Virus record (IMG/VR): IMGVR_UViG_3300006217_000025
Span: 14,347-78,346 of that record
Direction: 5' to 3' (one strand)
Origin: a virus
Lineage: Duplodnaviria; Caudoviricetes
Length of the DNA stretch: 64,000 bases
Shown: positions 1 through 64,000 of the stretch, in pieces
How positions within the stretch are numbered: the first letter of the stretch is position 1
Layout of the letters: every line of letters starts with the position of its first letter
Made by a program: the position numbers and the translations under genes
The notes under the pieces: generated by a model
Databases searched by the model: none
Seen by the model: the letters and a program-made list of their open reading frames with translations, nothing else
What the model was told of the DNA's origin: nothing

Positions 1-44
1 CATATTTTTTACCTCCTATTTTTTTGCATTTAAAAAGACAAGAT

Positions 45-824
45 TTATGTAATATACATATCTCTTGCCCAATTCAATTCTTTATCTAAATCTATGGACT
101 TTGTATCAATCATTCCCATATACATTCCTGTCATTAATGACGTAGCACTTTCATATATATGCAATCTTTTAATACAATCCATAAATTCGATTAAACCAAT
201 TTCCTTTAACTCTTCACGCTTATATTTAAATCCCGGATGATTTAAAGCAGCTGATATTAAAGGGAAAAGACGAGATGTTTTCCATCTTTGGTTTCTTCTT
301 TTTCTTTTGTCTATTTTAATATTTTCTTCATCTTCCCAAATCAAACTTTTTTTTGTTACTTTGTTTTTAGCAAATTCATTTTTGGGATGGATATCAAGAA
401 CAGCTCGTATATAGTCAATTAATTTTTTATATCCACATTCATCAATTTGTATATCTGCATTATTTAAATAAACTAACACTACGTGCGTTTCATTGTCGTC
501 TTCGCTATTCAATGTTACAGGATAAAGTTTGCTTAAATCAAAGTCTTTAAGAATAATTTGTGTTTTTGCTTTTGATAGCAGAGGAATTAGAATTTTGTAA
601 AACAACTCAAAATCAGTTAGATCATTCCAGTCAATGCCATTATTCCACAGCATCAATCTAAGGCTTGTTGTGTTAGCGCACAGTAAATAGGCCATATCCC
701 AAAATTGCTGTTCGCCATAGTCAATAATTTCTCCGATGGTAGGAATTCTTACAGAAATACCGTCAATAGGAGAATAGTCATATCTATAATACATTTTCAA
801 TATATCAAATGATTGATTCATCAA
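45..824 (-). CDS. Hypothetical virion/tail assembly protein
   Basis: 259-aa ORF in the structural operon; function from position only. Confidence 0.45.
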   Translation of the reverse strand: MMNQSFDILKMYYRYDYSPIDGISVRIPTIGEIIDYGEQQFWDMAYLLCANTTSLRLMLWNNGIDWNDLTDFELFYKILIPLLSKAKTQIILKDFDLSKLYPVTLNSEDDNETHVVLVYLNNADIQIDECGYKKLIDYIRAVLDIHPKNEFAKNKVTKKSLIWEDEENIKIDKRKRRNQRWKTSRLFPLISAALNHPGFKYKREELKEIGLIEFMDCIKRLHIYESATSLMTGMYMGMIDTKSIDLDKELNWARDMYIT

Positions 825-1402
825 AATTTATTCCTCACTTGATTTATTGTATTGTTTGGATTTTGAATGTTATAAACTAATTCTCTGTAATAATATCCTG
901 ATGTTGTTACATTTCCTCTGTCAGATTCTTTTCTTATTGTCATGCCCAATTCATTAGACCAATCTAGTTGCTCTTTAATAATCAATGCCAATAAATCGTG
1001 TCGAGAAATACTATAATCTGTTTCAATATCATCCTGATATGAAACTGTTCTAAATGTCAGTTTAGTTCCTATAACTTCGCCACCATATCCTATTTCATCA
1101 ACATCAAAGCATACATAGTTTTTAACTGTATCCTTTAACTCAGGTAGCCTTAAATAATCAAAAATATGAATATTTCTGTACGCATCACCGTTAGATACTG
1201 GAATAGAACCATGAAGGGCAGATAATAAATCTTCATTGTGTGTAAGTAACTGCATAATCTTATACTTATATCTAAAAACACTATCCATACTGATACATTG
1301 ATTATTCCCTTGAGTTATATCTTTTCCCATACTCCGATTCAAAACATCTTGTAACTCAAAAGATAAAATTGGTTCTTTTTCTTTTGGATCAAAAATTACC
1401 AT
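821..1402 (-). CDS. Putative neck/tail-terminator protein
   Basis: 193-aa ORF with GGAGG SD; position in head-tail block. Confidence 0.4.
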   Translation of the reverse strand: MVIFDPKEKEPILSFELQDVLNRSMGKDITQGNNQCISMDSVFRYKYKIMQLLTHNEDLLSALHGSIPVSNGDAYRNIHIFDYLRLPELKDTVKNYVCFDVDEIGYGGEVIGTKLTFRTVSYQDDIETDYSISRHDLLALIIKEQLDWSNELGMTIRKESDRGNVTTSGYYYRELVYNIQNPNNTINQVRNKF

Positions 1403-2574
1403 TATAACTTTACCTCCATTTCAATAGTATCGCTATTACTGTTATTAAACACTTTAATTGATACAATATATCCAACCATATTTTTATTTGTACATGCTAT
1501 ATCAATAGAAGTAGGGGATATGCTTATATCAAAATAATCTGTTAAATCTTCTATCTGATATTCAACATTATCAATATATATATGGAAATCACAAACTTCT
1601 TCTGTATCTATATTTTTAGTTGCATTAACCGTAACAGCTGTCCCATTAACATATACATATTTGTCGCTAGATTCAAGTTTCCATACTAATTCTTCACTTT
1701 CATCAGTTTCAATAGGTGGTAAGCCCTTTGATGTGATACAATCGCAAATATTGTGATAGTTATCACCAAACCCGGTAGGCAAATTTGGAATAGGTAAATC
1801 GAATACAAAATCCCAATCTTTTAAATCGTTTATTTTACCACTAAAATCAGTATGGGGATTGAATAACCTTTCTTTTAGGTATATCTGTGTTGTACCAAGA
1901 GGAGAGGTGTCTTTAATCTTGACAGCCTCATATACTTGGGGGTTGTTGATATTATCACTGATAATAAATCGATGACCTAATTTAATAGTATTCACAATTT
2001 GATTTGATGGTAAAATAACAGACATTTCGTCATTTATTGTTGTTCCGCCAACATTAGAATCATTAATTAGATTTTTCATAGAGGAGTCTTTTGCATCTCG
2101 AATAACTGCTAAACAATTATGATATTTATTATGAGTAACCCATTCTAAACACCAATTGCATTTATAAGCATTGTATCTATCAAAAGCAACCCTGTCATCT
2201 TTATTTACAATTAACCATTTCTCGTATATATTTTTTTGATAATCATATACATCAATATAAAAGCCAAATCTTTCACGTTTATCCTGTTTATAATATAAAT
2301 TCATATATTCAAACTCTGGATTAACATTTGGTCTGAAATGAACATAATATTCAATCTCTTCTTGATCCGCTCTATGTGTTAGATGCTTTTCAAAAGAGAA
2401 TTCTATATCATCAATATAATTCATGTCCCAATCATAAATTTTGCCTTTTTGATAATTTCTATCGTTAGTGAATGTTTTATTCTTGATATAGTCTGACTCG
2501 TCAATCAATCTGCCCCCCAGAGCACCGTTGCGCTCTAAAATTAAATTCATTCTTTTATTAAATAAATTCAACAT
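1402..2574 (-). CDS. Putative head-closure/neck structural protein
   Basis: 390-aa ORF coupled to its neighbours in the structural operon. Confidence 0.4.
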   Translation of the reverse strand: MLNLFNKRMNLILERNGALGGRLIDESDYIKNKTFTNDRNYQKGKIYDWDMNYIDDIEFSFEKHLTHRADQEEIEYYVHFRPNVNPEFEYMNLYYKQDKRERFGFYIDVYDYQKNIYEKWLIVNKDDRVAFDRYNAYKCNWCLEWVTHNKYHNCLAVIRDAKDSSMKNLINDSNVGGTTINDEMSVILPSNQIVNTIKLGHRFIISDNINNPQVYEAVKIKDTSPLGTTQIYLKERLFNPHTDFSGKINDLKDWDFVFDLPIPNLPTGFGDNYHNICDCITSKGLPPIETDESEELVWKLESSDKYVYVNGTAVTVNATKNIDTEEVCDFHIYIDNVEYQIEDLTDYFDISISPTSIDIACTNKNMVGYIVSIKVFNNSNSDTIEMEVKL

Positions 2575-2897
2575 TGCTGTTCAACTTTTTCATTATTGAT
2601 TCTATCAATTAGTTCATGCATATCAAAAATCAATTTTCTATAAATTTTAAAGTTAAATTCTTGTTGTAAAAATTCAATTTTGGCAGATTCAACTAAATTC
2701 ATAATTTCTAAAATTTGAGTAGGGTACAAAAGCAATTCATTTAACCCATTTAATCTTAATTGGACTTTATCAATATAGTCTAATAAAAGATTCGGTGCTT
2801 CTTCAGCATAGACTAAAAGCCAATGCACTAAACTATGTAGCCTTTTCTTATAATCGTTCAATTGATTTTTTGGCACATAACCATATTTATAATTCAT
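2568..2897 (-). CDS. Hypothetical protein
   Basis: 109-aa ORF, overlapping/coupled. Confidence 0.5.
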   Translation of the reverse strand: MNYKYGYVPKNQLNDYKKRLHSLVHWLLVYAEEAPNLLLDYIDKVQLRLNGLNELLLYPTQILEIMNLVESAKIEFLQQEFNFKIYRKLIFDMHELIDRINNEKVEQQC

Positions 2898-2901
2898 TTT
2901 A

Positions 2902-3342
2902 CTAATCCTTTAAGTAGGGATTGTTATTTAATCCCCAACCTCTAAATAATTTTCTTGCTCTTAAACGAACATCCTCTTGAGCTTTCATCATCATATCTAA
3001 ATGATTTTTTTGAGATTCCCATTTTTCATCTTTAGATGTAACAAATAGCAACGTATGTTCTAAAGAATTGATTTTTGATTCATACCAAGCTACTACCATA
3101 TACATAGAGACTAACACAATTTCATTTCTGTCTAAATTTGATACAAATTCTTCAATTTCATCGTCTTTTTCAAAGGAATTTTTAATTTTCAATCCTTCCA
3201 ATTCTATGTAAGCAAGAGCATCATCAAGCCAACCCAATAGTATTTTTGATTGATCTTTCTTAGTAAACTTAGGTAAATCCTTATCTTCAATTCTTCTCGA
3301 AAAGGCTTTATAAATAGTTTTGTAAGGCGTACCCATTTTCAA
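2902..3342 (-). CDS. Putative head-tail adaptor protein
   Basis: 146-aa helical ORF downstream of the capsid genes. Confidence 0.45.
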   Translation of the reverse strand: MKMGTPYKTIYKAFSRRIEDKDLPKFTKKDQSKILLGWLDDALAYIELEGLKIKNSFEKDDEIEEFVSNLDRNEIVLVSMYMVVAWYESKINSLEHTLLFVTSKDEKWESQKNHLDMMMKAQEDVRLRARKLFRGWGLNNNPYLKD

Positions 3343-3348
3343 TTACAA

Positions 3349-3933
3349 TTATTGTAGTAAACAACGCAGGTCTTTACCACAAATTTCATCAATTGCTTTT
3401 ATTTTTTGTAATGAATCAAATTCATCATTATGAATTCTAGTTGCTACTTCTTCTACTAAAGCCTCTGCATATCCTTTAGGTAGTTCTTCTAACATATTTC
3501 TAAACTCTGTATTTGATAAAGATAGTAATTTATCAATATCTGCTGATTTAGCTGTCTCATACATCTTTTTAATGTCTTTCCAGCGTGGCTGTTCTAAGAA
3601 TTCCTCATCTTCAATAACAAATAAAGGCTCGTATAAATACTTTGATTTTTTGGCTTTTAAAGAGTTTAAATCTCTGACTTCAACTTCACAGGTGTCGTCT
3701 CTATTTGCAAATACGTATCTGCTTTCAGATTTAGCCCCAATATGAATAAGTTTACCACCAGTAATTGAACGACACATAATCATATCATCTTCTTTATAAA
3801 CTCTTGGTTGTTTAATTTCTTCTACAGAAATCACTTTTTGCTCTTTTCCCTTTTCTAGTTTTACTGTTTCATCATTGCCCACATCTGCGGATTTAGATTT
3901 AGCAGCTTCTTTTGTAGTTGGTTTTGTTGTCAT
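3349..3933 (-). CDS. Hypothetical virion protein
   Basis: 194-aa ORF with GGAG SD, directly after the capsid gene. Confidence 0.5.
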   Translation of the reverse strand: MTTKPTTKEAAKSKSADVGNDETVKLEKGKEQKVISVEEIKQPRVYKEDDMIMCRSITGGKLIHIGAKSESRYVFANRDDTCEVEVRDLNSLKAKKSKYLYEPLFVIEDEEFLEQPRWKDIKKMYETAKSADIDKLLSLSNTEFRNMLEELPKGYAEALVEEVATRIHNDEFDSLQKIKAIDEICGKDLRCLLQ

Positions 3934-3961
3934 TTTGTTTATCTCTCCTTTTAATCATCAT

Positions 3962-3993
3962 TTAAAAGAAAAGGGGAGCATATTAGCTCCTCT
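3962..3993 (-). terminator. Rho-independent terminator after the major capsid gene
   Basis: Minus strand GGAGC-TAATAT-GCTCC followed by a T-rich run. Confidence 0.6.
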
Positions 3994-4001
3994 CATCTCT
4001 A

Positions 4002-5096
4002 TTATTCAGCAATTTTAATTTGACCGAACTTTCTGTTAATTACAGTTGCAACACCCATTTTTTGTTGGTATTCAGCTTCCATTGTCATGTCTCTGTTTTT
4101 ATTAGAATCTGTATTTTCGAAGAATTGGGCTGAACCTTCATTAACAACTTTAATAAACTTATTATCCGTTAAAGGCATTACTAACAATTTATTATTATCT
4201 ACTAGTTTCTTAGTAGTGTCATTTAGTCCGAATGCTTGTGGAATTTCATATAAGCCATAGCCTTCCCATACGCCTAATCGCCCTGTTGTGTGTCTTTCAT
4301 TTTTCATGTCATTTGAAATCCAATTAACATCTTGAATAGAACTTAATTTAGCTAACGCTGCCTTTGTACCCATAAATACAACTTCACAACCATTTGCTAA
4401 ACCAACATCATCTGCTAGTTCGATAATTTCATCTTTATTTGCCGAAACTAATTGTAATGTTTTTGTAAATTGAGAAGTAGGCAACACTTTATCGCCAGCA
4501 GACATAATTGCTTCGTGCAACATACCATTCATTTTGTAGTCAAAAGCTTGATAGATCTTTTGAACAAATGTTGCCCAATCAATCTTGCCAGACATAAAAT
4601 GCTCAAATTCTGCGTATATCTTCACTCCATAATGTGAAATTTTAACTGAGAAAGTTTGGCCTTCCCCTAAACGTTGTCTGATAAGATTATGATGTCCGCC
4701 AGAAATTTCGCTTACCGTTAAAATAACTTCATCTTTTACATAAAATTCATTAGTATCTCCGGCATCTAAATTTTTATATTCTACAAATTTATCAAAGAAA
4801 TCAGTATTAATCCATCCAGTTTCTAATAAATTTGGAACAATTTCCTCAATGATTTCATAAATATCTATTTTATGTCTACGAATAGCTTTACGTAATTCCT
4901 TCTTACTAGTATCTTCGCTGATGCCTAAAACTTCATTGAATACTTCTCTGATTCCATCATTTGCTTCATCAGCAGAATAATTTGATTTAATTTGGTTAGT
5001 TGCTGTATCTACTGTTAGTCTAACAAATTCATTTAAATCACGTTGAGCAAAAACTTCTCTTGTACTAGGGTTTGAAAAACTCATTCTTTTAGTCAT
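4002..5096 (-). CDS. Major capsid protein (SPbeta YonB-like)
   Basis: 364 aa, AGGAGG SD, after protease and decoration genes, followed by a terminator. Confidence 0.75.
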   Translation of the reverse strand: MTKRMSFSNPSTREVFAQRDLNEFVRLTVDTATNQIKSNYSADEANDGIREVFNEVLGISEDTSKKELRKAIRRHKIDIYEIIEEIVPNLLETGWINTDFFDKFVEYKNLDAGDTNEFYVKDEVILTVSEISGGHHNLIRQRLGEGQTFSVKISHYGVKIYAEFEHFMSGKIDWATFVQKIYQAFDYKMNGMLHEAIMSAGDKVLPTSQFTKTLQLVSANKDEIIELADDVGLANGCEVVFMGTKAALAKLSSIQDVNWISNDMKNERHTTGRLGVWEGYGLYEIPQAFGLNDTTKKLVDNNKLLVMPLTDNKFIKVVNEGSAQFFENTDSNKNRDMTMEAEYQQKMGVATVINRKFGQIKIAE

Positions 5097-5116
5097 TATT
5101 TTTATCCTCCTTTCTA

Positions 5117-5593
5117 TTAAGCTACCTTTTTAACCAATTTACCGTTTGTATTAGCTGTAACAATATCTCCGACTTCTGGAACGGCAGCGAATCCTTCTGC
5201 TGATAGCTCAAAAATATCATTGATGTCTAATTCATAAGAACGTACAATATCACCTTCGACATTGTAGAAATTACTTTCATGTTGCATTTGAGTTGTATAT
5301 TCGTGGTATATTGTAGGTACTTGTAAAATCAATAAGGCACCTGCTGGTACTTTTACTTCAACGTAGAAGTTACCATTAGATGCCTTATCAAGTACAATTG
5401 CCTCAAAATCTGTAGGAGTTGCCCCTTGTTTATAAACATCAGGTCGCACGTACTCTCCTTTAGAAATTATTGTGCCGTTGTCCATATCTGAAGATAAAAG
5501 GATATTGTGAATATGTTCACCATATGTAGCCTTTAACTTAGAACTTCCGCAAACAGCATGTTTAGTCTCAAAATTTAAAAATGAAACAGCCAT
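5117..5593 (-). CDS. Putative capsid decoration/minor head protein
   Basis: 158 aa between protease/scaffold and capsid. Confidence 0.5.
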   Translation of the reverse strand: MAVSFLNFETKHAVCGSSKLKATYGEHIHNILLSSDMDNGTIISKGEYVRPDVYKQGATPTDFEAIVLDKASNGNFYVEVKVPAGALLILQVPTIYHEYTTQMQHESNFYNVEGDIVRSYELDINDIFELSAEGFAAVPEVGDIVTANTNGKLVKKVA

Positions 5594-5607
5594 TATATAA
5601 GCCTCCT

Positions 5608-7278
5608 TTATTTATCTTTTAATATTGTTCCATAAGGATTCTTTTTATGTTCCTTACTTGGTAATCCAAATTGTTTTCTTGTTATTTTATTAGACTCTTT
5701 TGTATCAAATTGCCCAATTTCTCTAACACATTTAGCAAAGGCAATTTCTGCTTTATCCTTTAATTCGGCAACAGAATATTGAGATTTATTTGTAATTAAT
5801 TCTTTGAATTCCTTTGTTTCTAAATATGTTTGATAATGTTCTTCTGCAAATACTTTATCTTTTTCAGCATTTAAAGCTTCTGCTTCATAAGAATTAACTT
5901 TTTCTTGTAAAACAGTATAATTAGAGCGCATTGTTTCTAACTCGACTTTTTCTGATTCCGTTAAGAATTCTCGATACAATTTATATCTTTCTCCATCTAA
6001 AGAGATATTGTCCCCGTCTTTAATATATTTGCACCCATAGATAGAACCGTTTCGGCATCCTTCAAAGACAAATCTGTCATCATAAACAACAGAAATCCAA
6101 TACCAATCGTTGTCTAATTCTTCAAACTGTTCAATTAAAGCATAAAGTCCGCTTCGAATATCTTCATGACTTAATTCAAATGTGACTGAAACGTCTCCAT
6201 TTTCTAAAACTTCATATTTTTTAGAATTCGATGTTTTTTTCTTTTTATCATCGTCAATAACTTCTGGTTCATTATCTTTTGCTGTCTCTGTTGGTTCGCT
6301 GGTTTCGTCATCTTCAGAAGAAGTATCATCAGGTTCATCATCTGTTACTTCAAACAATTCCGCAAACTTAGCTTCTAGTTCTTCATCTGACAATCCTTCA
6401 ATTTCAAATGAAATATCTTCCTGTGTTTTGCCATATTTATTTAATAACTCTTCAAGTTTATTCATATCATGACCTCCTTCCTTTGAATTTTGAATATTGA
6501 AACTTAGTAGAGTAGAGTTAAGCTTCTCTAAAGTATCAACCAATTTTTCGTTTAGATTTTTTTGTGTAAATAACGAATTATTTTTCACACTAAAATCCTC
6601 AATATCAGCTCTTGATCCCAACATTCCTTCTTTGACTTCGGTTTCTGTTCCGTCTGAATAAACGTGAGTTCCCAACAAAGTAACGCCCTCATATCTGTAA
6701 TCTTGAATTTCCAAATATTTTTCTTTTGCGTTGTAAGAAAATGAATAAATTAAAATCTCACAACTGACTTTTGTACCGCCTTTTCTACGTATGATGGATG
6801 CAGTAGGGGTGTAAGATTCAGGGATCATTGCATAAGCACAAATATAAGTTTTATCTTGCTTTTCGTCATATTCTAAAAATGGTTTTTCCTGAGTGAATGC
6901 CCCTACCTGTTTTTCAATATAGTTAATTTCTTCTTCACCATTTTCATTTGTGACAATTTCCATATTATGACTATCAAAATCATATTCTCCATTACTTAGT
7001 TGATGAATTGCAGCCAAAACTGGACGCATTTTCAAAGATGACATAGCTTTCTTAGCTACTTCCTCTTTAATGAAAGACCTATTTTCGTTCAATAAAGTAT
7101 GGGAAGTTTTAATCTTTAACCTCATCAAACCATCAGCACTATTTTCTTCAGTTGATTCATATGTAGTAGGAATTTGTACTGCTAAAGAAAACCCCGATTT
7201 TTTTGATGAGAACTCATTAAATTGATAGGTTTCACAGAAATTAACCAAATCTGAAATTGTTAACAATTTCTTTGTCAT
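5608..7278 (-). CDS. Prohead protease/scaffold fusion
   Basis: 556 aa; N-terminal protease-like region, acidic linker and coiled-coil C-terminus; upstream of capsid. Confidence 0.65.
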   Translation of the reverse strand: MTKKLLTISDLVNFCETYQFNEFSSKKSGFSLAVQIPTTYESTEENSADGLMRLKIKTSHTLLNENRSFIKEEVAKKAMSSLKMRPVLAAIHQLSNGEYDFDSHNMEIVTNENGEEEINYIEKQVGAFTQEKPFLEYDEKQDKTYICAYAMIPESYTPTASIIRRKGGTKVSCEILIYSFSYNAKEKYLEIQDYRYEGVTLLGTHVYSDGTETEVKEGMLGSRADIEDFSVKNNSLFTQKNLNEKLVDTLEKLNSTLLSFNIQNSKEGGHDMNKLEELLNKYGKTQEDISFEIEGLSDEELEAKFAELFEVTDDEPDDTSSEDDETSEPTETAKDNEPEVIDDDKKKKTSNSKKYEVLENGDVSVTFELSHEDIRSGLYALIEQFEELDNDWYWISVVYDDRFVFEGCRNGSIYGCKYIKDGDNISLDGERYKLYREFLTESEKVELETMRSNYTVLQEKVNSYEAEALNAEKDKVFAEEHYQTYLETKEFKELITNKSQYSVAELKDKAEIAFAKCVREIGQFDTKESNKITRKQFGLPSKEHKKNPYGTILKDK

Positions 7279-7334
7279 GATGTCCTCCTTTCAATTAAAA
7301 TAAAAAAATATCTCACAAGAGGAATATGAGATAA

Positions 7335-7517
7335 TTAAAAATACATTTTATTCGTATATACAATTTTTAATTTGCTTTTGTCAAAATGGCTAATTTTATG
7401 ATTGTTTATAAATGTATAAAATTCCCCATTTTTAGACAATTCTTGAAATCCAAGTTTTTTTAATACTTGTCTACTATTATCATCTTTAGTTAAGATAAAA
7501 TTGTTTGTATTATCCAT
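7335..7517 (-). CDS. Small hypothetical protein
   Basis: 60 aa, coupled to the portal stop; followed by hairpin ATCTCA...TGAGAT and a T run. Confidence 0.5.
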   Translation of the reverse strand: MDNTNNFILTKDDNSRQVLKKLGFQELSKNGEFYTFINNHKISHFDKSKLKIVYTNKMYF

Positions 7518-9037
7518 TATTCATTTGCCTCCCGTTTATCTCTAGAAGCTTCACCGGAATCAGACATATCATTGCCGGATTCTTCTGATGTAGGTCTTCC
7601 GACAACTAACTCATTACCATTAGATGTGCTCGATGTTGCTAGAGGAACAAACAAACTTTGAAGATTCAGAGCTTGATTGAATTTTGCCATAGATATAGTT
7701 TCAAGTTCAGAGAAACCATTCAATGTATTTAATAGCATAGCCACAGGGGCACCAAAATTCATATCCTTGATAAGACTATCTTTATATTCTTTTTTTGTAT
7801 ATTTAGTTACTTCTAAAAATTTAACTTTAGCTGGATTTTTCAATTGATAGCTCAGCCATCTGTTTAACCAAGCTTCTGTTTGAGGTAATAATGAACTAAT
7901 TGCATAGTCTTCATCACTTTTAATTGCAGCACTATATGCTGTTGTACCTTGAGGTGGACATAATGTTTGAACCCCTCCAGATGTAGTTAGTACAGCTTTT
8001 GTTGCATTTTCTATTTTGCTAACATCTTGTGCTTGATCATGATTAAATTCAATTGTTTCGATTTCCACAGGACTAACAATTTTCTCCGTATAGTCTGGTG
8101 CTTCAAATCTATTAGCATATTCGACCGTAGTGGTTGGGTCAACTGCAAAATCATTGACTTCTTTACTGCCACTGATTAAAGGCATTCGGAAAACTAACAA
8201 TTTATAAATTTGCATTTCATCTGCGATTGCGGTTATTTCGTTTAAATCCTCAAGATTAATTAGACTATTAAATAAAGCAATGTAAGGTGGGAGAGGGGTT
8301 TCCCAGTCATCTATATTAACTTTCAGACACAAGCAGTTTTTGTCTGGCATAGGTTGCCATCTTCCTTTAACTGTATTTTTCTGATACTCTTTATACATAG
8401 AAGTAAATGGTTCTCCCCACATTTCAAGTTGCTCTTTTCTACGAGTAAAATATGCCATGTCCATATCAAAAGCCAAATCACCTGTTGGATATATAGCAGT
8501 TACTTTACAGTAATCTGGATCTAAGGGTAGAACAAAGAATCCGGTATCATCAGAATATACACATCCATAAAATACGTCTTCTCGCCAACAAACAATATAC
8601 GCTTTTAATAATTCTAATGGTAAATTCATTTTGTTAATCAATAAAGATGTTTCATAAAATGAATTCAGCAAATCATCTGTTTTCGCTTCTTTTTTATAAT
8701 TAGTATTTATTGGTATTATCGTTCTTAGATTCAAATCAATCATGTTAGCGTTATAATGAATTATTCTTCGATATACTTGTGAACGATAGTACAAATATCT
8801 ACTTAAGTTTCTTAAATTCACATAGTTTGAAAGAGGGTTTTTTAAGAATGTTCTAAGCTGTTCTTTGTTAAAGGTGCTAAACACTTTAGTGTTTGAGGAA
8901 CTCGGATCAAGCATTTGTAAAGCTTCTTTAGAGCGTTCAAAATTTTCTAAGTTTGCTTTGTTTTTAGCGTACCATTCTCTTATTTCTGAAACGCTTGGTG
9001 AATTTGGAGTGCCAATCTTTTCTTCATTATTATCTAT
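7517..9037 (-). CDS. Portal protein (probable ATA start at 9037)
   Basis: Lies between terminase and protease. The frame is open upstream of the track start (8914) to an ATA 7 nt after GGAGGG (9045-9050). Confidence 0.7.
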   Translation of the reverse strand: MDNNEEKIGTPNSPSVSEIREWYAKNKANLENFERSKEALQMLDPSSSNTKVFSTFNKEQLRTFLKNPLSNYVNLRNLSRYLYYRSQVYRRIIHYNANMIDLNLRTIIPINTNYKKEAKTDDLLNSFYETSLLINKMNLPLELLKAYIVCWREDVFYGCVYSDDTGFFVLPLDPDYCKVTAIYPTGDLAFDMDMAYFTRRKEQLEMWGEPFTSMYKEYQKNTVKGRWQPMPDKNCLCLKVNIDDWETPLPPYIALFNSLINLEDLNEITAIADEMQIYKLLVFRMPLISGSKEVNDFAVDPTTTVEYANRFEAPDYTEKIVSPVEIETIEFNHDQAQDVSKIENATKAVLTTSGGVQTLCPPQGTTAYSAAIKSDEDYAISSLLPQTEAWLNRWLSYQLKNPAKVKFLEVTKYTKKEYKDSLIKDMNFGAPVAMLLNTLNGFSELETISMAKFNQALNLQSLFVPLATSSTSNGNELVVGRPTSEESGNDMSDSGEASRDKREANE

Positions 9038-9054
9038 AATATAACCCTCCTTTC

Positions 9055-11130
9055 TTAATTGAACTTATATTTTCGTGTTGCTTTCTTATTATTTGAATAC
9101 AACAAGTCTATTAAACTGCTCGTTGTATTTTTTTTTTGTTTTCTACTTCGTAAACTTTCTTCACGTCTTGTTTGATATAAGGCATATCCTAGCATTGCAG
9201 TAACATAGGCTTTATCATCATGAATTCTATTTCTTTTTTCTGGTGCAAGTTCAAAACTGTCTTTAGTTCCAGTTTTTTTAATACGAACCATATTGACTAA
9301 TTCTTCTTTTAAAGAATCTATGTTCCCGAGTGCCGCTTCATCTTGAATATCCAATCTAACATTTTGAGTATCTATAATATCCGATTTAGTAATTTCATTT
9401 TCAATAATTTGATTAATTTCTTCATCTGTTTTACCTTTATTCTTGTGCTTAGATATCAAATCCTTACGAATTTTGGCAACTTTTTTTTCATCTCTGTTTA
9501 CAATGGTGAGATATCCTTTATTGTCATATGTAGCCGTAAATTTTAAATGATTTTCAGTAATCATTTGTATTAATGCCTCATACATATCAGCTTTATATTG
9601 TCCGGGATTTAATAGCTTTACTTTATCTATGGCTTCTGGAAACATTTTGGCTTCGTCTCCAGAATATTTTTTATCAATAAGACCTCTATGCAATTCTCCA
9701 TTAGAATCAGTCCAATCAAATCTTAAGAAATCAGCAATAGCTAAAGCTTGCCCTCCAGAGCCAGCATCAATATAAACACCTAAAATATTGCTATAGTGTT
9801 CATCTCCCCCTTGATTATAATCCAATATAATTTCACGAAGTGCATTAATTTGATTAGGTATATTCATAGGTTTTTTATCTTTTTTTAAATAATCAAACAA
9901 AGTAATGCAATTGACAATACGTGCTTCATACCCTTTGTTTTTTTCAAAATAAACTTCCCCAACTAAAACAACAGAATTATCTGTCATACGAGCAGGGTCA
10001 TAACAAATAAAAAACTTTTTTTCCCCAGTATCATTATAGAGTAGGGGACGTCGCACTTCTTCATTCCTTGCAATCATACTCCTTCTAATAATTGCATCTT
10101 TTCCTGCGTCTGAAGTGAATTCACAATAATATTCTCTACGTGCCTTTTCTGGATTAGTTTTTAATGCTGTATCTATTTTATCTTGAGTTAAAGCAGATTT
10201 CATTGGTTTTCCTTTTACTGTAGGGTTCATCACTAAGTCGCAATCAATATGTGCTACAAAGTAGTTTGGATCACCAATTATCATTTTTTTTGTAAATTCA
10301 ACATATAATCTATAAAATTCTGTATCTGTGCTTGAGGCAGATGACACATAAATCAATTGATTCGGTATTTCTTTTGGCAGAGTAGCATAGTGGACATAAT
10401 CCATATCAGAACCATCGTCGTTAACTCCAGTCTTAAATCCCTTTTCAACAGCACAGAATGCTTCATATACTTTAATTAAGTCTGCTGGTAAAAATCCACA
10501 CTCATCGAATATAACACAATCTGCTCGAGCTCCACGATTTTTATCTACTGATGAGTTCAAAGTCATAGTAAATGCACCATTAAACAAATTATAGGTAAAC
10601 CCAGCAGGATTATGGCTAAAACCATCACCGCTAGCAGCATTGATTTCAACTTCATTTTTAAATATTGATCCAGTGCTGTTTAATAAACTTGAAATTCTAT
10701 CATTTGCTATGTCCTCTAATTTTTTAAAGGTGGTAGCAGATTGTTGACCACTACCCGAAGCAATATAACAATTCCAAGGGTAACTAGAAAGCATCTGTTT
10801 CGACATAATAAATAATACAACTAAAAAAGACTTCCCATAGGCACGAGAAGCGACCAATAAAACGTTCTGAGTATTCCACATACTCTGAATAATGTAGGAC
10901 TGACTGTCAATCAATTGTATATTAAAAAAGTCCCTGATAAATCTAACAGGATTTTCTTGATAATATTTTCTATACTTTGCTATTCTTTTATACCCTTGTA
11001 CTTTTCTTGAACTTAATGAAAATTCTTTATTAGGAGCATATAAATGTTTAACCCCAAGTATTTCTCTAACAAAATCAGCTCCATACACACATTGTTGGGC
11101 AATCCGGTCATCATAAAAATCCACTAACAT
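9055..11130 (-). CDS. Terminase large subunit
   Basis: Walker A-like ASRAYGKS, Walker B IFDECG, C-terminal nuclease motifs YDPAR and HDD. Confidence 0.9.
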   Translation of the reverse strand: MLVDFYDDRIAQQCVYGADFVREILGVKHLYAPNKEFSLSSRKVQGYKRIAKYRKYYQENPVRFIRDFFNIQLIDSQSYIIQSMWNTQNVLLVASRAYGKSFLVVLFIMSKQMLSSYPWNCYIASGSGQQSATTFKKLEDIANDRISSLLNSTGSIFKNEVEINAASGDGFSHNPAGFTYNLFNGAFTMTLNSSVDKNRGARADCVIFDECGFLPADLIKVYEAFCAVEKGFKTGVNDDGSDMDYVHYATLPKEIPNQLIYVSSASSTDTEFYRLYVEFTKKMIIGDPNYFVAHIDCDLVMNPTVKGKPMKSALTQDKIDTALKTNPEKARREYYCEFTSDAGKDAIIRRSMIARNEEVRRPLLYNDTGEKKFFICYDPARMTDNSVVLVGEVYFEKNKGYEARIVNCITLFDYLKKDKKPMNIPNQINALREIILDYNQGGDEHYSNILGVYIDAGSGGQALAIADFLRFDWTDSNGELHRGLIDKKYSGDEAKMFPEAIDKVKLLNPGQYKADMYEALIQMITENHLKFTATYDNKGYLTIVNRDEKKVAKIRKDLISKHKNKGKTDEEINQIIENEITKSDIIDTQNVRLDIQDEAALGNIDSLKEELVNMVRIKKTGTKDSFELAPEKRNRIHDDKAYVTAMLGYALYQTRREESLRSRKQKKNTTSSLIDLLYSNNKKATRKYKFN

Positions 11131-11132
11131 AA

Positions 11133-12371
11133 TTATACCCCAATATATGTGTCAACTAATTCATCTAAGTTAATCAAATCATAATCACTAATCATATTCT
11201 TTTTAATAAGATTTTCTCGTAAATCTAAATTTTCTATCAATAATATGCGGAGAGCTTCTTTATATGATTCGGCTAATTTATTAGCTTTTAGTAATTTTTC
11301 TCGTTGTTCAGCAACAATATCTGCATAATCTGAATCATCAAGTTTTATAGCTCTTACCATAGCTTCTGCACTTATTTCAGCGACTTGTGTCATCCCTTTG
11401 CATGTTCCAATGTCAAATCCGTTTATATCTTTGTCTCGAATGTTAAGGTCTTTGAGTTTCTTAAGTTTCCCTGTCCAAGTGTTTTCACCTTTCTTTGCAT
11501 TCCTGCTGTTCTTTAATGAAATACAGCTTTCAGCAGCTAATTTTATTACCATTTCTTGAAGCTTCTGTTTGCTCTCGTTCAAAGACTTAATTGCCGAAGC
11601 ATTAGCAGCAATAGCTTTTGCGTCTATCATATAAACGGAAATTGCGGCATCTATCTTTTGAATTTGCAAAAAGTTTCGAACAATAGATACTATAGAATTT
11701 GTTCTCATCATATCATCATTATTGCTTTCATCACCCCTATCTAACATTCCTAACAGTTGCGAATATAAAAATGGTTGATCATCAACTGGTTCAGCTAAAA
11801 ATGGATCGTAGCCGATAAGTCTTTTGACATCTTCTTTATCTGTGATATATTGATCGTAAACACTTTTATCTATTTTTTTTAAATAATTATCATCTTTTTC
11901 ATCCTCATAAATAATAGGGGCTACATTTGTAAACATATCTGAATTTTCAAATGTCATTTGATTATAATTTTTTAAAGAAACATTTTTCATATAGCAGAAG
12001 AACACATCTCTATATCTGCCGGTTCTGCTTGATTCAGACTCTTGGATGCTAGAATTATAGATAGTTTCTAAGAATGGTTTATCTAGATAGCGCAAAGCTT
12101 TTATTAGAGATTCTCTTGTTACAGAATGCTCTTTCCCATTATCATCAACCCGTCTGGCTATATTTGTTGCACATTGTTTACAAATGGGAGTTGTTCCAGA
12201 CTTTCTTAATGGATCAGTGCTCATATAAAACATATCTTTTGGTTTATGCTTATCACAGAGAGAACAATGTGCACCATCTTCAATTTCATCAAGACGTTTT
12301 GTCAACATTTCATTGTGTTTTTTTAATTGTGCCATTGTAGTCGTTGGTTTTTTTGTACTAGTTCTTGCCAT
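11133..12371 (-). CDS. Zn-finger protein, possible terminase small subunit
   Basis: CxxC...CxxC near the N-terminus; immediately upstream of terL. Confidence 0.45.
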   Translation of the reverse strand: MARTSTKKPTTTMAQLKKHNEMLTKRLDEIEDGAHCSLCDKHKPKDMFYMSTDPLRKSGTTPICKQCATNIARRVDDNGKEHSVTRESLIKALRYLDKPFLETIYNSSIQESESSRTGRYRDVFFCYMKNVSLKNYNQMTFENSDMFTNVAPIIYEDEKDDNYLKKIDKSVYDQYITDKEDVKRLIGYDPFLAEPVDDQPFLYSQLLGMLDRGDESNNDDMMRTNSIVSIVRNFLQIQKIDAAISVYMIDAKAIAANASAIKSLNESKQKLQEMVIKLAAESCISLKNSRNAKKGENTWTGKLKKLKDLNIRDKDINGFDIGTCKGMTQVAEISAEAMVRAIKLDDSDYADIVAEQREKLLKANKLAESYKEALRILLIENLDLRENLIKKNMISDYDLINLDELVDTYIGV

Positions 12372-12393
12372 AAATAAATACCACCTTTACGAT

Positions 12394-12708
12394 TTAAGAC
12401 AGTAAAGTATTGTCATTCTCATCAATTTTATATGTTTCATTCTCATCATCAATTAAATTGTCTACTTGTTTTGAAATATCAAAAATAACATTTGATTGTT
12501 GTTTTGCAAGATTTTTATAAATATTTGATAAATTAGTAGCAAATCCTTTAAGTAAATACATAGATTTTTCAATTTCATATTCATTTAAATTCAAATTATT
12601 TTTAAATACTTTTTCAGCTTCTGAGATATAATTGTCTATAATTTCTAACACCTCATTTAACAACAAAGCATCTTCTGCACATGTGACTAGTTTCATATAA
12701 TTCACCAA
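12394..12708 (-). CDS. Hypothetical protein
   Basis: 104-aa ORF, co-directional. Confidence 0.5.
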   Translation of the reverse strand: MVNYMKLVTCAEDALLLNEVLEIIDNYISEAEKVFKNNLNLNEYEIEKSMYLLKGFATNLSNIYKNLAKQQSNVIFDISKQVDNLIDDENETYKIDENDNTLLS

Positions 12709-12711
12709 ACC

Positions 12712-12987
12712 TTATTGGTTTAAAGAGCATTCATCATGTTTACAATCAAATGCGATACATAATTTACAAATGTTAATAGAGTCGAGAATTTCATCCATTG
12801 AATCATAGAAAAGATCTAAAAACTCGCTCAAAGTATCTCGTATAGTAAGCTTTTTTGTATAACTCAAATCCTCATCATATGTATTATTCATTAAAATACC
12901 GCAAGTACCTTCTACTAACTTACATAATTCCCTAGTTGTATCTAATTTAGCTTTTTCATAAATATCTTGTGCTAATTGTTTGTCCAT
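12712..12987 (-). CDS. Hypothetical protein
   Basis: ATG at 12987 follows AAGGAG SD. Confidence 0.55.
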   Translation of the reverse strand: MDKQLAQDIYEKAKLDTTRELCKLVEGTCGILMNNTYDEDLSYTKKLTIRDTLSEFLDLFYDSMDEILDSINICKLCIAFDCKHDECSLNQ

Positions 12988-13138
12988 TTTAGTTTCTCCT
13001 TTATTTTTTATTAGTCTTTGGATGAACGGCATGTAATACAGATTCTAATCCATTTTCGTTTAAAAATATTTTTAACGGAAAAGAGTAGTAATAAAAATAC
13101 TTATTTATATCTAACTTACCTTTCTTTTATAATTTAAC

Positions 13139-14353
13139 CTAGTTTAATTCAACATTATAAATACACTCAACACCATTGCTATTACAAACTAACAATGTTT
13201 GAGATGAATTTCCTGTTAATCTTTTTTCAATCGTATAATCATCACCAGAACCAGCCAAACTTCCACTTTGAATAACTTTAACTCCATTAAACTCCATCAT
13301 AGCAGGAGAGTGGTTATGTCCTCTTAATATTGCATGTGGGAAACAGCCCACCATCATACAAATATTAGATACACTTTGTTTAGTCATACTATCATAGTCA
13401 CCATGTACAGCTAAATAAAATTTATTGCATACACTTAAATCTGCAATACCATTATCTATATTTCTATGACTCATGTAATGAAAATTTTCAATATGATTTA
13501 AAGACAAGGCAACAGCCCAACCAATAACATCATCAAGTCTTTCATTGTGTAAAGCATCATCTTTTCTGTCAATTCTTGAATGATTTCCACTTACATTCGT
13601 AAATTGTACACATTGGAATATTTTAGTTAATTCATAGCAAAATGACGAAATATATTCTGTAGTCAATTTAATTTGCTCAATAACATTTTCTTTATTTGTA
13701 ATAGCAATACTTTTGTGAATTGATCCTGACAGTAAATCGCCGAGTCCAACTACATGAACTTTCCAAACATTATGTAATTCTGCAACTTCTTTAATTTTAT
13801 CTAAATATTTGTTTAATCTTTCTTTTGCTATGTCAGAGTTATATTTACCAAATATAGAATCAAATGTTTGTCCTATATGCAAATCAGAAAGACAAACAAT
13901 CATTTCTTTTCCAGTTGCTGAAACAAGTGGGGGAATGTGAACTTCAAAATTCACTTTACCTAATTCTTTTAATTCTTCTTCAAGTAAAGAAAGAGTTTCA
14001 AATGCTCTAGCATCTGCATAGTTTTGCCTTTGCCAAGCATTTCGCTGGTCACGATACTGTATTCTAGCTCTCTCTAACTCTCTTTTCTTTTCATCTAATT
14101 TAGCCAAATATTCATCATCAAAATCATTTGCTTGTTTTTCGTCAAAGTATTGTTTAACAAAATAAGAACCGAAAATGCCTGTACAATTTTTACGTAAATG
14201 GTCATGATTAATAGGGAGATTATATCTATCTACAATATCTTGCCATTCATCATCACTTTCTCTGTTCATTTTCGCAAAGCAATCATTTATAATTTTTTCA
14301 TATGTTTCTTTGTCAATATTCTTTTTTTTTAATGTTTGCTCAATATTATCCAA
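13139..14353 (-). CDS. Calcineurin-like metallophosphoesterase
   Basis: SDLH, GD, GNH, HG and GHNH motifs. Confidence 0.85.
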   Translation of the reverse strand: MDNIEQTLKKKNIDKETYEKIINDCFAKMNRESDDEWQDIVDRYNLPINHDHLRKNCTGIFGSYFVKQYFDEKQANDFDDEYLAKLDEKKRELERARIQYRDQRNAWQRQNYADARAFETLSLLEEELKELGKVNFEVHIPPLVSATGKEMIVCLSDLHIGQTFDSIFGKYNSDIAKERLNKYLDKIKEVAELHNVWKVHVVGLGDLLSGSIHKSIAITNKENVIEQIKLTTEYISSFCYELTKIFQCVQFTNVSGNHSRIDRKDDALHNERLDDVIGWAVALSLNHIENFHYMSHRNIDNGIADLSVCNKFYLAVHGDYDSMTKQSVSNICMMVGCFPHAILRGHNHSPAMMEFNGVKVIQSGSLAGSGDDYTIEKRLTGNSSQTLLVCNSNGVECIYNVELN

Positions 14354-14555
14354 AAATAGTCACATCCTTAATGCTTTCTAAGCGTATTTAAAGCGTTCAT
14401 ATTTTTTCTTAATTCGGTCATATAATAATGTCTCTTTTTGCTTTGTGTTCCATAAATATCTTTTCCAAAAATTAGTCCATAATTATTTTCTAGTTCGAAT
14501 CTTTCTTTCTTTGTAATTTTAATCAAATTTTATCCCTCTTTCTCATATATGTTTT

Positions 14556-14629
14556 TGGTAGCAGCAACAAGAATTGAACTTGTATTATACGATTATTAGT
14601 CGCAAGTTTTACCATTAAACTATGCCACT
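14556..14629 (-). tRNA. tRNA with AAT anticodon (Ile, atypical)
   Basis: Cloverleaf AGTGGCA/TGCTGCT; anticodon arm TGCGA-CTAATAA-TCGTA; T arm ACAAG-TTCAATT-CTTGT; encoded CCA. Confidence 0.7.
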
Positions 14630-14816
14630 ATAATAGAAAAGACCTATGTTTCCATAAGTCTTCTTCCGCACCGAGTGCCATTTAATTGTAATTGTAATTT
14701 AAGAATCTCTTTCTACTCTAGGCAGATAAGCTAAATTTGTGCCAATAAAGATAATTAAGAATTTATCTCCATGTTAAAAAATAGAAATATTGTCCATTAT
14801 ATAATGCTAACATTTA

Positions 14817-14902
14817 TGGTGGATGTTCTTAGACTCGCACTAAGGGTGTTTCTTACGTCACAGCTTTACAGGCTGCTGCCATCGCTACTAGGCTAAACAT
14901 CC
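14817..14902 (-). tRNA. tRNA-Tyr(GTA)
   Basis: GGATGTT/AACATCC acceptor, CTGTAAA loop, long variable arm, CCA; T-loop TGCGAGT is non-canonical. Confidence 0.85.
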
Positions 14903-14910
14903 ATATTTTT

Positions 14911-15001
14911 TGGCGCACAACTGAGGTGTCGATCCCCAAACGTATCTCTACGTTCCCACTGTTTTCAAGACAGGTGCTAAGGCCGCTTAGCGTAGTTGTG
15001 C
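14911..15001 (-). tRNA. tRNA-Ser(TGA)
   Basis: GCACAAC/GTTGTGC acceptor, G73, CTTGAAA loop, long variable arm; T-loop ATCGACA. Confidence 0.88.
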
Positions 15002-15640
15002 ATGGCGTGAATGCTAAAAGTCGAACCGAACATATATGGTGAACAATCATGTTAGTTAAAAACAATAGATTTTCATCTATACATCACTTAGCAGGTGAGT
15101 CCTAAGACCTCTTAGGTTTAATGTGCAAGATATATAAGAGGTTTTCGCATTTTTTTACTCCATAAGTCTGTAATCCTTCGTTCCCGGCTACTCCTTTACA
15201 ACTCATTATTTCAACATTATGGCTTGTTTAGAGATTAGCTTTTCTCAAATCTTCTCTTATATTTTTGATATGCCTAGAAAAGTAAGTATACAATGCATTT
15301 TTGTTATACCATACCAAACACACAAACGTATATATATAAGTTCTATACACAATATATAACTAGCCCCAACACGCTGTTATATCACATCTTCAGTCTGCTG
15401 ATCAAACAGAATTTACAGTCAATCACACACATATAAAGTTGCACAATATATTTTATGATTTCTGCAATAGATGCTTACCAATAGGTCTTACGTATCTACT
15501 CAAAAAGTTTTCCATAATATTTTCTATAATTAGATGTAAGTGTTTTATTAGTTCCAATTAGTTGTATTCGTTTTATTAGCAAGAACAACATTTACATGAC
15601 TGTAGATATTTTTATGAAAACATTAGTGTTATTTAATTAT

Positions 15641-15717
15641 TGGTTGCTAACGCCTTGGAGTTGAACCAAGTTTTCAAGGGGTATGAACCCTCGCAAGATA
15701 CCGACCTTCCGCCAGCT
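15641..15717 (-). tRNA. tRNA-Met(CAT), initiator-like, atypical fold
   Basis: Anticodon arm GAGGG-TTCATAC-CCCTT with 3 G-C pairs; ...GCAACCA end; extended acceptor and short D arm. Confidence 0.65.
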
Positions 15718-15721
15718 ATAT

Positions 15722-15798
15722 TGGTGGACTCTGTAGGATTCGAACCTACAATCTTTCGGTTATGAGCCGACAGCTTTAACCAACTAAGCTAAGAGTCC
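15722..15798 (-). tRNA. tRNA-Ile2(CAT)
   Basis: GGACTCT acceptor and CGG-CTCATAA-CCG arm, typical of lysidine tRNA-Ile2. Confidence 0.85.
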
Positions 15799-15814
15799 GA
15801 AAGATAACAAAATT

Positions 15815-15898
15815 TGGTGTGGGTAGTAGGATTCGAACCTACACGCCGAAGGCGCCTGATTCTAAGTCAAGTGTGTCTGCCAGTTTCACCATACCCAC
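15815..15898 (-). tRNA. tRNA-Leu(TAG)
   Basis: GTGGGTA/TACCCAC acceptor, CTTAGAA loop, variable arm, CCA. Confidence 0.92.
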
Positions 15899-15911
15899 AA
15901 TTTTCATAAGA

Positions 15912-15985
15912 TGGGGGAGAAGAGAGGCCTCGAACCTCTGAAACAGAAAGAAGTGATTCACAGCTATCTGTTTTACCACCAAGTT
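15912..15985 (-). pseudogene. Degenerate tRNA remnant (His GTG-like)
   Basis: T arm AGAGG-TTCGAGG-CCTCT and CCA end intact, CTGTGAA loop present; 5' acceptor strand not found. Confidence 0.4.
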
Positions 15986-15988
15986 AAA

Positions 15989-16180
15989 TTAGCAGTTGGT
16001 TAATGTTAATTTCTTTCTTTTTTTACGATATTGTTTTTCCTTTTGATGTGCCACATATTTTTTTAATAATTTACAATTACCACAATTATTTTTGTTTTTG
16101 CAACACCAGCAATAATCTGTATCATCCCAAAACCATTCAGGGGGTTGTGGTTTTGCTTTTCTACGTTTTTTCTCTGCCAT
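15989..16180 (-). CDS. Small basic Cys-cluster protein inside the tRNA array
   Basis: AGGAG SD before ATG 16180; CWCC-x5-CxxC. The track start at 16246 overlaps tRNA-Pro. Confidence 0.6.
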   Translation of the reverse strand: MAEKKRRKAKPQPPEWFWDDTDYCWCCKNKNNCGNCKLLKKYVAHQKEKQYRKKRKKLTLTNC

Positions 16181-16212
16181 ATTTATTCTCCTAATTTGAA
16201 GTAAATATTTAA

Positions 16213-16289
16213 TGGTTGGGAAGACAGGATTCGAACCTGTGACCATCTAGTCCCAAACCAGATGCACTACCAAACTGTGCTACTTCCCA
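16213..16289 (-). tRNA. tRNA-Pro(TGG)
   Basis: TGGGAAG/CTTCCCA acceptor, TTTGGGA loop, canonical T arm. Confidence 0.92.
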
Positions 16290-16294
16290 ATAAA

Positions 16295-16370
16295 TGGCGG
16301 GCACTACAGGATTTGAACCTGTGACCTATTGATTAACAGTCAACCGCTCTGCCAACTGAGCTAAGCACCC
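16295..16370 (-). tRNA. tRNA-Asn(GTT)
   Basis: GGGTGCT/AGTGCCC acceptor, CTGTTAA loop, GCCA end. Confidence 0.92.
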
Positions 16371-16391
16371 ATAAAGAGATGTAAATCATCT

Positions 16392-17483
16392 CTAAATATT
16401 TCCTTTTAATCTACATGTATCTAAAACAGCTTTTAGAATGCTAATAAATTCATCTATAACAGCATAAGTAATACTATCATCAAACGATATTCGAATAGTA
16501 TGTTTAGCTTCTTCTTCCGTTAAGTCGTAAGATAATAAAACTTTACTAGGCTCATTATTACCACTATTACATGCACTTCCGGAACTCACCATAATTCCCC
16601 AATTATCTAACAAACTTATTAATTCTCTGTTTTCTATTTGAGGAACACAAGCACTGATAATATTTGGCATAAAGCTTTCAACTAAAATAGGTTTTCTATA
16701 TTTCTGGAAATTAACTTTAATACCAATTTCATATAATCTATTAACAAAATAATCACATTTTTTAATAATATCTATACCAAAATATTTATTGCTATTTAAA
16801 ACTATACCGGCGCATGCAATTGCCAAATAATTGTATGTACCACCTCTACGACCATTGTTTTGGCTACCGCAAATCAAAGGCTTAAGTGGAACACCATTTT
16901 TTACATAAAGAAATGCACATCCCACAATTCCACCAATTTTTTGAAAGGCAGCACTCATATAATCAATGTTTAGTTTTTTAACATCAATAAGATATTTCCC
17001 AAACATTGCAGTCGCATCCACATGAATATACATTTTCTTTCCATGAATAAATTTTGATATATTTTTGATGTCATAAATATGACCAGTTTCATTATTGGCA
17101 ATCATTTGACAGTAAAGCCCATTTTCATAATCTTTATTATCAGAGAGCCAATCAAACAATTTTTCCTCATTTTCAAACCTAATTGCTTTACTTTCAGAAA
17201 TTGATGAATGTTCAAAAGGGGAGCAAAATACTGTATTAAATGCATTCATAGCCAAAGCGTTTGACTCACTAGCACAAGATGTAAAAATAATTTCATCTGG
17301 ATCAGCATTAATCATATCAGCAATTTTTTGTCTTACGTTTTCAATTTCTGCTAAGTTATTTCTTGCTAATTGGTAAGAAGAGGAGGGATTATAAAATCCC
17401 TCTAGTAAGGAAGGAAGTCTATCATTAATTTCTTTAGATATAGGGCTCATCGCCGCATTATCTAAATAACAAGTATTCATCAT
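16392..17483 (-). CDS. iscS: Cysteine desulfurase (IscS/NifS family)
   Basis: YLDNAA, HVDA, QKIGG (PLP lysine) and SSGSAC (catalytic Cys) motifs. Confidence 0.85.
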   Translation of the reverse strand: MMNTCYLDNAAMSPISKEINDRLPSLLEGFYNPSSSYQLARNNLAEIENVRQKIADMINADPDEIIFTSCASESNALAMNAFNTVFCSPFEHSSISESKAIRFENEEKLFDWLSDNKDYENGLYCQMIANNETGHIYDIKNISKFIHGKKMYIHVDATAMFGKYLIDVKKLNIDYMSAAFQKIGGIVGCAFLYVKNGVPLKPLICGSQNNGRRGGTYNYLAIACAGIVLNSNKYFGIDIIKKCDYFVNRLYEIGIKVNFQKYRKPILVESFMPNIISACVPQIENRELISLLDNWGIMVSSGSACNSGNNEPSKVLLSYDLTEEEAKHTIRISFDDSITYAVIDEFISILKAVLDTCRLKGNI

Positions 17484-19021
17484 AAATTAATACCAAACAA
17501 AGCCGTTTCAATAGCTTTATATCTATCAGAATTTAACACTTTCAACAAAGCTTTATATGGATCTAAATCACCAGTTAAAGCCATATTTACAACTGCTGGA
17601 CTAAATCCTGATAACAAAATCACACCTAAATCATTTTGTGTAAGAGGAATTGCATTTGTTCTACCACATGTATTCCAAAAGACTAATCTTGGAAGATTAT
17701 AGCCATATTCTGCAAATTCATCTTTAATTTCTTCAAACAATGCTTTATTATATCTGGCACCATCATCAAACTCCATATCAGAAATAACCAAGATATTAGG
17801 TATTTGTTCTTGAGTATATTTATTTTTGATAGCCACCTTAAGAACTAATTCAAATACTGCTTTAATATTTGTATTAGCCACCTCAGAATATTTGTAACAA
17901 ATATCTAATTTTTCTTTAAGCGACTTACCTTTAGACAAATCAACTAACTGTGGCCTACTAGAGAATGTAATGTATTTATCTTTATATTCTCCATCACATC
18001 TTTCAGCAAAATAGATAGCCAATGAATTAGCAACATCAATAGCCATAACTGAATTATTGCTAATCCCGATATACATATACATGCTTCCAGAACCATCTGC
18101 AACAACTAGCGTATTAGATTCTCCGTTCACATAATTAGGAAGGTGTTTCCAAAGTTGTTCGTAGGTTTCGTTATAGTTATCACGTCCATACTTATCTACA
18201 ATTTCATATGGGAATAAAGTTTTTGAATTAATTTTTGCTTTACCACTCTTTAACAATGCTAAGAATTCAAGTCTTCTATCTGTGTCGTGCGTGATAAAAG
18301 CTTGATCATAGATAAGATTTGCTTTTGATGGAACAATAGAGTAATTAATTTTATCCCATTCATTAGCGGACATTTGCTTTTCAACTACGTTTAGATATTC
18401 ACGCAATCTAGATAGTGTTTTAGCATAAGATTTTCTGTTTAAATGGAATTCTGTCATAAATTTTGAGCAAAAATTCTTTTTTTGTTCATATTTTTTATAT
18501 AATTCTTCTGAGTTATATTTAATAGCTTTCTTTTTATACTTAGCATAGTATGGAGACGGCAAATATTTAGCCAATAACGAAATAGATTTACCTTTTGAGA
18601 CATTATCAATATCGTTAATAAATTGTACATAGCAATGTTGTAACATGATTTGCTCTAAAGGTGTATTGATTAATATAAACAAATCATCCCAACGTCCATA
18701 TTCTGGCACTAAGTCAATTAAACGTTTAGCAATTTCAGTTTCGTTATATGCCAAATATTCAAAAATCACTCTGAAGCTTCTTCTTTCACCTAAGCCTCCC
18801 CGCACATCTCTTAAATAAAAGAGCCATTTTAACGCAGTTAGCTTATCCTCATAATATGCTTTAACAAACAATTTACAAATTTGTTCATTTGTAGCGTTTC
18901 TCAATGAACTTGTTTTAAAATGTAAATCTAACAATTCTTTGCCAGATGTTCTAAAACCTAGAGCTCCGTTTTCAGTTGTGATTAATTCTTTATTTAATTC
19001 TCTTTTTAAATCATTGATCAT
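17480..19021 (-). CDS. DUF2828-like protein with C-terminal vWA domain (TROVE/Ro60-like architecture)
   Basis: TENGA N-terminus, RDVRGGLGER, MIDAS DGSGS and ISDMEFD motifs. Confidence 0.75.
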   Translation of the reverse strand: MINDLKRELNKELITTENGALGFRTSGKELLDLHFKTSSLRNATNEQICKLFVKAYYEDKLTALKWLFYLRDVRGGLGERRSFRVIFEYLAYNETEIAKRLIDLVPEYGRWDDLFILINTPLEQIMLQHCYVQFINDIDNVSKGKSISLLAKYLPSPYYAKYKKKAIKYNSEELYKKYEQKKNFCSKFMTEFHLNRKSYAKTLSRLREYLNVVEKQMSANEWDKINYSIVPSKANLIYDQAFITHDTDRRLEFLALLKSGKAKINSKTLFPYEIVDKYGRDNYNETYEQLWKHLPNYVNGESNTLVVADGSGSMYMYIGISNNSVMAIDVANSLAIYFAERCDGEYKDKYITFSSRPQLVDLSKGKSLKEKLDICYKYSEVANTNIKAVFELVLKVAIKNKYTQEQIPNILVISDMEFDDGARYNKALFEEIKDEFAEYGYNLPRLVFWNTCGRTNAIPLTQNDLGVILLSGFSPAVVNMALTGDLDPYKALLKVLNSDRYKAIETALFGINL

Positions 19022-19066
19022 TTTTAATCCTCCAATTATAAAGAATATAACATAGGACGTGAAGGG

Positions 19067-19383
19067 AGGGCGGTCAAGGAATCAAACCTTGATTAAGCTA
19101 TCTCATCCATAAATAGTAGTTATTTGAATTCTTTATAGTTTTTTTGCTGTTAGAGTTTATTTACATAATCTCATAATAAATTTTAGTAGGATAGACACAT
19201 TACATTTAATGCGTCTATCATTGCTTAGCCTATGAATCATTCCGCCCATATTAGACATCCCATATAGTCGCCAAAAATATACTTTGTTATCAAATTGCTG
19301 TGAGGGTTGTCTATTTAAGAAGTCCCATTTTAAACATTTAGCCATTTTCCTATTAGTTTATAAATTTGCTGTTAGGGTCTTCT
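19067..19383 (-). repeat. Three ACAGCAA-containing stem-loop units plus a T-arm-like module upstream of DUF2828
   Basis: TTGCTGT (plus strand) at 19144, 19295 and 19366; closing stems AGAAGaCCC/GGGaCTTCT and TAGACAaCCC/GGGATGTCTA. Confidence 0.6.
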
Positions 19384-19490
19384 ATTAAAAGAAAAGTAAG
19401 GATAATATATGCCTTTATCTATTTCACATACATATTATACCACTTAATAGCATATAAATCAAATAAACAGGGCATTATATCCTATTAAAA

Positions 19491-19778
19491 TTAATTTAAT
19501 TCTTCTTTGAATTTTCTAGAAAACTTAACTCTTGGTGCTGTTTTTTCAGGAACCTCATATTTTTCTCCAGTTTGAATATTAGTCATAACTCTTGCATCTT
19601 GAACTGATGTATAGAATTTTGCAAAGTTTTTGAATGAAATTTCATCACCATTAGTTAAAACGTCCTTAATTGTTTCAATTAAACTATCTGTAACCATAGT
19701 TACTGTCTTAACTGAAATTTCTTCTCCTTGTTCAGCCATTTTTGCTGTTACTTCTTTCATTAAATCTTTTTTATCCAT
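19491..19778 (-). CDS. hup: HU-like DNA-binding protein
   Basis: 95 aa; ISFKNFAKF...AR..NIQTGE...VP..KFS pattern of the HU/IHF family. Confidence 0.85.
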   Translation of the reverse strand: MDKKDLMKEVTAKMAEQGEEISVKTVTMVTDSLIETIKDVLTNGDEISFKNFAKFYTSVQDARVMTNIQTGEKYEVPEKTAPRVKFSRKFKEELN

Positions 19779-19975
19779 TTTCTTTTTTTCTCCTTTTTTT
19801 ATCTAAAATTTAGTTTTTCACTTCTCTTATCATACTTCGCTTAATTTTGAAATCAAAGTGTCGGAAAATCCGAAACAAATGAAGCATAAAATTCTAAAGG
19901 TGGTCACTTTTACCCTTCGTTTTTGAATATTTTTTTCTCAGATGTAAACTACCAATCAACTAAAACGAATGTTTT

Positions 19976-22525
19976 TTACTCAGATTTAAAACATTTGAGG
20001 AAACATTCTTTATTAACATCATATAAAGTTTTTAGCAATAATGGTCTATTTTTCTTTAAGTTGGAAAATATTTTTCCTTCCTGTGCCTTTACATTTGAGG
20101 TAATTAAGAATGCTCTATTAATCAACCAAGACATAAGTCCTATATAATTGTTAGAAATATATGTCTTTTTGATTTTTTCTACCATTTCATAAAAATTTTC
20201 CATTAAAAGAATAGAATTTTCTTGATTCTTAGCTACCAACCAATAGTGCAATGAATATTCTTCTATTAATGCTTCAACCTTTTTAGATTTTCTTCTTGAT
20301 AATTCTAAAGGCTGTTGTACAAAAAAATAATCCATAGGTAATGTTTTTAAATTTGATCTAGATCTAGCGAATTCGATAGAGGAAAGATAATTCATAGGAC
20401 ATTGTAGATTTTTATTGATACTCGTACATAATGAAGCCTCTTTGCTCATTTTCTTAGCGTTTTTATCTCTTATTTTGCCAAAAAATAGGGGATATCCATT
20501 ATTTTCTACGTCTATATCTTTTTTAATGCGCCTTAATTCTTTATTTATATCAATATCAAAAGTGCGCTTGGCATTATCTATAGAACATTGAGCTAAAATC
20601 GCTAAAATGCATACATAATCTTGATATTTTTTATCAGTAAAGTTATAACAGTAACTCAAGCACAATTGAGCTAAGTTACTGGACTCTCCAATTGCTCGAC
20701 TCGCAGCAGCTAGCTTGTTGTCAATCAGAGCGAAATTAAGTAGAGTGTTTTCATATTTATTTGTTTCTTTAGGTATATTGTTGACAATTGTTGGATATCT
20801 GATAGAACATATTTTTGCATGATTAACAATTTCGTTATGGTTTGTCACAAAAAATACATCAGAATCAAAATCGCAACCATTTGCACGATCTTGAATATCA
20901 GTATGAAGCGTATTAACTGCTAAAATCATTTTTCCAAAATCAAAATATCTAAATAACTTATCATTATATACATTATGCAGATAACACAAATTATTGCGTC
21001 CGTTGAAAGGACTCCTAAATCCTGCTAAATATTCTCCATCATCAAATCTTCCCGTATAACATTGGGTACAATTAACTTCAGGACTAAAAGTATCATCGTT
21101 TTCAACATCTTCTCCGACTGCATGAAGTAGCATAGCATAAGGAGATCCAACTATTGTTAAATTATCCGCATTTTGCATTAATCTACCACTTTTTAAATTC
21201 TGCACATAAGAATAAATAATAGTTTTCTTTCTATCTCTATAATATTCACTGCGTGTAAACTCATAATCTTGTTCGCATAAAGCTACCAAAACCTCATAAT
21301 CATTAGAGAAATTAGCGTTCGCTTTAAGATACTTAATAAATTCAGCATCACTTGATTTTAATGTTTCGACATATACTTTGCTCATCTCAACTACGCTAGG
21401 CATAATATCCATGCTAAGTGCGTTAACCATCTGATAACTCATACGTTGAACAGAGCCGAGCTTAGATGGGTGTGCCGTCTTAACAATTCCGAACAAATTG
21501 CCGTTTTCATTGACTTTTTTACACCAATAATCATAAGAAACTTGGAATTTGAGCCATTTACATGCGTTATCCGTGGTTATTAACTTAATATCTTTAGCTA
21601 GATGCTCGTTGCCAAACATATCTATAACAATAGCTGTCTCATACTCATCTCCAAAATAGTCCTTAAAGAATAGCTGAATGTTTGTTTTGAAGCTTGCCAT
21701 TTTACAAAAATGATGTCGTAAGAGTATAAAACTATCAGCCCACTTAGGAAATATGGAACTATCAATGAGTGCTTGACCATCAAATAATGTGTTTTTAACC
21801 TTATAATTCTCAATTTCTCGCGCAATACACTCTTTATTAGTGTTTGTTTCAACTGAAATAGCCTTTGTCTCGAAGAAAGAATCAATATCTTTTAATATTA
21901 GAATATTCCTTGGATTTATCTTAATTTTTCCAATAATCGTGCTTGTGACTAGGGAAGAGTAGGCACCAATTTCAACAATAGGAGCATTCTTCTTTGGTAG
22001 CTTAATACCCATGCGAAGATAATCAAGCGCCTTTTTATATAACTTTTCATTAATGAACATACAAGCACCATTTTTAGCCTTTCCGGGAGTTCGATATAGC
22101 ATTTTGTAGTGTATTTTCTTTGTGTAGTTGTGTGATTTATAATATATCGTTACTCCATTTTGGTAAAAATCTTTTCGTATTTCATCCGCTGAAAGTTCAA
22201 TAAATTGATCTTGCTTAGCTTCTGCTTCTTCCATAACCTGCCGTAGTCTATCTTTATATTTTTCATCATCACTCATATCTATTAAACGCTGCATTTTCTT
22301 TTGATGGTTTTTGTAAGAGATGCTACCATAGTCAAAGTTAATGCAAATAATGTCACGAGTTGATGTATCTTTATAGACCTCAAACCTAGTTGTATAAAGG
22401 TAATCAAGGAATAAACTGTTTGTTAGCATTGCGTCCTTCATATCATAATTATTTCTAACGCCACAGTTGTATTCATAGATAGAACCTGCTTGAAAATTCT
22501 TTATTTTTAATCCGTACTTACCCAT
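19976..22525 (-). CDS. YonO-like single-subunit RNA polymerase (eukaryotic RdRP-related double-psi barrel)
   Basis: 849 aa; FRSP and GCDFDSD catalytic-type motif; next to HU as in SPbeta. Confidence 0.8.
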   Translation of the reverse strand: MGKYGLKIKNFQAGSIYEYNCGVRNNYDMKDAMLTNSLFLDYLYTTRFEVYKDTSTRDIICINFDYGSISYKNHQKKMQRLIDMSDDEKYKDRLRQVMEEAEAKQDQFIELSADEIRKDFYQNGVTIYYKSHNYTKKIHYKMLYRTPGKAKNGACMFINEKLYKKALDYLRMGIKLPKKNAPIVEIGAYSSLVTSTIIGKIKINPRNILILKDIDSFFETKAISVETNTNKECIAREIENYKVKNTLFDGQALIDSSIFPKWADSFILLRHHFCKMASFKTNIQLFFKDYFGDEYETAIVIDMFGNEHLAKDIKLITTDNACKWLKFQVSYDYWCKKVNENGNLFGIVKTAHPSKLGSVQRMSYQMVNALSMDIMPSVVEMSKVYVETLKSSDAEFIKYLKANANFSNDYEVLVALCEQDYEFTRSEYYRDRKKTIIYSYVQNLKSGRLMQNADNLTIVGSPYAMLLHAVGEDVENDDTFSPEVNCTQCYTGRFDDGEYLAGFRSPFNGRNNLCYLHNVYNDKLFRYFDFGKMILAVNTLHTDIQDRANGCDFDSDVFFVTNHNEIVNHAKICSIRYPTIVNNIPKETNKYENTLLNFALIDNKLAAASRAIGESSNLAQLCLSYCYNFTDKKYQDYVCILAILAQCSIDNAKRTFDIDINKELRRIKKDIDVENNGYPLFFGKIRDKNAKKMSKEASLCTSINKNLQCPMNYLSSIEFARSRSNLKTLPMDYFFVQQPLELSRRKSKKVEALIEEYSLHYWLVAKNQENSILLMENFYEMVEKIKKTYISNNYIGLMSWLINRAFLITSNVKAQEGKIFSNLKKNRPLLLKTLYDVNKECFLKCFKSE

Positions 22526-22670
22526 TTAAGTAGATAGCATCCTCAAGTTTCTATCTTTCTTATATGCAATTTTCTTATTTTTTAATATCTGTACCACCAC
22601 CTCTACAACTATAATTATATCATTTAACAGAATTTTTGTTTAGTTAAATGGGCAAAATATTCTATTAAAA

Positions 22671-23603
22671 TTAAATTTTTATTCCTTTTTGTCTAAATAA
22701 TTCTAAATCTAGAATATTAGGGGTAAAGAAACGATTATTTTCTGTGGCCAATCGTTGTTTCTTTAATTGAGCTTCGTTATAGTCTTTACAATCTTGAGCA
22801 AGCACCTCAAGTTCTTCTAATGGATATTCCTTTCCTTGCTTTAACCAGCGATATTTCATTGTAATTGATCTGTCTCTGTCCGCTGTGTTATTACGGGTTT
22901 TGATTTTATATTTAGTATGCTTCTCAATATATTCCTTTAATAAATCCTCATTTTCTTTGTCGCAATACCATGATGAATAATTGAATAAACAGCCGTTATA
23001 TACAAATGGCTTAATTTTGATGATTGAAATAACACCCAACTCCTTTAACTTATTCATTCTGTTTGACAATGTTGAACTAGAAACATTAAATAACTTAGTC
23101 ATCTTATCAGTTGACATACTGTTGAATTTATATGCTAGTTTATTTTCTTTAAATTCATTTTCATAAAATCCTCTATAGGAGCCTTTTAAAAAGCAATATA
23201 ATCTCAATAGAGAACACCCACTATTAAAACTTGAATCGCTCATAATCTTTATAAATACTTTATCACATGGTATGTTTACAAATTTTTTATTATTAAATGG
23301 AGCAATATTTTCAACATTTAATAGATATGAGTTTCCAAAGGTTTGATTAATCGTGATATATTTTTTTTCTTCTAAAGATTTTAAAAGTGATTTAATACAC
23401 TCTCTTAAACGGCTCGTTGGCTTTTGTTGAAGTATCAATAGCAAAGTATCAATATGAAGTGGCATATTTTTAAACCATGGATTGTCTTTATCATTTTGAA
23501 TAGACCCCGAATAAATTCTAATAGAAGCAATTACACAAAGTTCCTCATCTGTAATGTTTTTATTTTCATATTCTGCTTTATATAAGCTAATTGTTTTATT
23601 CAT
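22671..23603 (-). CDS. Replication-initiator-like winged-helix protein
   Basis: AAGGAG SD before ATG 23603; internal HTH-like segment (STDKMTKLFNVSSSTLSNRMNKLKELGVI); origin-like hairpins adjacent. Confidence 0.5.
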   Translation of the reverse strand: MNKTISLYKAEYENKNITDEELCVIASIRIYSGSIQNDKDNPWFKNMPLHIDTLLLILQQKPTSRLRECIKSLLKSLEEKKYITINQTFGNSYLLNVENIAPFNNKKFVNIPCDKVFIKIMSDSSFNSGCSLLRLYCFLKGSYRGFYENEFKENKLAYKFNSMSTDKMTKLFNVSSSTLSNRMNKLKELGVISIIKIKPFVYNGCLFNYSSWYCDKENEDLLKEYIEKHTKYKIKTRNNTADRDRSITMKYRWLKQGKEYPLEELEVLAQDCKDYNEAQLKKQRLATENNRFFTPNILDLELFRQKGIKI

Positions 23604-23689
23604 TTTAGTTCTCCTTGTTTTAGCTAGTTCACTTTTAGGTATAGTGACATGCACTATACAAATTTAATTTTATATTACATTTTTACTAG

Positions 23690-23980
23690 TGTAATAATAT
23701 AATAATACTATATATATATTAATATTAAATATAAAGAAGATATAATAAATTATATCTTCTCAACGACTACCCTGCGGAGCCGTTGAACAAAAGGGGAGTT
23801 CCCCTTATACCCCCATCATTAATTGAGTGGGGATAAATCCCCAACCCCCTATATCTAACATCTCGCAAGACTCGATGTTAGTTAACTTTCATTTTTTCAC
23901 TAAAGTTCAAAAATTCAAGTTAAATATAAGAAACTACTTAAAATCACAAACGAGAAGGGACAAGTCCCTTACACCCTAAA
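23690..23980. repeat. Putative replication origin: AT-rich tract plus three GGGG/CCCC hairpin repeats
   Basis: AAGGGG-AGTT-CCCCTT-ATACCCC (23791), GGGGA-TAAA-TCCCC-AACCCC (23829), AAGGGA-CAAG-TCCCTT-ACACCC (23955). Confidence 0.55.
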
Positions 23981-24129
23981 TTGAAGACAAAAAAATACAC
24001 CCCTTAATTGATCAATACTTTACTTGCAAATCTATGTATCATAAATTTACAAAATAGGGGATAGATACCTTTTATTATATCAAGTGTTTTATTGTACCGG
24101 TATCTTAATTACAATTCACTTAAATAGAT

Positions 24130-24510
24130 TTATAACCAACGTATATCTAATGTACAGTTGGTATTTTTTGCTTTAACTAAAAGTTTATCAACAACTTTTC
24201 TTGTTATACCTAATGATAACGAACATTGATTTTTATTTTTAAATGTCATCACTAGTTTGTTGTTTATATAATACCCGATTTTATCAGTTTTTAAGGGTAT
24301 TACTGGTTCTGTTGGTATAACTAGATAATCACTTGGTTCTTTTTCAACCAATACATATTTATCTTCAAATATAGGATTGGAATCTATCCAATTTTCTAAT
24401 TGAGATAAATTTAATCCTAATATTGAGAGTAGTTCGTCTGTCGAGATTTCTCCACAAACATTACAATAATTATCCTTGTCTAAACATAGGAATACTTGAT
24501 CTTTTTTCAC
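24130..24510 (-). CDS. Hypothetical protein, possible DNA-binding C-terminus
   Basis: GGAGG SD; preceded by TTTACA-17-TATAAT. Confidence 0.55.
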   Translation of the reverse strand: MKKDQVFLCLDKDNYCNVCGEISTDELLSILGLNLSQLENWIDSNPIFEDKYVLVEKEPSDYLVIPTEPVIPLKTDKIGYYINNKLVMTFKNKNQCSLSLGITRKVVDKLLVKAKNTNCTLDIRWL

Positions 24511-24570
24511 TATTGTGCCTCCTTTTTAAATGGAATGTTTCGACCTCTAACGGTCAAATAATTCTATTAA

Positions 24571-24599
24571 AATTATAACACATTTCGTTGATTTGTAAA
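24571..24599 (-). promoter_or_regulatory. Sigma-A type promoter
   Basis: Minus strand TTTACA-N17-TATAAT. Confidence 0.6.
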
Positions 24600-25093
24600 G
24601 GATTATTTGTATGTTTTTCGATGTCGATTTCGATGTTCTTTCGTTAAATTTATAGCCTATAGTTATCCTTTCTTAATAAAATGGCTTTTGGTTTTAAACC
24701 ACCCCCACCCATAAAATCGCATTTTCCGTATTTGATATAATACGATTGCAATTTAAAAAACCAATATGCATTCACTAAATTAGTTGCGTGTTGTCGGTAA
24801 ATCTAAATTGTAATAATTTGAACGGAAAACAAAAGTAACATAAAAAAACGTTCACCAACTGAACCGATATATATAGTATTCTGTTCAATATCTATCATTC
24901 TAGCTAAAGCTAGCGTGATAACACAAGTACATTAAAAATAGAATAGTCATAAATTGGTATACGCTATGCACTTATTATCATGAATAGTAATTGTATAGGG
25001 TATACCAATATCCAAATAAAAAAATAAAGGTAGTTGCTTGTTACTACCTAACTAAAAAGAAAAAAACAAGTGGAGTACAAGAAAGGAAACATT

Positions 25094-25951
25094 ATGACAA
25101 AAACATTTACAAGTATTGAAAATTTCGATTTGAAAAAAATCGGGAAAGAACTTCAAAAGCTAGAAATTGTAAAAGCTGAGCGCTTAGAAAATTCAAAGGA
25201 ATTACAGCAGAAGGCTATTGCCTTATTGCAAAATGACTTTGCCGATAAATTCAAAGGAATTTCAACCAATCGGCAGGAAGCTATTAACTTATGGATTGCG
25301 TTAAATTATGATTTAGAAACAAATAGCGCACTAAAAAGAACGTTGTTGAAACTTGCTAAAACTAGCGATGAAACAAGCGTTATCATCAAAATTAGTAACG
25401 CTAGTAACGTTTATCTAAGAGAGAAAAACAAAAAAACGCTTGATTTTATCAAGGTATTATCAAGTAATCTTGTCACAAAAACCGAGGTAAATAACAATCT
25501 TGAAAAGTTAGGATTGCACTTAACAGATGTTCAAATTAAGGCGCTACAAAATGAATTTGTAAGAATTTCTATGGGCAAAGTGGATAAAGCGAACGGTAAA
25601 CGAGCATTATTTAAAGTTCTAACAACAGCCTTACAAAACGCAAACGCCTTACCAGTGACAAAAGTGTTCAATATTGACTTGAGTAGTCTAAAACAAATTA
25701 TCTTAATTGATGAAGAAGAAATTTCGACAGATAACGGACGCCCACAATATGCCGGGGATAAAATTCAGATGTTCCAAAAAATGCAATGGCTAAAACCTGA
25801 AAAATTTGATGCCATTGATTTAGAAGACAATAACAGCGTAACAAAATACATAAATAACTGTCTAAATATGTGTGCCATTTTGAATGAAAATGAGCAGAAA
25901 GCCTTTGCAACCTTAATTGCAAGGGTAACAGAAAAAGAAAAAGGGGAATAA
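25094..25951 (+). CDS. Orphan hypothetical protein, first gene of the plus-strand arm
   Basis: AAAGGA SD before ATG 25094; followed by terminator-like hairpin and T run. Confidence 0.65.
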   Translation: MTKTFTSIENFDLKKIGKELQKLEIVKAERLENSKELQQKAIALLQNDFADKFKGISTNRQEAINLWIALNYDLETNSALKRTLLKLAKTSDETSVIIKISNASNVYLREKNKKTLDFIKVLSSNLVTKTEVNNNLEKLGLHLTDVQIKALQNEFVRISMGKVDKANGKRALFKVLTTALQNANALPVTKVFNIDLSSLKQIILIDEEEISTDNGRPQYAGDKIQMFQKMQWLKPEKFDAIDLEDNNSVTKYINNCLNMCAILNENEQKAFATLIARVTEKEKGE

Positions 25952-26084
25952 TTCCCTTTTTTCTTTATTTTTATAATTTTTATTTTTTTATAGCTTTTAG
26001 GAAAATCTGCTTTGGAGGATTTTTTTCTGTACTAGCGGACTTTTCTAAAAGGTGCAAAAAAATTGTGCCAAATCATGAAAAGAA

Positions 26085-26157
26085 GCATTCTATCTAAAAA
26101 ATAGCGTGCTGTTTTCATGAACCATTTAAGGCGCATTCTACCTAAAAATAGCGTGCG
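26085..26157 (+). repeat. Imperfect 25-bp direct repeat
   Basis: GCATTCTATCTAAAAAATAGCGTGC and GCATTCTACCTAAAAATAGCGTGC. Confidence 0.65.
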
Positions 26158-26229
26158 TAACAACAAGCACTTTGACAACAATATACATAACAAGACTATT
26201 TTATACGACACTAGCATTATACTTGTATA

Positions 26230-26960
26230 GTCTGAAAATGTTATGAAACATGAAACCTTGCTATGCGTTCACTGTCTGTTTAAAAAGGCATGCGACTGAT
26301 ACACCATGAGTACGCCTTTATTTAAGATATAACGAAAAGTATTGAGAATTGTTTTAGTATATCTAGGAAGCGCCCAAAATATACTAGAAGATAGTAGATT
26401 GTAGTTAAGCAGTCATGAGATCATAAAGGATAGACTATGTTTTTATAATGATATAGCATATACTATGGTTAAGTGAATTATCCTATTGATAGGGTAAGTG
26501 TATTTATATGTGTTCAATCCGACGGAAAATTGTATAAGGTGGGATTATACCCATACCATACAATGAGGGTGTATATATTTAGGTATTTTCTAAATGTGCA
26601 TTGTGGCGAGAGCTAGGAGTAAAAGACCCTTGAAGGGCTAGTATGATGGCTAGCATAGGCTTTGGAACAGAGAAAAACCTTCAAGACAAGAGAACACAAT
26701 GTGAAATAAACGGCATAGCCTTTCATCAGCTTTTTTGCGATCCTTAGAATGTGTAAGTTAAGAGGAACAACTAAGACAAAACTAAAAGGGGCTATAGTGA
26801 GGGGTGGGTAATGACTCCCTAAGGATTGTTCCTTCTATTTTAATATCATATAGTGATTATTATATGGTATTAAGCTAGAAATAGCTATAAAATTAGAGTG
26901 GTTGATAATTATTTGCTTTAAAATGGCAAGAAATTTTATAAAAGTAACTCTAATTTTATT
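26230..26960 (+). ncRNA. Candidate large structured non-coding RNA
   Basis: About 750 nt with no ORF and at least 7 perfect helices of 7-13 bp; TTGACA at 26172. Confidence 0.45.
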
Positions 26961-27012
26961 AAAATTGTCTATATGTATATATGAGAAGAAGTGAGCAAGA
27001 GGAGAATATTAA

Positions 27013-27315
27013 ATGAGAGTATTAATGATAGACATTGAATACACAAAAACAGACTCAAATGGAGTCTATGATAAAATCAAGTTTTTTAAAAATGAAAAAC
27101 AAGTTTATGATTGCTTGTATTCACTTTTGAAAAATGAAAATACAAAAGAAATCAAAAGTTTTGAAGTCCTATGGTTTGTCAATCCATTTGAATGGATTAC
27201 TTATACGTGGGACGGGAAAAGTTTGAAAAATAAATATGGACGGACGCTGATGCAGGATAAAAACAGCATCAGTCGTTGTGAATATGACTATGAATGTTCA
27301 ATAAAATATAAATAG
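27013..27315 (+). CDS. Hypothetical protein
   Basis: GAGGAG SD, 100 aa. Confidence 0.6.
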   Translation: MRVLMIDIEYTKTDSNGVYDKIKFFKNEKQVYDCLYSLLKNENTKEIKSFEVLWFVNPFEWITYTWDGKSLKNKYGRTLMQDKNSISRCEYDYECSIKYK

Positions 27316-27326
27316 GAGGAAAAGAA

Positions 27327-27659
27327 ATGAAAAATTTAAGAGAGGGAATTATTAACGCGACACCACACACAATCAATGTGGTAAATGAACAAATGGAAAT
27401 AGTGGCTACTTTTGAGCCGTCTATTTCTGTACGGGTAGCAAGTACTACTCAAATAGTAGGAGAAATTTGTGGTATCCCACTAGATACCACTGTGTTTGGT
27501 GAAGTGGAAGGGTTGCCTAAATATCGAGAAGACGTTTACTATATTGTAAGCCGTCTTGTAAAATCGGCTTTACCTGATCGCAAAGATTTACTTTGCCCAG
27601 GGCAACAAGTCCGCAATGAAACTGGACAAGTTATAGGCTGTAAATCTCTATCTTTATAG
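27327..27659 (+). CDS. Conserved phage hypothetical protein
   Basis: AGGAGG SD; N.TPH...IVS.LV..A..R.DL pattern; terminator AGGCATAG/CTATGCCT follows. Confidence 0.65.
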   Translation: MKNLREGIINATPHTINVVNEQMEIVATFEPSISVRVASTTQIVGEICGIPLDTTVFGEVEGLPKYREDVYYIVSRLVKSALPDRKDLLCPGQQVRNETGQVIGCKSLSL

Positions 27660-27787
27660 CCACAGTCTATAACTATTCATATAGGCATAGTATAATTCTA
27701 TGCCTTTTTATTATGGGGAAATTACGATTTGCATAGAAGCCATATTGAAAGTCAAGGGGACACTATGCATAAAAAGAAAGGAGTTTT

Positions 27788-27964
27788 ATGTTTTATCAAT
27801 ATATCATCAATGCCGTTTCAAAAGACAGCGTATTCGATACGCTAGAGGAAGCTATAGCCCATGCAAAAAGTGGGGATAAGATTTATCTCTATGAATGTGA
27901 AGGTGGATACGATTTTTGGAATACACTAATTGTTTCTACACAGCTAATCGTGGAGGTAGCATAG
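27788..27964 (+). CDS. Small hypothetical protein
   Basis: AAAGGAG SD, 58 aa, followed by AGCATAGC/GCTATGCT hairpin. Confidence 0.5.
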   Translation: MFYQYIINAVSKDSVFDTLEEAIAHAKSGDKIYLYECEGGYDFWNTLIVSTQLIVEVA

Positions 27965-28039
27965 CATAACGCTATGCTTTTTATTATACAAAGAAAGATG
28001 ACATCCATTTTGAAAATGGAAATTGAAAGGAGAGAGAAT

Positions 28040-28201
28040 ATGGAAAATTTATGTACAAGTTTAGCCTTACTTGCGATGATGGGGTTATGTATGATAGGAG
28101 TCTTAATTTGTCTTGGGAGTCTTTTATTATGCGACCTGATTTTTAAGACAAGTATAGGGCGAAGAACTTGTCGATGGTTTTTTAATGATGAAACCATGTA
28201 G
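28040..28201 (+). CDS. Small membrane peptide
   Basis: AAAGGAG SD; single hydrophobic segment. Confidence 0.5.
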   Translation: MENLCTSLALLAMMGLCMIGVLICLGSLLLCDLIFKTSIGRRTCRWFFNDETM

Positions 28202-28309
28202 TTTGAGAAAAGACAGAATATAGAGGGGTGGTTTAATAGTGCAACTTACAATTTAACTAGAATTAGGCACAATTTACAAAAAAATAAGGATAAAAAGGAG
28301 AAGATTAAA

Positions 28310-28744
28310 ATGTACAAACCATACGCTAGTTACAAATATTTAACGGATAAATTTGAAAAGAAAGATGTAAGAGAAAACTATTTGTTAAAATTTAGAAATA
28401 TGACAAATGGTACAGAAGTATTTTATTTGGTTCAAAGTGTTGCCGTCAGAGTAAGAGGCGGAGTGAATTCAAATTCAATGTGTTTGATTGATCAATATGG
28501 AGAAACAGTGAAGTTATCGTGTATGAATGATAATGGAAACATCGATAAACTTAACTTAGTTCTAACAGAAGCATATTCTCAAGTATTATGGGCTTGTTGC
28601 AAACATAGTACAATTGATTTATTCAATTCAACTCAAAGAGAATGCTTATATAAAAAAGACATTGTATTTATGACAACACAAGAAGCTTTAGATTATGTCC
28701 AACAAGTTGCATTAAGGAACAATAAACAAGTTGTCATTATTTAA
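28310..28744 (+). CDS. Hypothetical protein
   Basis: AAGGAG SD, 144 aa. Confidence 0.6.
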   Translation: MYKPYASYKYLTDKFEKKDVRENYLLKFRNMTNGTEVFYLVQSVAVRVRGGVNSNSMCLIDQYGETVKLSCMNDNGNIDKLNLVLTEAYSQVLWACCKHSTIDLFNSTQRECLYKKDIVFMTTQEALDYVQQVALRNNKQVVII

Positions 28745-28750
28745 TTTAGG

Positions 28751-28815
28751 AATAATCGAAACTAGGCAATCGCCTAGTCACGTAAGGGATAAGCTCCTGC
28801 GTCTGATGAGATAGC
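28751..28815 (+). ncRNA. Hammerhead ribozyme (type II topology)
   Basis: ATC-GAAA-CTAGGC/GCCTAG-TC|-ACGTAAGG/CCTGCGT-CTGATGA-GAT; all core residues present; predicted cleavage after C28779. Confidence 0.8.
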
Positions 28816-28843
28816 TTAAATAAAATCTAAGGAGGATAAAAGA

Positions 28844-29173
28844 ATGATTATTGTTAGAACAGCTCATCATGAGCTAAAAGAAATTGTAGAGGTTGAATAT
28901 AGAAAAAAGGGAGAATTTGAACATGGTTTCATTTTTTCTTTTACTAAACAAGGAGTACCTTTGTTTAATAATAAAGGAATTAAGAATTATAACATGTGCA
29001 TGACTTCCAATGACTATGTTTTCATTGGGGCACAAGTTAGAGTTAAGAGAATTTATCATAGAGCCATGGGAATCTGTCCAGAATGCGGACGATTATTAGA
29101 GTTACACCCAATTGGTGCGACAAAATGCAAATGTGGCTCACTTTATGATACAATTGGAAGAAAATTATTATAA
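28844..29173 (+). CDS. Hypothetical protein with C-terminal Zn ribbon
   Basis: CPECG...KCKCG; AAGGAGG SD. Confidence 0.6.
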   Translation: MIIVRTAHHELKEIVEVEYRKKGEFEHGFIFSFTKQGVPLFNNKGIKNYNMCMTSNDYVFIGAQVRVKRIYHRAMGICPECGRLLELHPIGATKCKCGSLYDTIGRKLL

Positions 29174-29225
29174 TTGGCTCTAAGATTCAAAAAAATGTAT
29201 ATATTAATATATGAAGGGGGATTTT

Positions 29226-29780
29226 ATGAATATAATTGTAAATGAAAACAAGGGGTTAGATGGCATTGAAATAGCTTTTGATATGAAGCCGTCAAATTCT
29301 ATTTTACATATCTTAAAAAGCCATGGGTTTAAATGGCATTTAAAAAAGAAGATTTGGTATGCTAAAAGAACTAAGGAAAGACAAGATGTAGTTAATGCCA
29401 TTGTGAATGGTAGCTATATAAAACGGAAAGAAAATGAACATAACATCAAAATAGGCGATTTATATTACATAAGTTGGGGATATAGCATGACTATAGTAGA
29501 TTTTTATCAAGTTATTAGTATATCTCCTAAAATGGTTACAATTATTCCTGTTTGTCCTGAAAAATATGAAATGACAGGAGGAGGCTATCAAGGAAGTTTT
29601 AAAATTAAAATTCCTAAAAAAATATTACCTTTTGATAGACATGATGTGTTTATCAAAGATCCATTGGGAATGCGTAAGAAAGTTGAAAAAATAAATAACG
29701 AAGACTGTTTCTATATTAAATCACATTTAGCAAAAAAGGTGAGAGAGGGGCAGTCTTTTTATTATGACAATATGGATTAA
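29226..29780 (+). CDS. Hypothetical protein
   Basis: GAAGGGGG SD before ATG 29226. Confidence 0.6.
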   Translation: MNIIVNENKGLDGIEIAFDMKPSNSILHILKSHGFKWHLKKKIWYAKRTKERQDVVNAIVNGSYIKRKENEHNIKIGDLYYISWGYSMTIVDFYQVISISPKMVTIIPVCPEKYEMTGGGYQGSFKIKIPKKILPFDRHDVFIKDPLGMRKKVEKINNEDCFYIKSHLAKKVREGQSFYYDNMD

Positions 29781-29848
29781 AAAATTAAATACTTTGAAGC
29801 GGACGAGCTAAATATGATGGATTGTTAAAGCAAATTTAAGGAGGAAAA

Positions 29849-30157
29849 ATGAAATATTTAGTGTGCATTAACGGAGAAGAATATGACAATTTTATGAAAG
29901 CTTTAGGGGACTATGGTTTTCAATGGCATGGTGGAGCAATAGCAGGAGATGGAACATGCGTATATGAAAAGTATTTTGATAGAAATTACGCAACTGCTTA
30001 TTATCTTGATTTTGATAAAAAAGAAATAACATATTGTGTTGGTATGGAAATTTACGCTCCATCTTCGTTTATGAGAGATGATAAAAAATATAATGAGTAT
30101 TTGACGCAATGTAAAAGTTGTGAGTGGATTTTAAACAAATTAAAGGAGGAATATTAG
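29849..30157 (+). CDS. Hypothetical protein
   Basis: GGAGG SD. Confidence 0.6.
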   Translation: MKYLVCINGEEYDNFMKALGDYGFQWHGGAIAGDGTCVYEKYFDRNYATAYYLDFDKKEITYCVGMEIYAPSSFMRDDKKYNEYLTQCKSCEWILNKLKEEY

Positions 30158-30158
30158 A

Positions 30159-30407
30159 ATGTATACTTTAAGAATTTATGTTAAAAATGGTTCTAAATGG
30201 AATTTAGAAAATACTATGAGTAAGTCTGAATTGGACGTATTCAAGGCATATTTTGCCGCTAAAAACAAGTGTTCGTTAAATTCTAAAATCACAAATTTAA
30301 ATTATAATGCAAGTGGTGATATTATACACATGGAAATAACAAACACGCTAGAATTATCAAGTAGTGATAAGAAATATAAATATGTTTATGATAAGGAGGA
30401 AGAATAA
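30159..30407 (+). CDS. Hypothetical protein
   Basis: GGAGG SD, coupled. Confidence 0.55.
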   Translation: MYTLRIYVKNGSKWNLENTMSKSELDVFKAYFAAKNKCSLNSKITNLNYNASGDIIHMEITNTLELSSSDKKYKYVYDKEEE

Positions 30408-30409
30408 TT

Positions 30410-30595
30410 ATGAATTTAGAAAGATTATGTGTTTTAGTGATGTACGGTATTTTGGGGCTCATTGAAGATGACAGAGAAAGTGCCATTGAATACTTTCACG
30501 ACACTATGGGAATGACACTTGGAGAGCTTGAATATTTTGGTGTTAACCTTACGGAAGATGAATTGAATAAATATAAATGGGAGGAAGGAAGGTAA
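30410..30595 (+). CDS. Hypothetical protein
   Basis: GGAGG SD. Confidence 0.55.
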   Translation: MNLERLCVLVMYGILGLIEDDRESAIEYFHDTMGMTLGELEYFGVNLTEDELNKYKWEEGR

Positions 30596-30601
30596 ACTAA
30601 C

Positions 30602-30754
30602 ATGTTAGAAAAAATTAAAAACAATCCAGTAGCTTATGAAGATTTTAAAGCATGGGTTGAAAATGAATGTTTCGGAGAAGAAGAAAGCGAAGAACTTGCA
30701 CAAGAGTATATTGAGCTTCTTGAAGTATTTAATCCTTTAGGAATAAAACTTTAA
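30602..30754 (+). CDS. Small acidic hypothetical protein
   Basis: 50-aa ORF with SD, below the track cut-off. Confidence 0.45.
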   Translation: MLEKIKNNPVAYEDFKAWVENECFGEEESEELAQEYIELLEVFNPLGIKL

Positions 30755-30829
30755 GGCACAAATAGTACAGTAAACATGTAAAAACTTACAGCTACTATTT
30801 CAATAACATTAGATAAGGAGAGAATAGCC

Positions 30830-31018
30830 ATGGAACAAAAAATCGTATTAAAACAATATAAGGACTCATTCCTTATGCTGTGGGTTCATGTATCAGGAAG
30901 AAATGAATTTGTTGTATGTCGCAATTGGAATGGTAATTCGTGGGATTGGGGACATTATTTTGGTAATGATTTAGATGGTGCTTTAGAATACTTTAACAAA
31001 GATAGAATGGAGGCGTGA
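30830..31018 (+). CDS. Hypothetical protein
   Basis: AAGGAG SD; SWDWGHYF motif. Confidence 0.55.
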   Translation: MEQKIVLKQYKDSFLMLWVHVSGRNEFVVCRNWNGNSWDWGHYFGNDLDGALEYFNKDRMEA

Positions 31019-31024
31019 TTTGAA

Positions 31025-31231
31025 ATGAGAGTATTGCAATTAACAGGTATGATGCCAAAAAATCAAAAAATTGACATTATAGATATATTTGATCGTCATG
31101 AAAAACCTCAATTTGAAGGTGTAGCGAATGATATCAACAAATATCATAGATATGCTGATAGATTTGTAACTAGAATTGAATCATATGAATATGAAGGTGA
31201 AAGTGTTATTTGTATGAAAATTTGTTATTAG
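31025..31231 (+). CDS. Hypothetical protein
   Basis: GGAGG SD. Confidence 0.55.
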   Translation: MRVLQLTGMMPKNQKIDIIDIFDRHEKPQFEGVANDINKYHRYADRFVTRIESYEYEGESVICMKICY

Positions 31232-31260
31232 TTAAAAACATAGGGGAGAGATAATTTGAA

Positions 31261-31422
31261 ATGAAAATAGAATTTGCAACAGATAATGCAGCATTTGATG
31301 AATATGGAGATATAGAAGTGAAACGTATCCTTGAGAAGATTATTAGTCAAGTAGAGAATGGCTATGAGAATGGTATCATTATGGATATTAGCGGAAATAA
31401 GATAGGGTGGTGGAGAAAATGA
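31261..31422 (+). CDS. Small hypothetical protein
   Basis: 53 aa, GGGGAG SD, ATGA overlap with the next gene. Confidence 0.5.
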   Translation: MKIEFATDNAAFDEYGDIEVKRILEKIISQVENGYENGIIMDISGNKIGWWRK

Positions 31423-31994
31423 AAAAACCAAGACAAAGAATTTTATATAATAACTATGATTTAGATTTTGAGGGGGCAAAAGAAGAAGCAATTGAAAGAT
31501 ATTATGATTTTTGCGATTTTATTAAAAAAGAAATAGAAGGCAACTATGAACCAAGTGAAGAAAAAATTTGGGAAACTGCTCATGAACTAGATGGATTTTT
31601 TTGGGAAGAATTCCAGAATGATTTTGAAAAATTTATAGGGAATGATGTATTTATCATTCAAGGCAATATAGGAAGGTGGAATGGGGTTGCAAGAGGTGGA
31701 TTTACATTTAGTTCACTTGATGAATTATCTAGGGCATGGAAAGATTGTGATTACATTAAAATTTATGATGAAAATGGTCATTTATATATTGAATGTTCTC
31801 ATCATGACGGAACAAACTTCTATGAAATAAGAAAACTTACTGAAAAAGGAAGGGAATATTTAAATAATCATAACTATTATGATAAAGAAGAACTTCACAA
31901 TAAACTTATTAAAAATCCATATAGTGTTTTACCTAACTATGCTAACAAAGTATGGGGAAGTAAAAAAATAAAATATGAAGCAATTGAAAAATGA
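31419..31994 (+). CDS. Hypothetical protein
   Basis: ATGA coupling; G.W.G...G and HHDGTN motifs. Confidence 0.6.
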   Translation: MKKPRQRILYNNYDLDFEGAKEEAIERYYDFCDFIKKEIEGNYEPSEEKIWETAHELDGFFWEEFQNDFEKFIGNDVFIIQGNIGRWNGVARGGFTFSSLDELSRAWKDCDYIKIYDENGHLYIECSHHDGTNFYEIRKLTEKGREYLNNHNYYDKEELHNKLIKNPYSVLPNYANKVWGSKKIKYEAIEK

Positions 31995-32113
31995 AGTTGA
32001 TGAGCTAGGGTTAAGTGAATACTTTGAATTTGCACCAAATAGTGATGATTGTTATATCATAATTTTTGGCGGAGTCATTACAGAATTATTATTTTAAGAA
32101 GAGGAATAAGATT

Positions 32114-32653
32114 ATGGCAAACACATGTAATTTTAGTATGAAAGTAATTGGAGAAAAGGCAAGCATAAAACAATTTTATAATGCTTTAATTCAAAATGGA
32201 AACTTATGGATTGGACGTGGAGCTGATTGTGAAATTATTTATGAAGACGAAAGCTATACTCAAATTGATGGTATTTGTAAATGGAGCATTCAAAGCGCAT
32301 TGATTGATAACGCTATATCTATGAAAAAAGAACCTGAAAAATGGTATTTTGGGAAAAATGAATCAGATGGTTTGACATTTATTACTTTAATAGAAGCATC
32401 TGAAAAGTGGAATTTAGATATTGAAGTCTTTTCAAAAGAAACTGGATTCGAATTTATGGAACATTATCTAATAAGAAAAGGAGAAGTTGAGATTGATGAT
32501 TGCATTGATTATCAAGAAATTTGGGTAGATGAATATGAAACAAAAGAAGAAGCCGAAGAAGATTTGGATACAACATTTACCGATGAAGAATGGGAAAATA
32601 GGGAATGTGGATATATTCAACGTGGTGGCGTTGAATGGGACTTTGAAATTTAA
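32114..32653 (+). CDS. Hypothetical acidic protein
   Basis: GAGGA SD before ATG 32114 (MANTC...). Confidence 0.6.
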   Translation: MANTCNFSMKVIGEKASIKQFYNALIQNGNLWIGRGADCEIIYEDESYTQIDGICKWSIQSALIDNAISMKKEPEKWYFGKNESDGLTFITLIEASEKWNLDIEVFSKETGFEFMEHYLIRKGEVEIDDCIDYQEIWVDEYETKEEAEEDLDTTFTDEEWENRECGYIQRGGVEWDFEI

Positions 32654-32668
32654 AGGAGGAATAAAATT

Positions 32669-33381
32669 ATGTCACATTACACAGTAGCAGTATTTACAAA
32701 GGAAGGTCAAAGTGTTGACTGTTTATTAGAGCCATTTGATGAAAATATTGAAGTTGAGCCTTATGTAAGAAGAACAAAAGAGGAAGTTTTAAAAGAAATT
32801 GAAAAATATTGTGATGAAAACGAAGCTTTAAGAAAAAAATGGTTAACTTTATCTGATAAAGAGAAAATGAGAATTTGGGCTGGATATAATGACTTTGATG
32901 AAGACGGTAACCCTTTATCAACTTACAATCCTAATTCAAAATGGGATTGGTATTCAGTTGGTGGTCGTTGGGATAATTTCCTAAAAACAAAAAATGGTGA
33001 ATATGTTAATGAATGTTTAGTTAAAGACTTAGACTTAACACCAAATAAAGAAGAATATGATAAAGCTATTAGATTTTGGGAGTTAGTAATTGAACATCAA
33101 CCTTTAGAAGAAGGCGAAAAATGCCATTCAATCTTTACAAAGAAGAATATTACATCGAAAGATATGGCACTAAAGAAAATTATGCCAAAAAGAGTGCAAT
33201 GTTTTCAACTTATGCAGTATTAACCCCAGATGGAGAATGGCATGAACCTGGTCAAATGGGTTGGTGGGGAATGTCTCATGCAAGCCAAGAAGATGAAAAA
33301 TTATGGGATGAAGCATATGAAAACTTTTTAAAAGAAGCTGATCCTAATTGGACAATTACAATTGTAGATTGTCATATTTAA
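32669..33381 (+). pseudogene. Conserved phage protein split by a frameshift near 33120
   Basis: ORF 32669-33223 (MSHY, YNPNSKWDWY..GGRW) continues in another frame as 33121-33381 (TP.GEWHE.G..GWWG...VDCHI). Confidence 0.65.
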
Positions 33382-33416
33382 AGATCATATAAAGTTATAA
33401 AAGGAGAAATAAAATT

Positions 33417-33893
33417 ATGGGGTTAGATATGTATTTAATGAATGTTAGAAACGAAGAAAAAATCAAAGCTGAAAATTTTATTGAAGTGGGATATTGGAGA
33501 AAGGCAAATCAAATACACAATTGGTTTGTTAAAAATGTTCAAGGCGGAGTTGACGATTGTGGTTATTATGGAGTTACTAAAGAAAAACTAGAATAGCTAC
33601 TATCTATTTGTAAAAAAGTTAAAGAAAGTATTAAGTTGGTTGACGGAGATATTGCACCAATTAAAATGTTTCAGGATGGAAAACTAGTTGATACAGAATT
33701 ACAATTAAAAATTATTGAAAATACAAGTGTAGCACAACAATTATTACCAACTCAATCAGGTTTCTTCTTTGGAAGAACAGATTATGATGATGGGTATTTA
33801 CAAGATATTGAAAATACCATTGAGATCTTAGAGGAAGTGCTTGAAGAAACAGACTTTGATACAGAAATGATTGTATATATTTCAAGTTGGTAA
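33417..33893 (+). pseudogene. Conserved phage protein with in-frame TAG at 33594
   Basis: MGLDMYL...YWRKANQIHNWF...LE*LL...PT.SGFFFG..DYD...Y.SSW in a single frame; AAGGAG SD. Confidence 0.7.
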
Positions 33894-33925
33894 AATTAAA
33901 TAGAATTATAAATGAGGAATAAATT

Positions 33926-34213
33926 ATGACAGGGAAAATGGAAACTTTTATGGAAATACTTGTTTATATCCCAAATGATATTCTTATTGAAACTGATGAA
34001 TATTATATAAGTTATAATAATAAAGATGTTAATATTTATGGCTGTGATACTACTGCAATTGTAGCTTCCGATATGACAAAATTCCTTATTTTAAATGGGA
34101 ACCATGTTAAACCATATTATGAAATAATACAAAAGGGTGGAAGTTATAAAGATTGTATTGTGTATTTTAAAAAACATATTGGGGAAAAATCAAGATTTAG
34201 TGATTTACCTTAA
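33926..34213 (+). CDS. Hypothetical protein
   Basis: GAGGA SD. Confidence 0.55.
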   Translation: MTGKMETFMEILVYIPNDILIETDEYYISYNNKDVNIYGCDTTAIVASDMTKFLILNGNHVKPYYEIIQKGGSYKDCIVYFKKHIGEKSRFSDLP

Positions 34214-34248
34214 AGCAACATATCAAATAAAATTATAAAAAGGGGAAA

Positions 34249-34890
34249 TTGATTATGGGAAATAGAGCGATTATTAAACCAATAGATAGTACAAATTCTA
34301 TCTACTTACATTGGAATGGTGGAAGAGATAGTATTGAGGCGTTTTTAAAATATTGTGAATTAAAAGGATATAGGGGGTTAGGTCAAGATACATCATATGG
34401 GCTAGCAAGATTAACACAAGTGATTTCTAACTTTTTTGGTGGGACTACAAGCATTGGAATTTGTAATTGTGATGGAACAGAGAACAGTTCACCAGGAGAT
34501 AACGGAATTTATATTGTTGAAGGTTGGGCTATTATAGATAGGGTTGATTGTACATATGAACAAAGAGAATATGAATTAAATGAAATGCTTATTGTGATTG
34601 ATAATGCTCAACCTAAAAATGAGCAACTTGGAGAATTTTTAACAGCGAAAGAAGTCCATACAAGTGAATTAAAAATTGATGATGTAGTTTATATCCAAGA
34701 TTGGAGTGGAAAACTTGAAACATTCAAAATAGTTGGATTTGGCGGAAAAGATCAAATGAAGAATGGTCGTAAAGTTGAAAATGTTCCATATGTAAATAAT
34801 TATGATCATGATGGAGATTATTCATGGAATATAAATAATTATATTTTTAATAAGACTGTAAGAATTAAAAGAGCAGAAAGAGAGGAATAA
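34249..34890 (+). CDS. Hypothetical protein
   Basis: MGNRA...YLHWNGG motif common in phage accessory genes. Confidence 0.6.
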   Translation: MIMGNRAIIKPIDSTNSIYLHWNGGRDSIEAFLKYCELKGYRGLGQDTSYGLARLTQVISNFFGGTTSIGICNCDGTENSSPGDNGIYIVEGWAIIDRVDCTYEQREYELNEMLIVIDNAQPKNEQLGEFLTAKEVHTSELKIDDVVYIQDWSGKLETFKIVGFGGKDQMKNGRKVENVPYVNNYDHDGDYSWNINNYIFNKTVRIKRAEREE

Positions 34891-34892
34891 CT

Positions 34893-35171
34893 ATGCAAGA
34901 AATATTGACAAATGACCAAAGGCATGTTGTTTTAAAAATCATTGGAAGAGCAAAAGATATGAATATGATAAAAGATAGTTTAATCTCAACACTTATGGAT
35001 ATTGAAAGTGCAGTTTTACATTTCAATATGAGGTTGCAGGATTGGCTTGAAGCAGATGATTTTAATTTTGCTCATGACTTCTATGGAATTATAAATTGTA
35101 TTGTAAGAGATGAATTCCCAAGTGTAAACTTTGGATATTTTTTACCTAGATTTGCAGGAAGAGGAGAATAG
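34893..35171 (+). CDS. Hypothetical protein
   Basis: F.HD..GI...F.PRF motif. Confidence 0.6.
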   Translation: MQEILTNDQRHVVLKIIGRAKDMNMIKDSLISTLMDIESAVLHFNMRLQDWLEADDFNFAHDFYGIINCIVRDEFPSVNFGYFLPRFAGRGE

Positions 35172-35176
35172 AGAAT

Positions 35177-35371
35177 ATGGAAGAATTAATTTTAAAATTT
35201 GATATTGATTTTGAAGACGGAGAATTATTTATGGCTGAAGAATGTTCATCAGGTTGTACATATAGAGTTAAAACAAAAAAAGAATTATTAGAGTATATTC
35301 TTGAGTATGTAATGAATTATGTAGATGCAAATCATGAATTTGATTTTGCAATAACTAAAAGAAATGCTTGA
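35177..35371 (+). CDS. Hypothetical protein
   Basis: 64 aa with SD. Confidence 0.5.
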   Translation: MEELILKFDIDFEDGELFMAEECSSGCTYRVKTKKELLEYILEYVMNYVDANHEFDFAITKRNA

Positions 35372-35458
35372 CAATAGATATTGAAGGAATAATACTAGGG
35401 CAATTAAATATTGCTCTTTTTTGATATATAGAATTAAAAATTAAAAGGAGAGAAAAAA

Positions 35459-36067
35459 ATGAATATAAAAACAAGATCAGATATTGAAAATATCTTAGAA
35501 TTACATTCAAAATGGCTGAAAGGTGAAAAAGATGGTAAACGGGCTGATTTTAGTGACGCTGATTTGAGTGGGGCTGATTTTAGTAATGCTGATTTAAGAA
35601 ATGCAATTTTTTGTGGAGCTAATTTAAGTGATGCTAATTTGTGTGATGCTAATTTCAGTTATGCTAATTTAAGTGGAGCTGATTTCCGTGGGGCTAAAAA
35701 GATAGACGTCCGTTATGATGCAAACACTTCATTTTTTGCTTTGCAATGTCCGGAAGAAGGTTCTTTTGTTGGATGGAAAAAGATTGAGGAGGATTACATT
35801 GTAAAGCTATTAATTCCAGAAGATGCAAAACGTAGCAGTGCTACTTCTAGAAAATGTAGGGCAAGTAAAGCTATCGTATTAGAAATTTATGATAGAAATG
35901 GGAATGTCATGAGGGATGATTTTATTGGACATTCAAAGCAAAATAATAATTTCATTTATAGAAAAGGCGAAACAGTTATCCCAGATAGTTATGACGAAAA
36001 CAGATGGAATGAATGTAGCCATGGTATCCATTTCTTCATTACCCGTAAAGAAGCTGAGTTATATTAG
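35459..36067 (+). CDS. Pentapeptide-repeat protein with DUF5758-like C-terminus
   Basis: A[DN]LSG/ADF repeats; KCRASKA and C..GIHFF motifs. Confidence 0.8.
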   Translation: MNIKTRSDIENILELHSKWLKGEKDGKRADFSDADLSGADFSNADLRNAIFCGANLSDANLCDANFSYANLSGADFRGAKKIDVRYDANTSFFALQCPEEGSFVGWKKIEEDYIVKLLIPEDAKRSSATSRKCRASKAIVLEIYDRNGNVMRDDFIGHSKQNNNFIYRKGETVIPDSYDENRWNECSHGIHFFITRKEAELY

Positions 36068-36084
36068 ATTAATGAAAGGAATGT

Positions 36085-36474
36085 TTGATAATGGGTCAAA
36101 TGACATTAACTGAATTTGTAGATTACTTTGATTTTGATTATTGTCTATATGACAGTGGAAAAGAATTATTGATTGGTTTAATTGATAATCAAGGGGCTAA
36201 TTTAGGGGATATTGAGCAGGATAGATTTCTAAACAATAAAGAAGGTGTATTAGATATTATTGATAGACTTGAAACATATTATGAAGATTATATCTTTAAT
36301 GACTTAGAGATAGAATTAGAAGAAAATGGAATTGATACTTCAAATATGAGTTGGAAAGATATGTATAATGCAACAAAAAAATTAGATTGTGGTAGTGAAA
36401 TCATGGATTACATCTTTGGAAATAAAGAAGTGATTTTAGATAGTCAAGATAAAGAAATTGTAAAAGAATATTGA
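36085..36474 (+). CDS. Hypothetical protein
   Basis: Co-directional ORF with SD. Confidence 0.55.
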   Translation: MIMGQMTLTEFVDYFDFDYCLYDSGKELLIGLIDNQGANLGDIEQDRFLNNKEGVLDIIDRLETYYEDYIFNDLEIELEENGIDTSNMSWKDMYNATKKLDCGSEIMDYIFGNKEVILDSQDKEIVKEY

Positions 36475-36490
36475 AAGTAGGAACCTTAAA

Positions 36491-37021
36491 ATGTTAAAAA
36501 ATTATAAAAAATATCAATTAGAATGGATGATTAGCCATGGTTATTCATTAGATGATTTAATGAATAAGATGGCTGATATAATCAATGAAGAACTGACTGT
36601 TGAGAGCAATGCTCATATAATCATAGATGAAGCATTTGAAATATTGCAAGATGAACGAGGATTTGTAGGGTCTGAAATTTGGGCTTGTGAAGATGAATGG
36701 GAACAGAATGAAAACGATGATGACTTTGAAACAAATTTTGAAGTTGCAATTAAAATGTTAGAAGATAATCCATATGATTTTAATAAGCATAAAGATTTAG
36801 TATGTTTATTTTGTAGTGAACAAGAAACCCCATTTTATGAATCTACATTATATGAGTTTCATTTCTTTGTTGAAAGATTTTGGTTAGAGAAATATGTATT
36901 AGAAAATTATAATGTTATAAATTTACAAGAATGGTTGGAGGAAATTTATACAAGTGATGAAAGTATATATATATTATTTGATGGTATCAAAGCTGGCGTG
37001 GTAGCTGGAATTTATAAATAA
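36491..37021 (+). CDS. Hypothetical acidic protein
   Basis: Co-directional ORF. Confidence 0.55.
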   Translation: MLKNYKKYQLEWMISHGYSLDDLMNKMADIINEELTVESNAHIIIDEAFEILQDERGFVGSEIWACEDEWEQNENDDDFETNFEVAIKMLEDNPYDFNKHKDLVCLFCSEQETPFYESTLYEFHFFVERFWLEKYVLENYNVINLQEWLEEIYTSDESIYILFDGIKAGVVAGIYK

Positions 37022-37040
37022 AGGAAAAGGGTAGATATGT

Positions 37041-37475
37041 ATGGAAAAAAAATTATCTCTCACAGAATGGATTAAAAGATCATTTGGTGATGTAAGTCAA
37101 GAAAAATTAAAAAAACTAAAACAGTCTAAAGATGTCCTAAATACTTATATTAAGTATTTGTTTTTTTTAAAAGAAGAATTAATTAACAATTATCCTAAGA
37201 GTGCAGCGTATGTTGAGTCTCATTTAGTGCAACCGCATAGGCTTTGCAATAGATGTGGAAATTACATATTAAAATCTGATTTAGAACAATATCCGTATCA
37301 ATGTATGTATTGCGATGAAGATTTATTTAGCATTGAAACTCATTTAAGAACAAATGATTATGGACAATTAGTTAATGATGAGATAAGTATTTTTGCTTAT
37401 TGTGATTTGATTGAACAAGTGTCTGCTTTATTATGTTTAGATGATTGGAAAGGAGATAGTATAAATGAAAATTAA
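37041..37475 (+). CDS. Hypothetical Zn-ribbon protein
   Basis: CNRCG...YQCMYCDE. Confidence 0.6.
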   Translation: MEKKLSLTEWIKRSFGDVSQEKLKKLKQSKDVLNTYIKYLFFLKEELINNYPKSAAYVESHLVQPHRLCNRCGNYILKSDLEQYPYQCMYCDEDLFSIETHLRTNDYGQLVNDEISIFAYCDLIEQVSALLCLDDWKGDSINEN

Positions 37476-37704
37476 TGGACAAGTAGTAGTTGGTAAAGAA
37501 TTTGCTTATGATGGCTGCCATAAAATTTATATTATTGAAGATGAAGAAGATAAGAAAGAGGCTATAGACGGATATACAATTTTGCCTATTAGTTTATTAA
37601 AGAAAACATATGAAAATAGTTGTTCATTAAGATTTATTCATAATTGGAAATTAAATAAGACATATGTTTTACAATTTGAAGAAAATGTAACATTTGAAGA
37701 TTAA
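37465..37704 (+). CDS. Hypothetical protein
   Basis: FAYDGCHKIY motif; coupled. Confidence 0.55.
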   Translation: MKINGQVVVGKEFAYDGCHKIYIIEDEEDKKEAIDGYTILPISLLKKTYENSCSLRFIHNWKLNKTYVLQFEENVTFED

Positions 37705-37716
37705 GGAGTGATGTGA

Positions 37717-38217
37717 ATGAAAGCAATTAATATCAAATGGAATGTTGACTGTGAAAAGGATTTGGAAACATTACCAATTGAAATTGAAATACCTAGGGCG
37801 ATGACTGATGATGACGTAATATCTGATTATATTTCTGATGTAACAGGATTTTGTCATTGTGGATATGAGATAGTAGAAACAAATAAAGTTCAACAGTTAT
37901 TAGATAGAATTGAAGAATTAGGTTGGAATGTAATAAATGAAGAAGATGACTGTTATTCATTATCTCAATTTTCACCAGCAGAGCAAGATTTTAATGTTCA
38001 TATTAGAGCGGAAAATTCTGATGAATTAATACAATCGATCTATGAAGCATATGAAAATTATGATGTTAGTTATGAAACATATTTATGGTTAGATAGTACA
38101 GGTCACGGTACAAATGGCGCCCCATATGAATTAGATGATGTGTTAAAAGATATGAAATGGTGTGAAAATGCTATTTTGGAATTGTACAAAACTTTGATTA
38201 ATGAAGGGAAGAGATAG
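37717..38217 (+). CDS. Hypothetical protein
   Basis: AAGGAG SD. Confidence 0.55.
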   Translation: MKAINIKWNVDCEKDLETLPIEIEIPRAMTDDDVISDYISDVTGFCHCGYEIVETNKVQQLLDRIEELGWNVINEEDDCYSLSQFSPAEQDFNVHIRAENSDELIQSIYEAYENYDVSYETYLWLDSTGHGTNGAPYELDDVLKDMKWCENAILELYKTLINEGKR

Positions 38218-38219
38218 GA

Positions 38220-38486
38220 ATGAAACAAATAACATATCTTGTTATAGTTGAAGAAGATAAAAGACAATCAATTTTAAATTCAAAAATGGCACTAATTAGA
38301 GATTGGAATATGGGTTGGTTCGAAGTCCCACAAATATTTATTGAAGAATTTAAAAAAAATTTTGGTATAACTGGATTTGAGTGCGGAGTATGTAGAGAAA
38401 ATATAACAAAAGAAGAAATCAATTATTTTAACCAAATTAGATGGCATGAAGGAAGTAATATAATGAATGAATCCGATGAAGAATAA
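38220..38486 (+). CDS. Hypothetical protein
   Basis: Coupled ORF. Confidence 0.5.
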   Translation: MKQITYLVIVEEDKRQSILNSKMALIRDWNMGWFEVPQIFIEEFKKNFGITGFECGVCRENITKEEINYFNQIRWHEGSNIMNESDEE

Positions 38487-38518
38487 TTTGAGGAAATGTT
38501 AGAAAATTTACTTCATAA

Positions 38519-38740
38519 AAGAATGTCAATAAATATTTATATGAAGGTGAGTTTTGCTAGGCTTCATCAGCTTTGGGAACTATAAATGTAGAATCTGATT
38601 TACAAGGACTCAATAAATTCATATTAGATGCGATCAGAGCTTGCGATACAGGTAAATTAAAGATTGGAGGTCTTGATAGTGTGAATGATTTACCTGATAG
38701 AACAATTCTTAGAGGAAAGGGGCGAAACGTAAAGAGATAA
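38519..38740 (+). pseudogene. Remnant of the C-terminal part of a second reverse transcriptase
   Basis: Translates KYLYEGEFC*ASSALGTINVESDLQGLNKFILDAIRACDTGKLKIGGL...LPDRTILRGKGRNV, collinear with the C-terminus of 41784-43082. Confidence 0.85.
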
Positions 38741-38773
38741 GACAGGGCATAGTGCTTAAGTAATAATTTAAAA

Positions 38774-39022
38774 ATGAGTCCAGTTGTGTTTGAAGTAACA
38801 GTAAGAAACATGAAAGGTGATTATATTATGTTTACAAGAAAATTTAAAAATATTCATGATGATGAAGTATGGACTTTAGAAGAATTAAGACAATTAAGAA
38901 ACGATCATAAAAAACAAGGAATTGATGTGTATGATAGTTTTGATAAATGGATGAGCGTTCAATTATGCATGGATTTTGTAGAAATTTATAATAATTCAAT
39001 GGAACAAAATATGAAAGGATGA
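38774..39022 (+). CDS. Hypothetical protein
   Basis: 82 aa; true start possibly the internal ATG after GAAAGGTG. Confidence 0.45.
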   Translation: MSPVVFEVTVRNMKGDYIMFTRKFKNIHDDEVWTLEELRQLRNDHKKQGIDVYDSFDKWMSVQLCMDFVEIYNNSMEQNMKG

Positions 39023-39405
39023 TGATTATGAAAAGAGAATTGAAAGGTCTTGATGATGTTGTAATAAGATTAAATGATGGACTTGAAAGAACTTCAGAAG
39101 AATTAGAGGTGTGCAAAAAATGATTGTTTAAATTTGGACTAGCTAATTACATGAGTTTAAAATAGTTAGATGATATGTGTTTGAAGATTCTGTTTGGGTG
39201 TTTAAGCAAATATTTGGATAAAAATTAGAAAAGATAAAAGGATGATATATATGCTAATTTTGATTCTAAGTGTGAAGTATTTGTGATTGATGAATGTGCG
39301 GCTTGGGACTAGGAAGAAGTGCAAGAAAAAAATAAAAAGGTTGAAGAGATTTTCAAAAAAAGAAAATTTAAAAGAATATATTAAAAGAAATATGAAAGGG
39401 TAAAG

Positions 39406-39828
39406 GTGAATAAAATGGCGAATTATAATTGCGTAATTAGGACAAATTATTTTCATGTGAAAAACAATACTATGTTCGAAGATTTTATGAAAACTGTTTA
39501 TGGTGAAGATGAAGTTTTTATGTTCAAAAAAGGTGATATGTATGGATTTGGATGTTATGGGGAAATTATGGGTATAAGAAATCCTGAGGATGAAAACGAA
39601 GATGAATATGATTCTCCATATGATGCATTCATCGATGGGCTACAAAAATATGTAACTGACAATGACGCAGTGATTATTATGGAATTTGGTAATGAAAAAT
39701 TAAGACATATATCAGGTACCGTCGGTGTTATTACAAGTAAAAAAGTTAAATATATGGACACAACAGATTTAGCAATGGATATTGCAAAAAAATTGTTGAA
39801 CAATAAAAATTATGAAACTCAGTTTTAG
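39406..39828 (+). CDS. Hypothetical protein
   Basis: MANY....RTNYF.V motif common in Firmicutes phages. Confidence 0.6.
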   Translation: MNKMANYNCVIRTNYFHVKNNTMFEDFMKTVYGEDEVFMFKKGDMYGFGCYGEIMGIRNPEDENEDEYDSPYDAFIDGLQKYVTDNDAVIIMEFGNEKLRHISGTVGVITSKKVKYMDTTDLAMDIAKKLLNNKNYETQF

Positions 39829-39945
39829 ATGCTGTATATTGATTCTTAGAGGAATTCTATAATTTATGTGATAGATATAGGGCCTAGATTGATGCAAACT
39901 ATTAAAATTGAGACTCAAATAGCTTAATACTAGGATGGAGGCAAT

Positions 39946-40344
39946 ATGACATTAGATGAGTATGATAAAAAAATAAACTCTTATATAAAACAATTATCAT
40001 CTCTATATGGAGATGAATGGGAAAAGCTTTATGAAGAAATTTCACAATTACAAAAAGATTATATGAAAAGTGTATTAATAGAATATGAGAAAGAAGTTAA
40101 TTGTAAAGCAAAAGAATGTATTTATAATTTATTGCAATATGCAATTGAATGGAGTGAAAGTGGAAATTCAATTGTTAACGTTGATTCAAAAGAAATTGCT
40201 GATGAAGTTGAAGAGATTATATGGGAAGAAATTGGTGTTTATTTGTTAGACTGTGAAATATATAAAGAAGATAATCATTGGTCTATTGATTGTATGTTTG
40301 CTGGCAATTATGTTCCATATTGGGATGGCTGGAAAGACGAATAA
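39946..40344 (+). CDS. Hypothetical protein
   Basis: GGAGG SD. Confidence 0.6.
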   Translation: MTLDEYDKKINSYIKQLSSLYGDEWEKLYEEISQLQKDYMKSVLIEYEKEVNCKAKECIYNLLQYAIEWSESGNSIVNVDSKEIADEVEEIIWEEIGVYLLDCEIYKEDNHWSIDCMFAGNYVPYWDGWKDE

Positions 40345-40412
40345 TTATAAAAAGGATAATAGTAAAATGAAAGACTTAAAAGAATATAGTAATAGGAAGG
40401 TTAAGAAAGCAA

Positions 40413-40703
40413 ATGAAAGAGCTTAATATAAAAATGTATGAAGAAGAAATTGGTGAAGAGTGGATTGTAATGAATGTCCCCGGTAACGTTTCTGATAGTG
40501 AAATTGCATATGCTGTACACATGGCTAGTAAATATGCTTGGATTGACGAAGATGATATTAAAGAAAATTATGATGAGTTGTTTGATGATATGCTTAAATT
40601 AAAACAAGAAAACAATGGACAGTATGTATTCATGTCATATTTAAAAATGACAATTGGTGCAAAATTTAAAAAAGGAAAATATGATTTTGAAATTGAATGG
40701 TAG
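40413..40703 (+). CDS. Hypothetical protein
   Basis: Co-directional ORF. Confidence 0.55.
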   Translation: MKELNIKMYEEEIGEEWIVMNVPGNVSDSEIAYAVHMASKYAWIDEDDIKENYDELFDDMLKLKQENNGQYVFMSYLKMTIGAKFKKGKYDFEIEW

Positions 40704-40721
40704 AAAGGTTGGGTTAAGAAT

Positions 40722-41030
40722 ATGAAAAACTTAAACACTATGGATACATTTGGAAATGGTTTTAGAATTGAAAGAGATGGGAAAATATTTACATTAACAG
40801 AAGAAGAAATGAGCGATTTCAGATATTTAGATCAAGCGACTACAGGAAGGTGTTGCTTAGAATTCTATAGTTGTAACGATGATGAAAAAGAAATTATTGA
40901 TAAAATGATGAAAGATGAAGAAGTCTGCTACAACATTGAAGATGATGTTTTATCTTTTATTTTTGAAGATTGTGAAAAAATTGAAAGGATTGTTATTAAA
41001 GATTATATTAAAAATTTTAATACGAATTAG
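40722..41030 (+). CDS. Hypothetical protein
   Basis: Co-directional ORF. Confidence 0.55.
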   Translation: MKNLNTMDTFGNGFRIERDGKIFTLTEEEMSDFRYLDQATTGRCCLEFYSCNDDEKEIIDKMMKDEEVCYNIEDDVLSFIFEDCEKIERIVIKDYIKNFNTN

Positions 41031-41045
41031 ACTACGCGTATTAAG

Positions 41046-41372
41046 ATGAATAAAAGAGGGGAAATTATGGATTTAGAAAAACTGAAAGATTGTTATAGGA
41101 GACTGGATAAAGCATTAGAATTTGATGGTGATTTTCAAGACATGTACGATAATTTATCGGGGATCGTTTTAGATGTTATGAATGATTTGTTAATTGTAAT
41201 TAGGAGTGGAAATGATGAAGTTTCACCTAAATTAACTAGAAAAGAAAAAAAGATGGTTAAAAAGGCTTTAGATTATTATGGGGATAGCCTTGCAGATACA
41301 ATAGGATACAGTGCTGGTGAAAAATATTGGGATTTAATAAATAAATTTCAAAATAAGAGAAAGGATGCATAA
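41046..41372 (+). CDS. Hypothetical protein
   Basis: Co-directional ORF; true start probably the ATG after GAGGGG. Confidence 0.5.
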   Translation: MNKRGEIMDLEKLKDCYRRLDKALEFDGDFQDMYDNLSGIVLDVMNDLLIVIRSGNDEVSPKLTRKEKKMVKKALDYYGDSLADTIGYSAGEKYWDLINKFQNKRKDA

Positions 41373-41802
41373 AATGAGTTATAAAGTTGTGTGTACAGGC
41401 GATAGTGTTAAATGGTTTGATCACTATCAAGATAGTGTTAATTATGTCAAAAAAGAGGTAACAAAGGAAGTAATAGAACTATATGAAAATGATGAAATTG
41501 ATAAATATGGGGTGCAAGATATTTTATTTGACTTATATACATATATATATCATACACGAGGATTTATACATCCGAGTTTAAGAAATGAGTACGAGATCGT
41601 GGAATATAAAATAAAAGAAGCAAATAACTTAGAGTTTATTGGACAGATTATTGATATTTTTGAAGACTTTTTAGAAAAGAGAGGAATTCATATTCACAAT
41701 GTCGAACAAGACAAAGATGTCGCCCTTATTTATGGAGAAGATTATTTTGAATTAGAAGATAGCCTGAAAGATATGCTCAAAAATTGGGTGGTTATTGTAT
41801 AG
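41365..41802 (+). CDS. Hypothetical protein
   Basis: Coupled ORF directly upstream of the RT. Confidence 0.55.
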   Translation: MHKMSYKVVCTGDSVKWFDHYQDSVNYVKKEVTKEVIELYENDEIDKYGVQDILFDLYTYIYHTRGFIHPSLRNEYEIVEYKIKEANNLEFIGQIIDIFEDFLEKRGIHIHNVEQDKDVALIYGEDYFELEDSLKDMLKNWVVIV

Positions 41803-43082
41803 AAGTGGATATTTTAATAAAAAAGATGTTTGAATATGAACGTTGGAAAGAGTTACTTGAAATTGCTTCTGAAAAAGAGTTAGATAAGGATTTAATTATC
41901 AAATTTATGAAACCAGATGAACGAAAGAAATTGGCTTATATTATTGCTTCGGATAGTTATACTATTGCTCCCCCACATATCGCTTTTATCCCAAAAGACG
42001 ATGGCACTATGAGAGAAGTATATGTAAACGAAGATTTAGATAGGATAGTATTAACTTTAATAAATAATGTTCTTTGCGAAATTTTTAAAAATAAAATTCA
42101 TCCTAAATGTGTATCATATCAAAAAGGATTAGGGACACAAATGGTAGTTGAACAAATTTCAAGAGAAATTACTCAAATGGGTATTGATAATCCTCATATA
42201 GAGCGCTGTGGTTATAAAAGTGATTTTTCTAAGTATTTTGATAATGTGTCTTTAAAAGCTATTGACAGGGTATTTAATGAGTGTGAACGGGGACTAGGTT
42301 ATGAGTATAATAAGCATCCCGTTTTTAATTTGTTGCGGAGATATTATCATCAGGATTTATATTTTAATAAAGATGGGAAATTGGGCAATAGATATCAAGG
42401 GCTCAAACAAGGGTGTGCAGTGGCTAGTTTTCTAGCAAATGTCGTTTTGTATGAATTAGATGAATTTATGTCAAACAAATATAGGATTTATTATAGATAT
42501 AGTGATGATTTAGTTGCAATCGACAAAAATACTGATGATGTTATTGATGATATCAATCGAGTTATTTGTAAATATGGCGTTACATTGAATCCTAAAAAAG
42601 TAGAACCAATCTACAAAGATGAATGGTTTAAGTTTTTAGGATTCATGATCAAAGGTAGCCAAATCACTTTATCTAAAAAACGCATCAAGAATTTTGAAAA
42701 GGAAATTAGAAAAAGAAGCGTTGATAAACGAAAATGCTCTGAAAGTAAGGCTAGATATCTAATCATGAAGTATTTATATGAAGGCGAACGGGCATGGGCA
42801 ATGAGTTGTTTGAGTTGTATTAACGTTGAATCTGATATAGCTGAAATGAATAAGTTTATTATGGATTGCATTAAGGCATGTAAAACCGGAAAGAAAAGAA
42901 TAGGGGGACTAGGAGTTGCTTATAATCTACCTGATAAAACAATTATAAGAGGCAAGGGGAAGCATGTTACCTCAAATAAGGTTAACAATGGGTATATTGA
43001 AAGATATTTGAGTGTACAGTGTCTTAGAAAAGATTTAAAGTACAATAGAGACTTATTCGATATTGTACTTAAAGGACTATAA
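41784..43082 (+). CDS. Reverse transcriptase (phage-type unknown group, UG27-like)
   Basis: IPKDDG..R, DFSKYFD, GLKQG, YRYSDD and FLGF motifs; true start probably GTG 41805. Confidence 0.9.
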   Translation: MGGYCIEVDILIKKMFEYERWKELLEIASEKELDKDLIIKFMKPDERKKLAYIIASDSYTIAPPHIAFIPKDDGTMREVYVNEDLDRIVLTLINNVLCEIFKNKIHPKCVSYQKGLGTQMVVEQISREITQMGIDNPHIERCGYKSDFSKYFDNVSLKAIDRVFNECERGLGYEYNKHPVFNLLRRYYHQDLYFNKDGKLGNRYQGLKQGCAVASFLANVVLYELDEFMSNKYRIYYRYSDDLVAIDKNTDDVIDDINRVICKYGVTLNPKKVEPIYKDEWFKFLGFMIKGSQITLSKKRIKNFEKEIRKRSVDKRKCSESKARYLIMKYLYEGERAWAMSCLSCINVESDIAEMNKFIMDCIKACKTGKKRIGGLGVAYNLPDKTIIRGKGKHVTSNKVNNGYIERYLSVQCLRKDLKYNRDLFDIVLKGL

Positions 43083-43108
43083 GATAAAGAAAAAGTTGAG
43101 GTGAAACT

Positions 43109-43357
43109 ATGAAGTTATATTTAATTTTAGTTGGTGGTGATTATATTAGGGATTCTCAAATTTATACAGGGGAAAACATTGATGGGGACATTTATGATGA
43201 TGATTCAACATGGAAAGATTTTTGTCCTACTCATGTTGTTGGCGTTGTATATGCTTCTACATATGAGAATTCAATTAAAAGATTTTTAGAATTATGCAGT
43301 GACTATGAAGAGTTTATGCTATCTGCATACGAAATTTCAAATGAGGTAATCTTATGA
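43109..43357 (+). CDS. Hypothetical protein
   Basis: GAGGTG SD, directly after the RT. Confidence 0.55.
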   Translation: MKLYLILVGGDYIRDSQIYTGENIDGDIYDDDSTWKDFCPTHVVGVVYASTYENSIKRFLELCSDYEEFMLSAYEISNEVIL

Positions 43358-43788
43358 CAATTTATGGACGATTGATTGAGGCAGGCCAATGTGGCTTGCC
43401 TTTTTATGTGGATTTTAAAAAGAAGAACTTGTTTGTTAACAAAAAATGTTTAATTAAACATGGGGTGGTTTTGGAAGATGAAGATATCATGGATGACAAA
43501 GACTTGATACAAATTTATGAGAATCCACTTGATTATGTCAAAATTCTATATGAAAACTTCAAAAATTCTTGGGGAGATAACAGAAGTAAATACTTTATTG
43601 CAAAGGACAGTAAAGAAATGTCATTTGAAGCGATTATAGAGGCTTGTAGTGGAAGTTTAGCTAAAGCTAGACTTGAGGGTTTTGTTTTATTAACTATTCT
43701 CACAGGAGAATTTAAGTGGGAATGGGGAAATAAATGGTTCTACCAAGATGATGGGGGACTTATTTTACTAAAAGAATGGTTTTATTAA
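43354..43788 (+). CDS. Probable RT-associated small protein
   Basis: F.VDF.K...KYF.A...A.ARLEGF...W..G.KWFYQ...L..LKEW pattern; I recall it beside this RT class, unverified. Confidence 0.55.
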   Translation: MTIYGRLIEAGQCGLPFYVDFKKKNLFVNKKCLIKHGVVLEDEDIMDDKDLIQIYENPLDYVKILYENFKNSWGDNRSKYFIAKDSKEMSFEAIIEACSGSLAKARLEGFVLLTILTGEFKWEWGNKWFYQDDGGLILLKEWFY

Positions 43789-43807
43789 AAAAGAGGAGGA
43801 AAATATT

Positions 43808-44506
43808 ATGAAAAAGAAAACGGCAGAAAGAATCGTGGAGTTGGTAAAGAATGGTGTAGATGTCAAAAAATTCAATGCATTAACAGATGAATTGACAATC
43901 GGTTTATCCACATCTAGAAATTTATTAAAGGTAAGGGAAGTAGAGATTGATGAGAGAAAAATTATTACTCTCGATACACCAAATATTGATATCGCAATTA
44001 AGACATTGAAAGCATTTAGTTATCAAGGCTATGATGCAGATACAGGAAAACATGAATTAGGATTTAATAGCTGGCTAAAGAATGAGGTATCATTTGCTAG
44101 TTTTATTTTTATGTTTCATAAACTGCATAAATGTGAAAGTCCCAATATTTCCTATTTAGCAGAGCAATGCTTAATGAATTTTAAACAAACTTATACAGTG
44201 GAGGCATTAAGAAGAATAAAAAAAATCGGGGTAGTAAAATTAGGTAAAATTAATCATGCTAATAAGCAAGATGTTGAAACAAGAATTTATGGGATGTTTG
44301 AAAGAATATATGAAGGTTATTATACAAGTGGTTTCTTTGAATATAAAAATGAAGCATGGAGAGATATTTGTAAATTATATTATGGATATTATACATATAC
44401 ATTTTTAAAGGAATATTTTCCGGAAAAACTAAATGGATTAGAAATTGATAGTGAAGAAGTAGAAGTAGCATATTTCTATATTCAACAATTAGAAAAAATT
44501 ATCTAA
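43808..44506 (+). CDS. Hypothetical protein
   Basis: GAGGAGG SD; 232 aa between RT and ncRNA candidate. Confidence 0.6.
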   Translation: MKKKTAERIVELVKNGVDVKKFNALTDELTIGLSTSRNLLKVREVEIDERKIITLDTPNIDIAIKTLKAFSYQGYDADTGKHELGFNSWLKNEVSFASFIFMFHKLHKCESPNISYLAEQCLMNFKQTYTVEALRRIKKIGVVKLGKINHANKQDVETRIYGMFERIYEGYYTSGFFEYKNEAWRDICKLYYGYYTYTFLKEYFPEKLNGLEIDSEEVEVAYFYIQQLEKII

Positions 44507-44530
44507 GTTTTTTTTGCTTTGTGTTGGGCT

Positions 44531-44712
44531 TGAATATAAGGTTTTACAAATGATAAGAGGCTCCGCCTCTTATCACACCCTTCTGGATATAAGGAGGATT
44601 GTGACCAGAAGACAGCAGGACGACAGGAGTCGCAGCTGCCTCGGGCGGTTCGGATTCTTACAGAATCCTCACAATATCTTAAAGAAAAACACCAGGTAAA
44701 ACATTATATTTA
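44531..44712 (+). ncRNA. Candidate RT-associated structured RNA
   Basis: Terminal inverted repeat 44533-44547/44696-44710 (14 of 15 pairs), 11-bp hairpin 44551-44575, further GC-rich hairpins. Confidence 0.65.
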
Positions 44713-44736
44713 TTAAAATTTGAAAGGAGCAAGATT

Positions 44737-45384
44737 ATGGTTAATTCGGTTTCAGAATTTCGGAAGAGAATAGGGGTACATATTACCACAAGGCATAATG
44801 GTAAAATGGAAGGGATGCACTCTTTGAGTACAAGTTGTTTAAAAAACAATTTCTGTAAAGAACGCTCAAAAAACAAAGCCTCTATTTGCTCACATTGTTA
44901 CGCTAGTAGGCTATTGAAAATGTATAAAAATACAGAATATTGTTTAAGCAAGAACACCGACATTCTAACAAAAAAAGTGCTAATCGAAGAAGAATTACCA
45001 ATATTAAATGTTTTATACTTTAGATTAGAAGCATTTGGAGATTTAATCAATACAATGCAAGTATTGAATTATTTTAACCTATGCAATAAGAATCCTCAAA
45101 CAAGATTTGCAATTTGGACTAAAAATCCACAGTTAATTGAACAAACTATTCATCAAGGACACCGAAAACCTCAAAATTTAAATGTGGTTTTGAGTAGTCC
45201 TTTTTTAAATAAAGAGATAAAGAATAAATATGATTTTGTTGATGTTATTTTTACAGTGTATGACAAAGAAACAATTGACAAAGAGAAAATTTTAATCAAT
45301 TGTGGTGACAAGAAATGTTTAGAATGTCTGAAATGTTATAAAAAGCATGAAGACTTAATTTATATAAATGAAAAAATTAAATAA
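44737..45384 (+). CDS. Cys-rich phage protein (GP88-like, radical-SAM-like Cys motif)
   Basis: SC...NFC...ICSHCYA, R..AFGDL, WTKN and C...KCLECLKCY motifs. Confidence 0.6.
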   Translation: MVNSVSEFRKRIGVHITTRHNGKMEGMHSLSTSCLKNNFCKERSKNKASICSHCYASRLLKMYKNTEYCLSKNTDILTKKVLIEEELPILNVLYFRLEAFGDLINTMQVLNYFNLCNKNPQTRFAIWTKNPQLIEQTIHQGHRKPQNLNVVLSSPFLNKEIKNKYDFVDVIFTVYDKETIDKEKILINCGDKKCLECLKCYKKHEDLIYINEKIK

Positions 45385-45397
45385 AGGAGGGCTAAAT

Positions 45398-45919
45398 ATG
45401 AAAAAAACACTTGAACAATTAATTTCAGAGGTTAAACAAGATATGTCAATTGCTTTGTTGCCATTTGATGATGCAGTTCCTATCGTATTGAACCCTAGGT
45501 TAACCCGAGTTTTAGGAAGAGCAAAACATAGAGGAGAAAAAAATATTGTAGTTGAAATTGCGAAGAATGTCTATGAATTAGCCGATGAACAAACAATTAA
45601 AAATGTTATTTGCCATGAATTATTACATACAGCTTTTCCTTTAGACGGGCATTTAGGACAGTGGAAATTTTATGCGAATAAAGCAAATATCTTAATGCCA
45701 AAATATAATATTACGAGATGTAATACAGATAAAGAATTATATAAAAGAAGGCACAAATGGTATAAGGTAAAGTGCTTAAAATGTGGAGAAACATGGGAAA
45801 CACACAACAAGACCTGTGTCAAGTATCCAGAAAGATACTATCATGTAACATGTGGTGGGAATTTAACAATATTAGATGAGAAGGGAAAACAAAATGACAA
45901 ACGAGGAAAGAGTAAATAA
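45398..45919 (+). CDS. SprT-like zinc metalloprotease
   Basis: HELLH motif, H...W, C-terminal CxxC; GGAGG SD before ATG 45398. Confidence 0.7.
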   Translation: MKKTLEQLISEVKQDMSIALLPFDDAVPIVLNPRLTRVLGRAKHRGEKNIVVEIAKNVYELADEQTIKNVICHELLHTAFPLDGHLGQWKFYANKANILMPKYNITRCNTDKELYKRRHKWYKVKCLKCGETWETHNKTCVKYPERYYHVTCGGNLTILDEKGKQNDKRGKSK

Positions 45920-46568
45920 ATTTAGAAACGAAAAAATCGCAGTAAACTGCAAAACAGAGGAAGAAGCAAAATCATTTATAGAGTGGTGCTATGAAAATGG
46001 AATTGAATGGGGGATTCCAGAGTTAGATGAAACACATTCAACTTGCTTTCGTTATTATAGGAATGAAACATGTTATGCCTTTGGTTTTGATGGAGACATA
46101 CACTTGGGATATGGCTCTAAACATTTTCACGAAGAAGAAGGCTATGAAGTCATAACATACAAAGACTTCATGAAAGAAAAGAAAATGACTAATTTAGAAT
46201 ATTATGTTTCAAAAGGTTTAATCAACGAAGGTGCTATGTTATGTGTTGGCGCTCATATTTGCAAATACGATGGTAAGTGTCATGATAAAGAGTGTTATAA
46301 ATGCGAATTTAATAATGATGTAAATTTATGTGTTAAAACATTGCTTGAAGAATACAAAAAGCCTATCAAATTAACAAGGTTTGAGTTTGATTACCTAGAT
46401 GTTTTGAGAGAATACAATAATCCAAACGATGAATTTAGTATATATTTCTGTGATTGCGTAAAAAAAAGCAAAGGATATTTTAAAGGCATTACAGATACAT
46501 CTATGACAATTCAAGAAATCTTAGATAATTGTGAAATTGTGGTTGATGATTATGATTTTGGAGAGTAA
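45894..46568 (+). CDS. Two-module hypothetical phage protein
   Basis: GAGAAGGGA SD; internal MTNLEYY at 46185 looks like a second gene start. Confidence 0.55.
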   Translation: MTNEERVNKFRNEKIAVNCKTEEEAKSFIEWCYENGIEWGIPELDETHSTCFRYYRNETCYAFGFDGDIHLGYGSKHFHEEEGYEVITYKDFMKEKKMTNLEYYVSKGLINEGAMLCVGAHICKYDGKCHDKECYKCEFNNDVNLCVKTLLEEYKKPIKLTRFEFDYLDVLREYNNPNDEFSIYFCDCVKKSKGYFKGITDTSMTIQEILDNCEIVVDDYDFGE

Positions 46569-46581
46569 AGGAAAATGAATA

Positions 46582-46920
46582 ATGAAAATGGAAAATAAAA
46601 TTTATAGCCAATGGGCATTTACTGAAAACGAAAGAGAAAAAGCAAGAATTAATAGAGAAATTTATAATGAATTAAAAACAAAATATAGAGTTTATAGACA
46701 CGATTTAAAACAAGATTTAAAAGATAAAGTAGATGTAAACTTTGATGAATATGATGTAGTTATCGGTAGAAGTGCTTGCTATCTTCATGGAGAATATACA
46801 GTATATAAAAATGCACCAAAATTAAGTGATGATGAGTTAGCATTGTTATGTGATAGTGGAAATTTATGTTTTGGGTATAAAAAAAGTGGTGTTAATGAAT
46901 TTTATGTATATGAAGATTAG
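46582..46920 (+). CDS. Hypothetical protein
   Basis: ELAL.CD.GNLCFGY motif. Confidence 0.55.
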   Translation: MKMENKIYSQWAFTENEREKARINREIYNELKTKYRVYRHDLKQDLKDKVDVNFDEYDVVIGRSACYLHGEYTVYKNAPKLSDDELALLCDSGNLCFGYKKSGVNEFYVYED

Positions 46921-46934
46921 AGGAGTGATGAAGA

Positions 46935-47159
46935 ATGACAATTTTATTAGCAAATGGTGAATTTGCATATATCACTGATATTTGTAATTGTGAGGATTGC
47001 AAAGCAAGAGGGGAAGTAGAATTTATAGTTGTTGATGAAAATCATGAACTCTTAGATTACCTTAAATATCATGAGTTGAAAGATAAATCAATTGTTAGTC
47101 ATTACAATCCAAAAGATTTATGTGAGTTGTTTCATAGAAAGTTGATTGGAAAGGTGTGA
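46935..47159 (+). CDS. Hypothetical protein
   Basis: CxCxxC; GAGGAG SD. Confidence 0.55.
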   Translation: MTILLANGEFAYITDICNCEDCKARGEVEFIVVDENHELLDYLKYHELKDKSIVSHYNPKDLCELFHRKLIGKV

Positions 47160-47166
47160 GTGAAGA

Positions 47167-47448
47167 GTGAATAGTGCAGAATTTAAACATTTCAAACTTC
47201 ATGCAGACAGTACGCTAAAAAGCATGACAAAAGATGAATTGGTTAGTTATATTCATATGTTATATCACAATTGGGGTGTTGTTGATGAGAGATTGTGTAA
47301 TGGTATTGATTATAGTCGCAAACTTGATAAAGCACTAGATAAAGCGTGTGAAGAATTAGTAAGGGCTTATCCATGCGGTGTCAATAGGTGTAATACTAAT
47401 TGTCATAAAGAAAGTTGGGAAGAGTGGTTGATGAAAAATGACTATTGA
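47167..47448 (+). CDS. Hypothetical protein
   Basis: GTG start, coupled to the next gene. Confidence 0.55.
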   Translation: MNSAEFKHFKLHADSTLKSMTKDELVSYIHMLYHNWGVVDERLCNGIDYSRKLDKALDKACEELVRAYPCGVNRCNTNCHKESWEEWLMKNDY

Positions 47449-48364
47449 TGTGCTTGATAACGAGCTAATTCTGTTTGATCGATTAAATGTCATTAGAGAT
47501 GTTGTTGAAAAATATAGTGAAGACAAATTCTATATCTCTTTCAGCGGGGGCAAGGACAGTACGGTACTTCATTATTTATTTGATGAAGCATTGCCAAACA
47601 ATACAATACCTAGAGTATATTGTGATACGGGTATTGAGTACAACGATATAAAAGAATTTGTTTATGAACTGTCTAAAAATGATGATAGGTTCATCATTTT
47701 GAAGCCTAGTCAGAATGTGAAAGCCATGCTTGAAAAACATGGTTATCCATTCAAAAGTAAAGAACATAGCCATATTTTAGCGGTCTACCAAAATAGTGGT
47801 AAAACCAAAACGGTGGATAAATATTTATCAGGAATAAGGATAAAGAACGGAAAAGAAACTGAAACCTCGTTTAAGTGTCCTAAAATTCTTGCTTATCAAT
47901 TTAACCAGGATTTCAAAATTAAAGTTAGCGATAAGTGTTGTAAGAGATTTAAAAAAGAGCCATTTAAAAGCTATGAAAAGCAGAGTGGCAGAAACATCTA
48001 TATAACAGGAATGCGGAAATCAGAGGGCGGATATAGAAACAACATAAATTGCATCGTTTATGACAATGACAAGCAAGTTAAAAAATTCCACCCTTTATCA
48101 AACGTTAATGACGAATGGGAAGATTGGTACATTCAAAAAAGAGGCATACAACTTTGCAAGCTGTATTATCCACCGTTCAATTTTAAAAGAACGGGGTGCA
48201 AGGGCTGTCCGTTTTCATTAAACCTACAAGAACAATTAGAAGTAATGGCAAGGTTATTACCGAATGAAAGAAAACAATGCGAAATGATATGGAAACCGAT
48301 TTATACGGAGTACAGAAGACTTGGCTATAGACTTGCTGAAAATGAGCAAATAAAAATTTTTTAG
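47438..48364 (+). CDS. PAPS reductase-family protein
   Basis: SFSGGKDS, DTG.E, KCC and RTGCKGCPF motifs. Confidence 0.85.
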   Translation: MTIDVLDNELILFDRLNVIRDVVEKYSEDKFYISFSGGKDSTVLHYLFDEALPNNTIPRVYCDTGIEYNDIKEFVYELSKNDDRFIILKPSQNVKAMLEKHGYPFKSKEHSHILAVYQNSGKTKTVDKYLSGIRIKNGKETETSFKCPKILAYQFNQDFKIKVSDKCCKRFKKEPFKSYEKQSGRNIYITGMRKSEGGYRNNINCIVYDNDKQVKKFHPLSNVNDEWEDWYIQKRGIQLCKLYYPPFNFKRTGCKGCPFSLNLQEQLEVMARLLPNERKQCEMIWKPIYTEYRRLGYRLAENEQIKIF

Positions 48365-48377
48365 AAAGGAACTAGAG

Positions 48378-49007
48378 ATGAAAATACACAATAAAAAATT
48401 GATTCAGCCTTATTTTGATGATGTTTGGAACGGAAATAAAACATTTGAGATAAGGAAAAACGACTGTGATTATCAAATTGGGGATTTTCTAATTCTTCAT
48501 GAATTGACAAATGAAACAATACAAATAGAAGGTAAAAAATTATACAGAATTAAGGCTTTGATTGATTTTGGTGATGTAAAAGCTGGAGATTTAGGCGGTT
48601 TTATAGAAAAAGAAAGTAATTTAAGCCATCTTGGTAGCGCTTGGATATATGATGATGCTAAGGTGTATGGCAACGCTGAGGTGTATGGTAACGCTTGGAT
48701 ATATGATGACGCTGAGGTGTGTGGTAACGCTAGGGTGTGTGATGACGCTATGGTGTGTGGTAACGCTATGGTGTGTGATGATGGTGATTATGCATGTGTT
48801 AAAGGTTTTGGAACGGAATATAGAAACACCACGTTTTATAAACAGAAAAATGGAAGTGTTGGTGTGAATTGTGGGTGTTTCACTGGCACATTAGGGGAGT
48901 TTAGAAATCAGGTTAAAAAAACAAGAAAAGGGAAAATTGAAAAAGAATATTTGATGATAGCTGATTTAATAGAATATCATTTTGCAGAAGAAGGAGAGGG
49001 ATTATAA
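48378..49007 (+). CDS. Chimeric ORF: DUF3850/ASCH-like N-terminus fused to a hexapeptide (left-handed beta-helix) repeat protein
   Basis: KTFEIRKNDCDYQIGDFLILHE joined to LTNETIQIEGKKLYRIKAL...GG..E and A.VYGNA repeats. Confidence 0.7.
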   Translation: MKIHNKKLIQPYFDDVWNGNKTFEIRKNDCDYQIGDFLILHELTNETIQIEGKKLYRIKALIDFGDVKAGDLGGFIEKESNLSHLGSAWIYDDAKVYGNAEVYGNAWIYDDAEVCGNARVCDDAMVCGNAMVCDDGDYACVKGFGTEYRNTTFYKQKNGSVGVNCGCFTGTLGEFRNQVKKTRKGKIEKEYLMIADLIEYHFAEEGEGL

Positions 49008-49288
49008 TAACAAAGGAAGAGTTAGAACAATACGTGCCGTTGAAGAAATGGAGAACAGAGGCTATTAGAAATAATAGAAAAGAGGAAATTGCTATATTGG
49101 AAGAAAGAATGAAAGCCATAGAAAAGGCGATTTCAACAACATCATCTAATGTAGATGTTTATAGAGCGCTACATTACAGGTACATATTAGGGATGGAGTT
49201 AAAGGCGATTGCAAAAAAAACAAACTTCTCTATTGCGACAGTTAGCAGAAATTTGAAAAAAGGTTTAAAGATGATAAACCATGCGTAA
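49004..49288 (+). CDS. ArpU/RinA-like late transcription activator (probable ATA start)
   Basis: C-terminal HTH (RY..G..L..IA...NFS..TVSR); AAGGAGAGGG SD then ATA 49004 overlapping the upstream TAA. Confidence 0.65.
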   Translation: MITKEELEQYVPLKKWRTEAIRNNRKEEIAILEERMKAIEKAISTTSSNVDVYRALHYRYILGMELKAIAKKTNFSIATVSRNLKKGLKMINHA

Positions 49289-49305
49289 CGTTTGCATGGT
49301 ATCAT
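49272..49305 (+). promoter_or_regulatory. Putative late promoter, copy 1
   Basis: TGATAAACCATGCGTAACGTTT-N6-TATCAT; identical 22-mer at 54434. Confidence 0.65.
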
Positions 49306-49374
49306 ATAGGTGCAGTCATGGAATTGCACCTCTTTCTTTTTAATTTTATAAGGTGGATAAAATCCACCGAATAA

Positions 49375-49450
49375 GGCAGGGTGGAGCAGAAGGAAGCTTA
49401 TCAGTCTTATTAGCTGAGGGTCGCAGGTTCAAGTCCTGCCCCTGCAACCA
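49375..49450 (+). tRNA. Initiator-type (fMet body) tRNA with TAT anticodon
   Basis: G1xA72 mismatch, G2-C71, C3-G70, A11-U24, A73, CCA; anticodon arm TCAGT-CTTATTA-GCTGA; T arm GCAGG-TTCAAGT-CCTGC. Confidence 0.85.
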
Positions 49451-49501
49451 TTTAATTTACCATGCTTCATAGCATGGATTTTTTTGAAAGGAATTAAAGA
49501 A

Positions 49502-49633
49502 ATGATAGAAAAAATGTTAGCGATCAAAAGGGAAATATATACAACGGATTCATGGAAGCGTAGAAATGATTTACAGAAGCATTTAGATAGCTTAGAAAAA
49601 GAATGGTTTAAAAACAAGAAGGTGATAAAATAG
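49502..49633 (+). CDS. Small hypothetical protein
   Basis: 43 aa, GAAAGGA SD; stop overlaps the terS ATA. Confidence 0.5.
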   Translation: MIEKMLAIKREIYTTDSWKRRNDLQKHLDSLEKEWFKNKKVIK

Positions 49634-50007
49634 CTAGACCAAAAAAAGAAATTGACATTAAACAATTTGAAAAATTATGTTCATTGCAATGTACACAAGC
49701 GGAGATATGTGCGTTTTTTGATATTTCAGAGAAAACACTGCAATCATGGTGCAAAAAAACGTATAATGACGGTTTTTCCCAAGTATTCGCCAAAAAGAGA
49801 GGATTAGGAAAGATATCGCTAAGAAGAATGCAATGGCAACTTGCTGAAAGAAATGCCTCGATGGCAATTTTTCTAGGTAAGCAGTTCTTGGGGCAAACGG
49901 ATAAAGTTGAGCAAAGCGTTATTGATGTAACGAAGATAAATGAATTAAATGCGTCTGTGCTTGATAATATTGCGCCTACAAGAGCGATAGAGGATTTTGA
50001 AGAATAA
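49630..50007 (+). CDS. Terminase small subunit (probable ATA start)
   Basis: ATA 49630 after AAGGTG gives (M)ARPKKEID.KQFEKLC.LQCT..EIC...SLRR.QW...AIFLGKQ.LGQ.D. Confidence 0.8.
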   Translation: MARPKKEIDIKQFEKLCSLQCTQAEICAFFDISEKTLQSWCKKTYNDGFSQVFAKKRGLGKISLRRMQWQLAERNASMAIFLGKQFLGQTDKVEQSVIDVTKINELNASVLDNIAPTRAIEDFEE

Positions 50008-51311
50008 ATATACCTTGTGCGTTCAATGAGCGTCAGATGAATTATTTAAGGCGAACACTTACATCATGGCTAAATGTAGCAGAAGGCGGGAAGCGTGGGT
50101 CTAAAAACGTTCTAAACACCTATGCTTTCTGTATCAATCTTGAAACACACCCTGACAAAATACATTTAATCGCAGGTGTATCAAATGCCACGGCTAGAAT
50201 CAATATTGCGGAATGTGATGGATACGGTATTTTCAATTATTATGAGGGAAGATATCGAGAGGGGAAATTTCAAGAAAAAACGTGTATTTACGTTCAGACA
50301 AAAACAGGTGAAAAGATTATACTTGTTGCTGGTGGAAGAAAGAACGGTGACGAAGCTTATATCAAAGGTTTCACAATAGGCAGTGCATATATAACAGAGG
50401 CTAATGAATGTCATGAGAATTTTCTGAAAGAAGTATTTGATAGAACGCTGTCATCTTCTAATAGAAAGATATTTCACGATTTAAATCCAAAAGAAGAGCA
50501 TCATTTCTATTATACTGAAATATTAGCCTATCATGAGAAAATGCAAAAAGAAGATGATGATTACGGCTATAATTATGGGCATTTCACGATTGCCGATAAT
50601 ATGAGTATTTCTAATAAACGATTAAGGGAAATTTTGAAAACTTATGACAAAAATACAGTTTGGTACAAACGTGATATTTTAGGCGATAGAGCAGTAGCCG
50701 AAGGGTTAATCTTCCGTTATTTTGCAAATGATCCTGAACCATACTTGATTGATGAGAAAAAAATCGAAAAAACATTCAGTCATATTATTATTGGTATTGA
50801 CTTTGGCGATAGTGGGTCAAAATATGTGTTTACAGCTATGGGTTTTAAAAATGGTTGGAAAGACTTGATAGCATTAGAAGAACATGAGATAGAAAAAAGC
50901 AATGGGATAGATGCTAAAAGACTTTGTAACGAGTTTATTTTGTTTTATAGACGTGTTTTAGAAAAATGGGGGTATGTAGAATGGATATTCTGTGATAGTG
51001 CTTCTAACACCCTTATAAATACGCTTAGAAGTGCAGCAAAAGAAAACAATCTAAGATACAGCAATATTGCAGGTGTAGTCAAGAACGAAGTAAGGGAAAG
51101 ACCGCAAATGGTTGACTTGCTACTTTGTACAGATAGATTGAAAATCAATCGAAAATGCAAAGGAATAATTAAAGCATTGTCAAGGCTGAAATGGGATGAG
51201 AAAGAGCCAGACATTCCGGAAGATTTAAACATTGATAATATCAATGATATTTGGGATAGCTTCTGTTACACGTTCATTACACATACGAAATATATAGAAT
51301 TAAAACGATAG
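50004..51311 (+). CDS. Terminase large subunit (probable ATA start)
   Basis: EGGKRGSK Walker A, ITEAN Walker B, GIDFG nuclease motif; ATAA overlap with terS stop. Confidence 0.88.
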   Translation: MNIPCAFNERQMNYLRRTLTSWLNVAEGGKRGSKNVLNTYAFCINLETHPDKIHLIAGVSNATARINIAECDGYGIFNYYEGRYREGKFQEKTCIYVQTKTGEKIILVAGGRKNGDEAYIKGFTIGSAYITEANECHENFLKEVFDRTLSSSNRKIFHDLNPKEEHHFYYTEILAYHEKMQKEDDDYGYNYGHFTIADNMSISNKRLREILKTYDKNTVWYKRDILGDRAVAEGLIFRYFANDPEPYLIDEKKIEKTFSHIIIGIDFGDSGSKYVFTAMGFKNGWKDLIALEEHEIEKSNGIDAKRLCNEFILFYRRVLEKWGYVEWIFCDSASNTLINTLRSAAKENNLRYSNIAGVVKNEVRERPQMVDLLLCTDRLKINRKCKGIIKALSRLKWDEKEPDIPEDLNIDNINDIWDSFCYTFITHTKYIELKR

Positions 51312-51324
51312 ACGGGGTGATAGA

Positions 51325-52713
51325 ATACAAAATTTTATAACAAGCTTTTTAGCTAAAAAAGGATATAGAGTTGATATAAATGCGCTAGATAGTATTATTG
51401 ACGTAACAAATAAATGGTACACAAATGAGGCATTGCCTTTTCATAAGGCGATGACAGTCAATGGCGAAAGATATGATTTAGAAAGAACGAACTTTGCTAA
51501 AAGACTATGTGCTGATGACGCCAATTTAATAGAATGTGCAGAAATAAACGCTAGTCAAAGCAATGAAATAAACGATCTCATCAATAAAGTGCTAGACGAC
51601 AATAATTTCAAGGTGATGTATCGAAAACAAGTTGAGCAAATGTCGGCAAATGGAACTGTCGGTGCTTATATCAGAATAGACAATGCAGACATATTAGATG
51701 ATGGTACTTTTATCAATGGAGAAATCATTATAGAATATTGTGATACATTAAATATCGTTCCATTAACAGTTATTCACAATCAGATAATCGAATGTGCATT
51801 CACAGGTCATGATATCGAGGATAATAAAGACGTTTACACCTTAATTATTTTCAAAATAGAAAACGGGCTATACAAATGCGAGAACTATCAATTTGATGAA
51901 AACGGCAGAGAGCTTGTCAACAGAACACAGATTGTAGAGTTAAGCGATGTCAAGCCTTTTGCGATTATGCGAACAGCTGAAAATAATAACATGAAAATGA
52001 AAGGATACGGCTATCCGAAATTATGGAGTGCTATTCCTTGCCTTGAAATCATTGACCTTGTTATGACGATGTGGAAAAGAGATTTAGACAAGTCTGATAA
52101 AATTGTTCTTATAAATGAAGAACTGTGCAAACGGAATGAGGAAGGTGAAGTCATACCACCAACCAAAGAAATGAAAAAAATCTTCGTTCAAGTCGGAAGC
52201 GAGAAATTGCCCGAGGAAAAAGCGATGTATCAAGAATATAATCCAACTGTTCGTATTGATGAAATTGAAAGGTCGTTAGAGCTGTCCTTGTCAATGCTCT
52301 CGATGTCGTTCGGATTCGGTACAAAAAAATATACTTTTGAGCAAGGCAGAATATTGACCGCTACCGAATATGTAGGCGATAAACAAGACAGCATGCAGGA
52401 AATCAACAAACAAAGAGATGAGAGCATACAGTATATCAAAGATATAGTTCATGCAATTGTCTATTTCTACAATATCAATAATCAGTCTAATATCATGGTT
52501 GATGAAATTAAAGTTGACTTTGATGACAGCTACATCGAAGATAAACAAGCTATGGCTAAAAGGATGAGAGAAGACGCTATTGCTTTTGAAAGCAATACAC
52601 TTAAATTGTGGTACTTGATGAAGCAGTATAATCTTACAGAAGAAGAAGCTCAAAAAATCATCTTGGAGATAGAATCAAATTTCCAAGATGATGGCGATGG
52701 TGATGAAGAATGA
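51325..52713 (+). CDS. Portal protein, SPP1 gp6-like (probable ATA start)
   Basis: Follows terL; GGGGTG SD then ATA 51325; G...Y.F...TATE...FDDS..ED motifs. Confidence 0.82.
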   Translation: MQNFITSFLAKKGYRVDINALDSIIDVTNKWYTNEALPFHKAMTVNGERYDLERTNFAKRLCADDANLIECAEINASQSNEINDLINKVLDDNNFKVMYRKQVEQMSANGTVGAYIRIDNADILDDGTFINGEIIIEYCDTLNIVPLTVIHNQIIECAFTGHDIEDNKDVYTLIIFKIENGLYKCENYQFDENGRELVNRTQIVELSDVKPFAIMRTAENNNMKMKGYGYPKLWSAIPCLEIIDLVMTMWKRDLDKSDKIVLINEELCKRNEEGEVIPPTKEMKKIFVQVGSEKLPEEKAMYQEYNPTVRIDEIERSLELSLSMLSMSFGFGTKKYTFEQGRILTATEYVGDKQDSMQEINKQRDESIQYIKDIVHAIVYFYNINNQSNIMVDEIKVDFDDSYIEDKQAMAKRMREDAIAFESNTLKLWYLMKQYNLTEEEAQKIILEIESNFQDDGDGDEE

Positions 52714-53774
52714 GAGATGAAGAAAATCTTGAAGAAAATGCACAAGAACTTATTGACCTAGCACAGTTGTTTGAAATGGCTTTGTTTGTCGGCATGCTAG
52801 GAGAGATAAAAAAATGTTTGAATAGCCAATCCACAAAAAGCGAATGTATTTATCGTATTAGAAAAATGGTAGCAGCGAAAACAAAACAATTTGCAAAAGA
52901 TACTAGTCAAGGCATTAAAGAAGTGGTTAAAAAGGGCAATGACATCAGTTATAAAGGATTCAGAAAGAAAGTAAAGAAGATGGTTAAATATGATGAGATT
53001 ACCGAAATTTATGCTAAAAAAACACAGAAAGAATTTAAGAAATACCTCAAAACAAGAGGTATAGCATACGGTAATCAAACACCTACACAGTTCTTTACTA
53101 GCTTTATCGAAAAACATTTAGATGATGTATTAGAGGGTAGAATGCCGATTGAAAAGGCGATAGAGAGTGCTATAACGGAAATGTCTAAGAACGGAATAAG
53201 ACTTGTCCAATATGATAGCGGTGTTAGAAAAAACGTAGATGTTTGGGTACGTCAACAGATGATATATGCACAAAGGGAAAGCGTGCGTGATTTAACTCTG
53301 AAAATCGCCAAAGAAAATGGTGTAACTATATTCGAATTTGATGCTCATGCAAATGCCCGACCTAGCCATCAAAGGTGGCAGGGGAAAAGGTTTGACATAA
53401 CCGGCAAGGAATATCCGACAAAAAAGCAGTTATGCAATGATGAAGATGAAGATTATGGCTGTCTGCATAGGTTCTATCCTGTGTGGGACAAAAAAGACAA
53501 GTATTCTTATTCAAAAGATCAATTGAAAAATATCAATACACAGCCGTTTGAATGGAATGGCAAATTGTATGATGGATATGAAGCTAAACAGAAAGCTCGT
53601 TCAATGGAACGTGATATACGTCAATTAAAGCGTGAAAAGAATTTAAGAGAGCTTGAAGGCTTAGACACAACAGATATAAAAGCTCGTCTAAGGGTCAAAA
53701 ACAAGCAATATAGAAGCTTTATGGAAAGATTTGGTACTTATCCAAGAAATAACAGAATACGAGTTGTTAAATAA
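52710..53774 (+). CDS. Minor capsid protein (Phage_min_cap2-like)
   Basis: H..ARPSH..WQGK, GC.H.F.P and Q.AR.MER.IR..KR motifs. Confidence 0.8.
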   Translation: MRDEENLEENAQELIDLAQLFEMALFVGMLGEIKKCLNSQSTKSECIYRIRKMVAAKTKQFAKDTSQGIKEVVKKGNDISYKGFRKKVKKMVKYDEITEIYAKKTQKEFKKYLKTRGIAYGNQTPTQFFTSFIEKHLDDVLEGRMPIEKAIESAITEMSKNGIRLVQYDSGVRKNVDVWVRQQMIYAQRESVRDLTLKIAKENGVTIFEFDAHANARPSHQRWQGKRFDITGKEYPTKKQLCNDEDEDYGCLHRFYPVWDKKDKYSYSKDQLKNINTQPFEWNGKLYDGYEAKQKARSMERDIRQLKREKNLRELEGLDTTDIKARLRVKNKQYRSFMERFGTYPRNNRIRVVK

Positions 53775-53836
53775 AATTTTAGCATATTTTAGTTTTTGAT
53801 TATTGATTTTATATATTTAAAGCTTTATAATGGTAG

Positions 53837-53942
53837 TAGCTAAGGGGTTGCTCCCCCTTAACTACTTAAAGCTTTACAGCTTTTCTATGAGGCTTATAAA
53901 CCTTTGAAGATTGGTAGTTCTGCAAGGTTTCAAGCCTTTTTT
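53837..53942 (+). ncRNA. Putative antisense sRNA
   Basis: TTGATT-17-TATAAT (53803-53831), hairpin TAAGGGG/CCCCTTA, terminator AAGG/CCTT+T; overlaps the 3' half of the minus-strand small ORF. Confidence 0.5.
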
Positions 53943-53978
53943 GTTGCACCATATCAGGTACATATTCCGTAAGTTCAT
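53874..53978 (-). CDS. 34-aa basic peptide (moron)
   Basis: GGAGGTG SD, TTGACA-17-TATAAT (54036-54008); MNLRNMYLIWCNKKGLKPCRTTNLQRFISLIEKL. Confidence 0.6.
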   Translation of the reverse strand: MNLRNMYLIWCNKKGLKPCRTTNLQRFISLIEKL

Positions 53979-54131
53979 TTTATCACCTCCCTCACCTTAC
54001 ATATACTATTATAAAGCATTTGCTTAATTTTGTCAATAGTTTAGTTAATTATTTGCTATATTTTTTTAATTAAAGTATTGATTTAATTAAATGATTGCTT
54101 TATAATTATATGTGAAAGTGAGGTTACATAT

Positions 54132-54344
54132 ATGGCAACAGAAAAACAAATAAAAGCGGTTATTGCACAAGCTTCTACAAATCAAAAGAAACTAGCTGAA
54201 AGTATCGGTATGACCCCTGCAAACTTTAATCAAAAATTAAAAAGATGTACTTTTACCGATGAAGAATTAAAGGAGATTGCAAACGAACTCGGAGCAACTT
54301 ATCATTGTTATTTTGAATTTGAAGATGGTACTAAAATATATTAG
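54132..54344 (+). CDS. Cro/CI-type HTH protein
   Basis: QKKLAESIGMTPANFNQKLKR HTH; own promoter TTGATT-17-TATAAT and downstream terminator. Confidence 0.8.
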   Translation: MATEKQIKAVIAQASTNQKKLAESIGMTPANFNQKLKRCTFTDEELKEIANELGATYHCYFEFEDGTKIY

Positions 54345-54433
54345 TAAAAGAGCCTTATCCCAATTTAAAGGGATAGAGCTTTTTTAGTTTAATGCTTAAC
54401 TTTAGCCTATTTTTTTGTTTTTTCTTTTAAAGT

Positions 54434-54467
54434 TGATAAACCATGCGTAACGTTTTCAAGTTAAAAT
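54434..54467 (+). promoter_or_regulatory. Putative late promoter, copy 2
   Basis: TGATAAACCATGCGTAACGTTT-N6-TAAAAT upstream of the scaffold gene. Confidence 0.65.
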
Positions 54468-54541
54468 AAGTGTAGTGAGAAATCACTTCCCTTATCAGCG
54501 TAGAAGATACGCTTTATAAGAAACTTTATAGGAGGATTTAT

Positions 54542-55111
54542 ATGAAAAACATTAGTGAAATTTTAAAATCAAATGGAGTTGAAGTATCTGATGAACAGTT
54601 AAAAGCTATCAATAGCGAAGTAGTGGAAAACTACAGAACAATCACTGATTACAACAAGCAGAAAGATAAACTTGAACTATCTGAAAAGAAGTACAAAGAT
54701 ACCCAAAAAGCATTTGAAGATTTTAAACAAGGATTTGAAGGAGTGGACATTGCAGAACTCAAAGGAAAAGTCGACACCTTGACGAACACGATTGAAACTC
54801 AAAAGGGGGATTATGAAAAAAAGATTGCGAAAATGAACCTAGATTCTTTGTTAAATGAAATCGCAAAAGAAAAAGGGTGCAAGGATTATGAGCTTGCACA
54901 AAAAATGATTGATTATGAAGCTCTGTTATCTTCTAAAAATCAAAAAGAAGATATTGAAAAGCAATTTGCCACTTTAAAAGAAAACAAGCCTATTTTGTTT
55001 GAGGCAGAAAAGCCAAATGGTAAAAAAGGCGGGGTCATTCTCCCTAGCGGCGGAAATGGCGAAGAAGTACAAACAGATTTGAAAAGTGCATTAAAAGATT
55101 ATTACAAATAG
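54542..55111 (+). CDS. Scaffolding protein (GP20-like)
   Basis: Coiled coil, between minor capsid and MCP; AGGAGG SD. Confidence 0.75.
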   Translation: MKNISEILKSNGVEVSDEQLKAINSEVVENYRTITDYNKQKDKLELSEKKYKDTQKAFEDFKQGFEGVDIAELKGKVDTLTNTIETQKGDYEKKIAKMNLDSLLNEIAKEKGCKDYELAQKMIDYEALLSSKNQKEDIEKQFATLKENKPILFEAEKPNGKKGGVILPSGGNGEEVQTDLKSALKDYYK

Positions 55112-55124
55112 AGGGGGAATATAA

Positions 55125-56129
55125 ATAGCAATTACATTAGAAGAAGCTAAGGTTGGTATGACTAACAAAGTCGACCAAAATGTGATTGATGAGTTTAGAA
55201 GAAGCTCGTTATTATTAGATATGCTGACATTTGATGATACGATTTCACCAGGCACAGGTGGTAGCACATTAGGATATTCATACATCATGCTGAAAACACC
55301 TAGCACTGTTGCAACACGTAAAATCAATACAGAATACGCACCGGGAGAAGCCAAGAGAGAAGAAAAGACTTCAAAAGCTATTATTCTTGGTGGGACATTT
55401 GAAGTCGATCGTGTTATTGCGGAAACAGATGGTGCAGTAGATGAAGTACAGTTCCAATTACAAGAAAAAGTAAAGGCAGGGTCAAACTACTTCCATAATT
55501 TAGTTATCAATGGAACAAAAGAAACAAGTGGTGATGGCTATGTTACAGAAACATTTGACGGCTTGAAAAAGCTTTTGTCAGGTTCTGAAACCGAAATCAC
55601 GAGTGAATCAGATTTATCAACATCAGCATTAGTAGATACAAATTACAATTCATTCTTAGACGAATTGGATGCGTTCTTATCGACATTGGATGGAAAACCT
55701 AGCATTTTACTGATGAATAACAAAATGCTGACAAAAGTAAGAGCTTGTGCAAGACGTGCGGGCTATTATGACAGAACTAAAAATGATTTTGGACAGTTTG
55801 TGGAAACATACAATGGCATTCCGATGATGGATACAGGTGTGTATTATGACGGTACAAGCACAAAAGATGTTATTGAAACAACTGCACCAAGTTCAAGCGC
55901 ATATGGTGAAACTTCTATTTATGCGGTTTCGTTAGGCTTAAATGCTTTTCATGGAATTTCAATTGACGGTTCAAAGATGTTAAGAACATACTTGCCAAAC
56001 TTTAAAGAACCAGGTGCTGTAAAAAAAGGTGAAGTTGAATTGATTGCCGGTGTAGTGTTGAAAAACTCCAACAAGGCAGGCGTTTTAAAAGGTATCAAGA
56101 TTTCGCCAAAATTGACAGCTGCTAAATAA
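55125..56129 (+). CDS. Major capsid protein (probable ATA start)
   Basis: GAGGGGG SD then ATA 55125 gives (M)AITLEEAKVGMTNKVDQ.VIDEFRR. Confidence 0.85.
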   Translation: MAITLEEAKVGMTNKVDQNVIDEFRRSSLLLDMLTFDDTISPGTGGSTLGYSYIMLKTPSTVATRKINTEYAPGEAKREEKTSKAIILGGTFEVDRVIAETDGAVDEVQFQLQEKVKAGSNYFHNLVINGTKETSGDGYVTETFDGLKKLLSGSETEITSESDLSTSALVDTNYNSFLDELDAFLSTLDGKPSILLMNNKMLTKVRACARRAGYYDRTKNDFGQFVETYNGIPMMDTGVYYDGTSTKDVIETTAPSSSAYGETSIYAVSLGLNAFHGISIDGSKMLRTYLPNFKEPGAVKKGEVELIAGVVLKNSNKAGVLKGIKISPKLTAAK

Positions 56130-56148
56130 ATGAAAAGGGGAGTTAGAT

Positions 56149-56502
56149 ATGAACAATTTAGTTGATTGGGAGTATTACAACTCCCATTTTCCTAATCTAA
56201 GCGAAGAAGATTTTAAAAAGACTTTTTATAAGGCTGAAAGAGTAGTTTTAAAGCGTGTTTCTAAAAACGTGGACAATTTATCAGAAGAAGAAAAAACAAG
56301 TGTCAAAGATTGTATATGCGATATTATCAATAATGTTTTCGGAACAAACAATGCTAAAGGTTTAGCAAGTGTTTCAAATGATGGATATTCAGAATCCTAT
56401 GTCAATATGACAGAAGAACAGCAGGAACACAGAATAGAAAGCATTATCAAAATGTGGCTAAATGACTTAGGAATTTTGAAAGGACATTTTATAGCTTTTT
56501 GA
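56149..56502 (+). CDS. Head-tail connector protein
   Basis: After MCP; SVSNDGYSESY motif. Confidence 0.7.
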   Translation: MNNLVDWEYYNSHFPNLSEEDFKKTFYKAERVVLKRVSKNVDNLSEEEKTSVKDCICDIINNVFGTNNAKGLASVSNDGYSESYVNMTEEQQEHRIESIIKMWLNDLGILKGHFIAF

Positions 56503-56918
56503 TGTTCAACGATACGATTACCATATACAATCACTACTATGATAAATTGACGAAACTAGACAGATGGAATAGAACGATTTTAAAAGGCGTTATGTGGCGT
56601 CAAACAACTACTAAGACAGTGTCTAGCAATAAGATACAAATTGACGATAGTATATCTATCACTATACCGCATAGAAGCGGTTATTTAAGCCCACAGAAGT
56701 ATATTCAAATGCCTAATGATAAAATGTCTGATTATTGGACAATCAACGCTGAAAACAATGCGGACATCATTGTTTTAGGGGAAATCAATCAAGACTTGAC
56801 AGATAGTTATACGTTAAGAGAACTAAGAAAAGACTATGATAATGTTGTAACTGTGATGGCGGTCAGCGATAATTCACGTGTAGATCATTTAAAACATTGG
56901 AAGGTAACTGCTAAATAA
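56499..56918 (+). CDS. Head closure/minor capsid protein
   Basis: M.N..ITIYN...HW.V pattern; position. Confidence 0.65.
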   Translation: MMFNDTITIYNHYYDKLTKLDRWNRTILKGVMWRQTTTKTVSSNKIQIDDSISITIPHRSGYLSPQKYIQMPNDKMSDYWTINAENNADIIVLGEINQDLTDSYTLRELRKDYDNVVTVMAVSDNSRVDHLKHWKVTAK

Positions 56919-57301
56919 GTAATGTAGAAATCAGATTCGAAATTCATGGCTTAAAAAGAATAATGCAGGACCGAGGCTTGCAGGTTGGCGGGCGTGTTCA
57001 GAAATATATTGACAATGAAGTTATCAGATTGATGGCATCTTACACGCCAAAAGAAAGCGGAGCATTGATTGACAGTGCCGAGAAATTAACAGATATCGGC
57101 AGTGGTGAAGTCAAACAAGGCGGTAAATCAGTGCCTTATGCTAGGAAATTGTATTATTATGAAAAATCACCGGGTGCAAGAGGCGTGAGATGGTCAGGAG
57201 GAGCGCCAAGAGGCTCATATTGGTTTGAACGAATGAAAAATGAAGGTGGAGCTAAAGCTATCTTGCGAGGTGCAATCAGAGAGGCGGGTGCTAAAAGATG
57301 A
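56915..57301 (+). CDS. Minor capsid/neck protein (probable ATA start)
   Basis: Y.P..SG.L...PYARKLYY...G..WFERMK; ATAA overlap at 56915. Confidence 0.7.
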   Translation: MSNVEIRFEIHGLKRIMQDRGLQVGGRVQKYIDNEVIRLMASYTPKESGALIDSAEKLTDIGSGEVKQGGKSVPYARKLYYYEKSPGARGVRWSGGAPRGSYWFERMKNEGGAKAILRGAIREAGAKR

Positions 57302-57714
57302 CGGTAGCACAAGCAATCAAGGATTGGCTCTATAATTTTCCAAAGTTGGATATTGACGAAAGGATAAGCACAGAACTTCTTCCAGCTGAAGCGGTGGCTT
57401 ATGCTTTATCTAAAAGCCCAAATAACATTGTAGAACAATTTGTGGATGGAAGTGAAAAAAGAACAGAATACTATACTTTTTTTGCAAGACAGTACACACA
57501 AATTGAAACAGAGAGAAATAGCAATGATGAATTTCTTGAAGAATTTGGAGAATGGGTCAATGAAAGAAACTTTAATGGGGATTTGCCAATCTTGGACAAT
57601 AACAGATATTGCGATAATATATCAGTTTCAAGCGGTTTTTATCTTTTTGAAACAGAAGAAAATCAAGGTATCTACTCATTTACAATCGAAATTATTTATC
57701 GGAAGGAGAGATAG
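57298..57714 (+). CDS. Tail terminator-like protein
   Basis: ATGA coupling; position. Confidence 0.6.
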   Translation: MTVAQAIKDWLYNFPKLDIDERISTELLPAEAVAYALSKSPNNIVEQFVDGSEKRTEYYTFFARQYTQIETERNSNDEFLEEFGEWVNERNFNGDLPILDNNRYCDNISVSSGFYLFETEENQGIYSFTIEIIYRKER

Positions 57715-57716
57715 AA

Positions 57717-58226
57717 ATAGAAGAAAAGTTTAAATCAACAACAGGAACAGAAGTAGCTAATGGATTAACCGTTAAAAAATATATGATTGGCTTGTTTCTT
57801 CAAATTGAAGATGTTTATAAGCGAATTAAAAAATCAACAACTCTTGAAATTGCGGTTGAAGCCAATACCGAAGAGCAAGACTTCATTGCGGATAAAACGC
57901 CGACAGAGTTATTGAAAAATTATGGGGTTTCATTAGCACAAGACTTAGCAATGATTAAAGGTGAAGAAGATTTTGAATTTATTTGGGAGAAGTTCTATAA
58001 CGCTATTCCAAACAATGAAGAAGTGAAAACAAAATGTATGATCGTGTTTATGTTTGACGGTGATAAAACCACAGGCTACAAGGCGTGGGAAACAGAAGCT
58101 AAAATCACTTTCGAAAACTTGAACGGTGTTGATTCAAAAATTAACTTCACAATCAATTTTGGCGATATTGAAAAAGGTATCGCTACAATGACAGATAATG
58201 TACCTACATTTACTAAAGGAGAATAG
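57717..58226 (+). CDS. Major tail (tube) protein (probable ATA start)
   Basis: GGAAGGAG SD then ATA 57717; position before the chaperones. Confidence 0.7.
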   Translation: MEEKFKSTTGTEVANGLTVKKYMIGLFLQIEDVYKRIKKSTTLEIAVEANTEEQDFIADKTPTELLKNYGVSLAQDLAMIKGEEDFEFIWEKFYNAIPNNEEVKTKCMIVFMFDGDKTTGYKAWETEAKITFENLNGVDSKINFTINFGDIEKGIATMTDNVPTFTKGE

Positions 58227-58231
58227 GAAGA

Positions 58232-58600
58232 ATGGCAACTTTATTTTATAACGGAAAAAGATATGATTTACCCAAGAAAACAATGGCGATTGTTGAAAAA
58301 GAGGATTTAATGCATACTAAATCAGCTTCATTAGTAGAAGCATATCAAAAACAATTCGATTATATCAAGGCATTATTTTCGGAAGAAGTGATGAATGATA
58401 TTTTTGGAACATCTGATTTAGATGAAATTGATATGACGGAATTGACTTTAGTTTGCAACATGGTTCATAGTGCCTATATGCAGAAAATCGTAGAACATCA
58501 GAAAAAAGAAAGTGAAATGATGGCAAATAATAAGGCACTTGAAAAAATTATCAGTGTGGGAAAATCAGTAGAAAAAATGATGGAAATTAAAAATAAATGA
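58232..58600 (+). CDS. Tail assembly chaperone
   Basis: Between tube and TMP. Confidence 0.55.
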   Translation: MATLFYNGKRYDLPKKTMAIVEKEDLMHTKSASLVEAYQKQFDYIKALFSEEVMNDIFGTSDLDEIDMTELTLVCNMVHSAYMQKIVEHQKKESEMMANNKALEKIISVGKSVEKMMEIKNK

Positions 58601-59148
58601 TTGATTTAAGAAAAAAAGGCTTACCTGATACTGTCTTAACGATAGATGGTAAGCCTGTTAAACTAAATACGGATTTTCGAGCATGGATTCAGTTTTGGGT
58701 AGATTTACAAAATGATGAAAATGATAGGGATATATCTTATCTTTTCGTAAACGAAGCCCCAAACATTGATGACTATATATTATACCAATTACAAATGTTT
58801 TTATACAATCCCTCTGAAACGCCAAAAAACGATGAATATGCAAGCGAAAAGATACTAGATTATGTGCTAGATGGAGAATATATATTCTCGGCTCTGTACG
58901 CCGTTTATGGCATTGATATAACTGAAATGGATATGCATTGGCATAAGTTTCAAGCACTGTGCAATAACGTTATCGGAGATAGTACGTTATGGGGATATGC
59001 AAAGTCAATGCGAGGATATACAAAGCCCTCTAAGTCTGATACTTTTGAAAAACAAAATGCGAGGGCTAAAGAAAGATGGTCATTCCCGATTAAATTGACT
59101 GATGAGGAATTAAGATTAAAGAATGAATTTGATGATTATTTTGGATAG
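58597..59148 (+). CDS. Gp15-like tail chaperone
   Basis: I.TDFR.W...D...I.SA....YGID....MHWHKF.AL pattern. Confidence 0.7.
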   Translation: MIDLRKKGLPDTVLTIDGKPVKLNTDFRAWIQFWVDLQNDENDRDISYLFVNEAPNIDDYILYQLQMFLYNPSETPKNDEYASEKILDYVLDGEYIFSALYAVYGIDITEMDMHWHKFQALCNNVIGDSTLWGYAKSMRGYTKPSKSDTFEKQNARAKERWSFPIKLTDEELRLKNEFDDYFG

Positions 59149-59162
59149 GTGGTGGTTCATGA

Positions 59163-61217
59163 ATACCTGATGGAAGCTTAGTATTTGATACAAAAATTGA
59201 TTCATCTAAATTAAAAAAAGGATTACAAGATATAAGTAGTGAAACAAAGGTAACTAAACAAGATACCGAACAGATGAATGACAGTTTAAAAAAAATAGAT
59301 AAAATATCTTTTGAAAATATCAAGGAAAATCTAAAAAATACTGCTGATGGTGTTAAAGATGTATTAACGCAATCAATAGAATCAAGAACAGGTTTAACAG
59401 GATTAGAAGATAAACTTGCGCAGATAGTTCCAAGTGGTAAATTTCTAGCGGTTTCTACTGCCATAGGTGCTATCGGAATTGCTTCTGTTAATTCGGCTTC
59501 ACAAATTGAAGTTGCAATGAGAAGATTTCAAGTACAAACAGGTATTGCAAACAATGAACTAGGGTTATATGAAGAACTTATGTTGTCCATATATCGTGGA
59601 AATTATGGGGAATCTATTGAAGATGTAGCTGATAGTATGGGTAAAGTGAAGCAGCAATTTGATAATTTAGATACCAATGAATTTCAAGATATCGTTGAAA
59701 ACGCATTAACGCTTCGTGATACCTTTGATATGGATGTTAACGAAACACTTAGAGGAACAAAGCAGTTAATGGAACAGTTTGGGATAAGTGGTTCGGAAGC
59801 TATGGATTTGATTGCTAGTGGTGCTCAGAATGGTTTAAATTATACAGATGAACTAGGGGATAATATTGCTGAATATGCTGGAAAATTTGCTCAAGCTGGG
59901 TATAGTTCAGAAGAATATTTTCAACTTTTAAAAAATGGGACAGAAGGCGGAGCATATAATCTTGATAAAATAAACGATGCCATTAACGAAGTAACGACTA
60001 GATTAGCAGATGGAACTATTGAAGAAAACCTTGAATTGTTTTCTAGTAGGACAGCCAATGTATTCAATGCATGGAAAGAAGGTAAAGCTACACAAAAAGA
60101 AGTTATAAATAGCATTATAAACGATATTTCGTCGTGCACAAATGAACAAGAGAAATTGACAATGGCAGCTACAGCCTTTGGTACAATGGGCGAAGATTCA
60201 AACGCTAAGTTTGTTGAATCGTTATTACCTGTTGGTGATACTTTCAAAGACATTGAAGGTACAATGAATGATGTCAAAGAAACAGCATCAAGTGGATTAG
60301 GTGCTTCATTGGAATCATTGAAAAGAAGTTTTGAAACTTTGTTAGTACCGTTAGGAGAATTATTTATTCCTGTGTTGGTTAAAATTATTGATTTCTTATC
60401 TTGGATTATTAGTCTTATCAGTGATGTGATAAGTATTGTTGCAGGATGGGTGATAAATTGGGAGGAAAGTTTAGCTTTTCTTCAAGAATTATGGGACACA
60501 TTTGCACAGTGGTTTGATGAAGGGGTTAAGGCTGTTGTAGATGGATTTACTAAAGATTTGCAAGGATTATTAGATTGGTTTGTTAATACATTCGGTCCGA
60601 TACTAGTGGATATATTTAAAATGGTATCAAATATATTTGGTGGAATGGTAAATGGAGTTTTAGGATATGCTAAAACGTGGCTTAATGGAATAAAGAATAT
60701 TATTAATAATATTATGGGAATTTTCAACGGTATAATCACATTTATTAAGGGTGTTTTCACGGGAAATTGGAAGCAAGCATGGAATGGCGTTAAACAAATT
60801 TTTAGCAACATTGTAAGTGGGTTTGTTAATATTATTAAAACACCAATCAATGCAATGATTGACCTTGTCAATGGCTTTATAGGTGGATTAAACAATATTA
60901 AAATACCTGATTGGGTTCCATTGGTTGGTGGTAAGGGATTAAGCATACCTACTATCCCTAAACTTGAAAGAGGCGGTATCTTGAAAAAAGGACAGGTCGG
61001 ATTATTAGAAGGTAATGGAGCGGAAGCAGTTGTACCACTTGACAGAAATAAGGCATGGATTAGAGCAGTTGCTAAGGATATGGCGTTTATTATGCCTGAA
61101 AGTACAAGAAATTCGTACAATCAAACCAATAACTTCTATACACCAGTTGAAACTCCTGATAAGGTCGCAAGAGCGTTGAGATTGCAACAACGATACGGAT
61201 TGGCAGGTGCTAAATAA
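59163..61217 (+). CDS. Tape measure protein (probable ATA start)
   Basis: AGGTGGTGG SD then ATA 59163 gives (M)PDGSLVFDTKID; helical repeats; IP.L..GGI C-terminus. Confidence 0.85.
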   Translation: MPDGSLVFDTKIDSSKLKKGLQDISSETKVTKQDTEQMNDSLKKIDKISFENIKENLKNTADGVKDVLTQSIESRTGLTGLEDKLAQIVPSGKFLAVSTAIGAIGIASVNSASQIEVAMRRFQVQTGIANNELGLYEELMLSIYRGNYGESIEDVADSMGKVKQQFDNLDTNEFQDIVENALTLRDTFDMDVNETLRGTKQLMEQFGISGSEAMDLIASGAQNGLNYTDELGDNIAEYAGKFAQAGYSSEEYFQLLKNGTEGGAYNLDKINDAINEVTTRLADGTIEENLELFSSRTANVFNAWKEGKATQKEVINSIINDISSCTNEQEKLTMAATAFGTMGEDSNAKFVESLLPVGDTFKDIEGTMNDVKETASSGLGASLESLKRSFETLLVPLGELFIPVLVKIIDFLSWIISLISDVISIVAGWVINWEESLAFLQELWDTFAQWFDEGVKAVVDGFTKDLQGLLDWFVNTFGPILVDIFKMVSNIFGGMVNGVLGYAKTWLNGIKNIINNIMGIFNGIITFIKGVFTGNWKQAWNGVKQIFSNIVSGFVNIIKTPINAMIDLVNGFIGGLNNIKIPDWVPLVGGKGLSIPTIPKLERGGILKKGQVGLLEGNGAEAVVPLDRNKAWIRAVAKDMAFIMPESTRNSYNQTNNFYTPVETPDKVARALRLQQRYGLAGAK

Positions 61218-62074
61218 TGAGTGTAGTGTGCAGAATTGTCAGAGATGACGGAAAAGAATTTAATATTGATAACAAGGCATGGAAAATACCAAGTGACGGT
61301 TTAGAGGGGTGGGATTACATCACCCCCGAAATCGGCACAAGTGCTAGAGCGTTTGGAGATGGTTCGTACATTTCTTCTAAAATTGTTACGGAGCAGGATA
61401 GAACAGTAACAGCGATATTGACGAATAAGAACCTTAATTCAATCATGCGAGATGTCGTACGTTCATTCTTTGGTGTGAAAAGAAGCTTTAAAGTTTATTT
61501 AACTTATCAAGGAACAATTAGGTGGTGTGAGGGAGAGTTAGTTGCTTTTTCATTACCCACCAACAACATTTATGAACCGTTGAAACTGACATTTACTATT
61601 CTATGTCCACAGCCTTATTTGTTAAGTGTAGATGAATTTGGCAAGAACATAGCGGAAGTTATGCCAAGATTTGGTTTTCCATACGTTTCACTTGTTAATA
61701 GTGGTTTTTTATTCAGTGAATATAAATTTGCGAAGGAAGTCATTCTTGATAACGATGGAGATGTAGAAACTTATGCCAAGATTGTTATTTCAGCTAATGG
61801 GGATGTAACGAATCCGATTATCAAGAAAGACGATAAATTCATTAAAATTTTAGATAAAATGGTGGAAAATGATGTTATTGTGATTGATTTAGTCAAAGAG
61901 CCTCCGACGGTCGAGAAAAATGGCAAGAGTATTATCGGAAAAACCACTAGAGATAGTTCTTTTGAAAAAATGAAGTTGAATATAGGCAGTAACACCATAT
62001 CATTTGACGCTGAATTTGGAAGCAACCTATTAGATGTTACAATTTACTACAATCAAAGATACGGGGGAATGTAA
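61217..62074 (+). CDS. Distal tail (Dit) protein
   Basis: After TMP; R.V...C.QPY...L..G.N.I pattern. Confidence 0.75.
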   Translation: MSVVCRIVRDDGKEFNIDNKAWKIPSDGLEGWDYITPEIGTSARAFGDGSYISSKIVTEQDRTVTAILTNKNLNSIMRDVVRSFFGVKRSFKVYLTYQGTIRWCEGELVAFSLPTNNIYEPLKLTFTILCPQPYLLSVDEFGKNIAEVMPRFGFPYVSLVNSGFLFSEYKFAKEVILDNDGDVETYAKIVISANGDVTNPIIKKDDKFIKILDKMVENDVIVIDLVKEPPTVEKNGKSIIGKTTRDSSFEKMKLNIGSNTISFDAEFGSNLLDVTIYYNQRYGGM

Positions 62075-63106
62075 ATAGAGTTTAAAGCACTGGACGAAAA
62101 ATTAAATCTTGTTTCCCTATTATCTCCCACGAATGTTCAATGGAACAGAAAATACTATGAGGCAGGAAATTTTGTGATTGAGATATCAGCTAATCAATAT
62201 TTAACTGATATGGCATATATTTATTGTTCAGAAAGAGCAGAGGTAGGAATGGTACAAAAGGTTTCACGAGAAGAAACGGGTAATGGTAAAATGGTTCAGT
62301 TAAGTGGCTTCTTTCTTGAAAAAAAGCTAGATGATAAAATTGTTTATCCCACTTTTTATGGCAGTGGAGAAATCACAGCAGTGCTAAGGCGTATGATAGA
62401 AACTTATAAAGAAGATATCGCTATAGAGATTCAATTAGCACGTGATACAGGCTCTAAGGTTGATTTTCAAGCAACTGGTGACGAATTAAGCAAGAAAGTA
62501 TATGAAGTTCTACATACTCAAGAAATGAGCTATAGAGTAACATATGACTATTTGAATAATAAATTGCTTCTAATGTTTTATAAAGGCGAGGATAAGACAC
62601 AAGATAGTGATAGCGATAGCTTTATTACTTTTTCAACAAGTTGGCATAATATCCAAAATTCGATAGTCGATGTAGATCATTCGAATTATAAGAACTTCTT
62701 TATCGTGGCAGGCATAGGAGAAGCCGAAGAACGTATAACAGTTGAAGTTGATTTATCAAATGGCGGTTACAAGAAAAAATTATTTGTCGATTCAAGAAAT
62801 ACTCAATATGATTCAAAAGAACAAACGCTTGAACAGTATAAACTAGAGCTTAGACAACAAGGATTGGAAAAAGCATTGGATTATGAGATTATAGAGAATG
62901 TGTCATTTACAGTCATTCCAAGTGGATATAAATATCTTGAGGATTATGATCTAGGAACGAAATGCGATGTAATGATAGATGATATAGGTATGTCATTTCA
63001 AACACGCATTATTGCGATATATGAAGTTTTTAAAGAAGGAAAGCATGAAATAGAATTAGAAGTTGGAAATCAAATCAAATCCAACTATCAAACATTGAGA
63101 ATATAG
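62075..63106 (+). CDS. Tail tip/hub protein (ReqiPepy6 gp37-like; probable ATA start)
   Basis: GGGGG SD then ATA 62075; QWNRKYYEAG.F, AG.GE..ER and DYDLG motifs. Confidence 0.72.
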   Translation: MEFKALDEKLNLVSLLSPTNVQWNRKYYEAGNFVIEISANQYLTDMAYIYCSERAEVGMVQKVSREETGNGKMVQLSGFFLEKKLDDKIVYPTFYGSGEITAVLRRMIETYKEDIAIEIQLARDTGSKVDFQATGDELSKKVYEVLHTQEMSYRVTYDYLNNKLLLMFYKGEDKTQDSDSDSFITFSTSWHNIQNSIVDVDHSNYKNFFIVAGIGEAEERITVEVDLSNGGYKKKLFVDSRNTQYDSKEQTLEQYKLELRQQGLEKALDYEIIENVSFTVIPSGYKYLEDYDLGTKCDVMIDDIGMSFQTRIIAIYEVFKEGKHEIELEVGNQIKSNYQTLRI

Positions 63107-63120
63107 AAAGGAGAATGTTA

Positions 63121-64000
63121 ATAGCTAAAATTACTGCATTTCCATACGATTCGCAGATTAGCGAATATGCAATTGACGGAACACCTATTTATGACAGAGC
63201 GATAGGAAGCTCCATTTTTAGGGATTTGTTTTTGAAATATTTTACGGAAGGGGTGTTCCCTAATCCGTCAACATCGTTTCAAGTAAATGAAAATTCTACA
63301 CAAGGAGCGATTGTTAAATCAGGATTTGCGAATATTCGAGGGGTAACAGTTATTGATGAAACAGACACAGAGATCGCCTTTGAAAAAAGTGATACACTAG
63401 ATAGAATTGATAGAGTGGTATTAAGGCATGATGATACAATCAGTGTTAGAAATACTTCTATCGTTGTTTTAAAAGGGACACCTGCGAGCAATCCTCAACC
63501 GCCCGCTATCACAAGGAATAAGACGATTTGGGATTTATGTCTTGCGGAAGTCAGAATTATTAAAAACTCAAAAGCTGTCGCACAGTCAAATATTACTGAT
63601 ACACGGCTAAATAGTCAATTATGTGGAATTGTAACAAGCACAATTAAAACGATTGATACAACAACATTATACAATCAAGTTAAGAATGATTTTGATAATT
63701 TCAGAAATCAGCAGCAATCAGAATACCATGAAATGATAGAAGGCAAGGGAAATGAATTTGATATATGGTTTAATTACATTAAGGATATGCTTGGCGAAGA
63801 TGTTGCAGGTTCGCTTCAAAATCAAATTCTTGATTTAAAAGAAGAGATGGGCACTCTAGACGAAGTGTATGCTAAAAAGACAGATGTCTATACAAGAGAA
63901 GAAACGAACAATATAGCTAATACAAAGCAAAACAAAGTTCTTTTTGGAACAACACCTCCATCAAATGATATGGGTGTAGATGGGGACATCTACATTCAAA
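63121..64000 (+). CDS. Baseplate/tail protein, truncated by the window end (probable ATA start)
   Basis: AAAGGAG SD then ATA 63121; frame open to 64000; RIDRVVLR and ITDTRLN..LCG.V motifs. Confidence 0.7.
   Translation, partial: MAKITAFPYDSQISEYAIDGTPIYDRAIGSSIFRDLFLKYFTEGVFPNPSTSFQVNENSTQGAIVKSGFANIRGVTVIDETDTEIAFEKSDTLDRIDRVVLRHDDTISVRNTSIVVLKGTPASNPQPPAITRNKTIWDLCLAEVRIIKNSKAVAQSNITDTRLNSQLCGIVTSTIKTIDTTTLYNQVKNDFDNFRNQQQSEYHEMIEGKGNEFDIWFNYIKDMLGEDVAGSLQNQILDLKEEMGTLDEVYAKKTDVYTREETNNIANTKQNKVLFGTTPPSNDMGVDGDIYIQ

What the first reader, a model, noticed from the sequence alone, without database searches (positions are those of the whole stretch)
41784..45384. Phage-type reverse transcriptase operon with an inverted-repeat-bounded, GC-rich ncRNA candidate
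An intact RT (YSDD) lacks the retron NAXXH/VTG motifs and shows no DGR TR/VR pair or group II intron flanks. It is followed by three ORFs, a 180-nt structured intergenic unit and a Cys-rich GP88-like gene. I recall this layout from phage-borne unknown-group RTs (UG27-like) of largely unknown function; this assignment is unverified. Inference: a multi-component phage system making defined ssDNA from the ncRNA.
Basis: partly seen in the sequence, partly recalled or inferred. Interest (0 to 1): 0.75.

Follow-up and report, generated by a model that had tools for sequence, protein, structure and literature searches.

The report
Atypical phage UG27 reverse-transcriptase system
A mouse-gut phage carries the already published UG27 reverse-transcriptase system, which copies a folded RNA into short single-stranded DNA of unknown purpose; this copy is a stripped-down, atypical version with one odd RNA unit and an almost unrecognisable helper gene.

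Summary
There is an intact YSDD reverse transcriptase (RT), three ORFs after it, a 178-nt inverted-repeat-closed, GC-enriched structured unit (44533-44710), and then a Cys-rich GP88-like gene.

The RT matches PADLOC RT_UG27 at E 2e-156, and ORF 43354-43788 is the UG27 small accessory protein (RTas346). UG27 was catalogued in 2022 (PMC9226505). A September 2026 preprint (10.64898/2026.09.22.753630) showed that five other UG27 systems make short RT-dependent hairpin cDNAs from ncRNA units. So the "defined ssDNA from the ncRNA" idea is published biology, though untested for this locus. This scan has also reported UG27 loci many times on other DNA (148 notes, at least 65 genomes).

Four things are unusual here:
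- There is one RNA unit instead of an array.
- That unit has a five-hairpin, roughly 130-nt centre and an AUC-N1-UAAAG motif instead of AUC-N7-UANAG. A covariance model I built, which finds 136 canonical units, does not find it.
- The ORF in the large-helper position (o232) keeps only about 30 N-terminal residues of the bORF family. It has no other relative among 1.84 billion representatives.
- An orphan 82-aa ORF is inserted between the RT and the small helper.

GP88 and SprT are neighbours, not components. The biological role is unknown.

The parts
41365..41802 (+). 145-aa acidic ORF (up145) ending 3 nt before the RT GTG start. It is a possible extra accessory gene, and its membership is uncertain.
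   Evidence: There are no Pfam, PHROG or PADLOC hits. Homologues (E about 1e-36) sit between the RT and the sORF in about 30 near-identical loci of one other UG27 clade, which counts as one further lineage. Only 3 proteins were found in the 5.8-billion collection.
41805..43082 (+). UG27 reverse transcriptase (425 aa from GTG 41805; a TTG at 41784 would give 432 aa). The YSDD catalytic motif is at 42498-42509.
   Evidence: PADLOC RT_UG27 at 2.2e-156. There are 2178 relatives at E<=1e-30, the nearest non-self being 63% identical. It carries every invariant column of a 20-sequence UG27 alignment. Of 26 listed differences from a roughly 97%-identical variant phage, 20 are at third codon positions.
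43109..43357 (+). Orphan 82-aa acidic ORF (o82) inserted between the RT and the small accessory gene.
   Evidence: No family hit and no homologue in about 130 UG27 loci. Other close-clade loci such as L133 also carry unrelated inserted ORFs between the RT and the rest of the system.
43354..43788 (+). UG27 small accessory protein (sORF; cluster 346 / RTas346).
   Evidence: PADLOC RTas346 at 1.4e-21, matched full length. Homologues lie next to the RT in most UG27 loci. The invariant S72, F81, L107, E108 and W142 are kept.
43808..44506 (+). 232-aa ORF (o232) in the position of the large accessory protein (bORF; cluster 337). Only its N-terminal ~30 aa are recognisably bORF-like.
   Evidence: The bORF profile's only match in the whole 78-kb record is window 43799-43891 (15 bits, E 6.9e-4, profile positions 2-32). 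There is a weak colinear C-terminal KxxxWxDxxK..YYT match. The whole-protein score is 7.7 bits, reached by 6 of 2000 shuffles. Close-clade bORFs score 181-250 bits. No relative except itself appears among 1.84 billion representatives.
44533..44710 (+). Single structured ncRNA unit and candidate RT template. Its features are:
- closing helix 44533-44547 / 44696-44710
- hairpins at 44551-44575, 44580-44611 and 44652-44668, plus two short GC hairpins between them
- a possible pseudoknot between ATTGTGA (44598-44604) and TCACAAT (44669-44675)
- AUC at 44676-44678
- UAAAGAAAAACACC at 44680-44693
   Evidence: Fold z = -6.5. The 3' sub-motif PWM, built from 77 canonical units, scores 11.0 bits, rank 8 of 127,970 positions. 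It lies 2 nt before the 3' strand of the closing helix, on the RT strand. The unit is not found by covariance model R2, which finds 136 canonical units, nor by nhmmer on the whole 3' block. Its centre differs by many indels in variant phages.
44737..45384 (+). Cys-rich GP88-like gene. It is a conserved neighbour, not a component.
   Evidence: Pfam PF17338 at 1.8e-11. It is present near UG27 in 16 loci only, at varying positions. It also occurs in phage records that did not appear in the RT search.
45368..45919 (+). SprT-like metalloprotease gene, a neighbour.
   Evidence: Pfam SprT-like at 6e-10. It is syntenic with GP88 in L131 and L132 only.
38453..38740 (+). Relic of the C-terminal part of a second UG27 RT gene, broken by stop codons.
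   Evidence: Six-frame match to RT residues 295-389 at E 2.6e-23 with 6 stops inside. A 55-aa open remnant is 58% identical to RT residues 343-395.

Best explanation
This is a UG27 system (class 2 UG/Abi reverse transcriptase) in the early or middle gene block of a mouse-gut tailed phage.

Inferred mechanism, by analogy with the five UG27 systems tested in the 2026 preprint:
- The RT, the small helper (43354-43788) and probably o232 (43808-44506) act together on the plus-strand transcript of 44533-44710.
- Synthesis would start near the AUC at 44676-44678, in the long single-stranded 3' segment.
- It would copy the multi-hairpin centre towards the UUUA at 44543-44546.
- The product would be a roughly 130-136-nt minus-sense structured ssDNA. 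That is longer and more branched than the published 50-100-nt hairpins.

What is shown here: family membership of the RT and sORF, the presence, position and strand-consistent partial motifs of the RNA unit, and purifying selection on the RT.

What is inferred: that this unit is the template, the cDNA boundaries, and that o232 replaces the canonical large helper.

What the ssDNA does is unknown for the whole family. My guess, with low confidence, is that it acts as a structured decoy or ligand in phage-host or phage-phage conflict. I base this on expression from a phage early region and on the fast-changing template centres.
For: RT and small helper:
- The RT matches RT_UG27 at 2.2e-156 and the sORF matches RTas346 at 1.4e-21.
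- The RT keeps all family-invariant residues including YSDD.
- 20 of 26 listed substitutions against a variant phage fall at third codon positions.

Published biology of the family:
- PMC9226505 describes RT + cluster 346 + cluster 337 + ncRNA in gut phages.
- 10.64898/2026.09.22.753630 reports RT-dependent cDNAs that start at AUC and end after UUYA, with all three proteins required.

The RNA unit:
- It lies on the RT strand directly after the last system ORF and directly before GP88. The last units of the syntenic relative L131, whose RT is 59% identical, occupy the same position.
- It has a two-tier closing helix, a long single-stranded 3' segment and an AAGG after the outer 5' strand. This resembles the consensus of model R2.
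- Its UAAAG-AA-AAACACC motif ranks 8 of 127,970 positions on a PWM from 77 canonical units.
- L001 (Gemmiger, RT 52% identical) has a comparable single unit with three predicted hairpins.

o232:
- It is the only bORF-profile match in the 78-kb record.
Against: - The unit is not detected by my covariance model R2, even with filters off at E<=10 over 12 kb. R2 finds 136 units in UG27 loci, including close relatives.
- The AUC-to-UANAG spacer is 1 nt, not 7 (and read from the sequence). The UGAG of the 3' closing region is absent.
- nhmmer with the full 3' block gives only 0.3 bits.
- o232 matches the bORF profile at 7.7 bits where relatives score above 180. The preprint reports that deleting either helper abolishes cDNA synthesis.
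- No RNA or cDNA data exist for this locus. The laid runs are contigs only and cannot show transcripts or ssDNA.
- The record is about 50% complete, so a canonical helper or an array could lie elsewhere.
Confidence: 0.72

Rival explanations
1. This is a decaying UG27 locus. The large helper has been lost or overwritten, leaving only its first ~30 codons. The array has collapsed to one degenerate unit. The system no longer makes cDNA, although the RT and sORF are still intact.
For: - o232 scores 7.7 bits against 181-250 bits for relatives.
- There is a single unit with a non-canonical spacer, and the covariance model misses it.
- A broken second RT gene 3 kb upstream shows that UG27 genes do decay in this phage.
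- The preprint reports that both helpers are required.
Against: - RT differences from a variant phage are mostly synonymous-position changes (20 of 26).
- The sORF is intact with its invariant residues.
- All ORFs are tightly spaced, each with a Shine-Dalgarno-like stretch upstream.
- The unit is strongly structured (z = -6.5).
- The locus persists in mouse-gut samples of at least 8 studies.
Confidence: 0.18
2. The structured element is unrelated to the RT. It could be a 5' leader, a processing site, a small RNA or a protein-binding site serving the downstream GP88-SprT genes, or a replication or packaging signal.
For: - It lies immediately upstream of GP88.
- It folds equally well on both strands.
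- It fails the canonical UG27 RNA model.
Against: - It has no terminator-like U tract, and no promoter signal above chance.
- No Rfam family matches.
- UG27 units occupy the same bORF-to-GP88 gap in L131.
- The strand-specific 3' motif sits at the expected distance from the closing helix.
Confidence: 0.08
3. The RT belongs to a retron, a diversity-generating retroelement or a group II intron.
For: There are generic RT-domain hits to those models.
Against: - All such hits are far below the family cutoffs: TIGR04416 at 95 bits against 300, retron St85 at 48 bits against 235, and retron RT at 35 bits or less in PADLOC.
- There is no NAxxH or VTG motif.
- No group II intron or retron RNA is found by Rfam.
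- I saw no TR/VR repeat pair.
Confidence: 0.02

Closest known systems
UG27 systems of gut phages (class 2 UG/Abi RTs): Mestre et al. 2022, NAR, PMC9226505; ncRNA arrays and cDNA products in bioRxiv 10.64898/2026.09.22.753630
   Same: - The RT family and the small accessory protein family match.
- All genes are on one strand in a phage.
- A structured, GC-enriched ncRNA lies beside the genes on the RT strand.
- The unit has a closing helix, a long single-stranded 3' segment and a UANAG-N2-AYRYRCC-like motif.
- Other ORFs are inserted in the locus, as in relatives.
   Different: - There is one unit instead of an array. From the preprint's totals (82,314 units in 14,118 loci) I calculate a mean of about 6 per locus.
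- The centre is five short hairpins (about 129 nt) rather than one long hairpin.
- The AUC-UANAG spacer is 1 nt instead of 7.
- The UGAG and the canonical UUYA loop context are missing.
- The large accessory protein is recognisable only in its first ~30 residues.
- An extra orphan 82-aa ORF is present.
UG27 locus L001 (Gemmiger formicilis assembly, contig CAVDWX010000093.1)
   Same: - The order is RT-sORF-...-GP88.
- It has a single unit of about 200 nt with three hairpins.
- That unit has a two-tier closing helix and a UAUAG-GAACAUAUC motif next to the 3' strand.
- It lacks AUC at the canonical distance.
- Model R2 misses it too.
   Different: - L001 keeps a canonical bORF (243 aa, the seed of my bORF profile).
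- Its unit lies between the sORF and the bORF.
- Its RT is only 52% identical.
DRT2 (UG2) and DRT9 (UG28), defence RTs with a single upstream ncRNA template
   Same: They are class 2 UG RTs that use one dedicated structured ncRNA as template (as described).
   Different: - They are host defence systems with no helper proteins of these families.
- They make concatemeric or homopolymeric cDNA.
- The RT here scores only 48-77 bits on those models.
Retrons (msr-msd RNA closed by a1/a2 inverted repeats)
   Same: An RT is paired with an inverted-repeat-closed structured RNA that is partly copied into ssDNA.
   Different: - The retron RT motifs NAxxH and VTG are absent.
- Retron HMM scores are low.
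- No Rfam retron RNA is found.
- The accessory proteins are different.

Membership tests
UG27 system (RT + cluster 346 + cluster 337 + ncRNA) | The RT belongs to the UG27 clade of class 2 UG/Abi RTs. | tested here: met
   PADLOC RT_UG27 scores 519 bits (E 2.2e-156), matched full length (9-430 of the protein, 3-418 of a 420-position profile). The next model, UG26, scores 113 bits.
UG27 system (RT + cluster 346 + cluster 337 + ncRNA) | The RT catalytic YxDD (YSDD) and the family-invariant residues are intact. | tested here: met
   YSDD is at residues 232-235. The query carries all invariant columns of alignment A1.
UG27 system (RT + cluster 346 + cluster 337 + ncRNA) | A small accessory protein (sORF, cluster 346) lies adjacent. 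| tested here: met
   RTas346 at 1.4e-21, residues 2-143 against profile positions 2-144 of 147. It aligns with 23 locus-derived homologues.
UG27 system (RT + cluster 337 + cluster 346 + ncRNA) | A large accessory protein (bORF, cluster 337) lies adjacent. | tested here: inconclusive
   - Only the N-terminal ~30 aa of o232 match my bORF profile (15 bits, E 6.9e-4, the sole match in the record).
- The whole protein scores 7.7 bits with an empirical p of about 0.003. hhalign probability is 8%.
- Relatives score 181-250 bits.
- The record is about 50% complete.
UG27 ncRNA unit (as described in 10.64898/2026.09.22.753630) | AUC-N7-UANAG motif on the 3' side of the central hairpin. | tested here: not met
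   The exact pattern is absent from the intergenic region. The unit has AUC-N1-UAAAG at 44676-44684. Relatives L131 and L135 have AUU-N7-UA[AU]AG.
UG27 ncRNA unit (as described in 10.64898/2026.09.22.753630) | Overall sequence and structure match to a covariance model of canonical units. | tested here: not met
   My own models R1 and R2 were seeded on 25 units and rebuilt on 47. R2 finds 136 plus-strand units in UG27 loci but nothing at 44533-44710, even with filters off at E<=10. The authors' models are not in Rfam 15 and could not be run.
UG27 ncRNA unit (as described in 10.64898/2026.09.22.753630) | A main hairpin closed by a basal helix, with an asymmetric internal loop bracketing the template, on the RT strand beside the UG27 genes. 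| tested here: met
   - The closing helix has 14 Watson-Crick pairs over 15 positions (MFE fold: 16 pairs around one unpaired position on each strand). There are 4 nt unpaired on the 5' side and 27 nt on the 3' side.
- The position matches L131.
- The 3' sub-motif PWM ranks 8 of 127,970 positions.
UG27 ncRNA unit (as described in 10.64898/2026.09.22.753630) | A single long central hairpin as template; units arranged in arrays of about 135-167 nt each. | tested here: not met
   The centre folds into five short hairpins over about 129 nt. The unit is 178 nt and stands alone.
UG27 ncRNA unit (as described in 10.64898/2026.09.22.753630) | RT-dependent cDNA is made from the unit. | not testable with these tools
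   Only assembled contigs of public runs were available.
Retron | Retron-type RT (NAxxH, VTG) and an msr-msd RNA. | tested here: not met
   Neither motif is present. Retron HMMs score 48 bits or less, well below cutoff. There is no Rfam hit.
Group II intron | RT/maturase above the family cutoff and intron RNA domains. | tested here: not met
   TIGR04416 scores 95.5 bits against a cutoff of 300. No group II intron RNA is found in 38000-48000.

The most novel reading that the evidence does not exclude
This locus, together with L001-type loci, may represent a distinct sub-architecture of UG27. In it, a single long multi-hairpin RNA is copied into a ssDNA of about 130 nt. A helper protein retains only the family's N-terminal docking segment and carries an unrelated body. 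The template centre is the fastest-changing part of the phage between co-circulating strains. If so, the ssDNA sequence or shape would be under diversifying pressure from a host or rival-phage target.
Probability: 0.15. Interest if true: 0.55.

Novelty: new variant of a known kind. Interest (0 to 1): 0.3.

Why it matters
UG27 is abundant in gut phages, its biochemical output is known, and its biological role is not. A minimal natural version is a convenient test case for three questions: which RNA features and which part of the large helper the RT really needs, how start and stop sites are chosen when the AUC-N7-UANAG spacing is broken, and whether template centres evolve under conflict. This locus offers one unit and a helper reduced to a conserved N-terminal segment. 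Beyond that, it is one more instance of a published system that this scan has already met in dozens of genomes.

Tried and rejected
- Complex prediction (RT alignment + sORF alignment + o232 as partner) returned no verdict: score 0.00, partner pLDDT under 50. It is not evidence either way.
I could not fetch the contigs of the nearest RT relatives (61-63% identical).
- o232: an exhaustive phmmer against 1.84 billion representatives found only itself. The ESM Atlas gave no usable hit and a poor model. jackhmmer among all locus ORFs found nothing.
- o82: no relatives among the locus ORFs.
- RNAalifold on MAFFT alignments of canonical units gave no consensus. I therefore set the covariance-model structure from per-sequence folds.
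- nhmmer with the whole 3' block was not significant in the window.
- I searched for a consistent pairing partner of the N7 spacer in canonical units, to compare with the ATTGTGA/TCACAAT pairing here. There was no clear peak.
- The other PWM or helix candidates in the window (29097, 31667, 34211, 48819, 51170 and others) lie in coding sequence and lack the unit's architecture.
- MITE or dispersed-repeat idea: the closing-repeat sequences have no exact match in viral or genome collections.
- Public runs were Logan contigs only. They show presence in mouse-gut samples and sequence variants, but no transcript ends, strand or ssDNA. RNA-library contigs covering the locus are not proof of transcription.
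- The promoter and terminator scan gave counts at chance level.

Full report
**Observation**

The window is the right-hand 64 kb of a 78,346-bp IMG/VR virus record, rated about 50% complete. From about 25 kb onward all genes run on the plus strand. The stretch in question contains these features:
- An RT ORF at 41784/41805-43082, with Pfam RVT_1 at 1.6e-18. YSDD is at 42498-42509 and there is no NAxxH or VTG motif.
- Three tightly packed ORFs of 82, 144 and 232 aa, each with a purine-rich Shine-Dalgarno-like stretch upstream.
- A 230-nt intergenic region.
- A GP88-like gene with 10 Cys, followed by an SprT-like gene.

The intergenic region holds a 178-nt unit at 44533-44710:
- A 15-position inverted repeat with 14 Watson-Crick pairs closes it.
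- Five inner hairpins are predicted.
- A 27-nt single-stranded 3' segment is left.
- MFE is -62 kcal/mol and z is -6.5.
- GC is 43-51% against about 30% for the phage.

**Identity of the proteins**

- The RT is a full-length UG27 RT. PADLOC RT_UG27 scores 519 bits (E 2.2e-156), and the next model, UG26, scores 113 bits. Retron, Drt and group II intron models are far below their cutoffs.
- ORF 43354-43788 is the UG27 small accessory protein (RTas346, 1.4e-21).
- The RT family is large, with 2178 proteins at E<=1e-30. The nearest non-self relatives are about 63% identical.
- In about 130 related loci fetched from viral, genome and metagenome collections, sORF homologues accompany the RT almost everywhere.

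**What is known about UG27**

- Mestre et al. 2022 (PMC9226505) defined UG27 as a class 2 UG/Abi RT found mainly in gut phages. It has two associated protein clusters (346 and 337) and a putative ncRNA, and it shows no enrichment in defence islands.
- A September 2026 preprint (10.64898/2026.09.22.753630) described arrays of roughly 135-167-nt ncRNA units.
- It showed for five systems that short 50-100-nt RT-dependent cDNAs start at the AUC of an AUC-N7-UANAG motif and end after a UUYA motif.
- It also showed that both accessory proteins are required. The biological role was left open.
- This scan has met UG27 loci on other DNA many times (148 notes in at least 65 genomes). One of those notes describes an orphan gene in place of the large helper.

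**The large helper**

- I seeded a bORF profile from the ORF after the sORF in L001. It recovers 243-430-aa homologues in most loci. In the closest RT clade (56-60% identity; L131-L136) they score 181-250 bits.
- In this phage the only match in the whole 78-kb record is the first ~30 residues of o232 (window 43799-43891, 15 bits, E 6.9e-4).
- The whole protein scores 7.7 bits, and 6 of 2000 shuffles reach that score.
- There is a weak colinear C-terminal motif (K..W.D..K....YYT).
- o232 has no other relative among 1.84 billion representative proteins.
- I read o232 as a bORF derivative that keeps the family's N-terminal segment on an otherwise unrecognisable body, at about 65% confidence. A lost helper is the alternative.
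- The 82-aa ORF between the RT and the sORF is an orphan. Inserted unrelated ORFs are common in this clade.
- The 145-aa ORF just upstream of the RT has homologues inside the UG27 loci of one other clade. This is suggestive, but it amounts to only two lineages.

**The RNA unit: what fits canonical UG27 units**

Canonical units are easy to see in relatives. The AUC-N7-UANAG motif recurs every 125-175 nt on the RT strand. The nearest clade uses AUU-N7-UA[AU]AG. The unit here shares the following with them:
- The strand.
- The position. It lies after the last system gene and directly before GP88, as do the last units of the syntenic L131.
- A two-tier closing helix with AAGG after the outer 5' strand, comparable to the R2 consensus.
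- A long unpaired 3' segment.
- A UAAAG-AA-AAACACC motif 2 nt before the 3' closing strand. On a PWM from 77 canonical units this ranks 8th of 127,970 window positions, or about 0.03 expected in the intergenic region.

**The RNA unit: what does not fit**

- The AUC-UAAAG spacer is 1 nt.
- The 3' UGAG is missing.
- The centre is five short hairpins spanning about 129 nt rather than one long hairpin.
- nhmmer on the whole 3' block gives only 0.3 bits.
- A covariance model I built from 25 units and rebuilt from 47 finds 136 plus-strand units across UG27 loci. It does not report this unit even with filters off.
- That model also misses the units of L001 and L135. L001's single three-hairpin unit resembles this one.
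- The preprint itself notes clades whose units escape its models.

The unit works-like and sits-like a UG27 template, but it fails my membership test for the canonical RNA family.

**Evidence that the locus is maintained**

- Near-identical phages occur in mouse-gut samples of at least 8 studies.
- Against a roughly 97%-identical variant, 20 of 26 listed RT differences are at third codon positions.
- In that variant the ncRNA centre (44582-44622) carries a dense cluster of small deletions (10 listed there, table 4).
- Another run's contigs break at 44599/44606. The template centre is therefore the most variable spot of the locus between strains.
- These are contigs, so nothing can be said about transcripts or ssDNA.

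**Neighbours**

- GP88-like genes flank UG27 in 16 loci at varying positions.
- They also occur in phage records that did not appear in the RT search of the same collection.
- SprT is syntenic only in L131 and L132.
- Both are neighbours, not components.
- A stop-riddled relic of a second UG27 RT C-terminus lies at 38453-38740.

**Verdict**

It is here in an atypical minimal form: a single non-canonical unit, a nearly orphan large helper and an extra ORF.

The most likely mechanism is RT, sORF and o232 copying the unit's centre into a structured ssDNA of about 130 nt. This is inferred by analogy and is untested.

The main rival, at about 0.18, is that the locus is decaying and inactive.

Tools that failed or were closed are listed under Tried and rejected.

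Noticed in passing
window 38453-38740 (+): A relic of the C-terminal (thumb) part of a second, divergent UG27 RT gene lies 3 kb upstream of the intact one. It is 48-58% identical to RT residues 295-395 and is interrupted by 6 stop codons. No paralogues of the other system genes lie beside it.
   Followed up: yes
window 44580-44625 (centre of the ncRNA unit): In public mouse-gut runs the otherwise ~97-100% identical phage variants differ here by a dense cluster of small indels (10 listed in X15/X17). One run's contigs break at 44599/44606 (X2). This is the most variable spot in the 5 kb that were laid.
   Followed up: partly
window 41365-41802 (+): A 145-aa acidic ORF is translationally coupled to the RT start. 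Its homologues lie between the ncRNA array and the sORF in about 30 near-identical UG27 loci of another clade (L046-L106). It could be a fourth, clade-restricted accessory gene.
   Followed up: partly
L131:7282-8013 (+) and window 44737-45384 (+): Cys-rich ORFs recur in or beside UG27 loci. One is a 243-aa ORF with clustered Cys residues between the sORF and the bORF in L131. The other is the GP88-like gene, which has N-terminal and C-terminal Cys clusters. No function is known.
   Followed up: no
PQ571274.1 (Bacteroides phage BS-TP1) 79357-80610: This is the only named cultured phage in the INPHARED copy with a UG27 RT homologue (42% identity). The gene is annotated there as 'tail protein', which is probably a misannotation.
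   Followed up: no
window 47438-48364 (+): A PAPS-reductase-like gene (phrog_424, 4e-31) lies between the UG27 block and the late genes.
   Followed up: no
central hairpins of canonical units, e.g. L126, L117, L133: The apical loops of many canonical UG27 template hairpins share a YUAUC-like loop sequence (for example GGTTATCCCCAG and GAGTTATCTCTCGA). The unit in this window does not have it.
   Followed up: no

What the first reader, a model, noticed from the sequence alone, without database searches (positions are those of the whole stretch)
44531..44712. Architecture of the RT-linked RNA: a1/a2-like ends, long hairpin and mutually exclusive pairings
AATATAAGGTTTTAC (44533) pairs with GTAAAACATTATATT (44696) at 14 of 15 positions. 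Inside are an 11-bp perfect hairpin TGATAAGAGGC-TCC-GCCTCTTATCA, CTTCTGG/CCAGAAG, CGAC-AGGA-GTCG and GGATTCT-TAC-AGAATCC. GAGGATT and ATTGTGA (44594-44604) can alternatively pair with AATCCTC and TCACAAT (44664-44675), suggesting a switch or priming structure. Its GC content is well above the flanking genes.
Basis: partly seen in the sequence, partly recalled or inferred. Interest (0 to 1): 0.7.

Follow-up and report, generated by a model that had tools for sequence, protein, structure and literature searches.

The report
Phage UG27 reverse-transcriptase template RNA, variant form
The folded 182-base element is real and is most likely the template RNA of a published phage reverse-transcriptase system (UG27), here as one unusual multi-hairpin unit whose centre differs sharply between near-identical phages.

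Summary
Every helix is at the stated coordinates, the element folds far better than shuffles, and it is a GC-rich island in the only non-coding gap of a + strand operon.

The operon encodes a UG27 reverse transcriptase (PADLOC E 2e-156), the UG27 small accessory protein, and a 232-aa orphan that looks like a very divergent large accessory protein. UG27 RNAs were predicted in 2022. A September 2026 preprint showed them to be arrays of about 150-nt units copied into short ssDNA hairpins. This scan has met such arrays in at least 49 genomes.

The window's RNA keeps the family scaffold: a two-part closing stem, a GG/CC contact and a UAAAGAAA box. It differs in four ways: it is a single unit, it has several hairpins instead of one central hairpin, it lacks the UUCAAU box, and it has CAC where the start triplet AUC/AUG normally sits. 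A model built from 34 standard units scores it only 13.3 bits.

Between phages 99% identical here, the centre differs at 17 of 81 positions, against 0.9% around it.

The "a1/a2-like" ends are the family's covarying closing stem, not a retron feature. The proposed switch is not conserved.

The parts
41784..43082 (+). Reverse transcriptase, 432 aa, UG27 group (class 2 UG/Abi), with the YSDD active site
   Evidence: PADLOC RT_UG27 E 2.2e-156 over 9-430; the next-best group, UG26, scores 3.5e-33. Pfam RVT_1 E 1.6e-18. RYSDD is seen in the translation. 2178 homologues at E<=1e-30.
43109..43357 (+). 82-aa ORF between the RT and the small accessory gene, found only in this lineage
   Evidence: No Pfam, PHROG, PADLOC or NCBIfam hit. 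Among about 160 UG27 loci, phmmer finds it only in the four 99%-identical loci. The region is not unusually structured, z 0.18, and it has its own ribosome-binding site.
43354..43788 (+). UG27 small accessory protein (sORF; cluster 346 of Mestre et al. 2022), 144 aa
   Evidence: PADLOC RTas346 E 1.4e-21 over the full length. phmmer hits 102 ORFs next to UG27 RTs in the fetched loci.
43808..44506 (+). 232-aa ORF in the position of the UG27 large accessory protein (bORF); sequence orphan, probably a very divergent short bORF
   Evidence: It matches only itself among 1.84 billion representative proteins. No phmmer hit to other loci's bORFs. hhalign gives two collinear weak matches to bORF profiles: residues 1-103 (probability 47%, E 2e-4) and 161-200 on the K..AW.D..K...YYT motif (probability 55%, E 1.2e-4).
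44531..44712 (+). The ncRNA unit as a whole (single unit, 182 nt)
   Evidence: Fold z -4.5. GC island. It lies in the only non-coding gap of the operon. Single copy in the 78-kb genome. No Rfam family matches.
44533..44547 (+). 5' strand of the closing stem: P1 (44533-39), G44540 opposite A44703, P1b (44541-47). GG 44540-41 corresponds to the family's conserved AAGG junction.
   Evidence: Pairing probability 0.96 (P1) and 0.99 (P1b) in all alleles. The homologous P1 and P1b covary in the family.
44551..44575 (+). H1: perfect 11-bp hairpin with a 3-nt loop. The stem is invariant in all alleles; one loop base varies.
   Evidence: Pairing probability 0.98. A like-sized hairpin (11-bp stem, 3-nt loop) holds the same place in the L066 and L067 units.
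44576..44651 (+). Variable payload. Most of the 17 differences from allele C (44562-44641) lie here, and its fold differs between alleles. GGAGGAT (44593-99) is an invariant island inside it.
   Evidence: 17 of 81 positions (44562-44642) differ from L058, against 0.9% over 7.6 kb, binomial P 1e-18. Allele-specific helices are shown.
44652..44668 (+). H5: GGATTCT-TAC-AGAATCC, invariant, abutting the predicted start site
   Evidence: Pairing probability 0.83-0.97. Other multi-hairpin units also place a conserved last hairpin 0-2 nt before the triplet.
44670..44695 (+). 3' box: triplet CAC (44670-72, the position of the family's AUC/AUG start), 7 nt, UAAAGAAA (44680-87), AACACCAG with CC at 44692-93
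   Evidence: It aligns column for column with the family's NNN-N7-UANAGRAA-NNNNCC-NN box. The preprint maps the cDNA start to the AUC of AUCNNNNNNNUANAG.
44696..44710 (+). 3' strand of the closing stem: P1b (44696-702), A44703, P1 (44704-10)
38524..38740 (+). Relic of a second UG27 RT: about 70 codons of the C-terminal region, with TAG in place of a conserved Trp and a decayed upstream part
   Evidence: RT_UG27 profile positions 287-385, E 6.3e-25, with stops inside. Translation shown.

Best explanation
The element is the template non-coding RNA of a phage-borne UG27 reverse-transcriptase system. It is transcribed on the + strand with the operon RT / 82-aa ORF / small accessory / 232-aa ORF.

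Its ends form the family's two-part closing stem (P1 and P1b). That stem presents a conserved 3' box (CAC-N7-UAAAGAAA-AACACC) to the RT complex. By analogy with the five UG27 systems tested in the 2026 preprint, the RT and its accessory proteins should start DNA synthesis at the triplet 10 nt upstream of UAAAG (44670-72). They should copy the enclosed hairpins 5'-ward and release a free single-stranded DNA that folds into hairpins. If synthesis stops at the only UUYA site (UUUA, 44543-46), the product is about 100-130 nt.

H1, H5, the closing stem and the 3' box are the constant scaffold. The centre is a payload that evolves fast while staying folded.

Shown here: the family assignment of the proteins, the architecture, scaffold covariation in the family, and payload hypervariability.

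Inferred: transcription, cDNA synthesis and its boundaries, and the requirement for the 232-aa and 82-aa proteins.

The biological role of UG27 cDNAs is unknown in the literature.
For: Proteins: the RT is UG27 (E 2e-156) and the 144-aa ORF is RTas346 (E 1e-21).

Literature:
- Mestre et al. 2022 (PMC9226505) tie UG27 RTs to clusters 346 and 337 and to a predicted ncRNA in gut phages.
- bioRxiv 10.64898/2026.09.22.753630 reports RT + sORF + bORF + ncRNA units. All three proteins were required, and the products were 50-100-nt ssDNAs starting at the AUC of AUCNNNNNNNUANAG and ending after UUYA.

Scaffold match:
- P1 / AAGG / P1b, then UAAAGAAA, then 4 nt, CC, 2 nt, then the P1b 3' strand, at the same spacing as in standard units.
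- L066's box TAAAGAAAAACATCA differs from the window's TAAAGAAAAACACCA by one base.

Family covariation: all 12 P1/P1b pairs show compensatory changes. On 138 distinct units, 90.9% of cells are paired against 62% in shuffles. The crossing pair G(AAGG):C(GCC) is GC in 127, AU in 10 and other in 1, and the window keeps GG and CC.

Strand: all 206 model hits in 100 loci lie on the RT strand.

Model score: inside the one intergenic gap the model gives a full-length + strand match, E 0.016.

Precedent for the variant form: multi-hairpin units occur in other UG27 loci (L026, L071, L146, L068, L035), in L068 beside a standard unit in the same array.

Payload:
- 21% divergence against 0.9% background.
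- Both alleles' centres fold at -24.6 kcal/mol; hybrids of the two average -21.0, and 17% are as stable.
- The same hot-spot pattern appears in L066 against L067 and in L026 against L071.
- The predicted cDNA folds at -27 kcal/mol, z -5.5.
Against: - A covariance model built from 34 standard units scores the element only 13.3 bits. That is no hit with default filters, and E 0.5 at rank 2 behind a chance hit in a 7-kb search.
- The UUCAAU box, the AUC/AUG/AUU triplet, the UGAG junction and the single long central hairpin are all absent.
- The 232-aa ORF is not demonstrably a bORF.
- The authors' own covariance models could not be run.
- The - strand folds slightly better in silico.
Confidence: 0.83

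Rival explanations
1. It is a regulatory or processing element unrelated to reverse transcription. Examples are a leader, attenuator or RNA switch for the GP88-like gene that starts 25 nt downstream, or an operon-end stabiliser, using the mutually exclusive pairings.
For: - It sits directly upstream of the RBS and ATG of 44737-45384.
- In allele A, an extended conformer forced through GAGGAT/ATCCTC is nearly isoenergetic with the minimum-energy fold (-60.5 against -61.2 kcal/mol), and ATTGTGA/TCACAAT has probability 0.33.
- The standard-unit model does not recognise the element significantly.
Against: - The alternative pairings are lost or disfavoured by 3-7 kcal/mol in alleles B and C.
- A sensor or attenuator would not tolerate 21% divergence in its core between 99%-identical phages.
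- There is no terminator-like or promoter-like signal and no Rfam match.
- The UG27 scaffold features are present at family spacing.
- In L026 the analogous unit lies 1.2 kb from the GP88 homologue.
Confidence: 0.07
2. It is a retron-type msr/msd RNA. The a1/a2 stem would position a branching guanosine whose 2'-OH primes msDNA synthesis.
For: - The logic is the same: an RT, an RNA closed by an inverted repeat, and an internal hairpin template.
- Conserved G residues lie at the stem junction.
- The priming mechanism of UG27 is not stated in the preprint.
Against: - The RT scores E 2e-156 on UG27, against 2.5e-09 on the best retron RT model listed, and 47.9 bits against a cut-off of 235 on NCBIfam retron_St85_RT.
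- The RNA lies 1.4 kb downstream of the RT, behind three ORFs, not directly upstream as in typical retrons (established knowledge).
- No retron effector gene is present.
- The 3' box is the UG27 one.
Confidence: 0.03
3. It is the template repeat of a diversity-generating retroelement, or some other repeat or mobile DNA element such as a MITE, att site or origin.
For: It has an RT nearby, a GC-rich island, terminal inverted repeats and a hypervariable centre.
Against: - There is no second copy or variable-repeat partner in the window or in the 78-kb genome.
- The substitutions between alleles show no adenine bias: A 4, T 7, G 3, C 3.
- The RT is UG27.
- A 1-nt deletion in allele C also rules out the overlapping 61-aa ORF as a coding sequence.
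Confidence: 0.02

Closest known systems
UG27 ncRNA array units (bioRxiv 10.64898/2026.09.22.753630, Sept 2026; predicted by Mestre et al. 2022, NAR 50:6084, PMC9226505)
   Same: - Lies next to a UG27 RT and the small accessory gene in a phage, on the same strand.
- Has a two-part closing stem with the AAGG junction, the UANAGRAA box 10 nt after the start position, and a CC two bases before the P1b 3' strand that can pair with the junction G.
- Has a GC-rich, fast-evolving, hairpin-forming interior.
   Different: - One unit instead of an array (the preprint's totals give about 5.8 units per locus).
- It lies after the third gene rather than between the RT and the accessory genes.
- 182 nt, against modes of 149 and 167 nt.
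- Several hairpins (H1, a variable middle, H5) instead of one central hairpin.
- No UUCAAU box, CAC instead of AUC/AUG/AUU, and a single A instead of the UGAG junction.
- An extra 82-aa gene, and a 232-aa orphan in place of the 300-370-aa bORF.
- It is not significantly detected by a model built from standard units.
Multi-hairpin UG27 units in other loci (L026:7389-7530, its counterpart in L071, L146:4121-4276 in a Gemmiger formicilis assembly, L068:5982-6164, two units in L035)
   Same: - Two or three hairpins follow the closing stem directly, with no UUCAAU box.
- The last hairpin abuts the start triplet.
- The first or middle hairpins are replaced between close relatives while the last is kept.
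- L026 and L071 even share the P1 sequence AATATAA/TTATATT.
- Four of them are likewise missed by the standard-unit model.
   Different: - There is no detectable sequence similarity in the hairpins.
- These loci carry further, standard units, and bORFs that are recognisable by profile.
- I could not align them well enough to build a subclass model.
Retron msr/msd RNA
   Same: An RT-linked RNA closed by an inverted repeat, whose internal hairpin is copied into a short ssDNA hairpin.
   Different: The RT belongs to a different family, the gene order differs, the conserved boxes differ, and a branched 2'-5' linkage is neither known nor testable here.

Membership tests
UG27 system (class 2 UG/Abi RT + sORF + bORF + ncRNA units) | RT of the UG27 group with an intact YSDD active site | tested here: met
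   PADLOC RT_UG27 E 2.2e-156 over the full length. RYSDD seen in the translation.
UG27 system (class 2 UG/Abi RT + sORF + bORF + ncRNA units) | Small accessory protein (cluster 346 / sORF) adjacent to the RT | tested here: met
   PADLOC RTas346 E 1.4e-21. 33-38% identity to 15 sORFs of other loci.
UG27 system (class 2 UG/Abi RT + sORF + bORF + ncRNA units) | Large accessory protein (cluster 337 / bORF) adjacent to the RT | tested here: inconclusive
   The 232-aa ORF is in the right place but is a sequence orphan. There are two collinear weak hhalign matches to bORF profiles, probabilities 47% and 55%.
UG27 system (class 2 UG/Abi RT + sORF + bORF + ncRNA units) | Phage or prophage context | tested here: met
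   The window is an IMG/VR virus record of 78 kb. It carries tRNA genes and GP88-like, SprT-like and lambda-P-like genes.
UG27 ncRNA unit | Two-part closing stem (P1, junction, P1b) around the unit | tested here: met
   7 + 7 bp around one G/A mismatch, pairing probability >=0.96. The homologous stems covary in the family. There is no variation within the window's own lineage.
UG27 ncRNA unit | 3' box AUC-N7-UANAG (the cDNA start at AUC) | tested here: inconclusive
   UAAAGAAA and the following ..CACC are present at family spacing, but the triplet is CAC. Other clades use AUG, AUU, CAU or UUC.
UG27 ncRNA unit | UUYA box (UUCAAU) on the 5' side of the central hairpin | tested here: not met
   Only AAA lies between P1b and H1. 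The sole UUYA is UUUA inside the P1b 5' strand. The box is also absent from the other multi-hairpin units.
UG27 ncRNA unit | One long central hairpin as the template | tested here: not met
   The minimum-energy folds of all three alleles have 4-5 separate hairpins. An extended single-hairpin conformer is near-isoenergetic only in allele A.
UG27 ncRNA unit | Tandem array of units | tested here: not met
   Single unit. No further model hit in 40000-47000 above chance. No other non-coding gap in the operon. Other motif-plus-stem hits in the window are coding and unstructured.
UG27 ncRNA unit | Significant match to a covariance model of the family | tested here: inconclusive
   My model R1 gives 13.3 bits: E 0.5 in 7 kb, and E 0.016 within the 230-nt gap. 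The same model also misses four other multi-hairpin units. The authors' models were not available.
UG27 ncRNA unit | RT-dependent short ssDNA copied from the unit | not testable with these tools
   This needs expression and ssDNA sequencing.
Retron | Retron-type RT | tested here: not met
   The best retron RT model listed scores E 2.5e-09, against 2e-156 for UG27. NCBIfam retron_St85_RT scores 47.9 bits against a cut-off of 235.
Retron | msr/msd immediately upstream of the RT, with a1/a2 repeats and a branching G | tested here: not met
   The RNA is 1.4 kb downstream of the RT, after three ORFs. No Rfam retron family matches.
Diversity-generating retroelement | Template repeat with a diverged variable repeat inside a target gene | tested here: not met
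   No second copy in the window or in the genome.

The most novel reading that the evidence does not exclude
The multi-hairpin, UUCAAU-less units may be a distinct functional class of UG27 template. This class would include the window's unit and those in L026, L071, L146, L068 and L035.

In this reading a constant first and last hairpin frame an exchangeable payload. That payload is diversified between otherwise identical phages under selection for the shape or sequence of the resulting ssDNA, for example as a decoy or ligand in a phage-host arms race.

The invariant GGAGGAU island would give every allele's cDNA an anti-Shine-Dalgarno-like AUCCUCC loop.
Probability: 0.1. Interest if true: 0.7.

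Novelty: new variant of a known kind. Interest (0 to 1): 0.36.

Why it matters
UG27 is a widespread phage reverse-transcriptase system. Its biochemical output is known (short ssDNA hairpins) but its purpose is not.

This locus is a minimal natural version with one unit. It shows which parts of the RNA stay fixed: the closing stem, the GG/CC contact, the UAAAGAAA..CC box, and the first and last hairpins. It also shows which parts are free to change. The standard UUCAAU and AUC boxes and the single central hairpin appear to be dispensable, or replaceable, in some lineages.

The 21% against 0.9% divergence between near-identical phages is direct micro-evolutionary evidence that the payload, not the scaffold, is what selection or exchange acts on. 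A one-unit system with three natural alleles would be a convenient substrate for mapping start and stop rules. It would also suit tests of whether payloads can be reprogrammed.

Tried and rejected
- **Rfam:** only tRNAs at gathering threshold on the whole window.
- **DGR or repeat reading:** no second copy.
- **Single-protein scan of IMG/VR:** only one close relative. The alignment-based scans were needed.
- **Exact published motif ATC-N7-TANAG:** absent from the element. The 5 matches elsewhere in the window are at chance level.
- **A home-made 'motif plus 12-bp stem' statistic:** not specific, 6 hits against 2.9 expected. The other hits (31505-31698, 37472-37630 and others) are coding and unstructured.
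- **The 82-aa ORF as a hidden RNA unit:** rejected, z 0.18 and it has an RBS.
- **ORFs after the RT relic as paralogues of the 82-aa ORF and the sORF:** no similarity.
- **Pattern scan of IMG/VR for the 3' half of the element:** nothing.
- **The search of protein representatives and the protein-atlas search on the 232-aa ORF:** only itself and no usable hit.
- **Complex prediction** (RT + sORF + 232-aa ORF as the partner): no verdict, score 0.00, partner folded poorly. This is not evidence either way.
- **Promoter and terminator scan:** nothing at the element.
- **Enrichment of GGAGG/CCTCC in UG27 payloads:** 22 of 87 against 11.6, z 3.4, too weak after testing 512 words.
- **A subclass covariance model for multi-hairpin units:** not attempted, because the units could not be aligned credibly.

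Full report
**1. The observation.**
- The closing repeat is 44533-44547 with 44696-44710, 14 of 15 positions paired.
- The perfect 11-bp hairpin is 44551-44575.
- CTTCTGG/CCAGAAG lie at 44580-86 and 44605-11, CGAC-AGGA-GTCG at 44621-32, and GGATTCT-TAC-AGAATCC at 44652-68.
- The two alternative 7-bp pairings lie at 44594-604 with 44664-75.

The + strand folds at -62 kcal/mol (z -4.5) and the - strand at -65.8 kcal/mol (z -6.4). The 182 nt contain seven maximal perfect helices of at least 7 bp, against 0.62 +/- 0.75 in dinucleotide shuffles. GC rises to 0.55 in a 0.22-0.35 background. The element fills the only non-coding gap (44507-44736) of a tightly packed + strand operon. It is single-copy in the 78-kb virus record that holds the window. 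No Rfam family matches it.

**2. The neighbours.**
- The 432-aa protein at 41784-43082 matches the PADLOC RT_UG27 profile over its full length at E 2.2e-156. The next group scores 3.5e-33 and the best retron RT model listed 2.5e-09. It carries YSDD.
- The 144-aa protein at 43354-43788 is RTas346, the UG27-associated small protein (E 1.4e-21).
- The 82-aa ORF between them has no relatives outside four 99%-identical contigs.
- The 232-aa ORF at 43808-44506 matches only itself in 1.84 billion representative proteins. Two collinear weak profile matches to large accessory proteins of other UG27 loci suggest a very divergent, short bORF: the N-terminal ER..L...G.D..KF and G.....N..S region (probability 47%) and the K..AW.D..K...YYT motif (probability 55%).

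**3. What is published.** Mestre et al. 2022 (PMC9226505) defined UG27 as a class 2 UG/Abi RT. They found it mostly in human-gut phages, linked to clusters 346 and 337, with a predicted structured ncRNA.

A preprint of 24 September 2026 (10.64898/2026.09.22.753630) reports that UG27 loci carry arrays of about 150-nt ncRNA units. Each unit has a main hairpin interrupted by an asymmetric internal loop with short conserved motifs, plus a basal hairpin and a pseudoknot. [quoted passage not shown] Synthesis starts at the AUC of AUCNNNNNNNUANAG and ends after UUYA. The role of the cDNAs is unknown. The authors note clades with units that their models miss. Earlier reports of this scan describe UG27 arrays in at least 49 genomes.

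**4. The family as seen here.** I fetched about 160 UG27 loci from IMG/VR, metagenomes and GTDB genomes and several contigs from exact-protein look-ups.

Standard units read as follows:
- P1 (7-8 bp), then CAAGG, then P1b (5 bp), then an A-rich stretch and UUCAAU.
- One long hairpin.
- A-U, then a triplet, N7, UANAGRAA, four bases, CC, two bases.
- The P1b 3' strand, UGAG, and the P1 3' strand.

The triplet differs by clade: ATG 91, ATC 56, CAT 42, ATT 20 among my candidates.

P1 and P1b covary strongly. All 12 pairs show compensatory changes in RNAalifold. On 138 distinct model-aligned units, 90.9% of cells pair against 62% in shuffles, and slid controls give 33-44%.

A mutual-information scan found one pair that crosses P1b. 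The second-to-last G of AAGG pairs with the second C of the ..GCC.. box: GC in 127 units, AU in 10, other in 1. This may be part of the published pseudoknot, but I could not see the figure.

All 206 hits of my model in 100 loci lie on the RT strand. That settles the strand question for the window despite the slightly better in-silico fold of the - strand.

**5. How the window's element maps onto the family.**

Kept:
- P1 (AATATAA/TTATATT).
- The AAGG junction (GG 44540-41).
- P1b (GTTTTAC/GTAAAAC).
- UAAAGAAA (44680-87).
- AACA-CC-AG before the P1b 3' strand, at family spacing.

L066, whose RT is 59% identical, has TAAAGAAAAACATCA where the window has TAAAGAAAAACACCA. L066 also has an 11-bp, 3-nt-loop hairpin right after its closing stem, like H1.

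Not kept:
- The UUCAAU box (only AAA).
- The AUC/AUG triplet (CAC at 44670-72).
- The UGAG junction (a single A).
- The single central hairpin.
- The array.

My covariance model R1 was built from 34 standard units. It aligns the element end to end exactly as described but gives only 13.3 bits. That means no hit with default filters, E 0.5 and second rank in a 7-kb exhaustive search, and E 0.016 if the search space is the 230-nt gap alone.

The same model also misses L026:7389-7530, its L071 counterpart, L146:4121-4276 and L068:5982-6164. These units lie in bona fide UG27 loci and have two or three hairpins in place of one, with no UUCAAU box. In L068 such a unit sits beside a standard one. The window's RNA therefore belongs to a multi-hairpin minority form of the family, not to a different system.

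**6. Natural alleles.** Contigs from independent samples carry the same operon at about 99% identity, with three alleles of the element:
- A: the window and L226.
- B: L060 and L227, 5 differences from A.
- C: L058, L059 and L061, 16-17 differences from A, including a 1-nt deletion.

Against L058, the centre 44562-44642 differs at 17 of 81 positions. The rate is 0.9% over the other 7.5 kb compared and 1.3% in the rest of the gap (binomial P 1e-18).

The closing stem, the H1 stem, H5 and the 3' box are invariant, apart from single changes in allele B at 44673 and 44695.

Allele C has a new 9-bp hairpin (CGAC-A-GCCTG AAGA CAGGC-GTCG), created by several coordinated substitutions. Both centres fold at -24.6 kcal/mol, whereas random A/C hybrids average -21.0 and only 17% are as stable. 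This is modest evidence that folding is maintained while the sequence turns over.

The substitutions show no base bias, so they are not DGR-like. The deletion rules out the overlapping 61-aa ORF as a coding sequence. The same pattern of divergence hot spots at unit centres is seen for L066 against L067 and for L026 against L071.

**7. The proposed switch.**
- In allele A, an extended conformer using GAGGAT/ATCCTC is almost isoenergetic with the multi-hairpin fold (-60.5 against -61.2 kcal/mol), and ATTGTGA/TCACAAT has probability 0.33.
- In alleles B and C the extended conformer costs 2.7-7.2 kcal/mol, and ATTGTGA/TCACAAT no longer exists.
- GGAGGAU and AUCCUC are invariant in all alleles, so they give no covariation.
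- I therefore rate a conserved switch as unlikely.

One oddity remains. Two of the five A-to-B changes (44600 T>G and 44673 A>G) hit the two partners of one ATTGTGA/TCACAAT base pair, yet they give G.G rather than a pair.

**8. Mechanism.** By analogy with the tested systems, I expect the RT complex to bind the closing stem and 3' box and to start at 44670-72. It would copy H5, the payload and H1, and stop near the only UUYA (UUUA 44543-46). The product would be an ssDNA of roughly 100-130 nt that folds well (-27 kcal/mol, z -5.5). None of this is shown for this locus, and the product would be longer than the published 50-100 nt.

Rival readings were considered and rated low: a leader for the GP88-like gene, a retron msr/msd, a DGR template, a mobile repeat, or a small ORF.

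**9. Verdict.** The feature is real and correctly linked to the RT. It is an already described kind of element in an unusual, minimal form. The scaffold-against-payload dissection and the micro-evolutionary hot spot are the useful additions. The retron vocabulary and the switch idea should be dropped.

Noticed in passing
window 38524-38740 (+): Relic of a second, divergent UG27 RT about 3 kb upstream of the intact one. About 70 codons are collinear with the RT C-terminal region (…YLYEGEFC*ASSALGTINVESD…RTILRGKGRNV). TAG replaces the conserved Trp, and the upstream part has decayed. The ORFs after it are not paralogues of the 82-aa ORF or the sORF.
   Followed up: partly
window 49375-49450 (+): A tRNA with anticodon UAU (ARAGORN calls it tRNA-Ile(tat)) stands alone in the late region, far from the cluster of eight tRNA genes at 14556-16370 on the - strand. 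Earlier first-reader notes propose an initiator-like body and ATA start codons. I checked only the anticodon.
   Followed up: partly
window 44600 and 44673 (allele B in L060 and L227): Two of the only five differences between alleles A and B fall on the two partners of one base pair of the alternative helix ATTGTGA/TCACAAT. The change is T-A to G.G, which is not compensatory. Unexplained.
   Followed up: partly
window 44593-44599: GGAGGAU is an invariant island inside the hypervariable payload in all three alleles, so a cDNA would carry the anti-Shine-Dalgarno-like AUCCUCC. An ATATAAGGAGG string also occurs between hairpins of a multi-hairpin unit in L035. GGAGG/CCTCC is only weakly enriched across 87 non-redundant UG27 payloads (22 against 11.6 expected, z 3.4).
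   Followed up: partly
alignment A7 columns 11/222 (standard UG27 units in L025-L131): A covarying pair crosses P1b. It joins the G of the AAGG junction to the C of the ..GCC.. box after UANAGRAA: GC in 127 units, AU in 10, other in 1. It may be part of the family's published pseudoknot.
   Followed up: yes
H1: PQ571274.1, 79354-80610: The cultured Bacteroides phage BS-TP1 encodes a UG27-type RT (42% identity over 98% of the query). The feature annotated under the match is called 'tail protein', which is probably a misannotation.
   Followed up: no
window 45400-47000 compared with L058 and L060: Immediately downstream of the GP88-like gene, the otherwise 99%-identical phages become mosaic, with different SprT-like and neighbouring genes. 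The UG27 module therefore sits at the edge of a recombination-prone segment.
   Followed up: no

Follow-up and report, generated by a model that had tools for sequence, protein, structure and literature searches.

We find that a gut-bacterial phage begins nine or ten of its virion genes with ATA instead of ATG and carries its own initiator-derived tRNA whose anticodon matches ATA, so that it appears to bring a private start codon. In the papers we searched such a system was found only as a laboratory design. The DNA analysed, referred to here as the window, is a stretch of 64,000 nucleotides of the IMG/VR virus record IMGVR_UViG_3300006217_000025 (positions 14,347 to 78,346). A first-pass annotation of the sequence alone had proposed that ten late genes of the window start at ATA, and that such starts would be unexpected without a dedicated decoder. 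Our analysis supports both arguments, with two corrections to the start sites, and a candidate decoder was found within the same interval. The features concerned are the following.

49007..49288 (+), small late-activator-like gene, start at ATA 49007 or possibly 49004
49308..49340 (+), terminator-like hairpin with a T run, between the activator gene and the tRNA
49375..49450 (+), initiator-derived tRNA with anticodon UAU; CCA is encoded
49460..49486 (+), terminator-like hairpin with a T run, directly after the tRNA
49630..50007 (+), small terminase subunit (terS), ATA start overlapping the stop of the upstream 43-49 aa ORF (ATAG)
50004..51311 (+), large terminase subunit (terL), ATA start with an ATAA overlap on the terS stop
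51325..52713 (+), portal protein, ATA start
55125..56129 (+), major capsid protein, ATA start
56915..57301 (+), neck or head-tail connector gene, ATA start with an ATAA overlap
57717..58226 (+), tail tube gene, ATA start
59163..61217 (+), tape-measure protein (TMP), ATA start directly after an in-frame TGA
62075..63106 (+), tail hub / distal tail protein (the homologous gene in relatives carries Sipho_Gp37), ATA start directly after the Dit stop
63121..63999 (+), baseplate or tail gene cut by the window end, start at ATA 63121 or ATG 63115

ATA codons at the starts of late genes

All ten ATA codons are in frame with long ORFs, and each lies 4-9 nt after a purine-rich Shine-Dalgarno (SD) site with a duplex energy of about -4.6 to -10 kcal/mol, terS and terL being the weakest. 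The first downstream ATG, GTG or TTG has a weak SD or none at eight of nine sites (-6.7 kcal/mol at the hub GTG), and its use would remove 10, 18, 11, 36, 11, 16, 22, 37 and 33 codons. As the first-pass annotation described, ATAA stop/start overlaps occur at three sites (49004, 50004 and 56915), and we find an additional ATAG overlap at 49630. About 10 of 20 late genes start at ATA, against about 1 of 90 other genes in the 78-kb record (Fisher p about 2e-8).

Comparison with 80 IMG/VR relatives places canonical starts where this phage has ATA. At the aligned first residue, relatives have ATG in 79 of 79 cases for the capsid gene and in 54 of 57 for portal, whereas for terL 24 have ATG and 15 have GTG. 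For terS, ATG is found at the aligned first residue in the one relative whose alignment reaches residue 1, while in three others the ATG lies a few codons upstream. For neck, tube, TMP and hub, the N-terminal lengths of relatives mostly agree with the ATA start within 0-7 residues, and the downstream canonical start would cut into aligned residues. The neck set is more scattered, as most relatives lie within -2 to +4 residues but some are 11-19 longer; the neck ATA itself is conserved in all relatives. Alignments of the tube gene begin before the downstream ATG, the N-terminus of TMP is homologous to relatives that start with ATG, ATA or AGG at the same place, and in 17 of 18 relatives the hub N-terminus lies within +1 to +3 residues. 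In accordance, the stretches between each ATA and the first canonical start evolve as coding sequence. Of 14 substitutions between the window and a roughly 96% identical relative, 12 are at third codon positions, and 12 are synonymous against 2 non-synonymous (p = 8e-5). These include three synonymous changes upstream of the GTG at 49034 in the activator gene and two in the N-terminal extension of terL; those in the hub extension are mostly synonymous.

Two start sites need to be revised. Relatives have TTA at 49004 but keep the ATA at 49007, so that 49007 is the likelier start of the activator, a gene with only a weak sigma-70 region 4 hit (Pfam Sigma70_r4_2, E = 7e-5, below the curated cut-off). 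For the gene at 63121, an ATG at 63115 abuts the SD with about 0 nt spacing and cannot be excluded, whereas the ATA is 6 nt from the SD with A at -1. In addition, the first-pass annotation wrote the N-termini with Met, yet the first residue could be Ile.

Megablast of the late module against GenBank phages found no match, and independent assemblies were used instead. The ATA codons are kept in 11 loci from other public assemblies that are 91-100% identical around the start sites. A search for relatives of the minus-strand portal and of the first plus-strand gene, intended to test whether the two arms belong together, returned nothing usable.

An initiator-derived tRNA with anticodon UAU

The tRNA at 49375-49450 was detected by ARAGORN and scores 48.6 bits with the Rfam tRNA model. 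Its only full-length E. coli match is the initiator tRNA-Met, the four full-length phage matches that were fetched and examined are initiator-type CAU tRNAs, and no tRNA-Ile appeared among the similar tRNAs listed. It has a G1.A72 mismatch and, like initiators, purine 11 paired with pyrimidine 24 (A11:U24, D stem GAGC/GCUU). G2-C71, C3-G70 and A73, which are formylase determinants in E. coli, are present and invariant in all nine tRNAs aligned. On the other hand, the anticodon is UAU rather than CAU, and position 37 is U, a pyrimidine that is unusual there for any tRNA. The anticodon stem reads A29-U41 / G30-C40 / U31.G39, so only the middle of the three G-C pairs typical of initiators is kept; in E. 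coli this is the essential pair, and natural au/GC/gu initiators exist (Shetty et al. 2017, PMC5389676). The tRNA is identical in the ten related loci that cover it, although comparison with its flanks was uninformative, because the whole 400-nt region is conserved.

An origin of the tRNA as an attP relic was rejected, given that it is a full cloverleaf with compensatory stem changes and sits away from the integrase. Likewise, the neighbouring PAPS-reductase-like gene was rejected as a helper, because it is absent from a relative (L133) that keeps the system.

Co-variation of anticodon and start codon in related phages

The strongest support comes from related phages. A lineage with a 72%-identical capsid (L152) starts capsid, terS, portal, TMP and other genes with ATA. 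We predicted that it would have its own decoder and then found a diverged UAU tRNA with G1.A72, A11:U24 and U37 (L153, which also starts terS with ATA). Four other contigs (L144, L150, L151 and L155, of which L144 and L150 are close relatives) start the capsid gene with AGG; in L144, L150 and L151, portal, tube and TMP also start with AGG. Each of the four carries a tRNA with anticodon CCU, a 1:72 mismatch and U37. Mismatches at 1:72 in the related recoded tRNAs are G.A, C.A and C.U, and the CCU tRNAs have U11:A24 in place of A11:U24. All 6 contigs that cover the region hold the matching tRNA. A further contig with CCU (L022) has AGG at two genes, whereas relatives whose initiator-like tRNA has CAU show no such starts.

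The base preceding the start is A at 30 of 31 recoded starts, against 53 of 105 canonical starts (p = 5e-7), and all six recoded tRNAs have U37. Pairing between position 37 and position -1 has been shown for E. coli initiator tRNA, including an A37U variant (PMC10018350).

Another phage record with an initiator-like UAU tRNA (G001, 76.6 kb, 46% GC) shows no obvious ATA-start enrichment, and no clear signal was found in other records carrying such tRNAs (L086/L101 with 64% GC, L127/L136, L128 and L135); the hosts of all these records, G001 included, seem to use few SD sites. Some of these tRNAs have a perfect initiator body (L129, L130, L132) and may be simple C34-to-T variants or errors.

Discussion

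We consider it likely, although without expression, proteomic or biochemical evidence, that the late module carries a private translation-start system. The phage tRNA descends from the bacterial initiator and keeps the acceptor-stem features that, in E. coli, direct formylation and keep a tRNA out of elongation, while its anticodon is the exact complement of the ATA found at normal SD spacing. We infer that once this tRNA is made, it is charged with Ile or Met and placed in the ribosomal P site on SD-A-AUA sites, enabling efficient translation of these genes; without it, only the host initiator could read them, weakly, as a near-cognate codon. Virion-gene translation would in this way be coupled to the phage's own tRNA. 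A fourth base pair between U37 and the A that precedes almost every recoded start probably strengthens the all-A/U codon-anticodon helix. The activator gene, however, lies upstream of the tRNA and itself starts with ATA, which raises a bootstrapping question.

Are the ATA starts real but read by the host initiator tRNA(CAU), acting as built-in attenuators as at infC and at ccpN and citZ in S. aureus, with the UAU tRNA serving merely as an extra elongator? AUA gives about 3-4% of AUG in E. coli reporters and, with extended SD sites, 10-30% of AUG in S. aureus using the native initiator, so some translation needs no special tRNA. The SD sites here are strong, the tRNA lacks the full set of three G-C pairs, and AUA is an ordinary Ile codon with 108 internal occurrences in the late genes, so a supply role in elongation is not excluded by codon usage. 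Nevertheless we regard this explanation as unlikely. The tRNA resembles initiators only, the most abundant virion protein is among the recoded genes, and anticodon and start codon co-vary across lineages. Moreover, near-cognate reading cannot explain the sister lineages, in which AGG mismatches CAU at the middle position and a CCU tRNA of the same build is present.

It is very unlikely that the genes start at the first downstream ATG, GTG or TTG and that the upstream ATA codons are coincidental. Automatic gene calls in public data do use these starts, yet most of them have a weak SD or none, relatives align from the ATA position, the upstream stretches change mostly at synonymous sites, and the pattern recurs at 9-10 genes. 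Least likely are sequencing or assembly errors, or early decay of a dead prophage. A single G-to-A change would give ATA from ATG, but the ATA codons are identical in IMG, ENA, Logan and NCBI-derived assemblies that differ by up to about 8% elsewhere, and the late ORFs are intact. Neither the matching anticodon on a conserved tRNA nor the parallel AGG/CCU system can arise from sequencing error; a modified-base artefact was likewise rejected.

A more far-reaching reading is possible but remains tentative: the start signal may be effectively four bases (A-AUA, and A-AGG in sister phages), read by an extended anticodon that includes U37, and the proteins may begin with a residue other than Met, formyl-Ile here and Arg in the AGG phages. 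Under this reading the phage would run a truly orthogonal initiation channel that locks virion genes to its own tRNA and can drift to new codons by single anticodon changes.

If the system works as inferred, it represents a natural second start codon defined by a virus, and adds a layer to phage gene regulation in which virion genes are translated only when the phage's own initiator tRNA is present. The UAU/ATA, CCU/AGG and CAU variants within one phage group show how start codons can evolve. There is also a practical consequence, as gene callers truncate or miss the main virion proteins of these phages; the public capsid entries are 323 aa, 11 residues short, and other genes lose up to 37.

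The closest known element is the bacterial initiator tRNA-fMet, including the CAU initiator genes that many phages carry. The phage tRNA is 75-81% identical to the E. coli and phage initiators found by search, and differs from initiator tRNA-fMet in its anticodon, in U37 instead of A37, in the two lost G-C pairs, and in G rather than C at position 1. Engineered initiators with swapped anticodons follow the same logic, as in the amber initiator used for phiX174 biocontainment (bioRxiv 10.1101/2024.07.29.605542), where essential phage capsid genes depend on the new tRNA, and tRNAfMet(GAU), which reads AUC in E. coli (PMC3643588). Those are laboratory constructs with the tRNA supplied by the host strain, whereas here the system is natural, the tRNA is encoded by the phage, and the system has diversified. 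In stop-codon recoding of gut phages (PMC10879173, PMC11210395) a phage-encoded suppressor tRNA likewise changes the meaning of a codon concentrated in late genes, which may time or lock late-gene translation, yet it acts during elongation on in-frame stops; the late ORFs here are open under table 11 and the reassigned codon is the start. Natural AUA/AUU starts read by the native initiator (infC; S. aureus ccpN and citZ, PMC13009471) share a strong or extended SD site, but these are single regulatory genes kept at low output with no dedicated tRNA, whereas here half of a virion module is affected, including the capsid gene, and a cognate tRNA lies in the same operon. Elongator tRNA-Ile(UAU) of Mycoplasma mobile and of B. 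subtilis tilS-deletion suppressors (PMC3919564) shares the anticodon that reads AUA, but these tRNAs probably have normal elongator bodies with a paired 1:72, whereas the phage tRNA has an initiator body.

Organization of the record and genomic context of the late module

The window corresponds to bases 14347-78346 of a single 78,346-bp virus record with 31% G+C, in which the genes in window 1-24000 lie on the minus strand and the rest lie on the plus strand. The findings below concern the plus-strand late module, comprising the activator-like gene, tRNA, terS, terL, portal, minor capsid, scaffold, capsid, connectors, tube, chaperones, tape measure, Dit, hub and baseplate. The features needed to follow the text, in window positions, are:

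7517-9037, minus strand: portal of a second packaging module
9037-9042, minus strand: in-frame ATT and ATA behind a very strong SD at the minus-strand portal gene
9055-11130, minus strand: large terminase of the second packaging module
14556-16370, minus strand: cluster of eight tRNAs
15646-15720, minus strand: ARAGORN call of a tRNA-Met(CAU)
41805-43079, plus strand: reverse transcriptase gene (RVT_1) in the early region, followed by small ORFs
47438-49004, plus strand: PAPS-reductase-like gene and DUF3850/ASCH gene, directly upstream of the activator
49375-49450, plus strand: tRNA with anticodon UAU, between the activator gene and terS

In a 231-kb ENA contig and a 66-kb ENA contig, the same late module lies in a prophage whose lysis genes are followed by host genes. 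In the 231-kb contig the layout is that of an ordinary temperate prophage of roughly 40 kb, with integrase, CI-like repressor, ERF, replication genes, methylase, tRNA, late genes, holin and amidase, followed by bacterial genes. The nearest named homologues of one flanking host gene are only 56% identical, in Coprobacillaceae, and the host is therefore an uncultured low-GC Bacillota member. In the 78-kb record, on the other hand, the module is joined to a different early region and to a minus-strand arm (window 1-24000 and genome 1-6907) that carries its own terminase and portal, the tRNA cluster and, at the left end, a giant open ORF of more than 2300 codons; the record may therefore represent one genome, tandem prophages, a hybrid or a chimera. 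The minus-strand portal gene has a very strong SD followed by in-frame ATT and ATA, and then 41 codons with no ATG, GTG or TTG. Given that the base before this ATA is T, unlike the plus-strand ATA starts, this may be an ATT start read by the host initiator. The tRNA-Met(CAU) called by ARAGORN at 15646-15720 has a GGG/CCC anticodon stem but a poor acceptor stem and no CCA, and Rfam gives it only a weak tRNA-Sec-like score (22 bits); it may be a degenerate or unusual tRNA.

ATA start codons in the late module

The first-pass annotation had proposed that ten late genes start at ATA. We find that all ten ATA codons are present and in frame with long ORFs, each located behind a purine-rich SD at 4-9 nt, whereas the next ATG, GTG or TTG lies 10-37 codons downstream. 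Eight of those nine canonical codons have weak or no SD, the hub GTG being the exception. A gene-by-gene scan of the 78-kb record shows that early genes use ATG with an SD almost without exception, while SD-backed ATA codons with no usable canonical start occur in the late module, plus one minus-strand gene. This amounts to roughly 10 of 20 late genes against 1 of 90 others (p about 2e-8).

Comparison with 80 related IMG/VR loci, whose capsid is 65-75% identical, places canonical start codons where this phage has ATA. In 79 of 79 relatives the residue aligned with the ATA of the capsid gene is ATG, with the same N-terminal peptide. Likewise, 54 of 57 relatives have ATG at the portal start, and at terL 24 have ATG and 15 have GTG; for terS, the one relative whose alignment reaches residue 1 has ATG there. 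For neck, tube, tape measure and hub, the N-terminal lengths of relatives mostly match an ATA start within 0-7 residues, and the downstream canonical start would remove aligned residues. The gene for which the annotation placed the start at 63121 is ambiguous, as an ATG lies two codons upstream but abuts the SD.

The ATA codons are not an artefact. Two IMG/VR contigs at 99% identity (L081, L082) keep the ATA codons they cover and the tRNA, as do two ENA contigs at 93-97% (L133, L134) and further ENA and Logan contigs at 92-98% (L140-L143, L145-L147). The one exception is position 49004, the start assigned to the activator in the first-pass annotation, which is TTA in several relatives while the ATA at 49007 is kept; the activator therefore probably starts at 49007. 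Between each ATA and the first canonical start, the window and L134 differ at 14 positions, of which twelve are third codon positions, and 12 of the changes are synonymous (p = 8e-5). These stretches are therefore translated. In L134, codon 10 of the neck gene is ATG where the window has ATT (window 56944), which creates a new in-frame ATG close to the ATA start. The PAPS-reductase-like gene upstream of the activator is missing from L133, which keeps the tRNA and the ATA starts.

An initiator-like tRNA with anticodon UAU

ARAGORN and Rfam find a tRNA with anticodon UAU at 49375-49450, flanked by terminator-like hairpins, which is the candidate decoder of the ATA starts. It has a G1.A72 mismatch, G2-C71, C3-G70, discriminator A73 and A11:U24, which in established work on E. 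coli tRNA-fMet are the features that direct formylation and keep the initiator away from EF-Tu. Among all E. coli tRNAs, only the initiator matches it over its full length, and the four full-length matches examined among GenBank phages are all initiator-type CAU tRNAs. It departs from the family in three ways: the anticodon, U37 in place of A37, and an anticodon stem of A-U / G-C / U.G in place of three G-C pairs. Shetty et al. (PMC5389676) showed that G30-C40 is the essential part of that motif in E. coli and that natural au/GC/gu initiators exist. G30-C40 is invariant in all the tRNAs aligned here. The cloverleaf is maintained through compensatory changes, as 96% of cells are paired and 12 pairs have changes on both sides. 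As UAU and the CCU anticodon of related phages each differ from CAU by one base, Met, Ile or Arg are all conceivable as the amino acid attached.

Initiator-like tRNAs with anticodon UAU are rare but scattered in metagenomes (among L086/L101, L127/L136, L128, L129, L130, L132 and L135) and in two bacterial genomes, of Arthrobacter (L137) and Roseobacter (L139); some have a perfect initiator body and could be plain C34-to-T variants or errors. An unrelated large phage (G001, a 76.6-kb IMG/VR record of 46.6% GC, covered by L118-L121) has an initiator-like tRNA(UAU) with an A1xA72 mismatch at 55274-55347 as its only tRNA. Most of its genes start with ATG and no ATA-start enrichment was seen; its host seems to use few SD sites.

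Anticodon and start codon co-vary among related phages

A protein search with the capsid sequence showed that public collections hold the capsid protein of this phage only in a form that starts at the internal ATG (323 aa; P0002-P0004 and other entries), and that several more distant clusters are also 10-14 residues short. Calls for terS, terL, portal, tube and TMP in the related contigs are likewise short, and the activator gene is not called at all. Examination of the contigs of the more distant clusters revealed that five of them (L144, L150, L151, L155 and L156) have AGG at the capsid start position behind a strong SD. Of these, L144, L150, L151 and L155 carry, just upstream of the scaffold gene, a tRNA with anticodon CCU, a 1:72 mismatch, G2-C71, C3-G70, A73 and U37, whereas L156 does not reach that region. 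In L144, L150 and L151, AGG also starts portal, tube and tape measure, and in some of them terS, minor capsid and a tail gene as well; in each case AGG sits where relatives have ATG.

Two other contigs, L152 and L154, have ATA at the capsid start. We predicted a UAU initiator-like tRNA upstream in the L152 phage and found it in contig L153. It is a diverged copy with G1.A72, A11:U24, G-C / G-C / U.G and U37, and that phage also starts terS, portal, TMP, Dit and other genes with ATA. All 6 contigs that cover the relevant region hold the tRNA that matches their start codon.

Among the ATG-start relatives (L001-L063), many carry an initiator-like tRNA between the minor capsid and scaffold genes, about 650-720 nt upstream of the capsid gene, with anticodon CAU in some and CCU in many. 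Those with anticodon CAU that were scanned (L001, L005) show no recoded starts, while L022, with CCU, has AGG at the minor capsid and tape-measure genes but ATG at the capsid gene. There are also odd forms: L004 has no clear anticodon, and L046, L056, L058 and L062 have a 94-nt tRNA with anticodon UUU and an insertion.

The base before the start codon is A at 30 of 31 recoded starts across lineages, against 53 of 105 SD-backed canonical starts (p = 5e-7), and all six recoded tRNAs have U37, where initiators have A37. Hollerer and Jeschek (PMC10018350) showed pairing between initiator position 37 and mRNA position -1 in E. coli, and found that an A37U initiator is tolerated. A fourth base pair between the tRNA and the mRNA is thus suggested, though not proven.

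Discussion

The co-variation of anticodon and start codon is the main support for the inferred mechanism, in which the phage tRNA reads the recoded starts. Reading of AUA by the host initiator is possible at a low level, giving 3-4% of AUG in E. coli and 10-30% in S. aureus with extended SD sites, and this may explain how the activator, which lies upstream of the tRNA and itself starts with ATA, gets going. It does not explain, however, the initiator-type tRNA or the AGG/CCU sister system; because AGG mismatches the CAU anticodon at the middle position, near-cognate reading by the host initiator is not a credible explanation there. Initiation at the downstream canonical codons, sequencing error and decay are contradicted by the comparisons with relatives and independent contigs.

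In the full-text literature searched, no natural phage-encoded non-AUG initiator tRNA was found. The closest known systems are engineered initiators, including a phiX174 biocontainment design, and stop-codon recoding by phage suppressor tRNAs.

Follow-up and report, generated by a model that had tools for sequence, protein, structure and literature searches.

A conserved phage tRNA with initiator features and a UAU anticodon, and its association with ATA start codons in late genes of gut phages

Could a phage encode an initiator tRNA of its own and begin its proteins at a start codon of its own? This question is raised by a tRNA gene with a UAU anticodon in a 64,000-nucleotide stretch of viral DNA (the window; positions 14,347 to 78,346 of IMG/VR record IMGVR_UViG_3300006217_000025), near which a series of late genes appear to start at ATA. 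Few features of bacterial translation are as constant as the use of AUG, GUG, and UUG via a single initiator tRNA(CAU). An initial annotation of the locus had proposed that the phage supplies an initiator matching the ATA starts of its late genes, while warning that the tRNA might be weak or non-functional.

ARAGORN called a 76-nt tRNA(UAU) at 49375-49450 (+ strand), and the Rfam tRNA model scored the same segment at 48.6 bits (gathering score 29). Reading of its sequence places an unpaired G1 opposite A72 at the acceptor end, followed by G2-C71 and C3-G70, with A73 and an encoded CCA; the D stem consists of G10.U25, A11-U24, G12-C23, and C13-G22, the anticodon stem of U27-A43, C28-G42, A29-U41, G30-C40, and U31.G39, and the anticodon loop CUUAUUA puts a U at position 37. 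The initiator-type body with a UAU anticodon described by the initial annotation (1x72 mismatch, G2-C71, C3-G70, A11-U24, and A73) is thus present in every point. The tRNA is 74% identical to the E. coli initiator metZ (sequence taken from NC_000913.3 for the alignment) and its identity to an elongator-type tRNA(CAU) of the same window is 47%. The 1-72 mismatch and an R11:Y24 pair are the elements recognized by the formyltransferase (PMC9976931), and three G-C pairs in the anticodon stem are a near-universal initiator mark that is checked by IF3 (PMC9723500). All three of these G-C pairs had been regarded as lost; this holds for 29-41 (A-U) and 31-39 (U.G) but not for 30-40, where G30-C40 is kept. 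This middle pair is both sufficient and essential in E. coli, and au/GC/gu anticodon stems are natural in mycoplasmas (PMC5389676).

Relatives of this tRNA were searched for in IMG/VR and gut metagenome contigs with a pattern composed of the anticodon arm, the T loop, and the 3' end, which imposed no constraint on positions 70-71; a stricter first pattern had retrieved no copies beyond the window's own phage. Look-ups guided by the portal gene added the tRNA loci L004, L006, L032, L034, L036, and L038, among which L006 is a contig of the bacterial assembly Amedibacillus sp. YH-ame6 (Erysipelotrichaceae, a lineage close to the mollicutes) and L032 carries a tRNA divergent enough to be missed by the search pattern. 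Two further candidates were rejected as chance matches, namely the sole match of a genome contig scan (L013), which is not a tRNA, and the sole addition by a looser loop pattern in viral contigs (L039). Altogether, at least 13 distinct variants of the UAU initiator-type tRNA were found in gut phage contigs, and the UAU anticodon is common to all of them. In an alignment of 11 distinct sequences (L034, L036, and L038 were found later and lie outside it), cloverleaf pairing is seen in 93.9% of cells, with compensatory changes in 15 of 21 pairs; none of 500 shuffles matched this covariation, and slid controls paired in 41-52%. Besides the anticodon, G2-C71, C3-G70, A73, G30-C40, U31.G39, and U37 are invariant in all 11 variants. 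Pair 1-72 is formed in none of the 11, base 1 being G, C, or A, while one further variant outside the alignment has a weak A1-U72 pair. A11-U24 is found in 10 of 11, the exception being L021, which has an aberrant D arm and no ARAGORN call and was retained as a flagged outlier. Pair 29-41 varies freely with covariation (G-C in six variants, A-U in four, and U-A in one), and with 31-39 being U.G throughout, three consecutive G-C pairs are found in no variant. Judged by this pattern of sequence change, the UAU tRNA is real and under selection, its initiator marks being kept while the stems vary. The fear that lost G-C pairs make it weak or non-functional is largely answered by the invariance of G30-C40, given the role of this pair in E. 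coli (PMC5389676).

By a stop-to-stop ORF scan combined with Shine-Dalgarno (SD) scoring, nine late genes of the window were assigned an ATA start (49007, 49630, 50004, 51325, 55125, 56915, 57717, 59163, and 62075), all on the + strand. In each of them the frame opens at or just after the preceding gene, an SD lies 5-9 nt before the ATA (strong in all except the large terminase gene), and the nearest downstream ATG, GTG, or TTG is 9-37 codons further on and has no SD. In seven of the nine, i.e., the genes for the small terminase subunit, portal, capsid, and tape measure and those at 56915, 57717, and 62075, PHROG profile matches start 5' of the first canonical start. The series begins with a small sigma-70 region-4-like late regulator (49007..49288; PHROG 36/79/1740 and Pfam Sigma70_r4_2), whose start is formed by SD GAAGGAGAG + ATA (-14.9 kcal/mol; ATA 49004 is also possible), the first canonical start (GTG 49034) having no SD. 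The small terminase subunit TerS (49630..50007; PHROG 309/606) is matched from residue 4, its first canonical start, TTG 49684, being residue 19, and it is followed by the large subunit TerL (50004..51311), whose SD is weaker (-5.9). The portal protein (51325..52713; PHROG 533, with the match beginning before the first canonical start) has SD GGGGTGAT + ATA, and the major capsid protein (55125..56129; PHROG 212) is matched from residue 2. The ATA of a head-tail or minor head protein (56915..57301; PHROG 556) overlaps the upstream stop (ATAA), with an in-frame TAA immediately 5' and the first ATG, without SD, 16 codons on. A protein at the tail-tube position (57717..58226; PHROG 3099) starts with SD GGAAGGAGAG + ATA (-12.7), the profile match beginning earlier than the first ATG (57783), which has no SD. 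The tape measure protein (59163..61217) starts with SD AGGTGGTG + ATA (-15.3) and has profile matches from residues 11-12, with the first ATG 37 codons on; finally, the ATA of a minor tail protein (62075..63106; PHROG 538, matched from residue 5) directly follows the upstream TAA.

ATA is thus used by about half of this phage's late genes. About ten others have canonical starts (52710, 54132, 54542, 56149, 56502, 57298, 58232, 58597, 61217, and 63115). Ten ATA genes had initially been counted; nine of them stand, and the tenth, 63121, is ambiguous versus ATG 63115. That ATG lies only about 1-3 nt past its SD and ATA 63121 has ideal spacing, and a tenth ATA start may be present here. The early genes (30-48.4 kb) have canonical starts, with two ambiguous cases, ATA 41799, which ties with GTG 41805, and ATA 46579, which stands directly before ATG 46582. 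Under table 11 the late reading frames are uninterrupted, with no in-frame stops for a suppressor tRNA, and the unusual codon is the start. When the ATA starts of the window and of L004-L038 are taken together, more than half have GCN as the second codon.

Comparison of orthologues indicates that these ATA codons occupy the position of ordinary start codons. For the capsid, TerS, TerL, portal, and 62075 genes, the aligned codon is canonical (ATG or GTG) in tRNA-less relatives. The capsid gene starts ATA GCA ATT ACA TTA in the window and ATG GCT ATT ACA TTA in L031 (81% identical), and L030 likewise has ATG, then GCx ATT ACA TTA; for TerS, the ATA GCT AGA CCA of the window corresponds to ATG in L007 and GTG in L031, each before GCT AGA CCx AAA. 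TerL reads ATA AAT ATA CCT in the window and ATG AAT CAG CCT in the tRNA-less L007, and its start is also ATG in the tRNA-bearing L006 (ATG AAT ATA CCA) and L032. The portal start is ATG in the tRNA-less L030 and L031. At 62075, ATA GAG TTT AAA GCA of the window is matched by ATG GAA TTC AAG GCA in L004, and the orthologues in the tRNA-less L007 and L031 have ATG as well. Conversely, Dit starts with ATG in the window and with ATA in L004 (80% identity), and the ATA start of the tape measure gene is shared by L004, L006, L032, L034, L036, and L038. Since tRNA-bearing phages vary in which of their genes start at ATA, the ATG-to-ATA switch takes place gene by gene. In a large protein database, full-length portal homologues (about 463 aa) begin M-x-x-F..KKGY at the ATA codon of the window, and many close portal relatives are called 10-55 residues short, as expected of a gene finder at a non-canonical start. 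The nearest portal among GenBank phages is 47% identical, and a megablast of 49000-52000 against GenBank phages gave no match.

The initial annotation had suggested that relatives be surveyed for joint occurrence of the tRNA and ATA starts, and its core reading came through this survey. Wherever the portal gene lacks a canonical start, the tRNA is present (6 of 6 informative cases: the window, L004, L006, L032, L034, and L036), including L032, L034, and L036, which were picked blind from truncated gene calls and all proved to be tRNA-bearing; where starts are canonical throughout, it is absent (4 of 4: L007, L030, L031, and L037). L038 bears the tRNA and starts its portal gene with ATG but its capsid and tape measure genes with ATA, and L035 has ATA at 4 of 14 starts, in available sequence that does not cover the tRNA region. 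ATA starts were then scored by a rule that demands an SD of -7 kcal/mol or lower and neither a nearby canonical codon nor one within 2 kcal/mol. Under this rule, SD + ATA wins in 37 of 105 late genes and in 0 of 124 early genes of eight non-redundant tRNA-bearing phages, as against 1 of 46 late and 2 of 33 early genes in tRNA-less controls (Fisher p = 5e-15 for late vs early genes of tRNA-bearing phages and 3e-6 vs control late genes), where the counts, like those of the -1 base below, pool related phages, so that genes are not independent events, the direction being uniform in every locus. The best of the other 57 sense codons wins in 14 genes under the same rule, and the second phage present on the same record has 1 ATA-type start among 33. 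Considering that ATA makes up only about 2.4% of internal codons (about 24 per 1000) and yet is found at late but not early starts, chance can be excluded. Per 1000 internal codons, tRNA-bearing phages use ATA 10-28 times and controls 9-23 times, early and late genes being equal, which rules out codon compensation as the role of the tRNA. The idea of a phage-supplied initiator that matches the ATA starts of late genes is thus supported both by co-occurrence and by the gene-by-gene switches of start codons.

The base preceding the start codon provides a further link between the tRNA and the ATA starts. A is found at position -1 of 50 of 59 ATA starts (85%) and of 85 of 179 ATG starts (47%) of the same phages (p = 3e-7), while T precedes 3% of ATA and 30% of ATG starts; in the window alone, the values for A are 9 of 9 and 20 of 41, respectively (p = 0.006). 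In-frame TGA or TAA at -3 to -1 precedes 19 of the 59 ATA starts and about 5% of ATG starts, which confounds the -1 signal. [quoted passage not shown] Taken together with the invariance of U37 and the excess of A at -1, this suggests that starts may be signalled by a quadruplet, A-AUA, with U37 and A(-1) as the fourth pair. U37 had been suspected of being a defect; its invariance and its match to the A excess speak against this.

Terminator-like hairpins with T-runs flank the tRNA, one (49308..49331, +) between it and the regulator gene and the other (49460..49477, +) directly 3' of it. In most relatives, the tRNA likewise lies between two hairpins with T-runs, with the regulator gene before the first and the TerS gene after the second. 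The statement that the tRNA lies just upstream of the TerS gene is right as to order, although a 43-codon ORF (49502..49633, +) intervenes, which starts with ATG and whose TAG stop overlaps the ATA of the TerS gene (ATAG). In L038, the UAU tRNA (3454-3528) is found between SSB and ParB genes and not before the TerS gene, and its position is therefore not fixed. A late promoter assumed at 49272 was not recovered: the promoter scan detected no sigma-70-like site there or directly before the tRNA, and several relatives show only -10-like A/T boxes. Upstream of the tRNA, about half of the phages have a regulator gene that begins with ATA (ATA in L018, L015, L025, and probably L004; ATG in L006, L032, and L022). 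With an ATA-started regulator, the tRNA would have to be made first, yet the promoter scan found no promoter for it. The phage is present in mouse-gut metagenomes of about ten studies, and contigs of two RNA libraries cover 48763-63998 of a strain that is about 3% diverged, although contigs cannot show transcription, the tRNA level, or transcript ends. Among the differences listed for this strain (to 50117), none falls in the tRNA or at ATA 49630 and 50004. Integrase or repressor domains were not found in ten window ORFs scanned between 24 and 33 kb, and the lock on late genes in the lysogen considered in the initial annotation thus finds no support.

On the strength of these comparisons, we consider it highly probable that the phage encodes an initiator tRNA that has exchanged its CAU anticodon for UAU and decodes AUA as a start codon. 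The tRNA at 49375-49450 would read the AUA starts of late genes in the ribosomal P site, passing the P-site checks through G30-C40. As the formyltransferase elements in its acceptor and D stems are kept, it would probably be formylated. Charging would probably be with isoleucine by IleRS, putting (formyl-)Ile at the N-terminus of the proteins. Ile, Val, and Phe anticodon-mutant initiators were made in the 1990s, and mutants of this kind accept the amino acid that their new anticodon specifies. Isoleucine is also suggested by the need of MetRS for C34 and by its dependence on the CAU anticodon (PMC9976931). An AUA start is disfavoured by IF3 (PMC9723500), and the host fMet-tRNA is expected to read AUA poorly, which would make late translation dependent on the phage tRNA. 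U37 would pair with the A that precedes most ATA starts and thus give a four-base A-AUA contact. Features of the tRNA itself that count against the proposed initiator function are the absence of a three-G-C anticodon stem (31-39 always U.G, 29-41 varying) and the pyrimidine at position 37, which is unusual for a tRNA. As to purpose, we favour, speculatively and with the stop-codon recoding of gut phages as a model (PMC9523058, PMC10879173), a gate on late genes at the level of translation; evasion of defences directed at the host initiator, such as those of the VapC or AtaT type, is possible and equally a matter of speculation. A fully orthogonal channel, with A-AUA as its signal, (formyl-)Ile at the N-terminus, the tRNA as master late switch (suggested by the late regulator itself often being ATA-started), and gene-by-gene ATG-to-ATA evolution, appears to us rather doubtful as a whole.

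Could the tRNA instead be an ordinary elongator tRNA-Ile(UAU) that aids AUA decoding in an AT-rich phage, with the ATA starts being read weakly by the host fMet-tRNA? Elongator tRNAs-Ile(UAU) do exist in some bacteria, e.g., Mycoplasma mobile, which favours this idea, as do the abundance of internal ATA and the tRNA-Ile label that ARAGORN derived from the anticodon. We nevertheless regard it as very unlikely, considering that position 1 varies among the 11 aligned variants without ever pairing with 72 (a mismatch that keeps initiators from elongation), that A11-U24, G2-C71, and C3-G70 are conserved, and that position 37 is U versus the A of elongators reading ANN codons. The features expected of such an elongator, i.e., a paired 1-72, a purine at 37 with t6A, and use driven by internal AUA codons, were all found wanting, internal ATA use depending neither on the presence of the tRNA nor on whether genes are early or late. 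Moreover, the most abundant virion proteins would then hang on a start that IF3 disfavours (PMC9723500).

Another reading takes the ATA codons as sites of termination-reinitiation or as deliberately weak starts, and the tRNA as a decoy or replacement against tRNA-targeting defences. A third of the ATA starts directly follow an in-frame stop, several overlapping an upstream stop (ATAA at 56915, ATAG at 49630), which leaves some room for a contribution of reinitiation, and phage tRNAs that evade nucleases by anticodon-loop changes have been published (PMC10264068). On the other hand, relatives that lack the tRNA but share the gene order and the tight junctions show 0-1 ATA starts of this kind, ATA is also used without upstream translation (e.g., in the TerS genes of L004, L006, and L032 right after the terminator hairpin), the upstream genes do not end at the in-frame stops that precede 55125 and 59163, and the anticodon exactly matches the unusual start codon in every variant; as a full account, we give this reading little chance. 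Least credible of all is the assumption of a decaying copy of a host initiator together with ATA codons that arose as annotation or assembly artefacts. The loss of two of three anticodon-stem G-C pairs is all that speaks for it, and it is already contradicted by the covariation and the co-occurrence: at least 13 distinct variants combine compensatory changes in the stems with functional positions that are invariant, the same ATA positions recur in independent assemblies from many studies, and the diverged strain is unchanged in the tRNA and at the two ATA codons within the differences listed.

With the bacterial tRNA-fMet (E. coli metZ/W/V), the phage tRNA shares the 1x72 mismatch with A72, G2-C71, C3-G70, A11-U24, A73, G30-C40, and the T-arm sequence. 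It differs in having UAU and not the universal CAU, U37 and not A37, and no more than one or two of the three G-C pairs in the anticodon stem, with U.G at 31-39, and in being phage-encoded and paired with ATA start codons. The unconventional initiators of mycoplasmas and alpha-proteobacteria likewise keep only the middle G30-C40 between weak flanking pairs, but they retain CAU and read AUG, and the U.G at 31-39 of the phage tRNA reverses the purine-pyrimidine order of their G.U (PMC5389676). Engineered anticodon-mutant initiators (amber, i-tRNA(AAC)) resemble the phage tRNA in having an initiator body, a complementary non-AUG start, and an orthogonal channel, and usually initiate with the amino acid of the new anticodon (bioRxiv 10.1101/2021.05.25.445580). 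They are laboratory constructs, whereas the phage tRNA is natural, conserved, and tied to about a third to half of the late genes. Our literature search found such engineered forms and no natural conserved non-CAU initiator with matching start codons. Stop-codon recoding in gut phages also involves a phage tRNA, a codon of late genes, and genes that gene finders mis-call (PMC9523058, PMC10879173, PMC11210395); a codon concentrated in late genes together with a matching tRNA is what was found here as well (37/105 vs 0/124, and 1/46 without the tRNA). However, such recoding acts at elongation and termination on in-frame stops, while the UAU tRNA would act at initiation on a sense codon. As for quadruplet pairing, the natural pair in E. 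coli is A37/U(-1) with a modest effect, and the predicted U37/A(-1) pairing of the phages appears to be fixed (PMC10018350).

If the proposed function is true, start-codon identity would be reassignable in nature, and these phages would own a private start codon, a counterpart of stop-codon recoding, and with it a way to switch late genes at the level of translation, independently of transcription. It would also explain mis-annotation, with the portal, capsid, tape measure, and other proteins truncated by 10-55 codons, provide ready-made orthogonal initiator parts for synthetic biology, and make the U37/A(-1) link a natural test of the quadruplet pairing model.

Several other features of the record deserve mention. 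Window positions 1-24500 (- strand), corresponding to record bases 1-38900, belong to a second, unrelated phage with a portal gene (7517-8914), a large terminase gene (9055-11130), an exonuclease, and a cluster of eight tRNAs (14556-16370). Two packaging modules therefore stand back to back in the 78-kb record, which may be a chimeric assembly or two joined elements. The tRNA calls at 14556-14629 and 15646-15720 (-) of the second phage are one with an AAU anticodon (with an unusual A34) and a tRNA(CAU) without encoded CCA, respectively, the latter not being reported by Rfam at the gathering score. The early region of the phage with ATA starts contains a reverse transcriptase (41826-43079, +; Pfam RVT_1, 1.5e-18), for which a search of 38-64 kb revealed no template/variable repeat pair. 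At 47438-48377, contigs from two of four runs (X1 and X3) join 47437 to 48378, implying that those strains are without the PAPS-reductase-domain gene. An 18-nt tandem repeat at 48638-48799 (+), with six registers, encodes a beta-solenoid repeat in a DUF3850/ASCH protein (48378-49007), and contigs of other strains, from RNA libraries as well as from DNA, have register slips at this site. The early region of the Amedibacillus relative (L006) encodes an RtcB RNA ligase (1235-2419), which may have a function in tRNA repair.
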